Position numbers and translations under genes: made by a program. A DNA stretch of 62,941 nucleotides, filler included, from Octopus bimaculoides (lineage: Eukaryota): NCBI RefSeq assembly GCF_001194135.2. It is 6 parts of 6 records of this genome, joined end to end, with 100 filler letters (N's around TTAATTAATTAA, not from the genome) between each part and the next. Parts side by side here need not be neighbours in the genome. Positions count along the whole stretch, not along the records: positions 53,396 to 58,077 come from NC_068994.1; 5 more parts are not named here. One strand, given 5' to 3'. Below, piece by piece: positions 1 to 62,941 of the stretch. Each line of letters opens with the position of its first letter. Position 1 is the first letter of the stretch. The notes under the pieces are model-generated. The model saw only the letters and a program-made list of their open reading frames with translations. It was not told the DNA's origin and made no database searches.

Positions 1-1515
1 ATATATATATATATATATACACATGCGTGCGTGTATGTGGGTGTCTTATATTTAAAATTAAAGTTTAGATACGAAACTTTAAAATGCAGCATTCATACCT
101 TATTTTGAGTATATCCTTAGTAGTGTGCCTTGAGACTAACGACACCACTTACGGCTGCCAAGCATCATCCGCGATACTGCACTTTAGTCGCAGGGTCTCC
201 GTAAGGAATATCCCGGTGCACGTTTAGTATATTTGAAATAACTGATATGGAAGACAGAGTGCACTGTAAGCTTTACTTAGCACGACGCTCGTTTCGGCTT
301 ACATCTGCACCCCTCCCTATTGGGTGGGGAACGATATAATGGAATAGAATGCACCCCACAGTGCAGAGGAAATCTCATCAAGTTACATAATACACTGCAG
401 TGTTATAATATGTACATTTCTAAAATGTGTGCTGCAGAACGGTGTTTGTATGATGTGTACGCTTATAGTAGTTCACAAATCCATTAATGAGGCAGGATGT
501 CCGGTATATATTCGGTGAGTGGTAGGTAAATAATACAAAAAATAAAATACAAAGAATAAATGAGAAGGTCAGTATGGCTTTTGATTGAAATATGTATACG
601 TATATTTGTATATACATACCTAGCTACATACATATGCCTATTTAGCCTTAACTGTTAGAAAAAGAAAGAGTACCCATTACACTGGTAGAAATTAATATTT
701 TATTTTAGTCGAGTCAGCCAGTTGCTACTCTGAATTTCACCTGTAGGGATGTAGGACTTCCAGGGAAGTGGTAACCGTTCACTACTCGTCTGAAGATCCT
801 GTGTGCATACAAGCGATACTCATGAGTAGAACGAGACTCATCGATATAGGTTGATGAATGAGATTATATTTGAGAGAAAACTATTGTCATTCACGTCGCA
901 TGTGATACTCTGAAACAGTGATTGTTCCATTGGAAATATGTTACCAACAATGATATTATCTCCCTATTGCACTATAAAATAATTAGGAAGAATAAATAAA
1001 ATTCCGAAATGAATAAACGTGTGAAAATGCCATACAAATGTAGCTTCATGCAAACGCTATAAGAACTGTGATTTCTAGTGTTCAATATGTGGTGAATTAA
1101 TCAGCAGATGATGGAGAGATTTTAATGACTGACAATATTAAAATACTTTACAAGATGATGTCAAGTGCCAAATGAACTGCATGATTCATCATTTATGTTG
1201 GAATGTGCATTAACACTATCTAATTAGGTGGAGGTATGTTATGAGAGGAACAAATGATTTTTAGGTCTTGCTTAGTCGCTACAGTGGCCACATGTATGTT
1301 ATAGAATTGAACTATCGGAGCTTATCAAGAACTTCACAACAACGGTAACAATAACATTAACTCTTATTGCTTTATATGAGGATGTGCTTTCTGAAAATCT
1401 CTTTCACTTACGTGAAAAGTTATAAGCTTATATTAATTTAACAAGTTTCATTCCCACTAATTGTACACTTTTTTATATCAACTTTTCTAACTATACGATT
1501 TATTACAATAATTAA

Positions 1516-1720
1516 GGCTGCGAATTTGGAGAGTAGTTCGTTAGTGTGTCGAGCAGACTGCTTTGCGGCTTTAATTAGAGCTATTTTGTTCTAATTCCGC
1601 CGAGGTTAACATTGACGTTCACCATTTCTGGTTCAATAAATAGAGCGCCACTCGATCCATTTTTCTTTGTCCTCTCTCTAAGATATAATTTGAATTCAGC
1701 CTTGGAGTGGGATTAGTTCT
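1516..1720 (+). mobile_element. Degenerate Nin-like SINE
   Basis: ttcgttagtgtgtcgagcagactgctttgcggc..ttccgccgaggttaacattgacgttcaccatttctgg. Confidence 0.65.
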
Positions 1721-2999
1721 TTCAAGCTTAGCAAAACTAGACACGCCAGATGTCACTAAGGCAGACACTATAGTGACTATATGTGTGACATCTGGCGTTG
1801 AGAGTCAAATACAAGGCGGTAAATGATTATTTTGAATGCTACGAAATATACATTTTCAATGCTACTGATCCTGGTTCTAAGACTAACACAATAACACTAA
1901 CTCTACACCTTTATATGTCTTTAAATTTACACATATGTATACCACTATGCCCACGCCAAATGGTTCCAATAATTCTACATTTTAATACCCCTTAACCTGA
2001 TGCTTGGCATTATTTTAATTTTAATTACAAGAACTGACATAAAGAATTCGTTTTTTTATATTTCTCTCTTTGTCAAAACCTTTAGTTACTTTGAATGGCT
2101 TCAGATTAAAAATTGAAAGGTCCCTAATTTCGATCCCACAACTCACGCTATGTTATCTCTAAAGATTTCACTGTTTTCCGATTTGACTACAATTGTTTCT
2201 CTTATCACGCATTGACTGAAATGGTATAAATATGGCCCTAGCCAACAAATAAATAACTTTGTTATCAGTATTGCTTTATGTCCGTCACAATTTCCGTTTC
2301 AATTTATTTCAATACAATTACAATACTACCATGAAATCAATTTCCAAGATTACGTGAGAATTATGACTTCTGTTGTTCACCGATATAAAGCTTCGGGCTT
2401 CTTCAATAAAGTAATATTTATTCAAATCATACTTTGGAAAGAAATATTTATAAAACATTTAACTCTCAACGGCTGAGTTACCATGTATAAGATGCTTTCC
2501 TGCTGTAAATTGTCAGTAGTATAAGCATTTGTGCTTTACGAAATATGGAAAAAAAGGTATTTCGTCCGATTGCAATGTCTAATTAATTAAGACCTATAAT
2601 CACTTGTAGGGTTTAAATATGCCCGTCTCATGGGCATAAGGCGGCATACAAATCGAAAACGCTGTAACACTATTTCTTCGTAACTTTCTTTCAATTTTAT
2701 CACTTGCAGTTTGAATCAACTCGCAGTTTGTATTGGATGCGCATAAAAATGAAATTGTGATCGTTAATGAAGAGATATTCTTAATTTTCGAGATAATTGC
2801 AATATTGATTCGTTGCTGCTACTGACCACAGGATCTCAATAAGTTTATTTCTATTAAGGAAAACGTGATTTACGAGAAGTATTGTATATCGCCAAACAAT
2901 ATTCAATCCATATAATGGTAGAGGATTGGTGGAATTATTTAAGCGTGGAACAAAATATTTTGCGTAAATAGTGAGGGCTTTTTTTAGAGGAGATCTCAT

Positions 3000-3090
3000 A
3001 TCTCACCGAGGTCGAATTTGCTTTTTATACTTCTGAGGTCGATAAATAAATATCAAGTCAAGTACTAAGATCAATATACTCGACTGTTCA
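3000..3090 (+). mobile_element. Nin-like SINE fragment
   Basis: caccgaggtcgaatttgctttttatacttctgaggtcgataaataaat. Confidence 0.65.
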
Positions 3091-3239
3091 ATCTATTTTC
3101 AAATTCTTATAATTTATAAAATTGGTATAAAAATCAAGTAAATCTCTTAGGAAAAACAATCACAGAGTTTCGCTCGGTGAAACTAATTATTAGACGTCGA
3201 CATGAGAAATCTATCCTCATTTGCATTAAATTGTGGGCT

Positions 3240-4990
3240 AAAGATCTTGTTCACGAAATTTGCGACTAAATCACAATTTCTGGTTCAACATATTTCCTTA
3301 CCCTGGTGATTCTTCTATATCATTGATAACTTATTGAATGTTATACTAGCCCATTTCTTGAAAACTAGCGTTGAGTGTTTGTGAAATCAATTTTTGAAAA
3401 TAACTAAGAATCTACACTTGTGATTTTCGCCGAAGTAAATCTTCTGGTTTCTCGAATAAAGAAGTATTTATCCGTAATCGTTTGGCAAAGAAACATTTAA
3501 TGCAAATAGATACTTGGCTTAGTTAAAACCAGTCGTTAGACTAAGTTGGTGTTTTACAATCTCAATCGCTGTCAACAGATCTCAATTTATATCTAACAGG
3601 AGCATTATTTGCGTCCTACTAGTAATATATTGGGTACAATGGAGTAAGTCAATATGAATGGTATCTATAAGACAAGTTATAAAATATTGTTATCGGTAAT
3701 ATTGATAAATTGGTTGATGCGAAAAGTGATATAATATGATTGTGTATTATGGTCGTTTATAATTTTCCGAGCAATTTCTCTTGTGAATTTAAGACTAGGG
3801 TGTAGATTGTCGAGGAAGGTTCTGAATTCTTCCAGATTTTCTAGGGATTTGGTCTACATTAGAAAACAATCATCGAGGTATCTTTTCCATGTGTCCTCTA
3901 TATGTCTTTTAAAGATCATGCAGTTGTTTCCCTTCAATTTTTTTATAGGTTTTGTTACAAGTACGTATCCCAATACTGAGTCCGCGAAAACTGGAGCAAA
4001 TTGCGTCCCCATAACTGTGCCAGGATTTGGAGGTAGTTTTTTTCCGTTGAAAAGGAATGTGTTGATTTCGAGGATGAGGCTGACTGTATCTAGTATGAAG
4101 GTAACAGTAAATCTACTGGGGATCGATTCTGTATGTTTCTTGATCCAATATTTTATGGTAGTAATTCCCAAATCGTGTGGAATGTTCGTATATAAGTTTG
4201 TTACCTGAAAATTAGCAGTGAATTGGATTCTGTTGTTTTGGACAGTTGTGACAGGAATTTGATACCATCCCGAATGAAACTGAGCACGTGACTACATAAT
4301 GGTTTTTGGATAATGTCAATGAGGTTACCCAGACGATGTGTAGGACAGGCTGGACCAGCTATAATGGGTCTTAATTTAAGGTCTTTTGATTGTAGTAGTT
4401 TTATGTATTTTACGAAGTTGTTCCTTTATAGCGTTTTGTATTTCTTTTGACTTATGAATTTTAGGTAAGCTATAGAAGTTGCGGGATTTCGACTCAAAAT
4501 TGGTAATATAGTTCCTTTCATTAGAAGTGAGGGAGTTATAATGTTTTGAGACTAAATAATTGCGTTTCTCCAAGATGCGGTGGTCAATATTGGAGGCTTT
4601 TCATGGGAGAACGTTGTATCTTCAAATAATCTTCAGCTAGATCTCGGTAATATTCCGTATCCATTACAACAATGGTACCCATTTATCCGTTTGTTTGATG
4701 ACAATTGTTGAAATCTGTGAAGGATATCAATGAATTGATCTAGATATATGTAATTCGTCCTTTTGGCGGGTTAAATTTTGATTTACTTTTCGCCAAGGAT
4801 TCGTCATTTTCATTATTTTTAGCAGTAAAAAACTCCACAAGTAGTTTTTGAGAAAAGGTTTGGTTGACTGTAGGTGTGAAGTTTAGCCCTTTCATCAATA
4901 ATCGAAGTTCCTCACTGTCTACATTTCTTTTTGATGAATTAATAATTTTAGGGTCTATCCTATCAGATGTTTCACAGTTGTTTCTTCTTG
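3240..4990 (-). mobile_element. Penelope-like retroelement, degenerate RT
   Basis: Minus-strand peptides across frameshifts: LLMKGLNFTPT, FYSLPKIHKS, LRPIIAGPACPTHRL, GTVMGTQFAPVFA, WKRYLDDCF, FLDNLHPSLKFT. Boundaries approximate. Confidence 0.88.
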
Positions 4991-4999
4991 GACTTTTCT

Positions 5000-5165
5000 T
5001 TATATGAATATAAACAAATTACAGAAGACTTCTACCAAATGAAATAAAAGCGATCGAAACCAACTAAGTTTCGCTTAAGCTGCATGTAGTTGTCCTGGGA
5101 CAACTTGCATTTAGACTTGGATTATTTTACAACGAAATAATTACGCCAACAGGCAACATATTCCC
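5000..5165 (+). mobile_element. Short diverged fragment of the Dong/R4-like LINE 5' coding region
   Basis: tcctgggacaacttgcatttagactt...attacgccaaca..gcaacat at about 5092-5160 is nearly identical to about 6338-6405. Confidence 0.7.
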
Positions 5166-5473
5166 AAAAAATTCAGCTTGTTGGAGCCGTCTAAGAGTTC
5201 GCATGGTTGTGTATAGAAGAATACATTAATGAATGAAATTCCATGTTAGTCTGATTTTCGCGTTTTATTATTTACAAATTTTACAATTTTACAATATTGA
5301 AATAAACCAGTACTTGGACCGTGCGATGCGTTGTGTTCTCCACTCAGCTGGCAAAAATGACAAAAATCCTGCGACGGATTGGCGTCCCGTCCAGGTGGGG
5401 AATATATACGCCCTTATAAGCTTGACATGGCTCGAGGAGGAAACATTTATTATATACATATAAATATTACTAT

Positions 5474-5677
5474 TTTACTTGTTTCAGTCATTCGACTGCG
5501 GCTATGCTGGAGCACCGCCTATAGTCGAACAAGTCGACTCCAGGTCTGGTACTGATCCTATTGGTCTCTTTTGCCGAACCGCTAAGTTACAGGGACGCAG
5601 CACCAATATCGGTTGTCAAGCGATGGTGGGAGTACAAACACAGACACACAAACATACATACATACATACATATATAT
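5474..5677 (-). mobile_element. 3' half of CORE-like SINE family, runs into N gap
   Basis: Aligns with 11455-11680. Confidence 0.85.
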
Positions 5678-6029
5678 NNNNNNNNNNNNNNNNNNNNNNN
5701 NNNNNNNNNNNNNNNNNNNNNNNNNNNNNNNNNNNNNNNNNNNNNNNNNNNNNNNNNNNNNNNNNNNNNNNNNNNNNNNNNNNNNNNNNNNNNNNNNNNN
5801 NNNNNNNNNNNNNNNNNNNNNNNNNNNNNNNNNNNNNNNNNNNNNNNNNNNNNNNNNNNNNNNNNNNNNNNNNNNNNNNNNNNNNNNNNNNNNNNNNNNN
5901 NNNNNNNNNNNNNNNNNNNNNNNNNNNNNNNNNNNNNNNNNNNNNNNNNNNNNNNNNNNNNNNNNNNNNNNNNNNNNNNNNNNNNNNNNNNNNNNNNNNN
6001 NNNNNNNNNNNNNNNNNNNNNNNNNNNNC

Positions 6030-6128
6030 AACCAACCAACCAACCAACCAACCAACCAGCCAACCAACCAGCCAACCAACCAACCAACCAACCAACCAAC
6101 CAACCAACCAACCAACCAACCAAACAAA
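6030..6128. repeat. (CCAA)n microsatellite
   Basis: Direct inspection. Confidence 0.95.
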
Positions 6129-6139
6129 CGTGCAGAAAT

Positions 6140-6778
6140 TTACAACAAACGACATGACTGGATGCAACATCAACAACAGAACAGATTGAAAACAATATGT
6201 AAACAGATTCTTATAGAAGAAACCGTAATTACAAAACTCATTTTTCTTCGTGTTATGGATTGAATACTGATTTATTTAACTGTTATAAAAGAGCGAAACA
6301 AAACCCCGCTGTTAGATATATGAATCGATTGAAATCATCCTGGGACAACTTGCATTTAGACTTAAATCATTTTACAACAAAACAATTACGCCAACAAGCA
6401 ACATTTGTGGAACATAGGAAGAAAGTTAGTGAATGTAACTTTATTAAAGAAAGATTTGAAATTAACCTTCTCTCCAACATTATAAACAAAAACAAAAACG
6501 TGAACGATGTGAGAACATCTCGTGGTTTCGCATTTGGAGACATTCGAACAGATTCTATACTGCTTACAGGCCAAACTACATTACTGGCTAAAGTAACAGA
6601 CCACTGTGCCCCTTCTACGACTGTGGTAAATAGCAGACACAACCGCACCGATTATTGTAGTAGTAGTCGTAGACAGGATTATATATCAGTGAAATATGCC
6701 TTCACTGAAATTTTTCGAGAAAAAATAACTTTGGCTCTAAAGTACTCTTTCAAAGAGAGAGTATTCTATACCAAAGTA

Positions 6779-6815
<37 letters not shown>

Positions 6816-7875
6816 CCTCCAGATACGGTATTAAAAGATGCTAACGAAATTGGAGAGGAATATTTACAGCGGGGTAATGAATCCTTATTCTGGCTGATTA
6901 ACACCTGTCTTTCTGCTCTGTCTATTACTGCAAAGCAATACATGAACTGCATTCAAAAAGAGAGCAAAACCGAATCAAAAAAAAAAAAAAAAATGCCATC
7001 ATGGGTTTTGAAGACAGAGAAGTTAACTGATTTATGGAAAACTATCAGTCATGTGATGATGCTTATTGCGTGAAAACAAGCAAATCACTAAATGTCTCAC
7101 CAACAACATGTGAAGAAGGCGACAGAAGTGACGTGTGGAGATGGCAAAAAGAGGAAATCACTTGCAAACTGATCACTCTCAAGCAGGACATAAAAGCTGT
7201 CAGTGAGAAACTCGGAAATCACAAAGGAATAACTGAGAGAAAAACAATAAAGAAAAATATTTAACCGGAACCACGCATCAGTGTACAGAGACATGAGAGA
7301 AGAAAGTGAACATCAGAGAAGCTCCTTTACAAGAATATATAGACTCCTTCTGGAGGTAAATCTGGAGGAAGAAAAAGAGTTTAATTAAGATGCTCTGTGG
7401 GTGAAAGAAATTCGAAGAAGTTACTGCCCCTGCATTACACCCAAGACATACGGCATTGATAGTGATACCCTTGTAAAGGTGATCTAGAAACATCAGGATG
7501 GAAAGGCACCTGGAAGGGACTTGTTTGTTGGATACTGGTATAAGAAGCTAACCTTCTACCGACCATATCTTATCAATCTGTATCAGCAAGCTCTCGATGT
7601 AAACAGCAGCATACGACACTGATTATCTCTAGCGGGGACAAAACTGATCCCCAAATGCAGAACCACCCACATGGCAAAATCTACCGGCCAATTGCTTGCC
7701 AGAACTGAATGCATAAAATATATACAACATGTTTAAACCTCTTCCTCTAAGACCATTGTGAAAGTAATAACATCATTACAGCAGAACAAGCATTTGGGAA
7801 GAAGCGAGTCTGGGGATGTTCCGAGCAACTGTTAATAAACAAAACGGTAATGTCAAAGGTTCTGGAACATAGGTA
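6140..7875 (+). mobile_element. Dong/R4-like non-LTR retrotransposon, 5' part through early RT, degenerate
   Basis: Peptides YMNRLKSSWDNLH..TKQLRQQA, LWVKEI, KAPGRD, WYKKL, TKLIPK, YRPIAC, EQLLINKTVM. Same family as 22565-24440 over about 300 bp of overlap. Confidence 0.82.
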
Positions 7876-8039
7876 GGTTTGGTATAAGACATAAAACAAT
7901 ACTATTTTAAAACCTGGTATATAACGACACCTAAACTTTAGGCAGTGACTTTATAGGGTCAATAACATCCGCTGATATGCCTTATTTCGAAAGTTAATTA
8001 CTAAATATGTTACTATACATAATATGAACATGTATGTAT

Positions 8040-8200
<161 letters not shown>

Positions 8201-10944
8201 TGTATTTATATATTTAAACACTCCTCTATATGTATAATATTATTTAGGGCTGTATAATACTAATTAAGGCATGCTGAAACCAAGAATAGTTGTGTTCAAT
8301 CTTGAAATTGGTGGGATATGAAGTCAGAAGATGAAGGGCTGTATTGCCTCAGGACATTTTGTTTGAGTCTCTAAAATGTCTGACAAATACATCCCCCCTT
8401 TAACATTAACTTCACTAATTTTTCATTAACCTCAACCAATTCTAGTCAATACAGTCAGGTACCACCTTCTCCTAATTTTACTTCCTAAGGCTATCTACAG
8501 AAAATCTCTAGAGATCACCTTAACAAGTGATGTAAGAGCACTGATACCACAGTTGTACACAATATTTACTTATAAAAGCGTTTAATATACTTTATAGTAT
8601 ATTATGGCTGCATAACGAAATACGGTATCCTCACAAGTCATTAATACTTGTGATTGTTTTATATAAGTTGGAATGACAAAGCATTTACAATGAAATTTAT
8701 ATATTATATAGTGTGATTAAAAATGTATTGAATGCGTAGTCAATCATCTTTTTATTTGATAGGAAATGGCAGAATAGAAAAGTTGAGATAAAGTAGCTAT
8801 TGAGAAGTGAATATAAATTGCAAGTGATATATCTCACGCTCAAAATGAAATATCTCATTAAGTAAAAAAATCATTGTTCACCAAAACTATAAAGTATATA
8901 CCATATACTCTCACTGTTCTGTATTTGAAACTCCGTAAAATTGTAGATGGCACTGAATCGAAAAGATGGTATTGAGTACAATTCCGAATGTGATTATGTC
9001 TTTTTAAGTACTGTAACTGCATCAGTATTTCTTTATTAAGTCTCGAAACATTAAGTGCAGAAAATTGATTCAATTGAATAGATTATACTTGCATTTTACT
9101 AATTTGAATTCTTGTGTGCCATTCTACAACATGAACTAATATTTAAGCTATTGAGCATAAATTATTCAGATATTTTCTATCGCTCACGAAAAATACTGTA
9201 AACAGAATTTGTTTTCAATACTCATACAGGCCAAATTACAAGTCTGCATTTGTTTTATAATAGATATCATGGTATTTACTATATTAAAATTTATGGTAAT
9301 GTTATTAATGAATTTTTCATTTATCTGTATAATTTGACCAAATATAGAAACAAATGTACGGATGATTGAATTATGTCTGACAGTATTTTCTATACGGCAA
9401 TGTTCGAGCAAATTTGATTTCTATCTTAAGCCGTTGTGTAATCTCGATATACGCTTGCAGAAACCAACATAATTATATGTTGTCTATCATGCATAATTAC
9501 TGCTACTTTAAACTTGAATTATTTTAGGTCGGTTGGTGATGAATACTCCAAATGTATAATTGCATATTAGCTTTAGTTTGTAAATAGAGTTTGTTATAAA
9601 CTGCCAGAAATAATGTCATGTTTCCAGCAAATGATTTTTCTAATTCCTCATTTAAGAAATCAACGCCATTTGATATTTTTCAAAATTATGCAATAGTAAT
9701 TACTATACAAACCGAAATGATTCTTTTCTTATAGCTCAACCGTCATTTTCTAACTCTGGTTGATTTCTTTAAAAATGCCAATTTTCAGAATTTCCTTACT
9801 CTTTTGCAAACTTTAATTTGGTAAACTATATTCGTATCCAGGTGTTCATTAAACTTAGATTAAAGCTATATGACAGAAAATTAAATAGACGCTCAGTCAT
9901 TCAGATGTGTCGTATAATAAGGAAAAAAAAAGTGCACACGTGTTTTAAACGTCTACTGTTAGAGGCAAAATTCAAAGATTAAATTGCTAGTAAAGAAATA
10001 TATTTATCATTAGATTCTGGCAATCACTCATGGATTAGATTTACATTTATATTTAGAGTTTCAAATAACATGTTTGTTAAAAAAATTCAACTGTTAAAAT
10101 AAGAGACACTTAGTCCTGTTTATTCTTCTAACCGAAATAGAAAGTAGCCTCCAAATTCCAAATTTTATCGGTGCATTACATCTATGTTTCTAATTCTAAG
10201 AAAAGAAATTAAGATGTTGACTGTCAAAATGTTTTCAGTTTTAAAATAAGTAAATTAGTAAGGTGGCAGCATATTCAATATCTCGATATTGATGTAAAAG
10301 TATAAGATTTCCTCTTGCATGTTTATGTGTCTACGATATTGAGCTGGCATATGTTGTATGGTTGTTGCTTTCATTTCTGTCTATTAACAGTCTGAACTAT
10401 ATGATGACCACAGTCTTCTTCAGAGAAGTTGTTCTAAATTGATAGGCCTACAATATACATCAACAGGGCTTGAAATATGTATTGTGCATTCATGACAGGA
10501 AGAGTATCACGCACCGATATGTGATTGTAAAACATGTTGACTAGTATAGTCATTAGAAAGGGATACAGAGAGTAAACGTTATAAATTGAGTGTATGTTGT
10601 GGAAATTTCCGAGCAAGATGTAAAACGTTTAAATTCATAAAGTATTAGGTTGTAAATTTAGCAGAGATGGGGGTCATCATTAAAATAGTCCTTTGTGAAT
10701 TTCTGGGTATTTTCTTTACAATAGAATGTCATGAGGGAAAAAAAATTCAGCAGTGTCAATGAATCGTGTATAATCTGTCGTAATTCAATATTATATGAGT
10801 AATATTATATATGCTAGCTGAGATTTAGATGCATTTTAAATTCTCATTAAATTATTCAAGGCAAGTCCACCACAAAAACACCTGGGAAGACCAAAGATTT
10901 TCATAAACTAATACTTCAGCAGTCTGCCGACTGAGGAATCCCTC

Positions 10945-11000
10945 CACACGTACACACAAGCACACCCACACATACGCAGGCACAAACGCACACCCTCACA

Positions 11001-11076
<76 letters not shown>
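10945..11076. repeat. (CA)n microsatellite
   Basis: Direct inspection. Confidence 0.95.
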
Positions 11077-11079
<3 letters not shown>

Positions 11080-11447
11080 CATATCGATTTTCAGAAATTT
11101 TTTAACATTTTCCATAGGATGTTGATCATCAAACAAATAATCATGGTGGTATGATGTTATTTAAATGACATGCATATTAATTAGAGTTCGAAAAGTTGTC
11201 ATACCATATTGTATGAATTAATTAATTCTTGCCTTAAGCTAAAATTATGCTGGCGTGAATTGCTACAAAGAAATTTTTTTCTGATGAAAATTTATCACCA
11301 TTTCTACGCAGCAGAGTGAAAATAATGCGCGCGAAGTCAGGAAAAAAATATACATGTACTCAAATCATTAGTCAGACTAAATCCGCCAGTAGCGATCTAG
11401 CAATACGTGTTCGAAAATAAATACAGAACATAGAAGGGCATATGTAT

Positions 11448-11686
11448 ACTCTTTTACTCTTTTACTTGTTTCAGTCTTTTGACTGTGGCCATGCTGGAGC
11501 ACCACCTTTAGTCGAGCAAATCGACCCCATGACTTATTCTTTAGAAGCCTAGTACTTATTCTATCGGTCACTTTTTGCCGAACCGCTAAGTTACGGGAAC
11601 ATAAACACACCAGCATCGGTTGTCAAGCGATGTTGGGGGGACAAACACAGACACACAAACACACATACACATACATATATGTATAT

Positions 11687-11769
<83 letters not shown>

Positions 11770-11940
11770 CATATATACGACGGGCTTCTTTCAGTTTCCG
11801 TCAACCAAATCCACTCACAAGGCTTTGGTCGGCCCGAGGCTATAGTAGAAGACACTTGCCCAAGATGCCACGCAGTGAGACTGAACCCGGAACCATGTGG
11901 TTGGTAAGCAAGCTACTTACCATACAGCCACTCCTACGCC
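11448..11940 (-). mobile_element. Complete tRNA-derived SINE (CORE-like family) with internal (AT)n
   Basis: Head GGCGTAGGAGTGGCTGTATGGTAAG..GGTTCAGTCTC (A/B boxes), CORE-like tcttgggcaagtgtctt, central microsatellite, and 3' tail ..tgactgaaacaagtaaaagagtaaaagagt. Confidence 0.88.
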
Positions 11941-12540
11941 TGTGTATATAATTAAATTATCTATAAGATAGAAATTTCATCCTTGCCTTGAAATATTGTT
12001 GCTTTAACACAATAGACTATTTTCTGAAGTAAATCAGATGGCAAACAAAATTAAACCGAATTCCCCCCAAGTTACGCTTATCCCCCTTAAAGAAAGAGGG
12101 AGTCACTGGATTATGCAGTCCTGGTCGATACCTTGGCAGGAATGCATTTGTTCGGAGATGTGCCGATTTAAGTTGAAGTTAGATTCAAAATTAATAATTA
12201 ATTTCTTAATGCTTATCCGGGACGAAATTTGACAGTACTTTTCAGCATATAAATGCATAGACTATATACAGTTTGGTTACTTGAAAGCTGAAACCCCATC
12301 ATTTGGACTGAATAGTGGATTTATTGTAACGTTATACAAACTATCTGAGTAAGATTCTGCCACTTTAGGTACAATTCAGTTTTCTTGGGCATTTGTTGTC
12401 TAGCCCTAGGTCATCTCTTATCGAGCACATAACTGATATATGATTATACATACATCCATAAATGCATACATACATACATATACACATGCACAGACACATA
12501 CACACATATACACACATATGTATAAATATCTAGGCGTAAG

Positions 12541-12583
<43 letters not shown>

Positions 12584-12586
12584 ATA

Positions 12587-12731
12587 GGTGCAGGCATGGC
12601 TGTATTGTAAAAAGTTTGTTTCCCAACCACATGGTTCCTGGTTCAGCCCCACTACGCGGCTCCTTGGACAAGTAAGTACCTTCTACTATAGCTTCGGGCC
12701 GACCAAGGGCTTGTGAGTAGATCTGGTAGAC
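12587..12731 (+). mobile_element. 5' head of CORE-like SINE
   Basis: Aligns with the reverse complement of 11795-11940. Confidence 0.85.
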
Positions 12732-12732
12732 A

Positions 12733-12960
12733 ATAGTTGATGTATATCAGCTGCGGTGAGTTCGAAGCAGTTGATGCAGCCAGTCAATAGGTTGACCGCC
12801 GAGTGTGCTGGTACTGTTGTGTACATTGAGACAGCACCAAGACTAAAGGCATATCTGTTTTGTCTGAGTTGGTCTGGGGGCAGTTGACATAGTCTTTTGA
12901 TGACTTCGTCGGTGTTCTTTGACGTGTCCCGGAAAGGTGGAGAGTGCGGGTTTCAGGATG
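12733..12960 (-). mobile_element. Penelope-like RT fragment
   Basis: Minus strand HVK(N)TDEVIKRLCQL...YAFSLGAVSMYTTVP matches the PLE RT motif SxDVxSLYTxVP. Confidence 0.72.
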
Positions 12961-13419
12961 TGGGAATGGAACCAGGATATTTTATATGGAGGTCCTTCCA
13001 CGCTGGATGAGATGAGATGAGTGTAATCTGGATCGTGTCGCTATCCTTGTGTTTTAATGAGCTGGTAGAACGTGGGAAAACTACTGTTCTTTGAATTAAA
13101 GAAGTAAAATATAAAATTAAAAAATCGGTTCGGAATATGCAATGTATATTCAACCTTTGATAGCAAAGGATTATTATTGTTTTAGAAACATATACAAGGC
13201 AGAGGATACCCAAAAGAAACCGGAATTTTGCAATATAATTTTATTCACTTAGTTTTACGTTTACACTTTTATCGCCTCCATCGTCTTTTTTTTTCGACTC
13301 TTCTATATCTTCAAAATGTTTTCCTTTAAGGACATTTTTATTCGAGGGAACAAAAACAAAATGGCACAGGAAGCAAGACCGGGTGAATTAGGAGGGTGGG
13401 TCACGCATTCAGTCATCAC

Positions 13420-13940
13420 TACTTTTGATCTTCCGTGAGCAAACGAGGTACAAATTCAGCTGCAACTATTTTCATTTACAATTCCTCGTTCAAAATTCGT
13501 TGACAGGAACTGCAGGACACAATAGTCGTATCAAGTTTGTAAATTTTTCCGCGATAATTACCTCAAGATCTGTTCATGAAGTTTCGTGATGTTGACCTTT
13601 GTTCGGGAGGTCGACAGTCGTCCTGAAAGAGGTTGATCTTCAAGCCACAAGTGACCATTCCTAAAGTGTGAAAACTATCGAAAACTTGTGACTTGCTCAA
13701 GCTGTTTGAAGCATGACAACTGCCTCGGCCGCGTTTTACGCAGCAGAAAAACAGAATTTCACGGAAGCACGCTATTCCTTCGTTTCAGCCATCGCAAAAA
13801 TCGACGAACAGTAGAGAAGCACTGCAAAACAAAGAGGCACGACGTGGCAGTACGACTGCACCCGACGCCGCCGGTTAGTAGACTGATGCCTGTATCAAGT
13901 TACTTCTAATGACAGAGAACATTTCCGATTACTTTTGTAT
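13420..13940 (-). mobile_element. Mariner transposon relic (5' end and transposase N-terminus)
   Basis: From ATG 13792, across stops and frameshifts: MAETKE*RASVKFCFLLRK...VMLQTA..LSKSQVF..FRNGHLWLEDQPLSGRLSTSRT...VAAEFVPRLLTEDQK, i.e. mariner HTH, (R)SGRP and WVPxxL-type motifs. Confidence 0.85.
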
Positions 13941-14784
13941 GCCTCCTCGAATATGCATACATTTGTACATATACGAATATATAAGTAAGTACAATTATAC
14001 CCACTTACACTGAGAGGTAAGCTCTATATATGTGTGGGTATATATGTCTATGTAGTTTATGCAAGTATGTATGTATAGTCCTGGTTATGCTTTCAATATA
14101 TTATTTTATAAGGATACTGCCTGAACCACAACTGGTCCAGAGATATCGATTCCCAAATAATGTTGCATTTTGATGTAGAAGTCTATAGAACCGAATATGT
14201 AGTTACACTCTTACCTTTTGTATTTCTCTAAAGGCATGCAGTTTAGAAATATTACAGCATCTTGTTTGTATTTTCTACTAAGAGGAGAAAAGGAGAAAAC
14301 ACACTCACACGCATGTACATACACATGCTCACATACACATACACGCTTGCGTATGAAGATATTCAACCCAATCTCTCGCATTATTTCCTCCGGCTTCATT
14401 CGTTCTGAGTTCGAAACCCAAAATAACTACATGGCGCCCGCTCTCATGCCACTACGTAATACCGTGGTAGATTTTTATCGGAATCAGTCATGTATCAAGC
14501 ATTCGAGCCAGATTTCTACCTGCAAAGTACCTTTTCTCCCTGTCTATCGTGAATTCTCAGAGGTTATCTATTGGACTATTGGACGTATAGACTATGAGGA
14601 TCTAGTTATTCGATCAACGAAATAACCTGCTTCTAATTAAACATGTGCAGCTAATATAACTATCATGTCGACATATATATATATATATATATATATANNN
14701 NNNNNNNNNNNNNNNNNNNNNNNNNNNNNNNNNNNNNNNNNNNNNNNNNNNNNNNNNNNNNNNNNNNNNNNNNNNNNNNNNNNN

Positions 14785-14851
<67 letters not shown>

Positions 14852-14870
14852 AACACACAGATACACACAC
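14785..14870. repeat. (CA)n microsatellite
   Basis: Direct inspection. Confidence 0.95.
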
Positions 14871-15908
14871 ACTAATATGTATGCATAATAATTAATGCGA
14901 AAGAAAGTATCTACATGCATTAAACTACAGTAAGAAACACACATAATACAAGTATACATTATTTGCTAATTCACGTGCGCACATATTTTCCTCCTCCATT
15001 ATGATATATAAAAATTTACCTGTTATAATTTGAAACACCTTTAACAATGTATTAATATATATGCATATAGAACAATATAGTTACCTTCACACGCACACAC
15101 ACATACGCACACACTGCGCGCGCATCCACCCCCAGACACACTTATAACAGATCGATACTTATAATTATGCCAACGCATATAAAATTACCAGAATATATAC
15201 ACTGTTACTTGTATTTATGTGTGTGTTTCGTGTGTATGTATTTGTGTGCATGTGTATATGTTCTTACAACACTATTATCCAATTAATTGTTTGGCGTTCG
15301 AATTTTAGATGTCTGACGATATTCCTCTAGGTAATAAATATTCGAAAATGGAGTTGTTCCTCTCAATTACACACGTTAATCTTGTGGGCGTGTCAGTATT
15401 TATATAGTTAATGTACCATTCACTTGTTGGTTAACGCCAAATAGGAATCATATTATGTAGTGGATGTTCCTTTTATAGTGTTATCTCCTTAATCTTATGC
15501 ATAATGCCTTCTGAAACATTCTGCAAGAGACGATTTGGAATAAAAGTCAGACTCTATATTTCCATTTATTCCCATGTGAATACGCATTGGCTCCTACATT
15601 CCTCAGTTACACACTTTAATTCATGTTTTGTTGTTCTTTCTAGACATAACTAGAGATAAGTTCAAATGTGTGGAGACGTATTAGTTATTTGTTATTAAAA
15701 ACTTACTCATTTGTGGTAAGGATTCAGAAACTTTGTCTGAATCTATGTTAATATGAAAAACGTAACAATGATTTGTCAGTGGTTGATGGTTCTGCTGCGT
15801 GTGATCAGAATTTCGATTGGCGCTTCAAAGCCTGTCACCAATTAAATTTGACATGTATTATTATTTCTTGGTTGATTCTACGTAACTGTCAATATATAAT
15901 ATATATTA

Positions 15909-16125
15909 AGGAGGTGAGTTGGCAGAATCGTCAGCACACCGGACAAAATGCTTAGCGGCATTTCTTCTGACTTCCACGTTCTGAGTTCAAATACCACCGA
16001 AGTCAACGTTGCCTTTCATGCTTTCGAGGTCGATAAAATAAGTACCGGTTTAGTACTGGGATAGATGTAATAGACGTATCCCCTTTCCCGAAACTGCTGG
16101 CTGTGTGCCAAAATTTGAAATCAAT
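15909..16125 (+). mobile_element. tRNA-derived SINE, second family (Nin/Deu-domain-like)
   Basis: A box tggcagaatcgtcag, B box gagttcaaatac, then cgaagtcaacgttgcctttcatgctttcgaggtcgataaaataagtacc. Confidence 0.85.
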
Positions 16126-16397
16126 ATATAACATATGTAGATAGAGATACACTTTTGAATGCAGTAGAAGCACCAGCAAAACTTGTAAATATATTTGTTG
16201 GTTAATGTTGCTATCTGAAATACTACTTTGGGCTTGACGTTGTCAGGGCCAAGTTCTGACTTCTTGAAAGTCCAGGCTTATGTTACAAAACACAAACAGA
16301 CTCCTCGCACATTCACAGGCAAATGACGGTAGTCTGTCGTAGTATAATTCTGTCGTAGTATAATTCGTAAGATAATTCTGAAATTTCTTGTTAAACT

Positions 16398-16663
16398 ATC
16401 CGCACATCCTCTGATAGCAAGGGTGTGGTTGAAAGCATCTTGTTTTTATTGACCTATTATATATCCTGGAGATTAGCTCACTCCCTTCATCAAATGGACG
16501 TTGCCTGAACAGCAGCGCGGCGTACCACTCATCATGTGTCGAAATGATCACAGAACAACGTGAGATAAAGTTTGTACAAGAGAATACAGCGCACAACCTG
16601 GTCTAGAAATTGAAACCAAGATCCTGCGTGCAAAACCTTTACCCTTAGGCCATGCGGCTTCAC
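16398..16663 (-). mobile_element. tRNA-derived SINE, third head type, with a tail shared with the Dong/R4 LINE 3'UTR
   Basis: Head gtgaagccgcatggcctaagggtaaag..ggtttcaatttct..ctttatctcacgttg resembles 50205-50310; 16419-16446 is identical to 18214-18241. Confidence 0.7.
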
Positions 16664-17339
16664 ACACAAATACACTCGCGTATATGTATAAAGTATATAA
16701 ATTACTGAAATAGCAGGTTTTAGCATAAGACACAAATAAATTTACATGTCTATACCCCATATATGTCGCTCCACTCAGTGAATACATCATGTGTAGTTGA
16801 CTCAGCAAAAAATGTATATCCATATTTATGAAACCTAATTATGTAATGGTCTTGACAATATCCACAGATATTGATATTAAAAGTTTTCCCCCACTTGGGA
16901 CCGTTCAAAAGACAAACAGATAAATGGAAATTGTAATTACATACTGATTAAATCGAATTTCATTGGCCAGTAACCGTGAAGATTTAAATTGTGCCTTTCA
17001 ATGGGGAGGGATGCTAATTTGCCAGTAGATCCGTTTCTTGATTATTGTTTCTTTTATGCGACAATGACTCTGTATCCAAATATGAGATCCATTCCTCTAA
17101 TGGGAATCTATGTTAAAGCTTTGTATTATATAAACGTTGGTCACACTAGTTTGGAGTTTAGGTAAACATCAAGCAAACACCGTGTCTATGGAAATGCGAA
17201 AGTGGAGAGCATCATAACTGAATTCGACCTCAGTTATAAATAAATAGCTTGTAAATGGCATAAAAGAATTCTCAGCTTATCTTGCTATCGTACGTTCCTC
17301 TATTGTACCGTTACATAAGGTGAAATGGATCGATAAGAA

Positions 17340-17800
17340 AATAGTTCAGAAATAAGTTCTATACATTTTATAAGAAGAAGGAGAAAAACATCTTTTGTTC
17401 AGTTCATGCGAAAATAGGATTGTAGCTAATAACAGAGCATGGAATTTAAAGCCGTTGTTAAGGATTCATTTCTCATAACACATAGGCACCACGATCTTTT
17501 CAGCTCCAATAAAGGGAGAGAAAGCTGTAGTTGCTGTGTTAAAATGACATCCCAAATCCAACATCGCAAATTAAGAAAATCTCCATTGTCACAGGCAATA
17601 TTCGATTTCCCTCATAATTGTCAATTTTTGCAATCCTATCTTTTTAAAAGAAGTTTGCTATATATAGCAAGCTTCACGTCCATTGAAGAGATTATTTTAC
17701 ACGACTTACTGCAAAAAACTTCAAAGTTAAATACTAGCATATTTCTCTTATACACACTTAATTCTAGGGGTGTACACAATTATACCTTAACATCACGGTA
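17340..17800 (+). mobile_element. Internal fragment of the Dong/R4-like LINE, inverted relative to 18190-21640
   Basis: About 17595-17700 aligns to the reverse complement of about 19085-19185. Confidence 0.75.
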
Positions 17801-18053
17801 TTAAAAATGTTTCAATATCCTATCATATCTTGGCGAGAACCATACTATCCATACAAAAAAAAAACAAAAAAACAAAAACAAACAAACAAACACCCACTTT
17901 ATGTTTATACAAAAATTACAAATCCAGAGCAGAACAATATTCAATAGGAGATTTTAATCTAATTTGATTTTGATGTGAAAGGAAAATACAAAATTAATTC
18001 AAGCTAGCAGAATTCCCTGCCGAACAGCATCATTATCTATGTGTGTTATGCAC

Positions 18054-18155
18054 GAATGTATGTATGTATGTATGTATGTATGTATGTATGTATGTATGCA
18101 TGTATGTATGTAAGTATGTATGTATGCATGTATATATGTATATATGTATGTATAT
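18054..18155. repeat. (TGTA)n microsatellite
   Basis: Direct inspection. Confidence 0.93.
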
Positions 18156-18189
18156 TTGTTGTATTTCTGTTTTAAAATTAGAATAAATT

Positions 18190-21100
18190 TCGACCGGACA
18201 CCTGCTTTATAAAAAGGGTGTGGTTGAAAGCATCTTGTTTTGTTCATCATCATGTAAACCTTTCAGGTTTTTATACTCCCAGATATCGTGATTATTTGTA
18301 GTGTATGAATTAATAATAAGCGTTCGCGCTCCGGTAATCCAAGTTCCACCATACTTTACTCCAGACGGGTTGGTACATAACGTGTTGCTTCAGAAGTAGG
18401 TATGAAGCTGAAAGTATTGCGTATTGGATTTGCATATTCCTTATCAATGGTCTATAGATGGCCTCTTTCTTTTGTATTTTTCCAACTTCATTGGTGTCTA
18501 GAGATCAGCTGATTTCCACAACAGAATATATATCTTTCCTGTTTTGTTTTAACTTTGGAGGCTGTTTTAATTTTGAAGTTTCTTCAATATTCTTTTGGAC
18601 CATCAGTTTCAATTTCTTCACTTTCTTCTGTATGTATTTTTCTTTTTCTTCCTGTTCTGCCAACCGCATAAAGCCACATGTGAATATATCTGGAATGCAC
18701 TCCCTCGAAGCTGGCAATAATGTGATTGATATATTCAGTGTTGATCTAGCACAGCCTACATTAGTTGTCTGTCAATGTTTTCTGCGTTTTATGCTGTAGG
18801 TACTTGGTGAGGATCCCTTTTCCTTCAATTGCATGGAAGTAACCTTCTAAGTGGGATGTCATAAGCTTGTCGGTAGTCCATGCTAAGCTTTTGTCATGAT
18901 CAGTTCTTTCTATGGTTAGTGTTTTTCGTGCTAAGTACACATATACTATCTTGACAGTGAACTGGTCCATTTTTTTTATTGTGTCCTTTTGATAAATAAA
19001 TTTCACCAATGCACCTGGGGAAGAAATATGCATCAGCTTTCATTTCATGCCTCTTTTCAGGTCCAATAGCTAAGTCCTGTAAAGTAATTCTATATCTTCA
19101 ATGGACGTGAAGGTTGCTATATATAGCAACCTTCTTAAAATGGTAGGATTGTAAAAATAGGTAACTCAGAGGGAAATTGAATAGTTACTACCCTAATTAT
19201 TTTCTTGATTTCATGCTCACAAACTTGCGCAAGATAGTAAATGGTCTTTTCCCTTTGCTGAAGATGTTGTTTCAGTGTCACAATAAGTGCTTCACATAAC
19301 ATCAATACAAATTTGAGACTACATCCACCATCCTTGCGCAGGGGGTATAGCCTGTCTACATATCTATTGATGTTGAAGTTTTCTGTAACACTGAATAGCT
19401 TGCGAGTTAGAACATCTATCTCATTGAGTCCTTGTTGTACCCTGTTCAGAAGTCCAAAAGTGGGCGTGAGGATAGGTATTACAAAGATGTAGGCAATATA
19501 CTTGTTAGATAAGAGGTCTGATGATCATATTCTCTTTACTCTTCTGTGATATTTATTTTTGGTCCAGTCCTTATTTATGGGCCCATCATATCTGACTTTA
19601 TCATCCTGTCCAAGATACCTATAATTGTCACATGGTTGTAGAGTTTGTTTTGTATTGTCAAACCATTCATTTTTATGTTTTCAGTGGAGGGCACAACTTT
19701 AGCACATTTTGTCATAAAAAATTCACATTTAGACTAAATTTCATTCTAACATCTGTAAAATGTTGAGCATAAAATTGTGTAATGAAATGTAATTGTCTTT
19801 TTATACATTTTGTATGCAGCCGAAATTTGGTCCATACAGTTTCCGGTCATAGAAAAGACGGTAGATACTTTTGGATCTATTTCTATGGCTACTATGTTTT
19901 GTGAGGAGGTATGATAGTGTGTTTACTGAGAGGATAAAGAGCAGCTTTGCCGGGCTATCATCATGAAAGATGACTACGAACGCTATCAGATTCAATTTTC
20001 TCCTTATCACTCCTAAGGAGCAACGTACTCTACCAAGTCTTATTAAGGCGTTCAATAGCAGTTACTAGTGGTTGTGGGAGTAGCTGTAAAGCCTTGATAA
20101 TCCACCCATGTGATATAGTAGCAAACGCCCTCTTATAGTTCAGCTACACTACAACTGCATTTTCTTACTGTTTGTTCGTCCGGATCAAGTTGCTTTACAC
20201 AGCCCGACATTTGCTTTCTTTCAGCTTGTTCAAGTGTTTCGGTGATTGGCAAGCATTTCGGTGGTAATCGTTTGTTAGGGTGGTCTCGGAGGATGAGGAA
20301 AGTAGTCGCACTTGATAACATTTGGGGAAGGTTCTTGTGTACCGTTGATACTCTCTCCATACCACAATATGAGATCTCACTGATAAAAGGTTAACATCTT
20401 CAGCTAGTAACCTGATATGAGGTCTGGGCCAGGAGATGTATTGTTTGACATTTTCTGTAGAACAGTTTTCAGTATTTTACCATCTGTTTCATATTGCTTT
20501 TGCTGGGCATACTAGCAGTAACCTGCTCCAGTTCATTTAGCTATGCACCCTGTTTTTGTTTGAATTCATCATTTGTTTCCCATACAGATCTCCAGTAGCC
20601 CTTAACCTGATCTTTTGTAGGGGTGTTTTCTTGAGATTGAAGCTGCTACAGACTAACTTATGATCTCTGGCAAATAATCTATTGAGCATTTTTGTTTATA
20701 TGCTGTAGATTTATAGTGTAGTTTTTTTTAGCTGTGAGTTGTTGCTTCAGCTGGCGCCGTTTAGAGTCTAGGTCTTTGAATCCTGTATCACCGAAACCCC
20801 TGTAGATTTTTTCTAAGGTTTTCCTGGTGTGGTGTAAAGTTGTTCCCCATTTTGAATTTCATAAGTACAAAGAACTGCGATAATTCTTTATAGAAATAAA
20901 ATTTTATTTTGTAAGTTACGAGTTCGTGCTAGTTCAGGCATTCAGCTTGTACTTCGATTGCGTCGTTTCAGCTTTTTGCCATACACTAGAAATGTAATAG
21001 CAGAGACATTGATCAAAAGATAAATGGTGTCCGAGGTGGTTTTCGTACCTCTAAACTGTGTGGTCTTCAGATATTTCTTTGCTATTTCGTTAACTACTTT

Positions 21101-21640
21101 TAATTCTAATTTACTTCGTTATTTATATATACCGGTGTTGTATGGTCTGCCATTCAAATTAAGTTGGGGACCTGTTGAAACATATCATTCCAGATCACTT
21201 GTAAGGCGTGCGCAAGGTTTTCGTGTTCTGTTTATACAGCAGAGGTATGAATTTCAGCTAAATTACTGGTGTGTTGTTTACTGCTAGATTTAGCTGACCG
21301 TTCCGTCTCTCCAACAGTGGGAATGGGATGACTATCTTGAGTGACTGTTTTGTAGCGTCAGCGTACTTTGAATCAGATACTTCCATTATATATATCACTT
21401 TACATCTCATGATAAGTTATACTCCTTCATTGAGATGTATTTCGGGAAAATATGTCTTAGTGTTTGGAGTTCTACAACTTTATTAGCCTTTGCATATAAC
21501 CGAACTTTTGGGAGTCGGATTGTATATGATTGTCTTATAAATCTTTGTTGAGGTCGTAGTTCCATCGTATAAAGTGATTCTACACCAGATTTGGTTGAAG
21601 TAGACATACTTGTAACCACGATTATTTTGTTTATTTACTG
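18190..21640 (-). mobile_element. Near full-length but degenerate Dong/R4-like LINE
   Basis: Minus-strand motifs PGPDLISG, TWVDYQ, VDRLYPLRKDGG, W..DKLMTSHLEGYFHAI. The C-terminal RLE region is homologous to 24050-24240, followed by a short 3'UTR. The 5' boundary is approximate. Confidence 0.82.
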
Positions 21641-22030
21641 ATGTTTATATCTGGTTATAAAAGATTCGAGAAAGTTCTGTCACAATTAAATTTAAAGGTG
21701 TTCACAGCTTGGGTAATATTTCCTTTCAGGTTGTTTCCAATTCTACAACTACATTTCAAAGTATTCATTTAATGTTTTTGGTTTTTCTGAATTGATTTCA
21801 AATATTACTTGGTTAATTTCTTTATGCGTGTAACGTTGCATATAAATATGGCAAAATGCATCATTAATATAGACATTCTACAATATATGCAATATTTAAA
21901 CAGTTATGCAGAAATATTCGTGTGTAATCTCACCGCATTCTGTAGCTCAACTTTTACAATATTTGGTATGTTGTAGTCAATTAAGTAGCAATTACAAACG
22001 CAATTATCGGACCGATAACAACGGTCACCC

Positions 22031-22031
<1 letters not shown>

Positions 22032-22063
<32 letters not shown>

Positions 22064-22265
22064 TGTATGTATGTATGCATGTATGTATGTATGTATGTAT
22101 GCATGCATGTATGTATGTATGCATACATACATGCATGCATGCATGTTTGTATGAATGTATGTATGCATACATACATGCATGCATGCATGTATGTATGTAG
22201 GAATGTATGTATGTATGTGTGTATGTATGTATTAATATATGTATGAATGTATAAATGAATGTATG
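22032..22265. repeat. (TGTA)/(TGCA) compound microsatellite
   Basis: Direct inspection; a complementary (TACA)n lies at 22490-22560. Confidence 0.93.
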
Positions 22266-22564
22266 CATGATCTATGGTGAAAATTAACTTCATGTCGATG
22301 GTTACCTTACAAACCTACATCATTACACCAAATATGAAATCAATTAGAACAAAAACTGCACAGTTTGAAAAGTGGCCGCCAAATAGAAAAGTTCCGCTGA
22401 TGCTTTTGTACGGAAGGGAAAGATGAAAGAAGAGGTGAAAAAAAGATGGTCACCGCATCACAGCTGAAAAAAAATATAGTCGTACATACGTACTTACATG
22501 CATACGTACGTACATACATACATACATACATACATACATACATACAAAAATACATACATATGCA

Positions 22565-24440
22565 ACTGTGATCCAGAAACTCCAGGATGGAAAAGGACCT
22601 GGAAGAAACTTGTTGGGTATGGGCACAAGAAGCTAACCTTCTACCGACCATATCTTATCAATCTGTACCAGCAAGATCTTTTTAGGAACAATAGCAAACC
22701 ACACTGGCAGAGACAAAATTGATCCCCAAATGCAGAACCACTCACATGACAAAAACCTACCGGCCATTTGCATGCGAGAACTTAACGTATGAAATATATA
22801 CAGCTGGGAAAATGGGAGTCTGAGGAAGTGCCGAGCAACTGTTAATCAACAAAACTGTTATATCAGAAGTGCGAGGGCATAGAAGGAACCTAGTTTCAAT
22901 GTGGCTAGACTAGAAGAAAGCCTTTGAATTTATTCCCCACTCATGAATGCTAGATACCTTTTAACTTGCTAAAGTTCCGGTGAGCATAGTCAAAGCCATA
23001 GCTGACCTGACTTCATCGTGGGTTACCATCTTGAAATTACACACCAAGAGTGACTGTATTATCACTGATACAATACAGTATCACAGAGGCATTCCTTGTC
23101 ATTCATGTTAAGGAAGTCTGAAGGATATCTCATTGGTTCACATTGAAACAGAAATACCAAAATTACACACTGTTTCTTTGTGGATGACTTGAAACTTTAT
23201 CTAAAAATATGCATTGGTTGAAAAAGAGCCTTTAACTTGTTATAACATTCTCAAAGGATGTAGGGTTGGAGTTTGGTTTAGATAAATGTTATTATATGGT
23301 TGTGAAAAGGAGAAAAAAAACTATAAACTAAACTAGTGACACCTCCATCAATGATTTGAATGTTTTCCCTATATCTGACGAGGAGTGTTCCAGGTGGATG
23401 AAAACATATCGTATAATGGCACATGCAACAGAACGCAAGTCACTACAGTGACTCAATAAAGACAATTAGGATCTCAGAATTCTCTGCGTTCAATAAAACT
23501 GTGGCCCACAATGTGTTTACAGTGCCAGTAATCATATCAACATTTGGGCGGCTTGATTGGAAGCTGGATGAGATCCGAAACTTCGATGTGAAAACTCGAA
23601 AAATATTAACAAGCCCACATAATTTTCACATAAACATTAACGTAGCAGCAGTAAAAAAAGTAGTAAAATATGACAACCGATGCAGACTTTGTGGAATTAA
23701 CATCGAAGATATCACCCACATCATAAGAAGTTGTCCGAAAATGTCATCGCGGTGTTTTCTACCGATGAGATATGATTTTGTAACTACGGCACCTCTAATG
23801 AAATCCGTCGGAAGGATAACCCCGAGGACAAAGAAATAAGAATCCACAGTATAGTAGAAGCCATAGCCACTCATAATAAACAGAAGTGCTGGCGGAATAT
23901 CTCAGTGAAAGCCTAAATAAAATGTAAGTACAACAGACCCGATATAATGATTTGGGATAGAGAATAGAAACAGTTGTGGAAATTATCTGCCTAGCGGATG
24001 TTAACATAAAGGTGAAGATCACTGAAAAAGGAATACCTACGCTGAACTATTGAAAAATCTGCAGTTATTCTATCCATGTCCTGTAATTATTGGGGTCTTG
24101 CGATATGTAACACACTGCCTGAATACCAATCTTGAGAAATTAGGCTTCTCAAAATCAGAGAGGAGAAAGCTAATTTGAAAACTACAGATCCAATCCATCA
24201 CTGGAATTGTAAAAATTTGTAAAACTTTCCAGAAGTATAATGAGCATGTCTAGACATGCAGCTATATGCATGAAGATGCATGCATAAGGCAAAACATACA
24301 AAACTGCACGTATACATACATACATACATACAAAAATACCGCGTTGTTGATGTTGATATTCCAGTGAGGGAGCCTTGAATCTAGGTTACAAACCGACTCT
24401 TTCTCTATTGGCAAGGAATCTTGAAATAAAACTGAACAAT
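22565..24440 (+). mobile_element. 5'-truncated Dong/R4-like LINE (RT, CCHC finger, restriction-like endonuclease, 3'UTR)
   Basis: FFVDDLKLY; CRLCGINIEDITHIIRSC zinc knuckle; KYNRPDIMIWD RLE motif; LQIQSITGIVKICKTF C-terminus. Confidence 0.88.
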
Positions 24441-24885
24441 GACGTACATACACATACACACACACATGCACATATTCATATATATACATATACATACATA
24501 AATGCACACACACACACACACACATATATGTGCTATGTGATGATTGGTTTTGTGTGTGCGTATATATAAATAAACTGATATAAAGATAAATATTTCTCCC
24601 ACACATTCGATGTGTACAATACCTTTTCCATGTGTTGGTGAAGCCGCGTTCCTGTTTCATAATATACGATACATTATGCATATAAATTACATATGAATAA
24701 AAATTCCTATCTAATAGAGTTTATGCGTCATTCACGAGTAAATACTTATGCATACACATGAGCAGTGTTCTACAGATGTATATACACACACATATACAAA
24801 TGTATATATGTGTATATGTGTGAGTGTGTGTGTGTATGTATCACACAAGTGTATTTGTCTTTATACATATGTATGAATATGTACG

Positions 24886-24950
<65 letters not shown>

Positions 24951-24951
24951 A

Positions 24952-24995
<44 letters not shown>

Positions 24996-25013
24996 CATCC
25001 CTCCACTCCATTC

Positions 25014-25105
<92 letters not shown>
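24886..25105. repeat. (CTAT)n microsatellite
   Basis: Direct inspection. Confidence 0.95.
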
Positions 25106-25489
25106 GTGCGAGTGACGATACCTCTTTGAGCATGATCCTATAAATCGAAAAAAAAAAAAAATTTTTTAAAAAGAGAGAGAGAGAGCACTTCGCTCTCATG
25201 TGTCTATTCCCTGCTGAGGTTACCATGGTCTTTTCCGTAGGCTTTTCTCTCCATGGATAAACCTAATGTTACCCCATTTTACACAATTGACATTTTCTGT
25301 GATATACGACCCCCCCTCCTTTTTGCCCCTACCGATCCCTTTTGATGGGATTTGCCTTTTTTTTTTTTAACGAAAAGCTCTACAGTTGTATTTGTCTCCT
25401 CTGTGTGCAGCCCTGTGTGGCTAATAAAAGAAAGTTATCTATCTATCTATCTATTCATATATACGCAATCTGTCATTCACATGCACACA

Positions 25490-25665
25490 CACATGCAGTG
25501 TGTGCGTAGGTGTGTGTATGTGTACGTGCGTGTAGGTGTGTGTGTGTGTGTAGCTGCGTGTATGCGTACGTGTGTGTGTGTGTGTGCGTAGGTGCGTACG
25601 TGTGTGTGTGTGTGTGTATGTGAGTGTGTGTGTGTATGTGAGTGTGTGTGCGTATAGTGTGTGCC
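25490..25665. repeat. Imperfect (GT)n microsatellite
   Basis: Direct inspection. Confidence 0.9.
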
Positions 25666-26199
25666 AGTGAAAACGAGTGTGATTTATGGCTACCATATTC
25701 ACTCACATATTGTTGCAATTAGTTCTTCTTCAATAACCATTAACTTCATTCCACTGAATTGTGCGAAATGTATTTACATGATTTTAGAACCTATTTAGAT
25801 AGACAAGTGTGAATTTAAGGGTGAAGCTTTCAGCTAATAACGTGGCAATTGTCATATCAAATGCACCATTACACTCACTACATCCGCTGCATCTAGTTGC
25901 ATTATTCAATAGAAACAATTATATGAACTGATAATAATATAAAATTTTTGATAGCACAACAATTCCTTTAATCACGTTAATGACAAGTTATGCGCATAGG
26001 AAATAACGACACCATTACAATTGATAACTGAAATGGATATCTGGAAGTTATTTGTTAACTACCTAAGATATCCTAATATACCTGTCTTTTCGAGAATATT
26101 AGCGAAATAAAAAAGTGTTGCTTCTTATCATCTTAAGATTGAAAATTGTCATGAAATTCTTTCCCAGTAAAATGTAGATGCCTACCGGGGTTGATACAA

Positions 26200-26390
26200 A
26201 CACGTGAATCTATGCAGCAGGTTTTCTGCCGACCATTTTACGATCTCATTTCAAATACGGCCGTTGTCAACTATGTCTTTTAACCTGTGGGGGTCGATAT
26301 AATACAGTTCCTGTCAAATAATGACGTCATCGGGATCGCCTTAAATGAGCCCTCTAAAACTGGAGGCTGTGTGGTTAAATTAGAAATCAT
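26200..26390 (+). mobile_element. Highly degenerate Nin-like SINE
   Basis: ttcaaatacggccgttgtcaactatgtcttttaacctgtgggggtcgatataatac. Confidence 0.5.
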
Positions 26391-26392
26391 CT

Positions 26393-26548
26393 TTTCCTCC
26401 TCATCATCCTCATCATTGTTGTCATCTCCCTCCTCCTCCTCCTTTCCTCATTCTTTTCTTCTACTTCTTCTTCTTCTCCTCCTCCACCTCCTCCTTCTTC
26501 TTCTTTTTCTTTTTCTTCTTCATATTATTGCTGTTGTTGTTGTTGTTG

Positions 26549-26580
<32 letters not shown>

Positions 26581-26605
26581 GTTATTATTATTATTATTAT
26601 TATTA

Positions 26606-26658
<53 letters not shown>

Positions 26659-26682
26659 GTTGTTGTTGTTGTTGTTGTTGCT
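26393..26682. repeat. Compound trinucleotide array (CTC/CTT/TTG/ATT)
   Basis: Direct inspection; source of the poly-I/poly-L pseudo-ORFs. Confidence 0.95.
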
Positions 26683-26689
26683 ATATGAA

Positions 26690-27160
26690 ACCTCACAGCT
26701 TATTTTGCTGGGTATGATGGAAAATGTCAGCTGCCACAGCCAGCAGACTAAGGTGACCCTTGTTTACCTGTCATGCTTCAGGAAACTTGCGAAGAATTCT
26801 TGTAGTTCCAAGGAATGCTGATTTTTGTAGGTGCCCTATGTTCACACTAGCACCAATCATTTTCATCCATACTGGAGGTTGAGTGCTGATACTTCCAAGT
26901 GCATCAACTACTATTGGTATAACACCTACTCTCCTCATTGACCACAACCTTCCTATTTCCCACTTCAAATCATCATAGCTGTTTATTTTTTCTTCTTCTT
27001 TCACTTTGATCCTGTTGTCACCGGGGCATGCTATGTCGATTATCACACATGTTCTTTCTGTTTTATTCACCACAAGAATGCCCCGTTTCTGGTCCGGTGT
27101 TCACACTGGATCTTTGTATCCAATAAGATTTTGCAATTCTCATTTTCGCTGACTCCTTCT
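26690..27160 (-). mobile_element. 3' end of Dong/R4-like LINE (RLE domain)
   Basis: CVIIDIACPGDNRIKVKEEEKINSYDDLKWEIGRLW..VIPIVVDALG..LQKSAFLGTTRILRK; abuts (CAA)n(TAA)n. Confidence 0.88.
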
Positions 27161-27192
27161 GGAGTTTGCTCATTATTATTGTTATTATTATC

Positions 27193-27410
27193 AAGGCGGC
27201 GATCTTGTAGAATCGTTAGCATTCCGGGCAAAATGCTTAGCGGCATTCCATTCGCCTTTACGTCCTGAATTCAAATTCCGCCGAGGCCGACTTTACCTTT
27301 CATCCTTTCGCGGTCGATAAAACAAGTACTAACTGAGCGCCAGCTTCGATGCTATTGACTTATCCCCTCCCTCGAACATGCAGGCTTTGTGCCAAAATTT
27401 GAAACTATTA
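27193..27410 (+). mobile_element. Nin-like tRNA SINE
   Basis: aaggcggcga..gaatcgttagc..aattcaaattccgccgagg..ggtcgataaaacaagtac..gtgccaaaatttgaaac. Confidence 0.88.
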
Positions 27411-27442
27411 TTATTGTTATTATTAGTATTATTATTATTGTC

Positions 27443-27616
27443 AAGGCGGCGAGTTGGCAGAATCGTTAGCACGCCGGGCGAAATGCTTAGCAATATTTCG
27501 TCTGTCGCTACGTTCTGTGTTCACATTTCGCCAAGGTCGACTTTGCCTTTCATCCTTTTGGGTTCAATAAATCAAGTTGAAGTGAAACACTGGAGTTGAT
27601 GAAATCGACTAGTCCC
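27443..27616 (+). mobile_element. Nin-like tRNA SINE (tandem neighbour)
   Basis: Same family; both copies sit in (TTA)n context. Confidence 0.85.
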
Positions 27617-27682
27617 TATAGAAGAAAGATTATTATTATTATGATTATGATTATTATTATTATCATTATTATTATTATTATT

Positions 27683-27924
27683 CAGTAGTTTTATTTTTAT
27701 AACGTGCTTTCACTTCACTACCGAGCGCAGCTCTGTGCGCCTTGGGTATGTGCTGTGGTTTGCTGTGGTGCTCTTATGTTTACTGTATTGAAAGTGTTTT
27801 GCGTAGAATGTGTGCAGTACCCAGTAGTGCAATTTTCTGTATGTTATATATATTTGTAAGTCCTGGTGTTTTTGTTATGTATTTGTCTGAATATTTTTTT
27901 ATTATACCTAAGGCAACTACTATG
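27683..27924 (-). mobile_element. Extreme 3' end of another Dong/R4-like LINE, cut by spacer
   Basis: Minus strand IVVALGIIKKYSDKYITKTPGLTNIYNIQKIALLGTAHILRKTLSIQ*; abuts a (TAA)n array. Confidence 0.85.
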
Positions 27925-28024
27925 NNNNNNNNNNNNNNNNNNNNNNNNNNNNNNNNNNNNNNNNNNNNTTAATTAATTAANNNNNNNNNNNNNNNNNNNN
28001 NNNNNNNNNNNNNNNNNNNNNNNN
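27925..28024. other. Artificial assembly spacer (44N-TTAATTAATTAA-44N)
   Basis: Exactly 100 bp; the palindromic 12-mer gives stops in all six frames; identical structure occurs five times. Confidence 0.95.
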
Positions 28025-28366
28025 TGTGGTGCATAAATTGTCAAGTAAATGAGACGCATTTTTGCCTCCACTGATTCACTTGCAAAGTGTTGAGTAAAAT
28101 TATTTCGTTGCAGACCTCCTTTGGGTCTTTTTATTATCACTACGACACACATAGTCCCCAGTTGGTAACATTGATTTCAAGGCCCTCCTAGATGAGAGAC
28201 TGGCATTCCACTTAATGTCTATGTTCCATGCTGGCATGGATTGGAGAGTTATTAATGTAGAAGTATGGTATCGTACCTACTAACAGTTGAGGGTTGCATA
28301 GTCTAGACAGCGTTTTTAGATTTCATTATTCTCTTTAACCCGGGCAAAGCCGGGTATTTCTGCTAG
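28025..28366 (+). mobile_element. Helitron-like 3' terminus
   Basis: GC hairpin acccgg-gcaaag-ccgggt (28338-28355), then CTAG (28363-28366) followed by T. The internal extent is assumed. Confidence 0.65.
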
Positions 28367-28539
28367 TATTTAATAATTGAATATTATATTTATATCTAAT
28401 TTCACTAACTTACTCCTTCCTACTGTATAATGGTATCAATTATTATTTTGAAGTTTTAAAACTGTCTATATACAGGTTGTCTAGTTTCTGTTACTTGTGA
28501 AATACCAACCAAATACAGAGAGTCTCTACATGGTTATCT

Positions 28540-28692
28540 TATCTGCTAGAAACAACAGCTAAAATTTTCTCAAATCAAACTCTATCATATTGAAAACTAG
28601 ATTCATTGTGTAAAGTAGTCACAGATGGTCACTGCTGGAATACTTTTGATCATATATCTTCTCAGTTAGTTGACCTGGGGTTAAACAAGAAC
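28540..28692 (+). repeat. Interspersed repeat fragment related to 50605-50770
   Basis: tgctagaaacaacagctaaaattttctcaaatca vs tgctagaaatagcatccaaatctccctaaaatca; similar 3' ends (ttgacctggggttaaacaag / ttgaccgcagctaagaaacag). Confidence 0.55.
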
Positions 28693-29637
28693 GGAAAGTT
28701 TGATATATATAACCAATGTGAATTGATTGTTTTCTTAATGATAGACGTCTTTAATGTCAAACATGAAATACATGTAAAAATAATGTTATCGACTAATTGC
28801 TTTTGTTTATTTTCATATATTTATTTCTAGTTAGTTAGCCTTCTATTTATAGATTTCTTAATACTAACATATGGTTTTTCATTGGATGGCTTTTGTGAAT
28901 CGATCTCTAAAGCATTCTTTTTTCTTACACCAATAAATGTGTAGTTTTGTATCTTTATTATTCACTATTTTAGCAAGTATGATAATAAGACCAAAACATA
29001 AATGGAATTGTTGCATGTACTAGACAGGAAAATGAAAATTTTAGAGATATTTTTTATTTGTTAATGTATTCTATCAGAATAGATTGTTCCAGAATTTGGC
29101 ACGAATTAAGAATTTTTAATAAAAAATTAAGAATTGGTAGGAATTAAGAAATATATAGGAATAACAGAACACCAATTTTTGTATGAATTGTACTTTATTG
29201 AAAATTGTTTTTGAAGGTCTATTTTATATATTTTTCATATAGAATAGACATAGGAATTAATCCTTGTCATCCCCTTGTTCATGGAAAGATTTTATGTGAA
29301 CTATAAGAGAAGTAAATAATTGTTTAGGATTCAGTGCTCTCAATCATTTAAACACTGAATTCACTCTCTTTAGCTAGGTAGTTGAGAGTTAAGTGTATTT
29401 CCAATTACAAGAAGCTTTGGTTGTTTTTTTTACCAATTTCTTCAATTCACTTGAGATAATGTTGTTCAAAAGCGTATTTGTATCTACAGTAAATTCAAAG
29501 ATATACAATATCTAAATGAAATCAAAAGGAAAGGAAGGAAGAAGAAAAAAACAGGATTAAGCTACAAAATTCTTATATTCTCTCAATTTCCTGTAATTTG
29601 GACTGTCTCATGGCTCCAGCAGACAAAATGGAAAAGG

Positions 29638-31973
29638 TGTAGTGGTGTAGTTGGTTGATGTTAGGTGAAATTGTTGAATAAACATTACAACACTACATTG
29701 ATCCAATTAAAATACATTTATTCCATCAAAGCATTGCTTATAAAATGTATAGTTGTCAGAGTGAAAGAATGAGATGGAGAAAAGGATGTGTGGACAATTC
29801 TATGTTTGCAATCCTTAACGTATTCAAAATATTACTGAAATAAACTGAGAAGAACTAACAATGAGAAGATCATCAATATAGGCGAAAGCGAAATGTTGGA
29901 AAGTGCTAGAAGCATTTCTCCGACCAAATGGCATTGTCAGGAATTTGAATGATCCAAAAGGCAGTTTTGGGAATGTTAGCCAGGTTGACTGGAGTTTGGT
30001 GATACGCTCAAATGAAGTTTATCTTTGAAAAAATGGTGCAGCCATGCAGAGAAGATGTAAAATCATGCAGATGAGGGATAGGGTATTGATTAGGGACTTT
30101 TAAACCATTGAGGTGTTGAAAATCTTCTGCTGGTCTCCAGTCCCCTGATTTCTTCATCACCATTTGCAGGGGTGAGGCCCAAGAATTGTTTGATGGATGA
30201 ATTATTCCGAGCTGAAGCATGTGACTGAACTCAGCCATAGCTACTGCAAGTTTGTCTGGAGGTAGACACTTAGGATATGCAAAAACTGGAGATCCTTTGG
30301 TCATTATGTGATGAAAAGTAGTCTGGGTAGCAGCATTAACTGCGAAAGTTAATTTTGTTAAATCAGGAAATGACTGAAGTAAAGCATGATATCTGACTGA
30401 AGTGGCTGCAATAAAAATATAGTGGACTGACAGAAGCACAATTGACATGTTGTCCGGAAGTGTAGAAGTGAGTGCTACTATCAATCAGTCTTTTCCTCTT
30501 GATGTTGACCATCAATAAAAAAAAAAATGGAGAAAATCTGCTCCTAAAATTGGATAGGGGAGATCTATAATTATAAACATCCACTGGGAAGCTATGTCTG
30601 AGATTCAGATCCAGTGTTGGGGAAATTTCTCCGTAAGTTTTGATTGGTAAGCAGTTGACAGCTTGCAGGGTGATGTCTGAATTGAAGTTTTCCTTCTGCA
30701 AATTTTGATGGCCAAATGCTGCAGGATGCCCCAGAATCTATCAGGAATTCCTTCTTTGATGCTAAGTCTAATCTAAAAGATGTGTGACTAGAGGAAACAG
30801 TGTCAGGAACTGCGGTCATGCTCGGGAGCTGGACTTTTTAGTTTTCCTGGTGTTTAAATGAACAAGGTGGCATGCATTTGACAGCTGCCAAACCAAATTT
30901 GCAATGGTACCAGCAGAAAGGTCTCGACTGGGAGCTATGGGAATGGGAATGTGGACGATAACAAATAAAATGGTGTGGTGACTTGCTTCTGCTCACTCGT
31001 AGGTTGCGAACCTCAGCAACTAGGCTGTCTATAGCCTTCTGTGTGGTTTGGCAAAATTGCTGAAAATCAGACATAATGGAAGCAACTGGTGTAGATGAGA
31101 TGTGACGATCTGAAATGGTTGTTGTAAATTCCATTATATTATCAGTAGCAATCTGATCTACAGTGCAGACATCACAAATTGGCATGATAGCTTGAAGATT
31201 GTTTGGTAGATGAGAAAAAGTTGCTTGAGCATCTTGCTGTCAGCTGAGCTACCTTTCATGAGACATCACATATGATGCAGGAGCTGTGATAGAGTGCTGT
31301 CTCCCAAGTGCTCATCATGTAGGAGTTTGTGGAACCTCTTCTCAGCAGAGAGAGAAGTTTCCATCTCCATAGATGAATAGGTTGCGTCTGCTGGCGGAGT
31401 TGTTATCAGGTCTCATAATTCGCCTGTTAATGATGATAGTAACGAGCTTAGTCGAATATATAATTGTTGCTGCTCCGAATTGTACCTATTAGTGGTGAAG
31501 AATGCTTCTAGTTGAGCAAACCAGACTGAAATGTCATCTGTGAGAATTGGCATTGAAGGTTGATTCATGGTAGCTATGGTGGTTGCACTGGAGGAGAATG
31601 CAACATGATGCAGATCTGTAGAAATGGTTAGTGATCTAATGATGTGGTTGGTGGAGACATCAAAATTAGCAATTATGTAGTGATTGTTACGTCGGAGCTA
31701 TGAGTATGTTATGGTTGCTGTTTCCTCAGGAAGCTGTAATTCTTTATGTCGTGGGTCACCAGTATGTAGTGGTGTAGTTGGTTGATGTTAGGTGAAATTG
31801 TTGAATAATCATTACAACACTACATTGATCAAATTAAAATACACTTATTCCATCAAAGCATTGCTTATAAAATGTATAGTTGTCGGAGTGAAAGAATGAG
31901 ATGGAGAAAAGGATGTGTGGACAATTCTACATTTGCAATCCTTAAAGTATTCAAAATATTACTGAAATAAACT
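29638..31973 (-). mobile_element. Internally deleted Gypsy/Ty3 LTR retrotransposon, CsRn1-like
   Basis: 209-bp direct repeats 29638-29846 and 31765-31973 (7 mismatches by hand count), ending CA on the minus strand. PBS TGGTGACCCACGAC (31761-31748). Gag with WFAQLEAFF and CWYHCKFGLAAVKCMPPC; protease FLIDSGAS; RT ..WSIPSP/WRPAEDF..YPIPHL..FSKI..MPFG..AYIDDLL joined directly to the LTR. Confidence 0.92.
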
Positions 31974-33119
31974 ACTTTAACGGGTGACGATAGCCTTCTG
32001 TTTATAGCTCCCTAATTCAGTTAACTAAGACATCTCTCAGTTGAAAGTTTGGTAGAGGAAGCAGACAAATTGATATTATAGCAGCAGTGACTAATTGTCT
32101 CATTTGTCAGCAATCTGTTGGAGAAATATTAGCTAGCAGTAATTTTTGGTGGTAAAGGAAAGATATAGTTGGCGTGTGTGCAGTCAGTATTAAAGCAAAG
32201 TTCTGCTAATCTCTGTAATCTCTGTGTGTGTGTAACAGTGACAAAGATAAGATGTCTTAGGGCATTTAGAGCCGATCTGAGGCAATGTGACTGCATTCAT
32301 CATGTGTCGAACTCTGTGTCGTAAGGCTAAAATGGCTTGTATATATAGGAAAACTGATCAGCTATGCAAAGAGCTATATTGTATTATCTATGTGAGAACA
32401 ATGGCAAGGTAATCTATGGGGTGGGGGTTGTTATTTCAGGTGAATCTACTCTAGTGGAGACAGAGGTCAAGTGGCGAAAACATTAACCAACTAAGGATAG
32501 CCATTGTTTTAGTTGTCAGTGTGTGTGGTCTTATTGTTCTTAACTAAAATCAATAGCATTACCTAGCTAGGAGGAAAACTAGTGATTTGGTTTCAGATCT
32601 AATGCTAGCTGGTCTGCAAATGAAAATGTATTCCATGCAACCATTACAAAGGCATTGCCCCAGATGATGGTAAGGGAAATGCACTGGAACAACCACTCTG
32701 ACTCACTCTGACTATTGCACTTGCAGATAGCCAGCACCTCATTGATTTGGTCAACAATATTATCAACCTATAGAAAGATACATAGGGTTGCTCATGGGTG
32801 AATTTAGCTAACACCAAATACTGGATGAAAAAGAAGTTAATAATTATTCACAAAGATAGTTAACAGAAACCATTCTATTGCTAACACTGAAAAAGAATAC
32901 CTGTTTATATTTTCATTTGTTTATTCTTACTCCTGTATAAGTTATTTAGGCTGTCACTTAGGTATTTAAGTTATCTAGATGGATGAAGGAGGCTAGTTGA
33001 AGAACATTCTTTATAAGTATATGAAATACCTAATTTTTCAAAAGTTCCTTGTGAGTTCCAACATTTACTTATCTGTATACAAGCACTGACGCGCACACAC
33101 ACACACACACACACATACA

Positions 33120-33665
33120 CATTCCTCTCTCTCTTGCTCACTTGCTCTCTCTGCCCTTCCTTCCTACCTTCCTTCCTTCCTTCCTCCCTCCCTTCATCCC
33201 TTCCCTCCCTCCTTCTCATTCTTTCTCTTCCTTCCTTTCTTTCTCTTTCTTTCTCATCCTTCCTTCCTTTCTTTCTCTTNNNNNNNNNNNNNNNNNNNNN
33301 NNNNNNNNNNNNNNNNNNNNNNNNNNNNNNNNNNNNNNNNNNNNNNNNNNNNNNNNNNNNNNNNNNNNNNNNNNNNNNNNNNNNNNNNNNNNNNNNNNNN
33401 NNNNNNNNNNNNNNNNNNNNNNNNNNNNNNNNNNNNNNNNNNNNNNNNNNNNNNNNNNNNNNNNNNNNNNNNNNNNNNNNNNNNNNNNNNNNNNNNNNNN
33501 NNNNNNNNNNNNNNNNNNNNNNNNNNNNNNNNNNNNNNNNNNNNNNNNNNNNNNNNNNNNNNNNNNNNNNNNNNNNNNNNNNNNNNNNNNCTTTCTTTCT
33601 TTCTTTCTTTCTTTCTTTTTTTCTTTCTTTCTTTCTTTCTTTCTTTCTGTCTTTCTTTCTTTCTG

Positions 33666-33721
<56 letters not shown>

Positions 33722-33895
33722 TTTTTCTTTCTTTTTTTCTTTCTTTCTTTTTTTCTTTCTTTTTTTCTTTTTTCTTTTTTTCTTTTTTCTTTTTTCTTTT
33801 TTTCTTTCTTTTTTTCTTTCTTTCTTTTTTCTTTCTTTCTTTCTTTCTTTCTTTTTTTCTTTTTTTCTTTCTTTCTTTCTTTCTTTCTTTCTTTT
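33120..33895. repeat. (CCTT)/(CTTT)n polypyrimidine array with N gap
   Basis: Direct inspection. Confidence 0.95.
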
Positions 33896-36079
33896 GCAGG
33901 GTGTAAATAATTTAAATAACCAAGTATGCTACTTATTACTGGTGCTTATTTTGCCAAGTTGGAAAGTTTGAAAATAAAGTCAGTTTTGGTGGCTAGGAAA
34001 GTATTTAATGTAGTGTGTGCTATCTTTTTCTTTCTGCTTGAGCTGATATATATTATGAAGATAACTGATTAAGCTCACAGAAGCACATCATAAAGCATGC
34101 ATAGTATTTAGCTATAAATAATTACAGTTAAGGGGATGTTATTATATTTAATGTAAAAAACTATGACATTTTAATTAGAATTACATCTGTATTTATAAGG
34201 GAAGAAAATCATTATGCTAATGGTTATTCTGGCCAAGAAGATGAGAGAACTTCAGAATTTAAATTTATTAGATTCACTGGGAGAGTGAATCTGACCTTTT
34301 GCAGTATAGTGACAACTTTGGGTATGTTTCAACCTTATTAAACCATAACAAAAAAGCATATTTAACTCTTTGCTGCTAGATCTTAATGACTAGAAAGATG
34401 TAAGTTTTAGTTATTAATTATTAAGTGGAGTGATGATTTAAAGGAAGAGCTGGGAGAAAAATATCTTGAACTCCACTTGTGTGAAAATCTTGTATTTTCT
34501 CATCATTTTCAGATCTGGTAGTAACAGGCCATGCTTTTTTGATACGGTCTACTAAGATCAAAATAGAGGTGTTGCTGAACTGTCAAAGACCAGACCACTC
34601 ATTCTATTTTTAGTTAATAATTTTTGATAGAGATTAATTAAAATACTGAATTTTTTCCTCATTGCTTTGATTTTAATAGAAATATCTTGGCTCACTACAT
34701 TATATTAGCTCCCACTTTATTATTTATTTTTTATGCAGGTAAGTTACTCTATTTCTTTGACTTATGCTGTGGTTTCCATTTAAAGTCAATAGGAAATCTA
34801 TTCAAGGATATTTGGTTGCTCTATTGGTTGGTTCATATGATTACACAGCTCTTTCACTAGCTTATTGATGCTGATGTTGTTGGTAGTAATGTATTTGATA
34901 CTTCTCCAGAGTCGTCTTCCTCTTGACATCTCCCATATTCTAAGGATGATAGATAGCATTCATAACTTGTCTCTGTGTAAAAGGTATTGTCTTTACTGGC
35001 AAGTTTTTGTATGCTCTTCATAACTTAATTTAATATTCTCTTATACTGAATCATTTCTGAGTTTGTACAATTTTAAGAAAACTGTTAATTTTTAAATCAT
35101 TATCTGCAGTTTTGACTTTGTGAACTTTTTTTTTTAATAAAGCAGCATAGACAACTCTGAAATCTTAGTTTACATGCAACTGAGATTTTACAATCATTAA
35201 ATTTTCTATGAGTGATGCTAAAGTAGATTAAATTTTGAGATAGAACCACATAATTTATCATCTAAAAATCAGCAAATACCTAACTTCACAAAAATCCTGT
35301 TGGCCTATTTCTCAACATTAGGAGCAAGCAGGTTTTAAATTTATCAGTGGGTACAAAGTTATGTTAACTTTATCTCTCTTTAGTTATCAACCTGGTAAAT
35401 TTTTTAATAGCTCCTAGATTTTTGAATTTTAACAAAATTCCTAAATTAAGCAACAGCTGAGTAAACTTTTTAAAAGAGATAAGATTTGTAGTTTCCTTGG
35501 TCCATCAAAATCACATTGAAAGAAATGGAGCATGAAATTGATGCTCAATTTCTTTTACTGTGGTTTTGATAATTTTGCAAGTTTTGGCTGTAATTAAAGA
35601 GAAAATCTAATGTTTGTATTAATAATTCAAAGTTTATAGATAGGCTTAATTCATAATTCTATGTTTAAGTCATCACTTATAGATAATCACCAAACTTCAT
35701 CAGTATTTTTTCTCTTTTCCTTATTAATTTGTTTTTGGAAAAGACCAATATATTGTTACAATTTCAGTTTGCATTTGTGAAAATCATTTTACATTTTATT
35801 TCCTAGAAATTATCATGTGGGTAACCTTGCCATTTTTATTATTATGAAGCCAACACTTGAGCAGATCATATTAAATTGTTATGCTACTGATCTAGGCCAG
35901 TGGATTTAATGCTTACTTATTTGGTAACAGCAACTACAGAAGAACTGCCACGCTTTTTAAAAATATTTCCAAGAAATATTTTCAGTATCTACAGTTTTTA
36001 GCAGACATGAGTGAAAAAACACATGAGATATGGGTTTAAATTTTACTAGTCATTCATTCTGTTGTACCTGTTTGCTTCG

Positions 36080-36310
36080 TTCAAAAGGCTTTGGTTGGCT
36101 TGAGGCTATCATAGAAGACACTTGCCCAAGGTATTGTGTTGTGAAATTGAATCTGAAACCACGTGGTTGGGAAGCAAGTTTCTCAATCACAGTTATACCT
36201 GTCTATGCATGTGTATGCACGCACACGTACACACACACACACACATCAGGCTTCTTTTAGTTTTCATCTACTAATCCACTCAAAGTTGTCTTTGGTTTAG
36301 GTCTATAGTA
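36080..36310 (-). mobile_element. Two degenerate CORE-like SINE head fragments
   Basis: aaggctttggttggcttgaggctatcatagaagacacttgcccaag and ggcttcttttagttttcatctactaatccactca match the family head. Confidence 0.7.
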
Positions 36311-36449
36311 TTTTGATGTATAATTAGTTTATTACTATGTATGTATGTATGTGCGTACGTAGATATATGCATACATAGATATGTATGTATATGCTTATTG
36401 ATATATATATATGTATTTATTTGTGTATGTACTTACACGTGTGTGTGTA

Positions 36450-36533
36450 TACGAAGGGGTGCTGAAAAGTTCCTAGCTTTGGGTAAAAGAAAATGCAGGA
36501 GGATCAGTTAATTATGATTTTATTCAACATACT
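36450..36533 (+). mobile_element. Mariner-type terminal inverted repeat fragment / MITE end
   Basis: TA|CGAAGGGGTGCTGAAAAGTTCCTAGC resembles a mariner TIR after a TA target; the partner end was not found. Confidence 0.6.
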
Positions 36534-37849
36534 AGGCTACCCGTGAGCTGTTGAAGCTGATTTCAACATTACATTAAAATGAAAGTTAATTTTATGATGA
36601 TTTAGTTAAATTCAATTTGTTTGTGTCATCATAAGTCTGGTTTACAAGTTATATTTAAGGTTTTATCGATTATTTATCAGGAATGTCTTTCCTGCCCCAC
36701 CTGAAATGTCAATGAAAGACAATGCAGATGTGTTCCTCCCCAAACTGTTAAAAACTATTTACCCTTTGTTGCCACATAACTTCCAGAAAAATAGATACTT
36801 TTTAACGAAATTTTCAGCAAATACCGCTTAGATGCTGTAGATTTAGAGNNNNNNNNNNNNNNNNNNNNNNNNNNNNNNNNNNNNNNNNNNNNNNNNNNNN
36901 NNNNNNNNNNNNNNNNNNNNNNNNNNNNNNNNNNNNNNNNNNNNNNNNNNNNNNNNNNNNNNNNNNNNNNNNNNNNNNNNNNNNNNNNNNNNNNNNNNNN
37001 NNNNNNNNNNNNNNNNNNNNNNNNNNNNNNNNNNNNNNNNNNNNNNNNNNNNNNNNNNNNNNNNNNNNNNNNNNNNNNNNNNNNNNNNNNNNNNNNNNNN
37101 NNNNNNNNNNNNNNNNNNNNNNNNNNNNNNNNNNNNNNNNNNNNNNNNNNNNNNNNNNNNNNNNNNNNNNNNNNNNNNNNNNNNNNNNNNNNNNNNNNNN
37201 NNNNNNNNNNNNNNNNNNNNNNNNNNNNNNNNNNNNNNNNNNNNNNNNNNNNNNNNNNNNNNNNNNNNNNNNNNNNNNNNNNNNNNNNNNNNNNNNNNNN
37301 NNNNNNNNNNNNNNNNNNNNNNNNNNNNNNNNNNNNNCGGTTTTGCTTTTTCGCTTTAAAGGTAAACAATCCTGATAGAAGCAAACATGATATTCAATAA
37401 TATGTTTGTGTTCTTCATTCAGAAAGAATAAAAACTTCATGGGACTTCGTTCATGTGTATCTCCCCCACAAAAAACTTTGTATATTTGGAATCTACATGA
37501 TATAACACATATTTGTAGAAAATTTCATTAAAAAGTATCCATTTTTCTGAAAGTTATGATCATCCAAAGTCGGTGGGATGGAAATCTGTAGTTATGCCTA
37601 GATTTTAAGTGCATTGTGCCCACAAAATTGACCACAATCGCTCCAGAGAAGGGAAGATAAGTTTTTTTTTTTGTCAAACATACTCCAGATCATTTCCAAG
37701 GGCACCATGAAAAGAAATCTGAAAAATATCTGCCAAAACGGAGAAATTCCAACTTGTTGGTGCTTCCTAACTCCGAAGTCTGCCTATATATGTATGTATG
37801 TATCTATGCAAGGGTGCAATTTACAGGCCACTAGCATGGAAGCCAGACA

Positions 37850-38398
37850 GCTGCTCTGGCAATGAATATGCTCAGTGCTGTTAGTGCTCTACTGGCGCAG
37901 GTGCCAGTCATCGAATATGGTTCAATTACGATTTAGATTTCACTTACCCCAACAGGTTTTCACAGTTTAGTGTCCAATGAAGGAGAGGTTGGCATGGATG
38001 CCAGTTGTCAAATTTGGTTCGATTTCAAGGTCTTCACAAGCAGAGTTTAGTGTCCAATGAAGTAAAGATTCGAATAAGTGAGCTGGCTACACTTCTGGCA
38101 GAGGCCACAGATTATGCTCTCAATTGGCTTACCGGGTCTTCTCACATACAGCATATTTCCAAAGGTCCTGGTCACTAGTCATTGCCTCAGTGAGGCCTAA
38201 AGTTTCAAGGTCATGCTTCACCACATCACCCCAGGTCTTCCTGGGTCTACCTCTTCCACAGGTTCCCTCAACTGCTAGGGTGTGGCACTTTTTCACACAG
38301 CTATCCTCACCCGTTCTTGCCACATGTCCATACCAGCGCAATCGTCTCTCTTGCACACCACAACTGGTGCTTCTTAAGTCTAACTTTTCTTTCAAGGT
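37850..38398 (-). mobile_element. RTE-clade LINE 3' end (copy 1), cut by N gap
   Basis: VQERRLRWYGHVAR...GRGRPRKTW.DVVKHDL plus 3'UTR. Confidence 0.9.
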
Positions 38399-39367
38399 NN
38401 NNNNNNNNNNNNNNNNNNNNNNNNNNNNNNNNNNNNNNNNNNNNNNNNNNNNNNNNNNNNNNNNNNNNNNNNNNNNNNNNNNNNNNNNNNNNNNNNNNNN
38501 NNNNNNNNNNNNNNNNNNNNNNNNNNNNNNNNNNNNNNNNNNNNNNNNNNNNNNNNNNNNNNNNNNNNNNNNNNNNNNNNNNNNNNNNNNNNNNNNNNNN
38601 NNNNNNNNNNNNNNNNNNNNNNNNNNNNNNNNNNNNNNNNNNNNNNNNNNNNNNNNNNNNNNNNNNNNNNNNNNNNNNNNNNNNNNNNNNNNNNNNNNNN
38701 NNNNNNNNNNNNNNNNNNNNNNNNNNNNNNNNNNNNNNNNNNNNNNNNNNNNNNNNNNNNNNNNNNNNNNNNNNNNNNNNNNNNNNNNNNNNNNNNNNNN
38801 NNNNNNNNNNNNNNNNNNNNNNNNNNNNNNNNNNNNNNNNNNNNNNNNNNNNNNNNNNNNNNNNNNNNNNNNNNNNNNNNNNNNNNNNNNNNNNNNNNNN
38901 NNNNNNNNNNNNNNNNNNNNNNNNNNNNNNNNNNNNNNNNNNNNNNNNNNNNNNNNNNNNNNNNNNNNNNNNNNNNNNNNNNNNNNNNNNNNNNNNNNNN
39001 NNNNNNNNNNNNNNNNNNNNNNNNNNNNNNNNNNNNNNNNNNNNNNNNNNNNNNNNNNNNNNNNNNNNNNNNNNNNNNNNNNNNNNNNNNNNNNNNNNNN
39101 NNNNNNNNNNNNNNNNNNNNNNNNNNNNNNNNNNNNNNNNNNNNNNNNNNNNNNNNNNNNNNNNNNNNNNNNNNNNNNNNNNNNNNNNNNNNNNNNNNNN
39201 NNNNNNNNNNNNNNNNNNNNNNNNNNNNNNNNNNNNNNNNNNNNNNNNNNNNNNNNNNNNNNNNNNNNNNNNNNNNNNNNNNNNNNNNNNNNNNNNNNNN
39301 NNNNNNNNNNNNNNNNNNNNNNNNNNNNNNNNNNNNNNNNNNNNNNNNNNNNNNNNNNNNNNNNNNN

Positions 39368-40035
39368 ACCGACACAAGTGCCAGAAAATTGACGCTGGTA
39401 GCGATCATGCTCGAACGGTGCTCTTAGCCCTCCACTGGTACAGGTGCCATCACGATGTCGCTTTCGCTTGCCCCAACAGGTCTTCGCAAGCGGAGTTTAG
39501 TGTCCAATGAAGGAAAGGTATGCATATGTGGGCTGGCTACGTCCCTGGCAGAGGCCTTGAATTTTGGTCTCACTTGGCTTGCCGGGTCTTCTCACGCACA
39601 GCATATTTCCAAAGGTCTCAGTCAGAAGTCATTGCCTAGGTGACGCCTAATGTTTGGAGTTCATGCTTCACCACCTCATCCCAGGTCTTCCTGAGCCTGC
39701 CTCTTCCACAGGTTCCCTCAACCGCTAGGGTATGGCACTTTTTGACACAGCTATCCTCATCCATTCTCGCCACGTGACCATACCAGCTCAATCGTCTCTC
39801 TTGCACACCACAACTGATGCTTCTTAGGTTCAACTTTTCTCTCAAGGTACTTACACTCTGTCGAGTATGCACACTGACATTACACATCCATCGGAGCCAT
39901 GTAGCATGGCTATTCATAGACATGCGTCATACAGTCTGCCTTTTACTCTGAGTGAAAGGCCCTTTGTTACCAGCAGAGGTAAGAGCTCTCTAAACTTTGC
40001 CCAGGCTATCCTTATTCTAGCAGCTACACTTTCAG
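39368..40035 (-). mobile_element. RTE-clade LINE 3' end (copy 2)
   Basis: RIRIAWAKFRELLPLL..KGRLYDAC, LRWMCNV, RRLSWYGHVARM, GRGRLRKTW. Clearly diverged from copy 1. Confidence 0.9.
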
Positions 40036-40704
40036 TGCATCCTCCCCGCTACACTTTCAGCGCACGCCCTACCCTTCTACAAAATGTATGCGCTTATAGA
40101 TATCGTTTTTGATTTATCTTTTTGCACCCATTACTCCATAAATAAAAAAAAAATTTCTGTTTTTTTCTTACTTTCACAATTCACTATTACCTTATATCAG
40201 ATAGACAATCTTATTTCTATAATATCACTATAGACTTCTTANNNNNNNNNNNNNNNNNNNNNNNNNNNNNNNNNNNNNNNNNNNNNNNNNNNNNNNNNNN
40301 NNNNNNNNNNNNNNNNNNNNNNNNNNNNNNNNNNNNNNNNNNNNNNNNNNNNNNNNNNNNNNNNNNNNNNNNNNNNNNNNNNNNNNNNNNNNNNNNNNNN
40401 NNNNNNNNNNNNNNNNNNNNNNNNNNNNNNNNNNNNNNNNNNNNNNNNNNNNNNNNNNNNNNNNNNNNNNNNNNNNNNNNNNNNNNNNNNNNNNNNNNNN
40501 NNNNNNNNNNNNNNNNNNNNNNNNNNNNNNNNNNNNNNNNNNNNNNNNNNNNNNNNNNNNNNNNNNNNNNNNNNNNNNNNNNNNNNNNCTTAATTTTTGT
40601 AATATTAACAACTATACTTTTGTTTTTATTTGATTATCTTATATTTAATTCACACAAATGAATATAAGTTTTTACACTTACATAATTTTTTTTCTGGCAT
40701 GTAA

Positions 40705-41012
40705 AAAGTACCATTTTGAGTATGGTTGTTGCCAGTGCCGCCTTATTGGCTCCTGTGCTGGTGGTACGTAAAAAGCACCATTCAAGCATGGTCAATGCCA
40801 GTACCGCCTGGCTGGCTCTCATGCTAGTGGCATGTAAAAATCACCCACTACACTCTCGAAGTGGTTGGCGTTAGGAAGGGCATCCAGCTGTAGAAACTTT
40901 GCCAGATTGGATAGGAGCCTGGTGCAGTCTTCTGGCATGCCAGCCCTCAGTCAAACTATCCAACCCATGCCAGCATGGAAAGTGGACATTAAATGACGGT
41001 GATGATGATGAT
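40705..41012 (+). mobile_element. Extreme 3'UTR of the same RTE family (or an RTE-tailed SINE)
   Basis: Two roughly 60-bp tandem units (gccagt..gtaaaaa.cacc) homologous to the reverse complement of 39370-39430; ends ggcgttaggaagggcatccagc...(GAT)n. Confidence 0.72.
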
Positions 41013-41876
41013 AGAGCTATTCTCTAATAACTCTGTTCTTTTCATTTGCATTTAAGTAGACTTTTTTATTCTCCCACAAAAATTTCATTCTTCTTCAAAA
41101 TAACTTCTTTAAATATACACCATACCTTATATTACTTATATAACATATAACTATCAAGTCATTACCTGATTCAAATATAACTATGTTATCCCATTGGATA
41201 TCTCTATCTTATTTCCTTGATAAATACTTTATTTGGAGTGTATATTACTAAAATACTTTTTTTTTCTTAAACATCTTTCACTTATATTTCCAAATAGCTG
41301 TTAACTGCATGAGATTTAGTTTTTTTCACAACTAGACTCAACAACACTTTTTTTTTAGTATGCTCATGATCTTTCATAAAGATAAAATATGTATATCCGA
41401 ATATGTTATTTGCAACTTCCTCCATCAAATTTTCTGTAACAATAATAATTTTGTGATGCATTCTTTTTTTTTGGCATTGAGGAGCAGAGTAAAATGTAAT
41501 TAATTTAATTTAATTAATTTCTAATTATTCTGCCAGGTTATTTACATGTTAATATTGCTGTTTGAAACACTTGTATGCATATGTTAAATTCTGTTTTAAA
41601 ATTTTAACATCATCTCTTCTCCAACTTTAACAGTCTGTTGAGTTTCTATGGGATACCTTTCCATAAATTCTCATCACATACCATATACATGTAATAATTT
41701 CATATTCGCAAAAAAATTTATGCCAGTAAGCTACCAACGAAATACAAAGAATCTTTTTTAGAAATCGCCCCTTTGGAACCCTCTGCAGTAAAAGATACTT
41801 TGAACTCCACCTTTGTGCACGCGCATGCACATACGTGCACACACATAATTATATATATGTTATGTATAATATGTAT

Positions 41877-41935
41877 AGGCGGTGCTCCAGCATGGCCACA
41901 GTCAAATGACTGACACAAGTAAGAGTAAAAGAGAT
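41877..41935 (+). mobile_element. 3' tail of CORE-like SINE
   Basis: ggcggtgctccagcatggccacagtcaaatgactgacacaagtaagagtaaaagag. Confidence 0.8.
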
Positions 41936-41946
41936 ATATATTTTAT

Positions 41947-42046
41947 NNNNNNNNNNNNNNNNNNNNNNNNNNNNNNNNNNNNNNNNNNNNTTAATTAATT
42001 AANNNNNNNNNNNNNNNNNNNNNNNNNNNNNNNNNNNNNNNNNNNN
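41947..42046. other. Artificial assembly spacer (44N-TTAATTAATTAA-44N)
   Basis: Same 44+12+44 structure. Confidence 0.95.
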
Positions 42047-42048
42047 TA

Positions 42049-42080
<32 letters not shown>

Positions 42081-42136
42081 CATACATATATATACATATA
42101 TATACATATATATACACACATATATATGTATATATT

Positions 42137-42208
<72 letters not shown>

Positions 42209-42420
42209 GTTCAGCATGAGTGGCAGTTTCAAGATTGATAGCCTTTGAACAAACTGCATACGACGAATGTCATTTGCAAATTCAAATTTGGATATTAATT
42301 ACTTAAAACACAGTAACCGTAGCTGTTACATTCGGCACACATGTATCGTATGTTCTCGTTGGCAAACCTTGCTTCTATAATAAGAATCCTCAGAAACATA
42401 CCATATCATACACCATAAAA

Positions 42421-42810
42421 GAGTGGTGAATTGGAAGAATATGCAGGGTGACGAAGGAAAAGTTTTGTCGTATTTTCTTTCGGCTCTTTATGATCTCAGT
42501 TCATCTTCCATCGATTGTCGACTTGGCTTTTCATCTATCAAGAGTTGATAAAATAGACTATATTCGCTCTCTTCGAATTTCTTGTCTTGTACTAAATTAG
42601 AAAGTATTAAGTTGTGTTAATAGAACCGTTAAAGCATGAGAAAAATGTCTTGTGATATTTGTTCCGTCTCTTTAATTATTGAGTTCAAATACTGCCTTGG
42701 ACCTTTTTGCCAATCATCCTTCAGCGATGGATAAAAAGAAGCATCGGTCGATTAACCCTTCCCTTTACAATTGCTGGATTTGCGTCTAAGTTAGAAACCA
42801 TTCTTCTTCG
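42421..42810 (+). mobile_element. Two degenerate Nin-like SINEs
   Basis: gtcgacttggcttttcatctatcaagagttgataaaatag and gagttcaaatactgcc..atcatccttcagcgatggataaaa. Confidence 0.55.
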
Positions 42811-44049
42811 TCTTTCAATTTTGTTTCCATTTCTTGCAGAGTGTCATCCCAACACCTAGGGCAAAGAAGCTCACTGTATACATTGGTAGGCCATAAAAAT
42901 AAACACACCAGATTGTTCATTTACAAAGTCATGTGATAGAAAAAAGAGGAAGAAAGAAAGAAGAGGAAAGAAAAAATTTTTTAAAAAGGAAAAGAATGCA
43001 AAAAGATGCAAAGAAAAAATTATTATTATTATTCGTTGCTGATGCATATTAGCGTTTGTCTACAATTCACTCTGAAATCAAAAGAATTTTGTCAAGTGGT
43101 GTAAAAGAATTTTCCTCCTAAAAGACCTTGAAAAAAATGTTTTGTTTTGGACAAAGTTCTTTTTTTACATTACCGTAAAAAATAGCGATGTATATTTCAC
43201 GCCAAACCCCGAAAAATAGCTATAAAAATAGNNNNNNNNNNNNNNNNNNNNNNNNNNNNNNNNNNNNNNNNNNNNNNNNNNNNNNNNNNNNNNNNNNNNN
43301 NNNNNNNNNNNNNNNNNNNNNNNNNNNNNNNNNNNNNNNNNNNNNNNNNNNNNNNNNNNNNNNNNNNNNNNNNNNNNNNNNNNNNNNNNNNNNNNNNNNN
43401 NNNNNNNNNNNNNNNNNNNNNNNNNNNNNNNNNNNNNNNNNNNNNNNNNNNNNNNNNNNNNNNNNNNNNNNNNNNNNNNNNNNNNNNNNNNNNNNNNNNN
43501 NNNNNNNNNNNNNNNNNNNNNNNNNNNNNNNNNNNNNNNNNNNNNNNNNNNNNNNNNNNNNNNNNNNNNNNNNNNNNNNNNNNNNNNNNNNNNNNNNNNN
43601 NNNNNNNNNNNNNNNNNNNNNNNNNNNNNNNNNNNNNNNNNNNNNNNNNNNNNNNNNNNNNNNNNNNNNNNNNNNNNNNNNNNNNNNNNNNNNNNNNNNN
43701 NNNNNNNNNNNNNNNNNNNNNNNNNNNNNNNNNNNNNNNNNNNNNNNNNNNNNNNNNNNNNNNNNNNNNNNNNNNNNNNNNNNNNNNNNNNNNNNNNNNN
43801 NNNNNNNNNNNNNNNNNNNNNNNNNNNNNNNNNNNNNNNNNNNNNNNNNNNNNNNNNNNNNNNNNNNNNNNNNNNNNNNNNNNNNNNNNNNNNNNNNNNN
43901 NNNNNNNNNNNNNNNNNNNNNNNNNNNNNNNNNNNNNNNNNNNNNNNNNNNNNNNNNNNNNNNNNNNNNNNNNNNNNNNNNNNNNNNNNNNNNNNNNNNN
44001 NNNNNNNNNNNNNNNNNNNNNNNNNNNNNNNNNNNNNNNNNNNNNNNNN

Positions 44050-44081
<32 letters not shown>

Positions 44082-44374
44082 TGAGTATATGTGTGCGTGT
44101 ATGCATACGCATATGCACACGCGCCCACACACATACATAAAACAACAATGTCGACAATAAGATCGACAACAGCATTAACGAAAATGTGCAGTTATTTTAA
44201 AATGACATTTTAATAAGAAACATAATTGCTTTAAACTTTAACAGTTTCTGCACTTTAAAGGCAGTTTGACTAAAATAACTGCTAGGCTTTTTAAGACCGA
44301 ACTGCAGTACTTAATCACAATTTCTAAGAAAATTGAACCCACGTCTATTGTTGTTTATGAGATTTCTAAATAAT

Positions 44375-44389
44375 CTATCTATCTATCTA

Positions 44390-44428
<39 letters not shown>

Positions 44429-44429
44429 G

Positions 44430-44472
<43 letters not shown>

Positions 44473-44478
44473 GTCTGT
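44375..44478. repeat. (TCTA)/(TCTG)n microsatellite
   Basis: Direct inspection. Confidence 0.93.
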
Positions 44479-44479
44479 C

Positions 44480-44677
44480 ATGTTTGGAGGCGTCTTGGCA
44501 GCTGTCTACTGCAACTGGCAGCAAAACGGGAGCATCCCCGTCTTTGTAAAACGAGGAGCAGTGGCACTACTAAAGAAAGACCCAAACAAGGGGAACATCA
44601 TAGATAATTTTCGGCCCATCACTCTGCTCAACGTAGATTTGAAAATTTTGGCGAAAGTGTTAGCCGAGAGGTTGGCG
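44480..44677 (+). mobile_element. L1/Tx1-like LINE RT fragment, cut by spacer
   Basis: RGAVALLKKDPNKG..IDNFRPITLLNVDLKILAKVLAERL. Confidence 0.85.
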
Positions 44678-44777
44678 NNNNNNNNNNNNNNNNNNNNNNN
44701 NNNNNNNNNNNNNNNNNNNNNTTAATTAATTAANNNNNNNNNNNNNNNNNNNNNNNNNNNNNNNNNNNNNNNNNNNN
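44678..44777. other. Artificial assembly spacer (44N-TTAATTAATTAA-44N)
   Basis: Same 44+12+44 structure. Confidence 0.95.
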
Positions 44778-44820
44778 ATATATATATATATATACATACA
44801 TACATACATACATACATACA

Positions 44821-44851
<31 letters not shown>

Positions 44852-44858
44852 CTATCTA

Positions 44859-45110
44859 TCTTATATATAAATGGCAATTTCTGTCTGTCCTTCTATCCGT
44901 CTGTCTGTCACCATCTTGGTGCCCAAACCAGGGAACCAATCAGCACCAATCTTTGTATACATGTTGAACTAACATCCAGTTCAATTATAGGCTAATTGGA
45001 TTTCAATAAAAATCGATAATGGACCGAGTACGGTGCGAGGACTACTACATGATAAAATGAGAGGAGTGCAAAAGTGGTAGGGTCAGGAAAATGTGGCATA
45101 ATGAGGCTGG
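44859..45110 (+). mobile_element. Possible Helitron-like 5' end
   Basis: A|TCTTATATATAAA followed by (TGTC)n and accaatcagcaccaatctttgtatacatg, resembling non-autonomous Helitron 5' ends. No 3' end found. Confidence 0.45.
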
Positions 45111-45277
45111 CTGATATCAGGGAAGGGGTGGAGACAGAAAGAGGTAGACACACAGAGAATGTGAGAGAGAGAGAGATAACGACAGACAGAGACGTCTTCC
45201 ATATATATAAAAGAGTTTGCATGCACGTGTGTGGGGGTGAGTGAGTGTGCGTATCTGACATATGCATTCAAAAACTG

Positions 45278-45319
45278 AGTAGATAGATAGATAGATAGAT
45301 AGATAGCTAGATAGATAGC

Positions 45320-45378
<59 letters not shown>
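45278..45378. repeat. (GATA)n microsatellite
   Basis: Direct inspection. Confidence 0.95.
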
Positions 45379-46967
45379 GTATCGCAATTTTACAACCGAA
45401 AGGCAGAAATATACACGTCACTAAAGTGCACAAGTCAGCGCCATTATTGCCAGTATTATTATATGTTTCTGTCTTTCGGTTGTAAAATTGCGAAAAGACC
45501 ACCCTTATTTATAATTTTCACTTTTACCGTTTGGAAATCAGCGTATGATTTCTACGATAATCTCATAAACTGACAAGGCAAATCGAATTTAACCCAAGGT
45601 ATTGACGAGCATTAGAATGAATGCGAAATCACTGTGATCTGGCTATGACTAGGCGCTGAGGGAGCTTGCCTCCCTCGTCACTCATTAAGATAAGGTTCTT
45701 CTTATGGCTCTATTAAGATAAGGTGCTTCTTATTTCTAGCAACAATGGTGCTGACCAGTGCCCTCGGTCACTTTAGTGACGTATATATATATATATATAT
45801 NNNNNNNNNNNNNNNNNNNNNNNNNNNNNNNNNNNNNNNNNNNNNNNNNNNNNNNNNNNNNNNNNNNNNNNNNNNNNNNNNNNNNNNNNNNNNNNNNNNN
45901 NNNNNNNNNNNNNNNNNNNNNNNNNNNNNNNNNNNNNNNNNNNNNNNNNNNNNNNNNNNNNNNNNNNNNNNNNNNNNNNNNNNNNNNNNNNNNNNNNNNN
46001 NNNNNNNNNNNNNNNNNNNNNNNNNNNNNNNNNNNNNNNNNNNNNNNNNNNNNNNNNNNNNNNNNNNNNNNNNNNNNNNNNNNNNNNNNNNNNNNNNNNN
46101 NNNNNNNNNNNNNNNNNNNNNNNNNNNNNNNNNNNNNNNNNNNNNNNNNNNNNNNNNNNNNNNNNNNNNNNNNNNNNNNNNNNNNNNNNNNNNNNNNNNN
46201 NNNNNNNNNNNNNNNNNNNNNNNNNNNNNNNNNNNNNNNNNNNNNNNNNNNNNNNNNNNNNNNNNNNNNNNNNNNNNNNNNNNNNNNNNNNNNNNNNNNN
46301 NNNNNNNNNNNNNNNNNNNNNNNNNNNNNNNNNNNNNNNNNNNNNNNNNNNNNNNNNNNNNNNNNNNNNNNNNNNNNNNNNNNNNNNNNNNNNNNNNNNN
46401 NNNNNNNNNNNNNNNNNNNNNNNNNNNNNNNNNNNNNNNNNNNNNNNNNNNNNNNNNNNNNNNNNNNNNNNNNNNNNNNNNNNNNNNNNNNNNNNNNNNN
46501 NNNNNNNNNNNNNNNNNNNNNNNNNNNNNNNNNNNNNNNNNNNNNNNNNNNNNNNNNNNNNNNNNNNNNNNNNNNNNNNNNNNNNNNNNNNNNNNNNNNN
46601 NNNNNNNNNNNNNNNNNNNNNNNNNNNNNNNNNNNNNNNNNNNNNNNNNNNNNNNNNNNNNNNNNNNNNNNNNNNNNNNNNNNNNNNNNNNNNNNNNNNN
46701 NNNNATATATATATATATATGGTGGTTGTCTACTCCTTAAACAGAGTTTGACCACCTCCTGCACCTACACCTTAGCCCTTTCATGGCGTCTGATGTGGCT
46801 TTTTAAACCAGAGAGTGTTTTGAAAAAACACCCACACAGATTGCACCTCTGATTTGCACTACCAATACCTGCAAGTAAGTTCTGCTCATTGTGGATCCTA
46901 ACATGTCTTTTAAGACCCCCATTGGATTTGCAATATATATATATATATATATTTTACCCAAGCATAG

Positions 46968-47004
<37 letters not shown>

Positions 47005-48864
47005 CATGGATACATAAATATAATCATACAAATATATACAAACGCATACATACAGACAGTCAGACAGATATACACAGATATAAACATGTACTGTGACCTA
47101 CGCAAATTTTTAGCCACCTGTAGATTTTTCGTTTCGGTGTTATTTTATTACATTTATTTCCTCTTGTTTTGCACGTACAGCATAATTTTTATTGTGTTTT
47201 TAGATCAATTGCACTTCAGCCTGATAAAACACAACGACGAAAATTATTTCTTCATTGTTTGTTCATTTACACGGCAAAGAGAGATAGAATTGTTCTGCCA
47301 GGGGCCACAGTTTTTTTTTTTTATATACTTTTTTTCCTTAGTGAAGTAAATTTAAGTTGAATGGGAAAATGTGTGTAAGNNNNNNNNNNNNNNNNNNNNN
47401 NNNNNNNNNNNNNNNNNNNNNNNNNNNNNNNNNNNNNNNNNNNNNNNNNNNNNNNNNNNNNNNNNNNNNNNNNNNNNNNNNNNNNNNNNNNNNNNNNNNN
47501 NNNNNNNNNNNNNNNNNNNNNNNNNNNNNNNNNNNNNNNNNNNNNNNNNNNNNNNNNNNNNNNNNNNNNNNNNNNNNNNNNNNNNNNNNNNNNNNNNNNN
47601 NNNNNNNNNNNNNNNNNNNNNNNNNAACAAACATGTTACGGAGTAATCCTTATAGAGGGAGTTGTTTTTAATATTGGTGCTGATTATTTCCAGTTTAGTT
47701 TTGGATTTAGTATTCTAATAAAGTATTCTTCTTTTGCCTTTCGTACTTGATCACTTTCTTTTTATATTTTGAAAAGAAAAAAAAAAAGAAATGTATTGAA
47801 TTTTACATTTAGACAAGATGTCTACATGCTTACTACATACGATGATCCTAATTTGCTGCTTGTGCACTCTGACACGGTTAATTAATTTTGTTTCTGTTCT
47901 TCTTATGTAATTCTCACTGCATTGTAGGCATGCGATGCAATAAATTAAATTTTTTTGTTTCGCAACACATGCTTACATTCACCTTCAATTTCTCTCTATT
48001 CATGAATGTTTCGGTTGTGTTTTCTTTAATTATTTCACACGTCCCAAAGCGAGGGTCTTCACAGTTTGTTACCTGCGTTATTTCTTTCTCTGATGTGAAT
48101 TTCGCTTTTGTTAAATATCTTTGAGATTCGGTAGTTGTCTTTGACTTTCAATAATTTACGATTCTTTAATTATTTGTCGGAGATTCGAAGATGTAGAATA
48201 GCGGAGTTTTATAGCTTTCTATAGTATATCCATGCTAGATAACATATACAGAATGTTAATTTGAATATATTCTACAAATTTCTACCCAGTCAACCTGGCT
48301 ATCTGCGACACCGATAATTTCTGCATCAGTAGAGGTTAAATTTGTCTAAACATACAGTTGTTAGTGAATGCTTGGCACTAAAGACGCACAAAAAAAAAAC
48401 GGATGTCAAGAGTTAGCAATTCCACTGTCGCTTCTGGACGATTTGTCTGCTACTGATATACTTCTATGCTTTTTCGAACTATTATACGTCTATACGAGAT
48501 GCTTTCCTGAGACAAACATCGTAGTTTTATGACTTTCTACGGTAGATCCGCGTTAAGTAAGATACACAGTATGCTATTTTAAACTAATACTGCCTCCGTT
48601 GCTAATGTGAATATATACGTGTGTGTGAGTGTATAAGTGTGTGTGTGTGTGTGTGTGGGTGTGTGTATGTGTGTGGAGGGAGAGATGGAGTGGGAGAGAG
48701 AGAGAGGGAGGGAAAGAGAAGGGAATAGAGAGTGAGAAGAAGCAGAAGGCTAACAGACAGTGAAATTGTGAGGAAAGGTTGGGGAAGAGAGAATATTTAG
48801 GTCATACCTGAAAAAGAATAACGAATTAAAGAAAAGAAAAAATAAGAATAAATGACGGGAAAAT

Positions 48865-48865
<1 letters not shown>

Positions 48866-48918
<53 letters not shown>

Positions 48919-49245
48919 NNNNNNNNNNGGGTGTTATGAGACAAGTGGTAGAGGAGAGTGGATTTGCTAAGGAATTTGAGGACTGTAACCAAACACACAA
49001 TATAGAATAGGTACACGCTTACATAAATGCATACAAACACACCTATATGCTTATGCGTGTGTGTATGCGTGTGTATGTGTGTCTATGTGTATGTGTGCGT
49101 GTGTATATTAATGTTTAGATACAGGTAGTCACATCGACACACAGAGAACGCCGTCCCCTCCAGCTAACAATTTTGTGAGTTACCATCTATCCGAACAACC
49201 AAGCACACACACCTCAACTCTCTATCTCCCCATCTCTTTACCTTA

Positions 49246-49327
<82 letters not shown>

Positions 49328-49400
49328 TCTCTCTGTCTATCTATCTATCTAGCTAGCTAGCTATCTATCTCTACCTATTTATCTATCTACCTATCTATCT
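48866..49400. repeat. (GA)n at 48866-48918 and complementary (CT)n/(CTAT)n at 49250-49400
   Basis: Direct inspection. Confidence 0.9.
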
Positions 49401-50204
49401 CTCTCCATGTTTTTTCTTCTTATCCACATCCTATCTCACGCTACAAGCTATTATAGGTGGTTCCTATAAAGTTGTTATCCACCCCTAATTGGAACTCTCC
49501 CGTATGACATGTACGCATGCTCAGTGACTTGCTTTAACAGTTGCAATCAGCTGAATGCACATTGCCAGTGACCTTTGACATAATTACCCACACTCTGTGG
49601 TCAGGATTCTTTTTTTGGTTTGATGTCGGTATTGAAAGGATTACCGGACAATACAGTGACAGCAGCTTTCACTCACATCGTGGTATTCGATGCTGTGTAC
49701 GTGTCTGTCGTGGTAAAATATGCCACTCCTTAACTGTTGCTTTGCTTTCATCCGTAGCACGAGGTAATTATGTCATTATCTGTGAAATTCGGCAACTTAC
49801 AAAGATCTTTAGATCAGGCAATACTTCACCGAGAGGAGATATAAGCTTCAATCAAGTCTGCCTTTCTTCCAGTAACATACTGTCCATATAATCTTAAATA
49901 TTTCTTTAACTCAGGCACAGTAAGTACTTCGATAGCTGAATCATCAAGCTGTTTTATATCCATGATAAGACGTAAAACAATAACAATGGCGTGGGTAGTC
50001 TCCGGAAATTTAATTATCTACATGGAGCGCCGCCTAGCCAAGGGAGATAACCTACTTATAGGAAAGCCCTATATCCTACCATTGTCGCCATTTCTTTAAC
50101 CACTGCTTTTAGTTATGTTGTCACTATTACTATACCATCTCAGTAACCACTACAGCTACTACCACCAATACTGCCAGCATAGTCGCAGCTCCTGTGAAGC
50201 CACT

Positions 50205-50530
50205 GCGAAGGCGTATGGCTCAGTAGTTAGAGCAATCGGACTCACAATCATGAGGTAATGAGTTCGATTCCCGGGCTGCGTGTTGTGTTCTTGAGCAAGA
50301 CACTTTATTTCACGTTGCCCCAGTTCACTCAGCTGTAGAAATGAGTTGTGACGTCATTGTACTAAGTTGTACTGCCCTTTGCCTTTCCTTTGAATAACAT
50401 CAGTGGCATGGAGAAGGGAGGCCGCCGGTCTTCCATAAACAACCTTGCCCAGACTTGTGCCTTGAGGGGGGGGGTTACTTTCTAGGTGCAATTCCATGGT
50501 CATTTATGACAGAAGCGGATGTTTACCCTT
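50205..50530 (+). mobile_element. tRNA-derived SINE, third head type
   Basis: A box tggctcagtagttag, B box gagttcgattccc, then gtgttgtgttcttgagcaagacactttatttcacgttgccccagttcactcagctg. Confidence 0.82.
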
Positions 50531-50948
50531 TTGTTTTAGACAGCCCCTAATAAACGCAAAGCAATATCAAGCCATTACAAACGGGTTCCTCTTTTATAAG
50601 ACGTTCACCTTGCTAGAAATAGCATCCAAATCTCCCTAAAATCACAGCTCAACTGTCTTATAAAAGGACTCGTTGGATAATTTAATCTTGAGTTTCCTGT
50701 GTTTGTGAAACTGCTGTAATATCTTTGATAACACATCTTTCAATCAAGATTGACCGCAGCTAAGAAACAGCTTTAACTATTACAACTGCTACGAAGTACC
50801 CTTGCGGTTGCTCGACCTGAAAAATCAAACTTACATGTATCAAGTGTTTTATAAACATGATAAAAAAATACTCAATACAGGAGTAGAGTATAAAAATTTG
50901 TTGTAGCTCTGAGGTTGCTCTCTGCTACTAATCAGTTTCTTGATCGCG

Positions 50949-50950
<2 letters not shown>

Positions 50951-50997
<47 letters not shown>

Positions 50998-51026
50998 ATA
51001 TATACATATGTGTGTGTGTGTGTGTG

Positions 51027-51104
<78 letters not shown>

Positions 51105-51118
51105 GATATATATAGATA
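50951..51118. repeat. Compound (AT)/(GT)/(GATA) microsatellite
   Basis: Direct inspection. Confidence 0.93.
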
Positions 51119-52669
51119 TGCCTCAGTAAAATAAATATTGATGTTATGCAAAGAATGTCAGACAAGTACAAATTTCGATCTCGAAAATGTCTCGCGCATA
51201 ACAAAATATTGGAAAATTTGGAATCTAATCTTTATCTAATGATCAAAATGTTACGATTCAAAAAACTGTAATAACGATTTTAAAAAGTTTCTTATTAAAA
51301 TAAGAATTAAAACTGCAAGTATATTCTTCCAGACAAAACTAAAAAAAAAAAAATCTTCATTAACTGACATTTCTACGTACAATGAAATTCTTTCAAATAA
51401 TAAAACAAACCATTGAAAAATTCTTAACACAAAGAATACTATCAATATGAAATATGTGCACTATGATATCAACTTAAGATAGGTGACAGAGCTGAATGTC
51501 TTGAGCATCAACCATATATAACTTTGAAATTCAGCAAGGAGAGCATTTTATCTATTCCTAAGTGTGAACTAATTCATCCGAAAAAGTACGAATTACATGT
51601 AATTGAATTTATTTTAGCTTCCATTAATTCAAAAAATTAACAGCCAACTAGTTTAGCTTTATAGAATAACAGCATGTCTGTAATTAAGAGGGTTAATAGC
51701 ATAGAAGCTAAAGGAAATTTTAAAATCATTCAATTTGACATGATGAAGTTTTATCTCCCTATTACAAAAAGTTTGATTCTAAAACTTCAACATTTGGTAA
51801 TTCATTGTGTGACATTAATAGTATGGATATTAAAGTTATAATGAATGCTCGAAAGTCGTTGCTTTTCCATGACAATTCTTTAGCACAAAGCATAATGTAG
51901 TTCTATGCAGTTCTACAGAAAGTTACAACAGAGGAGATGTTTCTGCACTATTCGCTTTTTAAACATTAGACAAACTTTGTATAGAAACGACTGATCGTGT
52001 AGTACTAAGACGCTACCTTATATGGATTCAGAAAACAATTCATAAGCACATCAAGAAATATTTAAAGTGATTAATTTCCCGAAATAATACATTAAACCTA
52101 AATGCAAACATATTTTCTCTTCAGATAACCTAATATAAATAAGACACCTAAACACCTGCTCACTAGATTTTTCATAGTCTTGAAAAATCTAGTGAGTAGT
52201 ATTAGAAGACAAATTGTCAACATCTCTTTTCATGAAGAATATTTTAACCTTATATATTATAATAATGCTTTAGTTGTATTAGTTCAAATTAGTAATCTGT
52301 ATTTCATACTTAAAGCATATGTACTTTTGAAAGGCTTCTAAATTGCAGTACGTCTCAATAAAGCATCTCTTATAGACGTGTTGAGTTAAAATATACACAG
52401 GCATACTAATTCCGTTACTATTAACGAATTTTTATTCAGCCTGCCAGCTAAATGCAAAGTCAGTTGTGGTAGTGGTGGTGGTGGTGGTGGTGGTGGTAGT
52501 GGAAGAGGAGGAGTTGCTGGAGCTATTGTCAGTGTTGTTATTTCTGGGCGTGAGACTGGTAGTTCCACTGTTGCTGGCGTAACAGTTATCTCCGGCTGTA
52601 ATGCTGGTGCTGGTCGCCGCTACCATTGTTGTTGCCTTTGTTGCTCGATGTGCTGCTGTTGTTACTCTG

Positions 52670-53115
52670 GCCAGTTACAACTACGACCTCATATACGACC
52701 CCTCGGCCTCGAATTGGCCTCCCACTAAGCAGTCATTGTACTACCTACATGAACAACCGCCGTTTGCTTGCGTTTTAAGGATGTTCACTAAAGTTTTTTT
52801 CAATGCTGGTTGAGCAACTAAAGGAGACCCTTAGGTTGTGCTTATTGAACAAACGTCCGTACCTGTGTGACTGCGTAAAGTGCCTGTCCACTAAACTAAG
52901 GAAAATCTTTCCCACACAAGTTTTAAGATTGGGAGAGAGAGGTGAGGTAAACCAAATGACCTTCCGGTGGTGCTTCCTTTTGCGGGTGCTAGGGTCCAGC
53001 ATATAGGAGATGCGGGTCTTAAACCACTGGACGCCAGGGTCTCGTCATAATAGGGAAGACGCGACGTCGAGGTCTCTTGATTCGATGACATGTTCGAGAT
53101 GCTTCTTTTTCGGCT
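52670..53115 (-). mobile_element. Penelope-like element fragment (RT-to-GIY-YIG linker region)
   Basis: RKRKHHRKVIWFTSPLSPNLKTCVGKIFLSLVDRHF..HRYGRLFNKHNLRVSFSC, then a CxC..C..G...VVY-like segment. Confidence 0.8.
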
Positions 53116-53295
53116 ATATGATCTAAACAGATAGATAGAATGATAGATAGGCATGTAGGTAGGTAAGTAGGTAGGTAGGTAAGAAGGTAGGTAGATAGGT
53201 ATAGATTGATATAGATACATAGATCGATCGATCATATATCCGAAAAAGAAACATTTCAAACCTATATATATATTTATATATATATATATATATAT

Positions 53296-53395
53296 NNNNN
53301 NNNNNNNNNNNNNNNNNNNNNNNNNNNNNNNNNNNNNNNTTAATTAATTAANNNNNNNNNNNNNNNNNNNNNNNNNNNNNNNNNNNNNNNNNNNN
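53296..53395. other. Artificial assembly spacer (44N-TTAATTAATTAA-44N)
   Basis: Same structure; truncates the protocadherin ORF. Confidence 0.95.
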
Positions 53396-54656
53396 CCTGT
53401 GTCTCTCTGTCCACTGCTTTCTTTAGAACTATTTTATATTCCTTTGATCCCATTGACTGTAGTTTGAATGTGTCGTCTTTGATATGACAGTTCACCTGTC
53501 CATTGTGTCCAACATCGTTGTCAGTGACCATCACATAAGCAATGAAACTACCAACTTTGATATCTTCCAGAATGGTGGCTGTGTTGTGATTCTGTGTAGA
53601 AATAAAGTTCACATCAATATTTGGAGGATTGTTCTGCTGGTTGATGACATTTACCATAACAGTGGCAATGGAACTGAGAGGAGGGTCGCCACCATCTCTG
53701 GCTTCTATGAATATTTTCGATGTATCCAATTTACCTAAATTTAAATTTGTAGACAATAAAATTTCTCCATTTTTTGTATTTAATGTAAAATATTTACTCG
53801 ATGTTTCAGACGTGATAGGACTAAAATAGTAAGATATTTCACCATTGTTGCCAATATCAAAGTCATAAGCAGATAATGTAACAATTGCCTTATGTTTTGG
53901 ATGTGTGTCATTTATACTAATTCTGTAAATTCTCTGAGAAAAAACAGGTGAATTATCATTAACATCTGAGATATTTATTTGAACATTTAGAATTGTTTGT
54001 TTTGGAGGATTCCCGCCATCTTCAGCAATAACTTCAATATTGTAAACATCTTTAATTTCTCTGTCTACTTTACCTTCCAAGACGATATCTAGGTGAGAAG
54101 TTCCATCCGCTCTTTTAAAATCTTGTAAAGTAAAAGGATAATTTCGTTTTTTCTTTAATTTGTACATAATTAATCGATTTTGACTCCCAACATCCTTGTC
54201 TGTGGCATCTGGGATTGATTTTCTCCTGTCTTGGCCATCCATTTCAGAAAACTGTAAGATGATATGATCTACAGGGAATTTAGGCCAGTGGTCATTGATG
54301 TCTTCGATAATGATTTTGATTTTTAGAATTTTTATAAACTGTTTTCCTTTGTGAGCTGCAACATTGATTGTTTGAATGCACTGTTTTTCAAGAATACAGA
54401 GAGCCTCAGCATCCAATGGATGAACAGTGAACATTTTCCCTGGTTTAGTGATATTAAATAGATGTCTTCCATTCTGCTGTAGCTGGATGAATGTAAGTAA
54501 GTGTCTTTCATGGTGTTTTAAACTGTCCCATAGACCAGAATCTTCTGCAATATCTCCAATGTAAGAATTAGCAGTATTTTCTTCCTCCACCATATAGATA
54601 AGTTCATTGTAACAACAGTGGAAGAAAGCCAGGAGGATACATAAATATGTTAACAT
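53396..54656 (-). CDS. Protocadherin, large ectodomain exon (signal peptide, EC1-EC3, N-terminal part of EC4); 3'-truncated by artificial spacer
   Basis: 420 open codons from ATG 54656. Hydrophobic leader MLTYLCILLAFFHCC; cadherin motifs VEEE, LDAE, Cys-X5-Cys (CILEKQC), DINDHWPKF, ATDKDVG, VDRE, AEDGG, DVNDNSPVF, AYDFDIG, ARDGG, VTDNDVG, VDRE. No introns across the repeats, as is typical of protocadherins. The trailing X...LIN* in the ORF track comes from the spacer. Confidence 0.96.
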
Positions 54657-54709
54657 TTTTAGTCAAGTTAGTGTAAGGTGCAGCATTTTATAGCAGTCAT
54701 TGTTTTCAT

Positions 54710-54730
54710 CTGAAAAAGATAAATGAAATA
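54710..54730 (-). promoter_or_regulatory. 3' splice acceptor of the 5'UTR intron of the protocadherin
   Basis: Minus strand reads tatttcatttatctttttcag|atgaaaaca... Confidence 0.7.
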
Positions 54731-55199
54731 GTGAAAACAAAATTAAGACACCATGTTTTTAAATTGATTGAAGAATAACATTTTATAGCTCCAAAATAAC
54801 AGTATTAGACTTATAGAGTAGAATGTAAGTTCTATATTTGTTCATGTATTACTAAACTAAGAATTAGATTCAATATTGAAAGAAAAATAATAGCCATAAT
54901 GCATTAATTCACAAGTCAACAATTTAACTGAAGTTGTAAAAGATTATGTCCAAAGGTATTTTATTTGTCATTTTACTGTACATTTCTCTGTCAGCAGGAG
55001 TTGGATAGGCTTCTCACTGCCATCTCATCTGCGAAGTCCCAAATCCTGAAACCTGATTTTGCTCACGGCCTATTTTACATATCCATCAAATCAAACTCAA
55101 CTCATTTTTTTTGTTCCATATAATAAAATTGTTTCCAGTGTTTCTCAAAAATATAGTTTGTCTCTGACAACATCTTAACAATTGGTAAGGAAGAGAACC

Positions 55200-55310
55200 A
55201 CATACTGGGGTCGATAAATTAAGTACCAGTTGTGTACAGGAGTCAATCTAATCAACTGGCCCCCTTCCCGCAAAATGTTGGGCCTTCTGCCTAGAGTAGA
55301 AAAGGATATA
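55200..55310 (+). mobile_element. 3' half of Nin-like SINE inside the putative protocadherin 5'UTR intron
   Basis: ggggtcgataaattaagtaccagttgtgtacaggagtcaatctaatcaactggcccc. Confidence 0.75.
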
Positions 55311-55594
55311 AATTCCATAAAGATGCTCCAAATTGATTGTATTTTATTTTTTGAAATTCTGTTATTCTTCAAATATACTTCTAATATCAATTTCTTATAT
55401 TGTTACAAGACTCCGTATATGTAAAGGAGGAGGTACTGCCAATTGAACTGGGTTTAAGTAAATACCTTGTATTTATTCTATTGCTTCAGGAGGAATGAAA
55501 GGCAAAGTTGTTTCTGGAGTAAATTGGAAACAGAATATAGAGATGAAAATAAATATGGACACGCAAGAAAATATTTATGAAAATATAAACTTAC

Positions 55595-55850
55595 ATTGAT
55601 TGTGTGTAAAATCCTTTGTTGTATAAACTGTGACTTGATCCCAGTGTGTTCTGTTGTTAATGGTTGTCTGTGTCACTGCTGCTATGGTGTGACAATGGCT
55701 TCATGTTGATGGAATAGTGTTGGTGGTGAGTCAGTGGGGAACCAGCAGTTCCTCTCAGTCTTCCTTTGTGGATGTGTGATGGCTTGAGAGTGTGTGAGAG
55801 TAAACGTGTATAAGTGTGTGTGTTGTGTGAGAGAGACTCGAGTGATGCTT
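55595..55850 (-). other. Probable non-coding first (5'UTR) exon of the protocadherin
   Basis: C/A-rich, less AT-rich segment ending in a strong donor CAAT|GTAAGT (G at 55594). It pairs with acceptor tatttcatttatctttttCAG (54712-54710), 53 nt upstream of the ATG. The 5' boundary is a guess. Confidence 0.55.
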
Positions 55851-56463
55851 ACTCCAGCCTCACTCAGAGTAAATGCTCTGTTTCCCTAAACATAGAGCAA
55901 AAGATAAGGGGAACATACAATATCTGTTCCATTAAGAGTCAGTTGTAAAAGGTCCATATAACACCAACATGATATAGAGAAGATAACTTTGATCATATCC
56001 ACTTGTGTAAAGAGAGAACAAAAGTATTTAGTATTTAGAAGAGGTTATTGTAAGTCAGTGTAACTAATGTTAGTAAAACATCCCTAACTGATAATGTAAT
56101 CAGAAGTTCTATGCAATCTAAATATGAATTATTTCCTGTAAGTGATAGGAATATTGAGAGAAGTATTCTAATTTGCCTTCCAAATATTAATTCAAATGTA
56201 TATGATTTGCCTAAAATTCTCAAAACTATGAATGAAATATTTATGATCCATTCATTTTGTTAAAATTAAAAATAAAATAATTGAATGAAATTAACCAAAA
56301 ATATATTTTTAAAAATTTGTTTTCTTAAAAATCAAATCATTAATACATTATCATTAATTAATACTTTCTCACTTAACTAATTTAAATAAACTGAATATGC
56401 TTTAGAACAATATTTTCAATGATGGCAATTTGTTTTACTGTTGCCAGGTTACCAATTCAAATG

Positions 56464-56582
56464 TCACTGATTTATAACATCTGGTGGTGAAGGCAACTGT
56501 CTCTCAGGGTTTTTTACATATCTCTCTTGGTATAGTTGTCCTTCATTACTGGCTGACATATCTGATCGGATAGTGTAATGTC
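56464..56582 (-). CDS. Terminal coding exon of the same upstream gene
   Basis: Acceptor atatatttcttgtttcAG. Read in phase 1 (matching the previous donor) it gives (G)HYTIRSDMSASNEGQLYQERYVKNPERQLPSPPDVINQ* with TGA at 56466-56464. Intervening intron 56583-56992 is GT..AG. Confidence 0.68.
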
Positions 56583-56992
56583 CTGAAACAAGAAATATAT
56601 CAACACCATTGGTCATTACACCAAACATTTTAATTGATGTTTCATTATTTTAATCCACTCTATGATATTTTATTTAATTTAGATGAGTTTTTATGCGTTC
56701 TAAGAGGCATTGACACAAATGAAAAGGAAATAATGATATTAATAAATGTATATTTATATTTCTAAATATAACTTAAAAAACCTAATTTTCTCCTTGGAAT
56801 TTACACACAACTACCATATATATTACACTGAACTCTCAAACAGATTAAACGCATCAAATATATAAAGTACTGCCTTCATAACAATTTGAACAGACAAAAT
56901 ACATGAGACTAGAAACTATATTTCTTCAAAATTTTCAAAAACTCTTTAGTAATACCACTTATATGAAAAGAAGAAATTACAAAGTCTCTTAC

Positions 56993-57143
56993 CTGACATT
57001 GCTGGTATTTCTTCATACTGTCTACTTGACCGCTCACTCCAGCACTGTCCACTACTCTTACGACTGGTCAATGTGTCAGTGGGATAATTAGAAGATGGTC
57101 TGTTATCTCCGTAAGATGTCACCTCAATGGGTTGACTGTATTT
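56993..57143 (-). CDS. Internal coding exon (151 nt) of an upstream same-strand gene; probable protocadherin cytoplasmic domain
   Basis: Acceptor ctttcattactcatcAG and donor ATGTCAG|GTAAGA. Encodes KYSQPIEVTSYGDNRPSSNYPTDTLTSRKSSGQCWSERSSRQYEEIPAMS(G), phase 0 in and phase 1 out. In-frame stops just upstream require splicing. Protocadherin identity is inferred from position and Ser/Thr/Tyr-rich composition. Confidence 0.7.
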
Positions 57144-58077
57144 CTGATGAGTAATGAAAGGCATTTATCAGTGAGTATGGTATAATACAAACATAGGCCA
57201 TAAACACAGCCCCTACTTCCAGACCACACCATTAAATAAAAAAAACATTGTGTTAATAAAATTGATAATATTAGTAATATTATATTAATTTTAACAGCTA
57301 ATTCTATGGTCAACCCTACTAAATTCACTGTAGAAATCAATACAAGAGAGTGTTCTCTAAAATTATTTGTTGCAGTGGATTTATTCCATGTCTGCAGAAT
57401 GAATGGAAATGACCACAGTTTAGTCCAATCAACAGAATTCTTGTTCTTCCTTATTTCAATCCTTAATAAGTTCAACTGAGTGATTCATGTTTAGCAATCC
57501 ATATAATAATTTGTTTATAATCATTTGTATTCATTAAATACAAAATAATTATTTCTGAGAAAAGATTCTAAACCCTGCTAAGCCCTTCCCCCTTGAATTT
57601 CCAATTTTGTTATTTTGCTTCTCTTCAGCTTTATTTAAGACTAGAAAACCGACAACAGAGAGAAGCACAGCTCCTGCAGCTCTAATCACAGTAAAATAAG
57701 TAATTTCCTCTAACAACTAATTAATAGATTGCTTGTATGACTAATCTTCTCCGTCCATTGACTCTGCATCATACATCTTTGGCTGATTCAGCCAACACCC
57801 ACCTCCCCCACCATTTCTATTACGGTGATAGTTATTTCCCTTCCACCATTACTTCCAGATACCAATGCAAACAGGAAATTGAATTTCCCCACCAATGTTG
57901 CCAGTGTTATGACCTTTCTAAGCTAAAAGACCCCAGAATTTCTGCTTCCCCCCCCCTCCAATTCTTACTTCCTCACTTCTTTCTTCTCTCTCCTTCATCC
58001 TTCCTCCCCACCCCTCTTTCCTATCTTTTACTTTTTCTTCTTTTCCTCTTTCCTTCCTTCCTCTTCCTTTCTCTTTT

Positions 58078-58177
58078 NNNNNNNNNNNNNNNNNNNNNNN
58101 NNNNNNNNNNNNNNNNNNNNNTTAATTAATTAANNNNNNNNNNNNNNNNNNNNNNNNNNNNNNNNNNNNNNNNNNNN
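58078..58177. other. Artificial assembly spacer (44N-TTAATTAATTAA-44N)
   Basis: Same 44+12+44 structure. Confidence 0.95.
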
Positions 58178-58395
58178 CAAAATGTTTCGTTAATGAAAAA
58201 TGTGGCCCCCGTTTTAAAAAAAGATCCGGAAGATCTCCAGAGACTCGACGTCATCTTGGCGAATGTAGAGGGACTGGCACGGAACCACCAGTGATGGAGG
58301 GTACTAGTAGACCTAGACGGCTTTACGCATGATGACATCTTTTGAACCGCTAAGCTGCGATGGCTCCCAGCTCCACCAAGCATGAGTACGTATAT

Positions 58396-58435
<40 letters not shown>

Positions 58436-58459
58436 TCACATAACTTCATCTCTCGCCAT

Positions 58460-58525
58460 CCATGGTCGATTAAATAAGTACCAGTCATGTACTGGGAACA
58501 TTATAGTTTACTGTTTCCATCCCTC
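58460..58525 (+). mobile_element. Nin-like SINE fragment
   Basis: ggtcgattaaataagtaccagtcatgtactggg. Confidence 0.55.
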
Positions 58526-60155
58526 AACCAGTTTTATCCATAGTCTCAGTTAACATACTTTCCAAAATATAAATTATACAGTTAATTTTTCCCGTGTGTA
58601 TGGATACACGTACCAGTAAAACTACTCGGATCAATATAGTTGGTTACATCTCTCAGTAAAATTGCTTTCGTTAGAAATTATTCTTGCATACTCTCTCTGC
58701 TTTCTACGGTTAAGTCTTGTTTATATAACATCTGGGGTTTTTTTTGCATTGAGGTAATTAGTGTAATGATAAATCTCTATTGATTTTGAGTTATATTACA
58801 CAGAAAAGTCAACCCTATTAATTCCTGACAGCTGTCCTAGTTGGCAGTGAACTTTATTTATGTAAGTAAATATATTTATATATACAAATGTCTCTCACCC
58901 CTCTCTAACTTTCGTTCTACACACACACACACGCACACACGCACACGCACGCACACACACACACACACACATACACACTCGCACACACAAATGTTACAGC
59001 TTTTAAACGAAAGATGGAGATATTCTCAATGTACGTTTTTAAGTTTATTCATACATATATACGCGCTAAGTGTCTGTCTGTCTGTCTGTATGTCTGTCTG
59101 TATGTATGTATGTATGTATGTATGCATGCATGCATGTACGTATTTGCACTGAAGTTTTGCCCACTGTTCGAGTTTCACAATCTGAGATTTTTCAGGTGTC
59201 TATCTTAAATATTCAAACGGTTACATTCAGTTTTGAAACTATCATTTTCATTAGTCTGTTTGTTTTTATTAGCTAATCCGTTTTCTGATGTTNNNNNNNN
59301 NNNNNNNNNNNNNNNNNNNNNNNNNNNNNNNNNNNNNNNNNNNNNNNNNNNNNNNNNNNNNNNNNNNNNNNNNNNNNNNNNNNNNNNNNNNNNNNNNNNN
59401 NNNNNNNNNNNNNNNNNNNNNNNNNNNNNNNNNNNNNNNNNNNNNNNNNNNNNNNNNNNNNNNNNNNNNNNNNNNNNNNNNNNNNNNNNNNNNNNNNNNN
59501 NNNNNNNNNNNNNNNNNNNNNNNNNNNNNNNNNNNNNNNNNNNNNNNNNNNNNNNNNNNNNNNNNNNNNNNNNNNNNNNNNNNNNNNNNNNNNNNNNNNN
59601 NNNNNNNNNNNNNNNNNNNNNNNNNNNNNNNNNNNNNNNNNNNNNNNNNNNNNNNNNNNNAGACACAGGCTGAATATACACAGCTTTTACAGATCCGTTC
59701 GTTCCTTCGATTTAGTCCCTATCTGTGCAACCCAGTTATCATTTGGTATAGTCACAAGATGTTGTAGTTGCATCTCTGTAGTGGAGTGATGTCTAACTAG
59801 TTATGGATATTCTGTACGATGTGCTTTTGGGGTTCTGTATGCAGCTGTAACCTTGGTAAACTTATGCTGGCAAAGTGCATGATACCTACGTTCGGTGAAA
59901 GATGTTTAGTAATTTTCAATCACAATAAATATATCTATCTATCGAAATAAAACAGTTTTGAAGCTTATAACTATTTCATTGAACTCTGTAGGTTACTTTG
60001 GCCACATGAAAATAGTTAACTGTTAGTTGGAGCTAAAGTTAAAATTTTTTAAATCCAACCATATCAAATAAAAGAGCCATTGCTATTAAAAGTATCCTTC
60101 ACTTCTAGAAATTGTATATCTGATCTCTGATCGCGTAATGTTTCTCTTTATTTTG

Positions 60156-60222
60156 CTCTCTCTCTCTCTCTCTCTCTCCCTCTCTCTCTCNNNNNNNNNN
60201 NNNNNNNNNNNNNNNNNNNNNN

Positions 60223-60284
<62 letters not shown>

Positions 60285-60285
60285 C
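60156..60285. repeat. (CT)n microsatellite with N gap
   Basis: Direct inspection. Confidence 0.93.
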
Positions 60286-60589
60286 CCCCTCTGTCATCCA
60301 ATATATTTCCCTATCTGTCGCGCCACCTTTCTTCCTCTCTCGCCCTGTCTCCATCTCGCTCTTTTATGCAATATATCTCCCTATCTAACCCTCTCTTTCC
60401 CTCTCTCAGTGTTTTCATCTTCTGAAGGTTCATTTCGATGGGCAACAGCCATATTCATCACGGTGGCCCGTCGAATTTGACGTTCCTGAAGGAAACCGCA
60501 CCATCCTATAGAGCTAAATTTTAGCTAATCCAGTTATTAATAAATTATTATTATTTCTGCTATATTTTTCGGTAAGTATATCCACACAT

Positions 60590-60597
60590 ACACACAG

Positions 60598-60680
<83 letters not shown>

Positions 60681-60700
60681 CACACACATATATATATATG
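60590..60700. repeat. (CA)n/(AT)n microsatellite
   Basis: Direct inspection. Confidence 0.93.
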
Positions 60701-60702
60701 AT

Positions 60703-60858
60703 CAGGGGTGGCTGTGTGGTAAGAAGTTTGTTTCTCAACCACATGATTCTAGATTCAAGCCTACTATTTGACACCTTGGGCAAAAGTCTTCTACTATAGC
60801 CTCAGGCCGACTGAAGCCTTACGAATGGATTTGCCAGATGGAATCTGAAAGAAGCCCA

Positions 60859-60897
<39 letters not shown>

Positions 60898-60900
60898 TGT
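60703..60900 (+). mobile_element. 5' head of CORE-like SINE running into (GT)n
   Basis: gtggctgtgtggtaagaagtttg..caccttgggcaaaagtcttctactatagcc..ctgaaagaagcccatcg. Confidence 0.82.
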
Positions 60901-61477
60901 GCTCGCACATGACCATCGGCCATCTTTCTTTTCCTAACTCAAATTTCTTTTCTTCCGATCAGCCGCAGGGATCAGACGCATTCTTGTCTGTCTCCTGTCA
61001 GAGCTTGTTCCGCCAGCGTTCGCCATTTCACCTCGTTTAGGCTTAGCAGCCCTTCCTGTTTGTTTTCACTATCCTGTTTTTGTTACCAACTTTGACCCTT
61101 TGCAAAATCCCAATTTTTACTTAATTTGCTTTGCGGGAGCAACTGTCTTGTTGAAGGCGTATCTTGTGAAATGCCCGGAATACGGAATAGAAAAAAACAG
61201 CCGACAACTGATAAAGGGTTGTTCTTTATGTTGCTTGTCTTGTTTTCCATTTGTTTCTTTCGTTGTTCGCAAAAAAAAGTTCGTAATCCATGTTTTCGTA
61301 TTTCTTATTTCATGTTGTTTACGTTCTGTGACGTCCTGTGCCCATATATGCATATGCATATACATATATATGTAAGTATGTCCATACATGTATGTATATA
61401 TGCATATATATACATATATTATTTATAATATTATATGATTGAACGCCACGCATCCATTTCCAAGTAAGTTTTTTCTT

Positions 61478-61715
61478 ATATGTGTGTGTGTGTGTGTGTG
61501 TGTGCGTGTGTGCATGTGTGTGTATGTATGTGTGTATGTATGTATGCATGTGTTTGCATGTATGTATGAATGTATGTATGTACGTATGTAATTACGTATG
61601 TTTGTATGTATGTATGAATGTATGTGTGTGAGTATGTATGTGTATATGTATGTATGTATGCATGTATGTATGTATGTATGTATGTATGTATGTATGTATG
61701 TATGTATTTATGTAT
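61478..61715. repeat. (GT)/(TATG)n compound microsatellite
   Basis: Direct inspection. Confidence 0.93.
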
Positions 61716-62476
61716 GGTGTAGCTGGAGGCTGAACGCATCGTTTCCAGTGCGTAAAGATTACAGCGAACAGATTAGTGAGCTAATAAGGTAAATTGTCCA
61801 CAATGGATGGTAGAGTACTGTAAGGAGCGCGATTAGAGTAGAATGAATAATACTTAGTAGAGAAATTGCGTTATAGAAAAATAGATTGAAGGAAATCTAG
61901 AGGATAGAATAGAAGGGCCATTAAGGAAAGGTATCAAAACCAATGCACAAGCAATAACCATTTCTTTCACCGCAGGACACGATGGTTGTGTTATCAGAGC
62001 TAGGGCACGTGCTTTAGGAACAGATGCTTCGATGGAATCGGGTGACACATGTACGACATTGCAATGAAGCCACACTATCGTCTCTGGGGAAACAAGGACA
62101 AGCGCGTGTCTCTCGGTTCCAAGTAGATGTCGTCGGTACCCTTCGAATACCATTTTGCTCAACTGTTCAAGGAGAGAGATGAACCTAAGATGATAAAGAA
62201 CTTTAGCGTCAACAGCGACGGCCTGCTGCGATTCACGACTGCAGATGCTAAGTATTACAAACATCTGAGCTACGTATAACATTAGAAGTTAAAAGCTACC
62301 TAGTTTGAGTGATCTATCTCTCAAGTCAAAGTCGCACTTGTTTGCCAACGTCTTGGCACGGCAGCAGAATAACATATTTTAAAATGTTAGATTAGCTGCT
62401 GTATTAAAAACAATTCTGTCCCGTTTTCATAGACAGGATCATTCGAATGTATATTGGCATCAGATTGATATTTAGC

Positions 62477-62477
<1 letters not shown>

Positions 62478-62542
<65 letters not shown>

Positions 62543-62585
62543 CACACACGCACACGCACACACACACACGCACACATACACACAT
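62478..62585. repeat. (CA)n microsatellite
   Basis: Direct inspection. Confidence 0.93.
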
Positions 62586-62607
62586 GTAGATGTTTTCATA
62601 TACATAT

Positions 62608-62740
62608 GTACGGCAGGCTTCTTTCAGTTTCCATCTACCAAATCCGCTCTCAAGGTTTTGGTAGAAGACGCTTGTCCAAGATGCTACTCCGAACAATATG
62701 GTTGCGAAGCAAGCTTCTTGCCACACAGTCATGTTTGCAC
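62608..62740 (-). mobile_element. 5' head of CORE-like SINE with internal deletions
   Basis: ggcttctttcagtttccatctaccaaatcc..agaagacgcttgtccaag..gccacacagtcatg. Confidence 0.78.
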
Positions 62741-62881
62741 TGCGTAGCGTGATCAAACTCAGAACTAGCGGGGAGAAAAACCCTACTCTAGACTTGCACC
62801 TATTGTTATTATTATTATTATTATAAATATTATTTAAGCAAATATACATTATATATTGATGCACATATGTGTGTCTGCTGG

Positions 62882-62927
<46 letters not shown>

Positions 62928-62941
62928 TATGTTAGAGGAGG

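What the first reader, a model, noticed from the sequence alone, without database searches (positions are those of the whole stretch)
56464..57143. Hidden two-exon cytoplasmic tail just upstream of the protocadherin: tandem cluster, possibly a shared 'constant' C-terminus
Seen: two minus-strand exons with canonical splice sites and matching phase (151-nt exon, 410-nt GT-AG intron, 119-nt terminal exon). They splice into an 89-codon open frame ending ...QYEEIPAMSGHYTIRSD...LPSPPDVINQ*, about 1.8 kb 5' of the protocadherin ATG. No transmembrane or ectodomain exon lies within this piece. Known: coleoid protocadherins are greatly expanded in head-to-tail clusters, and vertebrate clustered Pcdhs splice variable ectodomain exons to constant cytoplasmic exons. 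Inference: this is the tail of the preceding protocadherin. If several upstream ectodomain exons splice to it, it would be a convergent variable/constant architecture. It carries Tyr motifs (YEEI, YTI) and a PSPP motif that could dock signalling proteins.
Basis: partly seen in the sequence, partly recalled or inferred. Interest (0 to 1): 0.7.

Follow-up and report, generated by a model that had tools for sequence, protein, structure and literature searches.

The report
Ordinary per-gene octopus protocadherin tail exons
The two small exons are real and encode the last 89 residues of the cytoplasmic tail of the neighbouring upstream octopus protocadherin, but every gene in such clusters carries its own copy of them, so this is ordinary tandem gene duplication and not a vertebrate-style shared constant region.

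Summary
The minus-strand exons are 57143-56993 (151 nt) and 56582-56464 (119 nt, ending in TGA). The GT-AG intron between them is 410 nt. They splice into an 89-codon frame.

The first part of the interpretation, that this is the tail of the preceding protocadherin, is strongly supported by homology. The same peptide forms the C-terminus of an annotated O. bimaculoides protocadherin (P0005, residues 526-645). It also ends the 877-879-aa Argonauta hians protocadherins.

The second part, a shared constant C-terminus, is not supported. Seven complete repeat units were examined in A. hians, O. bimaculoides and O. sinensis. In each, the large ectodomain exon is followed within 0.3-1.6 kb by its own intact copy of both tail exons. 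Published work says cephalopods do not splice many first exons to shared final exons (PMC9068888).

The tail has no Pfam match and is predicted to be disordered. It keeps seven tyrosines in all eight tails compared, including a YEEI motif.

Two side observations. The tail belongs to a block running from EC4 to the C-terminus that is about 98% identical between paralogues, while the introns have diverged beyond alignment. Each gene also has its own conserved non-coding leader exon.

Interest is low and the thing is already known.

The parts
57144..58077 (-). 3' part of the intron between the upstream protocadherin's large exon and the 151-nt exon. The large exon lies beyond the edge of the piece. 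A purine-rich low-complexity stretch sits at about 57960-58077.
   Evidence: tblastn found no match to the end of the large exon (SDRYGHSRSHYYPEDWKTSTMNR..) or to the transmembrane segment. The homologous intron is 1373-1590 nt in O. sinensis, so a length above 934 nt is expected. No nucleotide similarity to other loci was found upstream of 57149.
56993..57143 (-). Penultimate coding exon (151 nt; the intron before it is phase 0 and the one after it is phase 1) of the upstream protocadherin's cytoplasmic tail. It encodes KYSQPIEVTSYGDNRPSSNYPTDTLTSRKSSGQCWSERSSRQYEEIPAMS(G). The YEEI motif is at 57017-57006.
   Evidence: The amino-acid sequence is identical to copies in O. bimaculoides and O. 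sinensis. Nucleotide identity to seven foreign copies is 141-147 of 151. Conservation starts at the AG and ends at the GT.
56583..56992 (-). 410-nt GT-AG intron (phase 1).
   Evidence: The homologous intron is 165 nt in O. sinensis, 347 nt in O. bimaculoides and about 380-880 nt in Argonauta. Its sequence is not conserved between loci.
56464..56582 (-). Terminal coding exon segment (119 nt including TGA at 56466-56464). It encodes (G)HYTIRSDMSASNEGQLYQERYVKNPERQLPSPPDVINQ*. This is a divergent variant of the IYG../LYG.. terminal exon found in other octopod protocadherins.
   Evidence: 53-59% amino-acid identity to the other terminal exons by tblastn, with Y, YQ[DE]RYVK and PERQLPSxPDV conserved. 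One search shows 94.1% nucleotide identity without gaps to L002, against 83-86% in the flanks.
55981..56463 (-). 3' UTR of the upstream gene and a short intergenic spacer. The exact poly(A) site is unknown.
   Evidence: no AATAAA or ATTAAA lies between the stop and the leader exon in the window (the first is at 55477). Most homologous units have one 90-350 nt after the stop.
55595..55980 (-). Conserved block interpreted as the promoter-proximal region and non-coding leader (5' UTR) exon of the downstream protocadherin. The core is 55777-55595 and the donor GT is at 55594-55593. It contains a conserved upstream ORF starting at 55704 (MKPLSHHSSSDTDNH*).
   Evidence: It is 68-93% identical to blocks that follow every tail in L001, L005 and L006. 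Conservation ends at a GTAAGT (or GTAAAT) present in 10 of 11 copies. The transcription start was not mapped.
54710..55594 (-). Inferred intron in the 5' UTR of the downstream protocadherin (GT at 55594-55593, AG at 54711-54710).
   Evidence: the acceptor (T)TTCAG about 53 nt before the ATG is invariant in all 8 units compared. One search shows the conserved donor.
53396..54709 (-). Start of the large exon of the downstream protocadherin. The ATG is at 54656. It encodes the signal peptide, EC1-EC3 and the start of EC4, and is cut off by the edge of the piece. Similarity to paralogues switches sharply at NPPNIDV (53630-53610).
   Evidence: Cadherin 5.5e-29, Cadherin_2 3.4e-10. (best database hit only 62% identical). 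(about 50% amino-acid and 60% nucleotide identity before the switch, 100% and 97-98% after it).

Best explanation
These are the last two coding exons of the protocadherin gene that lies immediately upstream on the minus strand. That gene's large exon, which encodes the signal peptide, ectodomain, transmembrane segment and proximal cytoplasmic part, lies beyond the edge of the piece.

Genes of this octopod subfamily have four exons:
1. a short non-coding leader exon;
2. one large exon that ends with ...SDRYGHSRSHYYPEDWKTSTMNRTLQKST[KR];
3. a 151-nt exon;
4. a terminal exon of about 119 nt of coding sequence.

The whole four-exon unit has been duplicated in tandem, so every gene carries a private copy of the tail exons. 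The nearest-neighbour donor and acceptor join them, and no sharing between genes is needed.

The 89 residues encoded here are the distal part of a cytoplasmic domain of about 157 residues. This domain is intrinsically disordered and rich in Ser, Thr and Tyr. Seven tyrosines are conserved in all eight tails compared, and one of them sits in YEEIP. The most likely role (inferred, not shown) is a phospho-regulated docking segment. Two candidate mechanisms are binding of an SH2 domain of a Src-family kinase at pYEEI, and YxxPhi-type endocytic sorting. Because the tail sequence is nearly the same in all paralogues, receptors with different EC1-EC3 recognition domains would feed a common intracellular output.
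For: **Shown**
- Canonical splice sites and a single open frame across the junction.
- The peptide matches the C-terminus of 'protocadherin gamma-C4-like' of O. bimaculoides (P0005, residues 526-645; profile E = 1.7e-64).
- In Argonauta locus L001, gene models of 879 and 877 aa that carry Cadherin Pfam domains end with these exons. A reconstructed 876-aa protein has Cadherin_2, six Cadherin stretches, a hydrophobic transmembrane segment and this tail.
- All 7 complete foreign units in 3 species have an intact large-exon donor, a 151-nt exon and a terminal exon in frame.
- The window has the same order on the same strand: tail, conserved leader block, then the next protocadherin.
- The leader donor lies 776-915 nt after each tail's stop codon.
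- The exons are under purifying selection. The 151-nt exon has 15-18 of 17-19 four-fold sites identical to the foreign copies, next to introns that cannot be aligned. The terminal exon is 94% identical to L002, against 83-86% in its flanks.
- AlphaFold2 gives mean pLDDT 55.5 and pTM 0.13, with one short helix, which is consistent with disorder.
- No Pfam domain was found.

**From the literature**
- Octopus protocadherins are multi-exonic, arranged head to tail and expanded by duplication of whole genes, without shared final exons (PMC9068888; PMC6339937).

**Own knowledge**
- pYEEI is the optimal ligand for Src-family SH2 domains (Songyang et al. 1993).
Against: - The upstream large exon is not in the piece, so physical linkage of this particular tail to an ectodomain exon is inferred only from homologous loci.
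- No transcript data were available, so the junctions are supported by homology and conservation and not by reads.
- The terminal exon is an unusually divergent variant (53-59% amino-acid identity to the common type). No annotated protein carries it.
- No canonical poly(A) hexamer follows the stop codon in the window.
- The signalling function of the motifs is entirely inferred.
Confidence: 0.88

Rival explanations
1. One reading: these exons are constant exons shared by several upstream variable ectodomain exons through alternative splicing, in a convergent copy of the vertebrate clustered-protocadherin architecture.
For: - The tail sequence is nearly identical among paralogues, so it behaves as a constant region at the protein level.
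- Some NCBI models in related loci span more than one unit. One is a 1788-aa model in L006. Another is a 143-aa model in L005 that skips a nearer terminal exon. Read-through or cross-unit splicing therefore cannot be formally excluded.
- The window lacks a canonical poly(A) hexamer after the stop codon.
Against: - Every complete unit examined (7 of 7 foreign units) has its own tail exons 0.3-1.6 kb downstream of its own large-exon donor. Nothing needs to be shared.
- Vertebrate variable exons have no private 3' exons.
- PMC9068888 states explicitly that cephalopods do not splice multiple first exons to shared final exons.
- The odd models coincide with assembly gaps or a disrupted reading frame.
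- There is no homology to the vertebrate constant region.
Confidence: 0.04
2. An independent small gene encodes a soluble protein of about 120-128 aa, as public annotation suggests (O. sinensis LOC115219122 isoform X2; A. hians Ahia01_000691400; several O. bimaculoides 'uncharacterized proteins').
For: Gene models of 120, 128, 129, 143 and 208-209 aa exist in databases. They begin at a Met just upstream of, or within, the tail.
Against: - In Argonauta, the 128-aa model's start Met lies inside an uninterrupted 805-codon frame (7712-10126). That frame encodes a complete ectodomain and transmembrane segment.
- The flanking units, with virtually the same tail sequence, are annotated as 877-879-aa cadherins.
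- The O. bimaculoides and O. sinensis short models sit next to N gaps or a broken large exon.
- In the window there is no homologue of the model's first coding segment within 934 nt upstream.
Confidence: 0.03
3. An orphan or decaying tail: the upstream ectodomain exon has been lost or disrupted, leaving a non-functional remnant.
For: - The upstream exon cannot be seen in the piece.
- The terminal exon is divergent.
- There is no canonical poly(A) signal.
- Fragmentary protocadherin pseudogenes are reported in cephalopod clusters (PMC9068888).
Against: - The frame and all four splice signals are intact.
- The 151-nt exon is identical in amino-acid sequence to functional copies and 95-97% identical in nucleotides.
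- The terminal exon evolves more slowly than its flanks and has no indels.
Confidence: 0.05

Closest known systems
Octopod clustered protocadherins (tandemly duplicated, multi-exonic PCDH genes of Octopus bimaculoides, O. vulgaris, O. sinensis and Argonauta; Albertin et al. 2015 and 2022; Styfhals et al. 2019)
   Same: - The tail sequence matches: the 151-nt exon is identical in amino-acid sequence to O. bimaculoides and O. sinensis copies.
- The exon structure is the same.
- The genes are arranged head to tail, and a cadherin-domain gene follows on the same strand.
   Different: - The terminal exon is a divergent variant (HYTIRSD...PSPPDVINQ instead of IYG...PSTPDV[IV]..). Apart from an unspliced ORF (P0003) called on unannotated Logan contigs, no protein in the databases searched carries it.
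- The adjacent gene's EC1-EC3 region is at most 62% identical to any database protein.
Vertebrate clustered protocadherins (Pcdh-alpha and Pcdh-gamma variable exons spliced to three shared constant exons)
   Same: - Variable ectodomains are paired with an essentially invariant cytoplasmic C-terminus.
- Each unit has its own upstream conserved non-coding element or promoter region.
- The membrane-proximal ectodomain and the tail are homogenised among paralogues, as in the gene conversion described for vertebrate clusters by Noonan et al. 2004 (reference list of PMC6339937; its content is from own knowledge).
   Different: - The invariant tail is encoded separately in every gene and is not shared by splicing.
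- There is no sequence homology to the vertebrate constant region (Pfam Cadherin_tail) or to Cadherin_C_2.
Vertebrate Pcdh-beta genes and non-clustered protocadherins (each gene complete in itself)
   Same: Each gene has a private C-terminus, and the family grew by tandem duplication of whole genes.
   Different: - Pcdh-beta genes have a single exon and short, variable tails.
- Here the tail is split over three exons and kept nearly identical among paralogues.
pYEEI-type Src-family SH2 docking motifs and YxxPhi sorting signals in receptor tails
   Same: The sequence QYEEIP is invariant in all eight tails compared and lies in a disordered, Tyr-rich segment.
   Different: No evidence of phosphorylation or binding exists. 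This is a resemblance by motif only.

Membership tests
Octopod clustered protocadherin gene (cytoplasmic tail exons) | The peptide is homologous to the C-terminus of proteins that carry cadherin repeats and a transmembrane segment. | tested here: met
   P0005 carries the tail at residues 526-645 of 646. The Argonauta 877- and 879-aa cadherin models end with it. A reconstructed 876-aa protein has Cadherin_2 and six Cadherin stretches.
Octopod clustered protocadherin gene (cytoplasmic tail exons) | Exon boundaries and phases match the homologous genes. | tested here: met
   All 8 copies are 151 nt with AG and GT signals. Conservation begins and ends at the splice sites.
Octopod clustered protocadherin gene (cytoplasmic tail exons) | Head-to-tail tandem arrangement with another protocadherin on the same strand. 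| tested here: met
   The window has the stop at 56464 and the next protocadherin ATG at 54656 on the same strand. The same order is seen in L001, L005 and L006.
Octopod clustered protocadherin gene (cytoplasmic tail exons) | The tail exons are joined in one transcript to an ectodomain and transmembrane exon immediately upstream. | not testable with these tools
   The piece ends 934 nt upstream of the exon, and no transcript data were available. Exact-ORF look-ups found no longer contig.
Vertebrate-type variable/constant clustered protocadherin locus | Variable ectodomain exons lack private 3' exons, and one set of constant exons at the 3' end of the cluster serves them all. | tested here: not met
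   In 7 of 7 complete units in three related genomes, each large exon has its own tail exons. The literature states the same (PMC9068888). This could not be tested in the window's own genome beyond this piece.
Vertebrate-type variable/constant clustered protocadherin locus | The constant region is homologous to Pfam Cadherin_tail (PF15974), or the cytoplasmic part to Cadherin_C_2 (PF16492). | tested here: not met
   No Pfam family reached E <= 1 for the 89-aa peptide or for the whole 165-aa cytoplasmic domain.
Src-family SH2 ligand (pYEEI) or YxxPhi sorting signal | Y-E-E-I sequence in an accessible (disordered) cytoplasmic segment. | tested here: met
   YEEI lies at 57017-57006. It is invariant in all eight tails compared. 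The region has low pLDDT. The divergent tail of P0007 lacks the Tyr.
Src-family SH2 ligand (pYEEI) or YxxPhi sorting signal | Tyrosine phosphorylation and binding to an SH2 domain or to AP-2 mu2. | not testable with these tools
   This needs phosphoproteomics or binding assays.

The most novel reading that the evidence does not exclude
The tail exons are part of a constant module that is encoded in every gene and not shared by splicing. The module comprises the leader exon, the large exon from EC4 to its end, the 151-nt exon and the terminal exon.

The supporting evidence:
- The coding parts of the module are about 98-100% identical in nucleotides among paralogues.
- They are about 94-97% identical between Octopus and Argonauta, including four-fold degenerate sites.
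- The intervening introns and EC1-EC3 have diverged to 42-76% identity.

This would be a DNA-level analogue of the vertebrate constant region. It could be kept by exon-restricted gene conversion together with selection acting on the nucleotide sequence itself. That selection might arise because the mRNA is an A-to-I editing substrate, since editing is reported to be enriched in cephalopod protocadherins (bioRxiv 10.1101/714394). The pattern itself was observed here. What is uncertain is whether it has been described before and whether there is an RNA-level cause. The only structural test run, a fold of the spliced tail, gave a z-score of -1.74, which is not significant.
Probability: 0.3. Interest if true: 0.5.

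Novelty: already known. Interest (0 to 1): 0.15.

Why it matters
The finding matters mainly as a negative result. It removes a tempting hypothesis, that octopuses convergently evolved vertebrate-style variable/constant splicing. It confirms from raw sequence what genome papers state: cephalopod protocadherin diversity comes from duplication of whole genes, and each gene keeps its own tail.

There are two practical by-products.
- Several 'uncharacterized protein' models in public annotation are truncated protocadherin tails. These include O. sinensis LOC115219122, A. hians Ahia01_000691400, and O. bimaculoides LOC106878683 and LOC128249405.
- The subfamily's gene model appears to have four exons, with a conserved non-coding leader exon that annotation could use.

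The near-invariance of the tail, including a YEEI motif, points to a common intracellular output for many different recognition ectodomains. This can be tested experimentally.

Tried and rejected
1. **First coding segment within the piece.** I looked for the first coding segment of the homologous models (MSDRYGHSRSHYYPEDW...), and for a second copy of the terminal exon, inside the piece. Neither was found. The large exon is therefore off the piece, and no alternative terminal exon lies here.
2. **Extending the window.** Exact-protein look-ups of the window's unspliced ORFs (56464-56628 and 56946-57164) were not on record. P0001 was not on record either.
3. **Independent small gene.** Rejected because the Argonauta 128-aa model starts inside an intact 805-codon protocadherin frame.
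4. **Homology to vertebrate cytoplasmic domains.** Pfam gave no hit.
5. **RNA structure as the cause of synonymous-site conservation.** The spliced 270-nt tail folds with z = -1.74, which is not significant. There was no Rfam hit.
6. **Tandem repeats.** Only trivial AT-rich and purine-rich arrays were found.
7. **Counting tail-bearing proteins.** The word-indexed search returned only 3 candidates although identical 51-aa stretches exist in P0005. The 50%-representative library collapses the family to a few entries. No family-wide count could be made.
8. **Papers not held.** Albertin et al. 2015 and Liscovitch-Brauer et al. 2017 were not available under the PMC ids I tried. Statements about them come from citing papers or from my own knowledge.
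9. **Source species.** It could not be identified. The constant coding parts are 97-98% identical to both O. bimaculoides and O. sinensis. Non-coding DNA aligns only to Logan contigs from SRR11869384, SRR11869390 and SRR11869391, at 81-83%.

Full report
**1. The observation.**

On the minus strand, the sequence ...cattactcatcAG|AAATACAGTC opens an exon at 57143. That exon closes at 56993 with ...GCAATGTCAG|GTAAGAGA. A 410-nt intron ends in ...atatttcttgtttcAG|GACATTACAC at 56582, and the frame runs to TGA at 56466-56464. Joining the 151-nt and 119-nt segments leaves exactly one open frame, which encodes 89 residues: KYSQPIEVTSYGDNRPSSNYPTDTLTSRKSSGQCWSERSSRQYEEIPAMSGHYTIRSDMSASNEGQLYQERYVKNPERQLPSPPDVINQ*. 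The next protocadherin ATG is at 54656, which is 1808 nt downstream, and its product has Cadherin and Cadherin_2 domains.

**2. What the exons are.**

- The spliced peptide finds an O. sinensis 'uncharacterized protein LOC115219122 isoform X2' (120 aa, E = 2.7e-37). It also finds an Argonauta hians hypothetical protein (128 aa, E = 2.0e-36) and an unspliced 63-aa ORF from Logan assemblies.
- At first sight this suggests a small independent gene. The genomic context of the Argonauta protein (L001) shows otherwise. It sits between cadherin genes of 879 and 877 aa.
- tblastn finds three complete copies of the tail in that 21-kb locus. The first and third are the annotated C-termini of the flanking cadherins.
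- The middle copy, the '128-aa gene', is preceded by an uninterrupted 805-codon frame (7712-10126). That frame encodes a signal peptide, ectodomain and transmembrane segment, and it runs straight into the model's start Met. The small gene is therefore a truncated annotation of a full protocadherin.
- An exhaustive profile search found the tail at residues 526-645 of 'protocadherin gamma-C4-like' of O. bimaculoides (P0005). It also found a more divergent version at the end of O. vulgaris protocadherin QBA31128.1 (P0007).
- Several O. bimaculoides 'uncharacterized' models of 128-209 aa are tail-only fragments of the same kind. In the one O. bimaculoides locus I read (L005), N gaps interrupt the large exons.

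**3. Shared or private?**

I fetched the O. bimaculoides (L005) and O. sinensis (L006) loci around the closest relatives of the window's downstream protocadherin. I then mapped six landmarks by tblastn.

In every complete unit, three in Argonauta, two in O. bimaculoides and two in O. sinensis, the order is the same:
- EC1;
- the transmembrane segment;
- the end of the large exon (MSGNRGE.SDRYGHSRSHYYPEDWKTSTMNR.LQKST[KR], followed by a GTAAG/GTAAA donor);
- an intron of about 0.34-1.6 kb;
- the 151-nt exon;
- an intron of about 0.17-0.88 kb;
- the terminal exon and stop codon.

All seven reconstruct an intact cytoplasmic domain of 150-158 residues. All eight 151-nt exons, counting the window's, keep their length and GT donor. 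A further partial unit at the start of L005 and an orphan terminal exon next to a 5.5-kb N gap fit the same pattern. The joined Argonauta unit C gives 876 aa, which matches the annotated 877-aa product with the optional Gln. It has Cadherin_2, six Cadherin stretches and no cytoplasmic Pfam domain.

So each ectodomain exon owns its tail. This is the opposite of the defining feature of the vertebrate alpha and gamma clusters. Albertin et al. [quoted passage not shown]

In the window the large exon is not present within the 934 nt available upstream. This agrees with the 1.4-1.6-kb intron at this position in O. sinensis.

**4. Anatomy of the rest of the piece.**

- blastn of the foreign loci against the piece revealed a conserved non-coding block at about 55980-55595. 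Copies of it follow every tail in all three species, and its end lies 776-915 nt after the stop codon.
- The alignment shows a core that is highly conserved, and nearly invariant among the Octopus copies. Conservation ends exactly at a GTAAGT (or GTAAAT) present in 10 of 11 copies. In the window the donor GT is at 55594-55593.
- All eight large exons begin with an invariant (T)TTCAG acceptor about 53 nt before the ATG. In the window the AG is at 54711-54710.
- The simplest reading is that the block is the non-coding first exon of each downstream gene, with its promoter. On this reading the genes have four exons, and each has its own 5' end immediately after the previous gene's 3' end. The transcription start was not mapped, so this is an inference.
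- The leader contains a conserved short upstream ORF (ATG at 55704).

**5. How the tail probably works.**

- The 89 residues are Ser/Thr/Tyr-rich and have no Pfam match. AlphaFold2 predicts essentially no structure: mean pLDDT 55.5, pTM 0.13, and one short helix over ERQQYQDRYV.
- Seven tyrosines are conserved in all eight tails compared. One of them is in QYEEIP.
- YEEI is the textbook optimal ligand for Src-family SH2 domains once phosphorylated (own knowledge). It also fits the YxxPhi endocytic signal.
- Vertebrate Pcdh-alpha tails bind Fyn (cited in PMC6339937), so a tyrosine-kinase-coupled tail would be a functional parallel. None of this has been tested.
'PSPP' is PSTP in the other tails, so the conserved element is LPS[PT]PDV.

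**6. Conservation pattern (beyond the finding).**

Among Argonauta paralogues:

| Region | Nucleotide identity |
|---|---|
| EC1-EC3 | 74-76% |
| Rest of the large exon | 98% |
| 151-nt exon | 99-100% |
| Terminal exon | 96-98% |
| Intron 1 | 42-76% |
| Intron 2 | 45-54% |

- The window's downstream protocadherin shows the same sharp switch at NPPNIDV (53630-53610), the EC3/EC4 linker. Before it, identity to O. bimaculoides and O. sinensis paralogues is about 50% in amino acids and 60% in nucleotides. After it, identity is 100% and 97-98%, and about 90% of four-fold sites are identical.
- The window's 151-nt exon is 141-147 of 151 identical to all foreign copies. This includes 15-18 of 17-19 four-fold sites, while the flanking introns cannot be aligned.
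- The tail is therefore constant in sequence though not in genomic arrangement.
- Gene conversion has been proposed for these clusters (PMC9068888; PMC6339937 citing Albertin 2015). Conversion alone does not explain conservation of synonymous sites between genera. Selection at the nucleotide level, for example for RNA editing substrates, is a possibility I could not test. A simple fold of the spliced tail is unremarkable (z = -1.74).

**7. Is this copy functional?**

Yes, as far as sequence can tell.
- The frame and splice signals are intact.
- The 151-nt exon is identical in amino-acid sequence to Octopus copies.
- The divergent terminal exon is 94.1% identical, with no indels, to a related genomic contig (L002, Logan SRR11869390). 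The surrounding non-coding DNA is 83-86% identical with indels.

The one oddity is the absence of AATAAA or ATTAAA between the stop codon and the leader exon.

**8. Verdict.**

'Tail of the preceding protocadherin' is supported. 'Shared constant C-terminus, convergent variable/constant architecture' is not supported and is contradicted by three related genomes and by the literature. The feature is an ordinary member of a known gene family in a known arrangement.

Noticed in passing
window 55595-55980 (minus); L001 5029-5161, 11927-12197, 18038-18493; L005 1177-1453, 7845-8272, 13832-14225, 21798-21999; L006 3927-4295, 14578-14924, 15923-16204: A conserved non-coding block follows every protocadherin tail, 776-915 nt after the stop codon. 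It ends at a GTAAGT (or GTAAAT) donor present in 10 of 11 copies, and conservation stops there. It is probably the leader (5' UTR) exon and promoter-proximal region of each downstream gene. It contains a conserved short upstream ORF (window ATG at 55704, MKPLSHHSSSDTDNH*) and an upstream TATA-like GTGTTATATGGAC at about 55964. O. sinensis has two copies after one tail.
   Followed up: partly
window 54700-54720 (minus) and the equivalent positions in L001, L005 and L006: The large exon of all 8 protocadherin units starts at an invariant (T)TTCAG acceptor about 53 nt before the ATG. The coding exon is therefore not the first exon. In the window a mini upstream ORF (ATGAAAACAATG...TAA, 54709-54668) begins right at the acceptor.
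   Followed up: partly
window 53396-53630 (minus), switch at NPPNIDV 53630-53610: There is a sharp boundary at the EC3/EC4 linker of the downstream protocadherin. Upstream of it, identity to paralogues is about 50% in amino acids and 60% in nucleotides. Downstream it is 100% and 97-98%, and four-fold degenerate sites are mostly identical. The same switch is seen among the Argonauta paralogues and between genera.
   Followed up: partly
window 57144-57146 compared with L001, L005 and L006 acceptors of the 151-nt exon: Argonauta, O. bimaculoides and O. sinensis have a tandem CAGCAG (NAGNAG) acceptor. It can add one Gln, and the models differ accordingly: ..KSTKQKYSQ.. against ..KSTRKYSQ... Argonauta unit B has lost the proximal AG (CAGCAA). 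The window has only one AG (TCATCAG).
   Followed up: partly
window 55478-56463 (minus): No AATAAA or ATTAAA hexamer lies between the tail's stop codon and the next gene's leader exon. The first is at 55477-55472, inside the next gene's 5' intron. Most homologous units have one 90-350 nt after the stop. The poly(A) site of the upstream gene is therefore unclear, and an AGTAAA lies about 25 nt after the stop.
   Followed up: no
L001 7712-11260; L006 10001-14136; L005 (N runs 1476-6993, 11385-11993, 17798-18629, 20135-21795): Public annotation splits several protocadherins into an N-terminal cadherin fragment and a tail-only 'uncharacterized protein'. Examples are A. hians Ahia01_000691400, probably O. 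sinensis LOC115219122, and O. bimaculoides LOC106878683 and LOC128249405. Other models fuse neighbouring units, such as a 1788-aa model in L006. In O. bimaculoides the near-identical constant regions coincide with assembly gaps. In O. sinensis unit B the large exon's frame is interrupted between 11335 and 11583.
   Followed up: partly
L002-L004 (Logan SRR11869390, SRR11869391, SRR11869384) against window 56933-55647: These unspliced genomic contigs are collinear with the window at 81-83% identity. They carry the same rare HYTI[RQ]SD terminal-exon variant. They come from a related species or a paralogous unit. The source organism of the window could not be identified.
   Followed up: partly
window 57960-58077 (minus): There is a purine-rich low-complexity tract (aaaagagaaaggaagagg...) at the edge of the piece, inside the upstream intron. 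No function is suggested.
   Followed up: no
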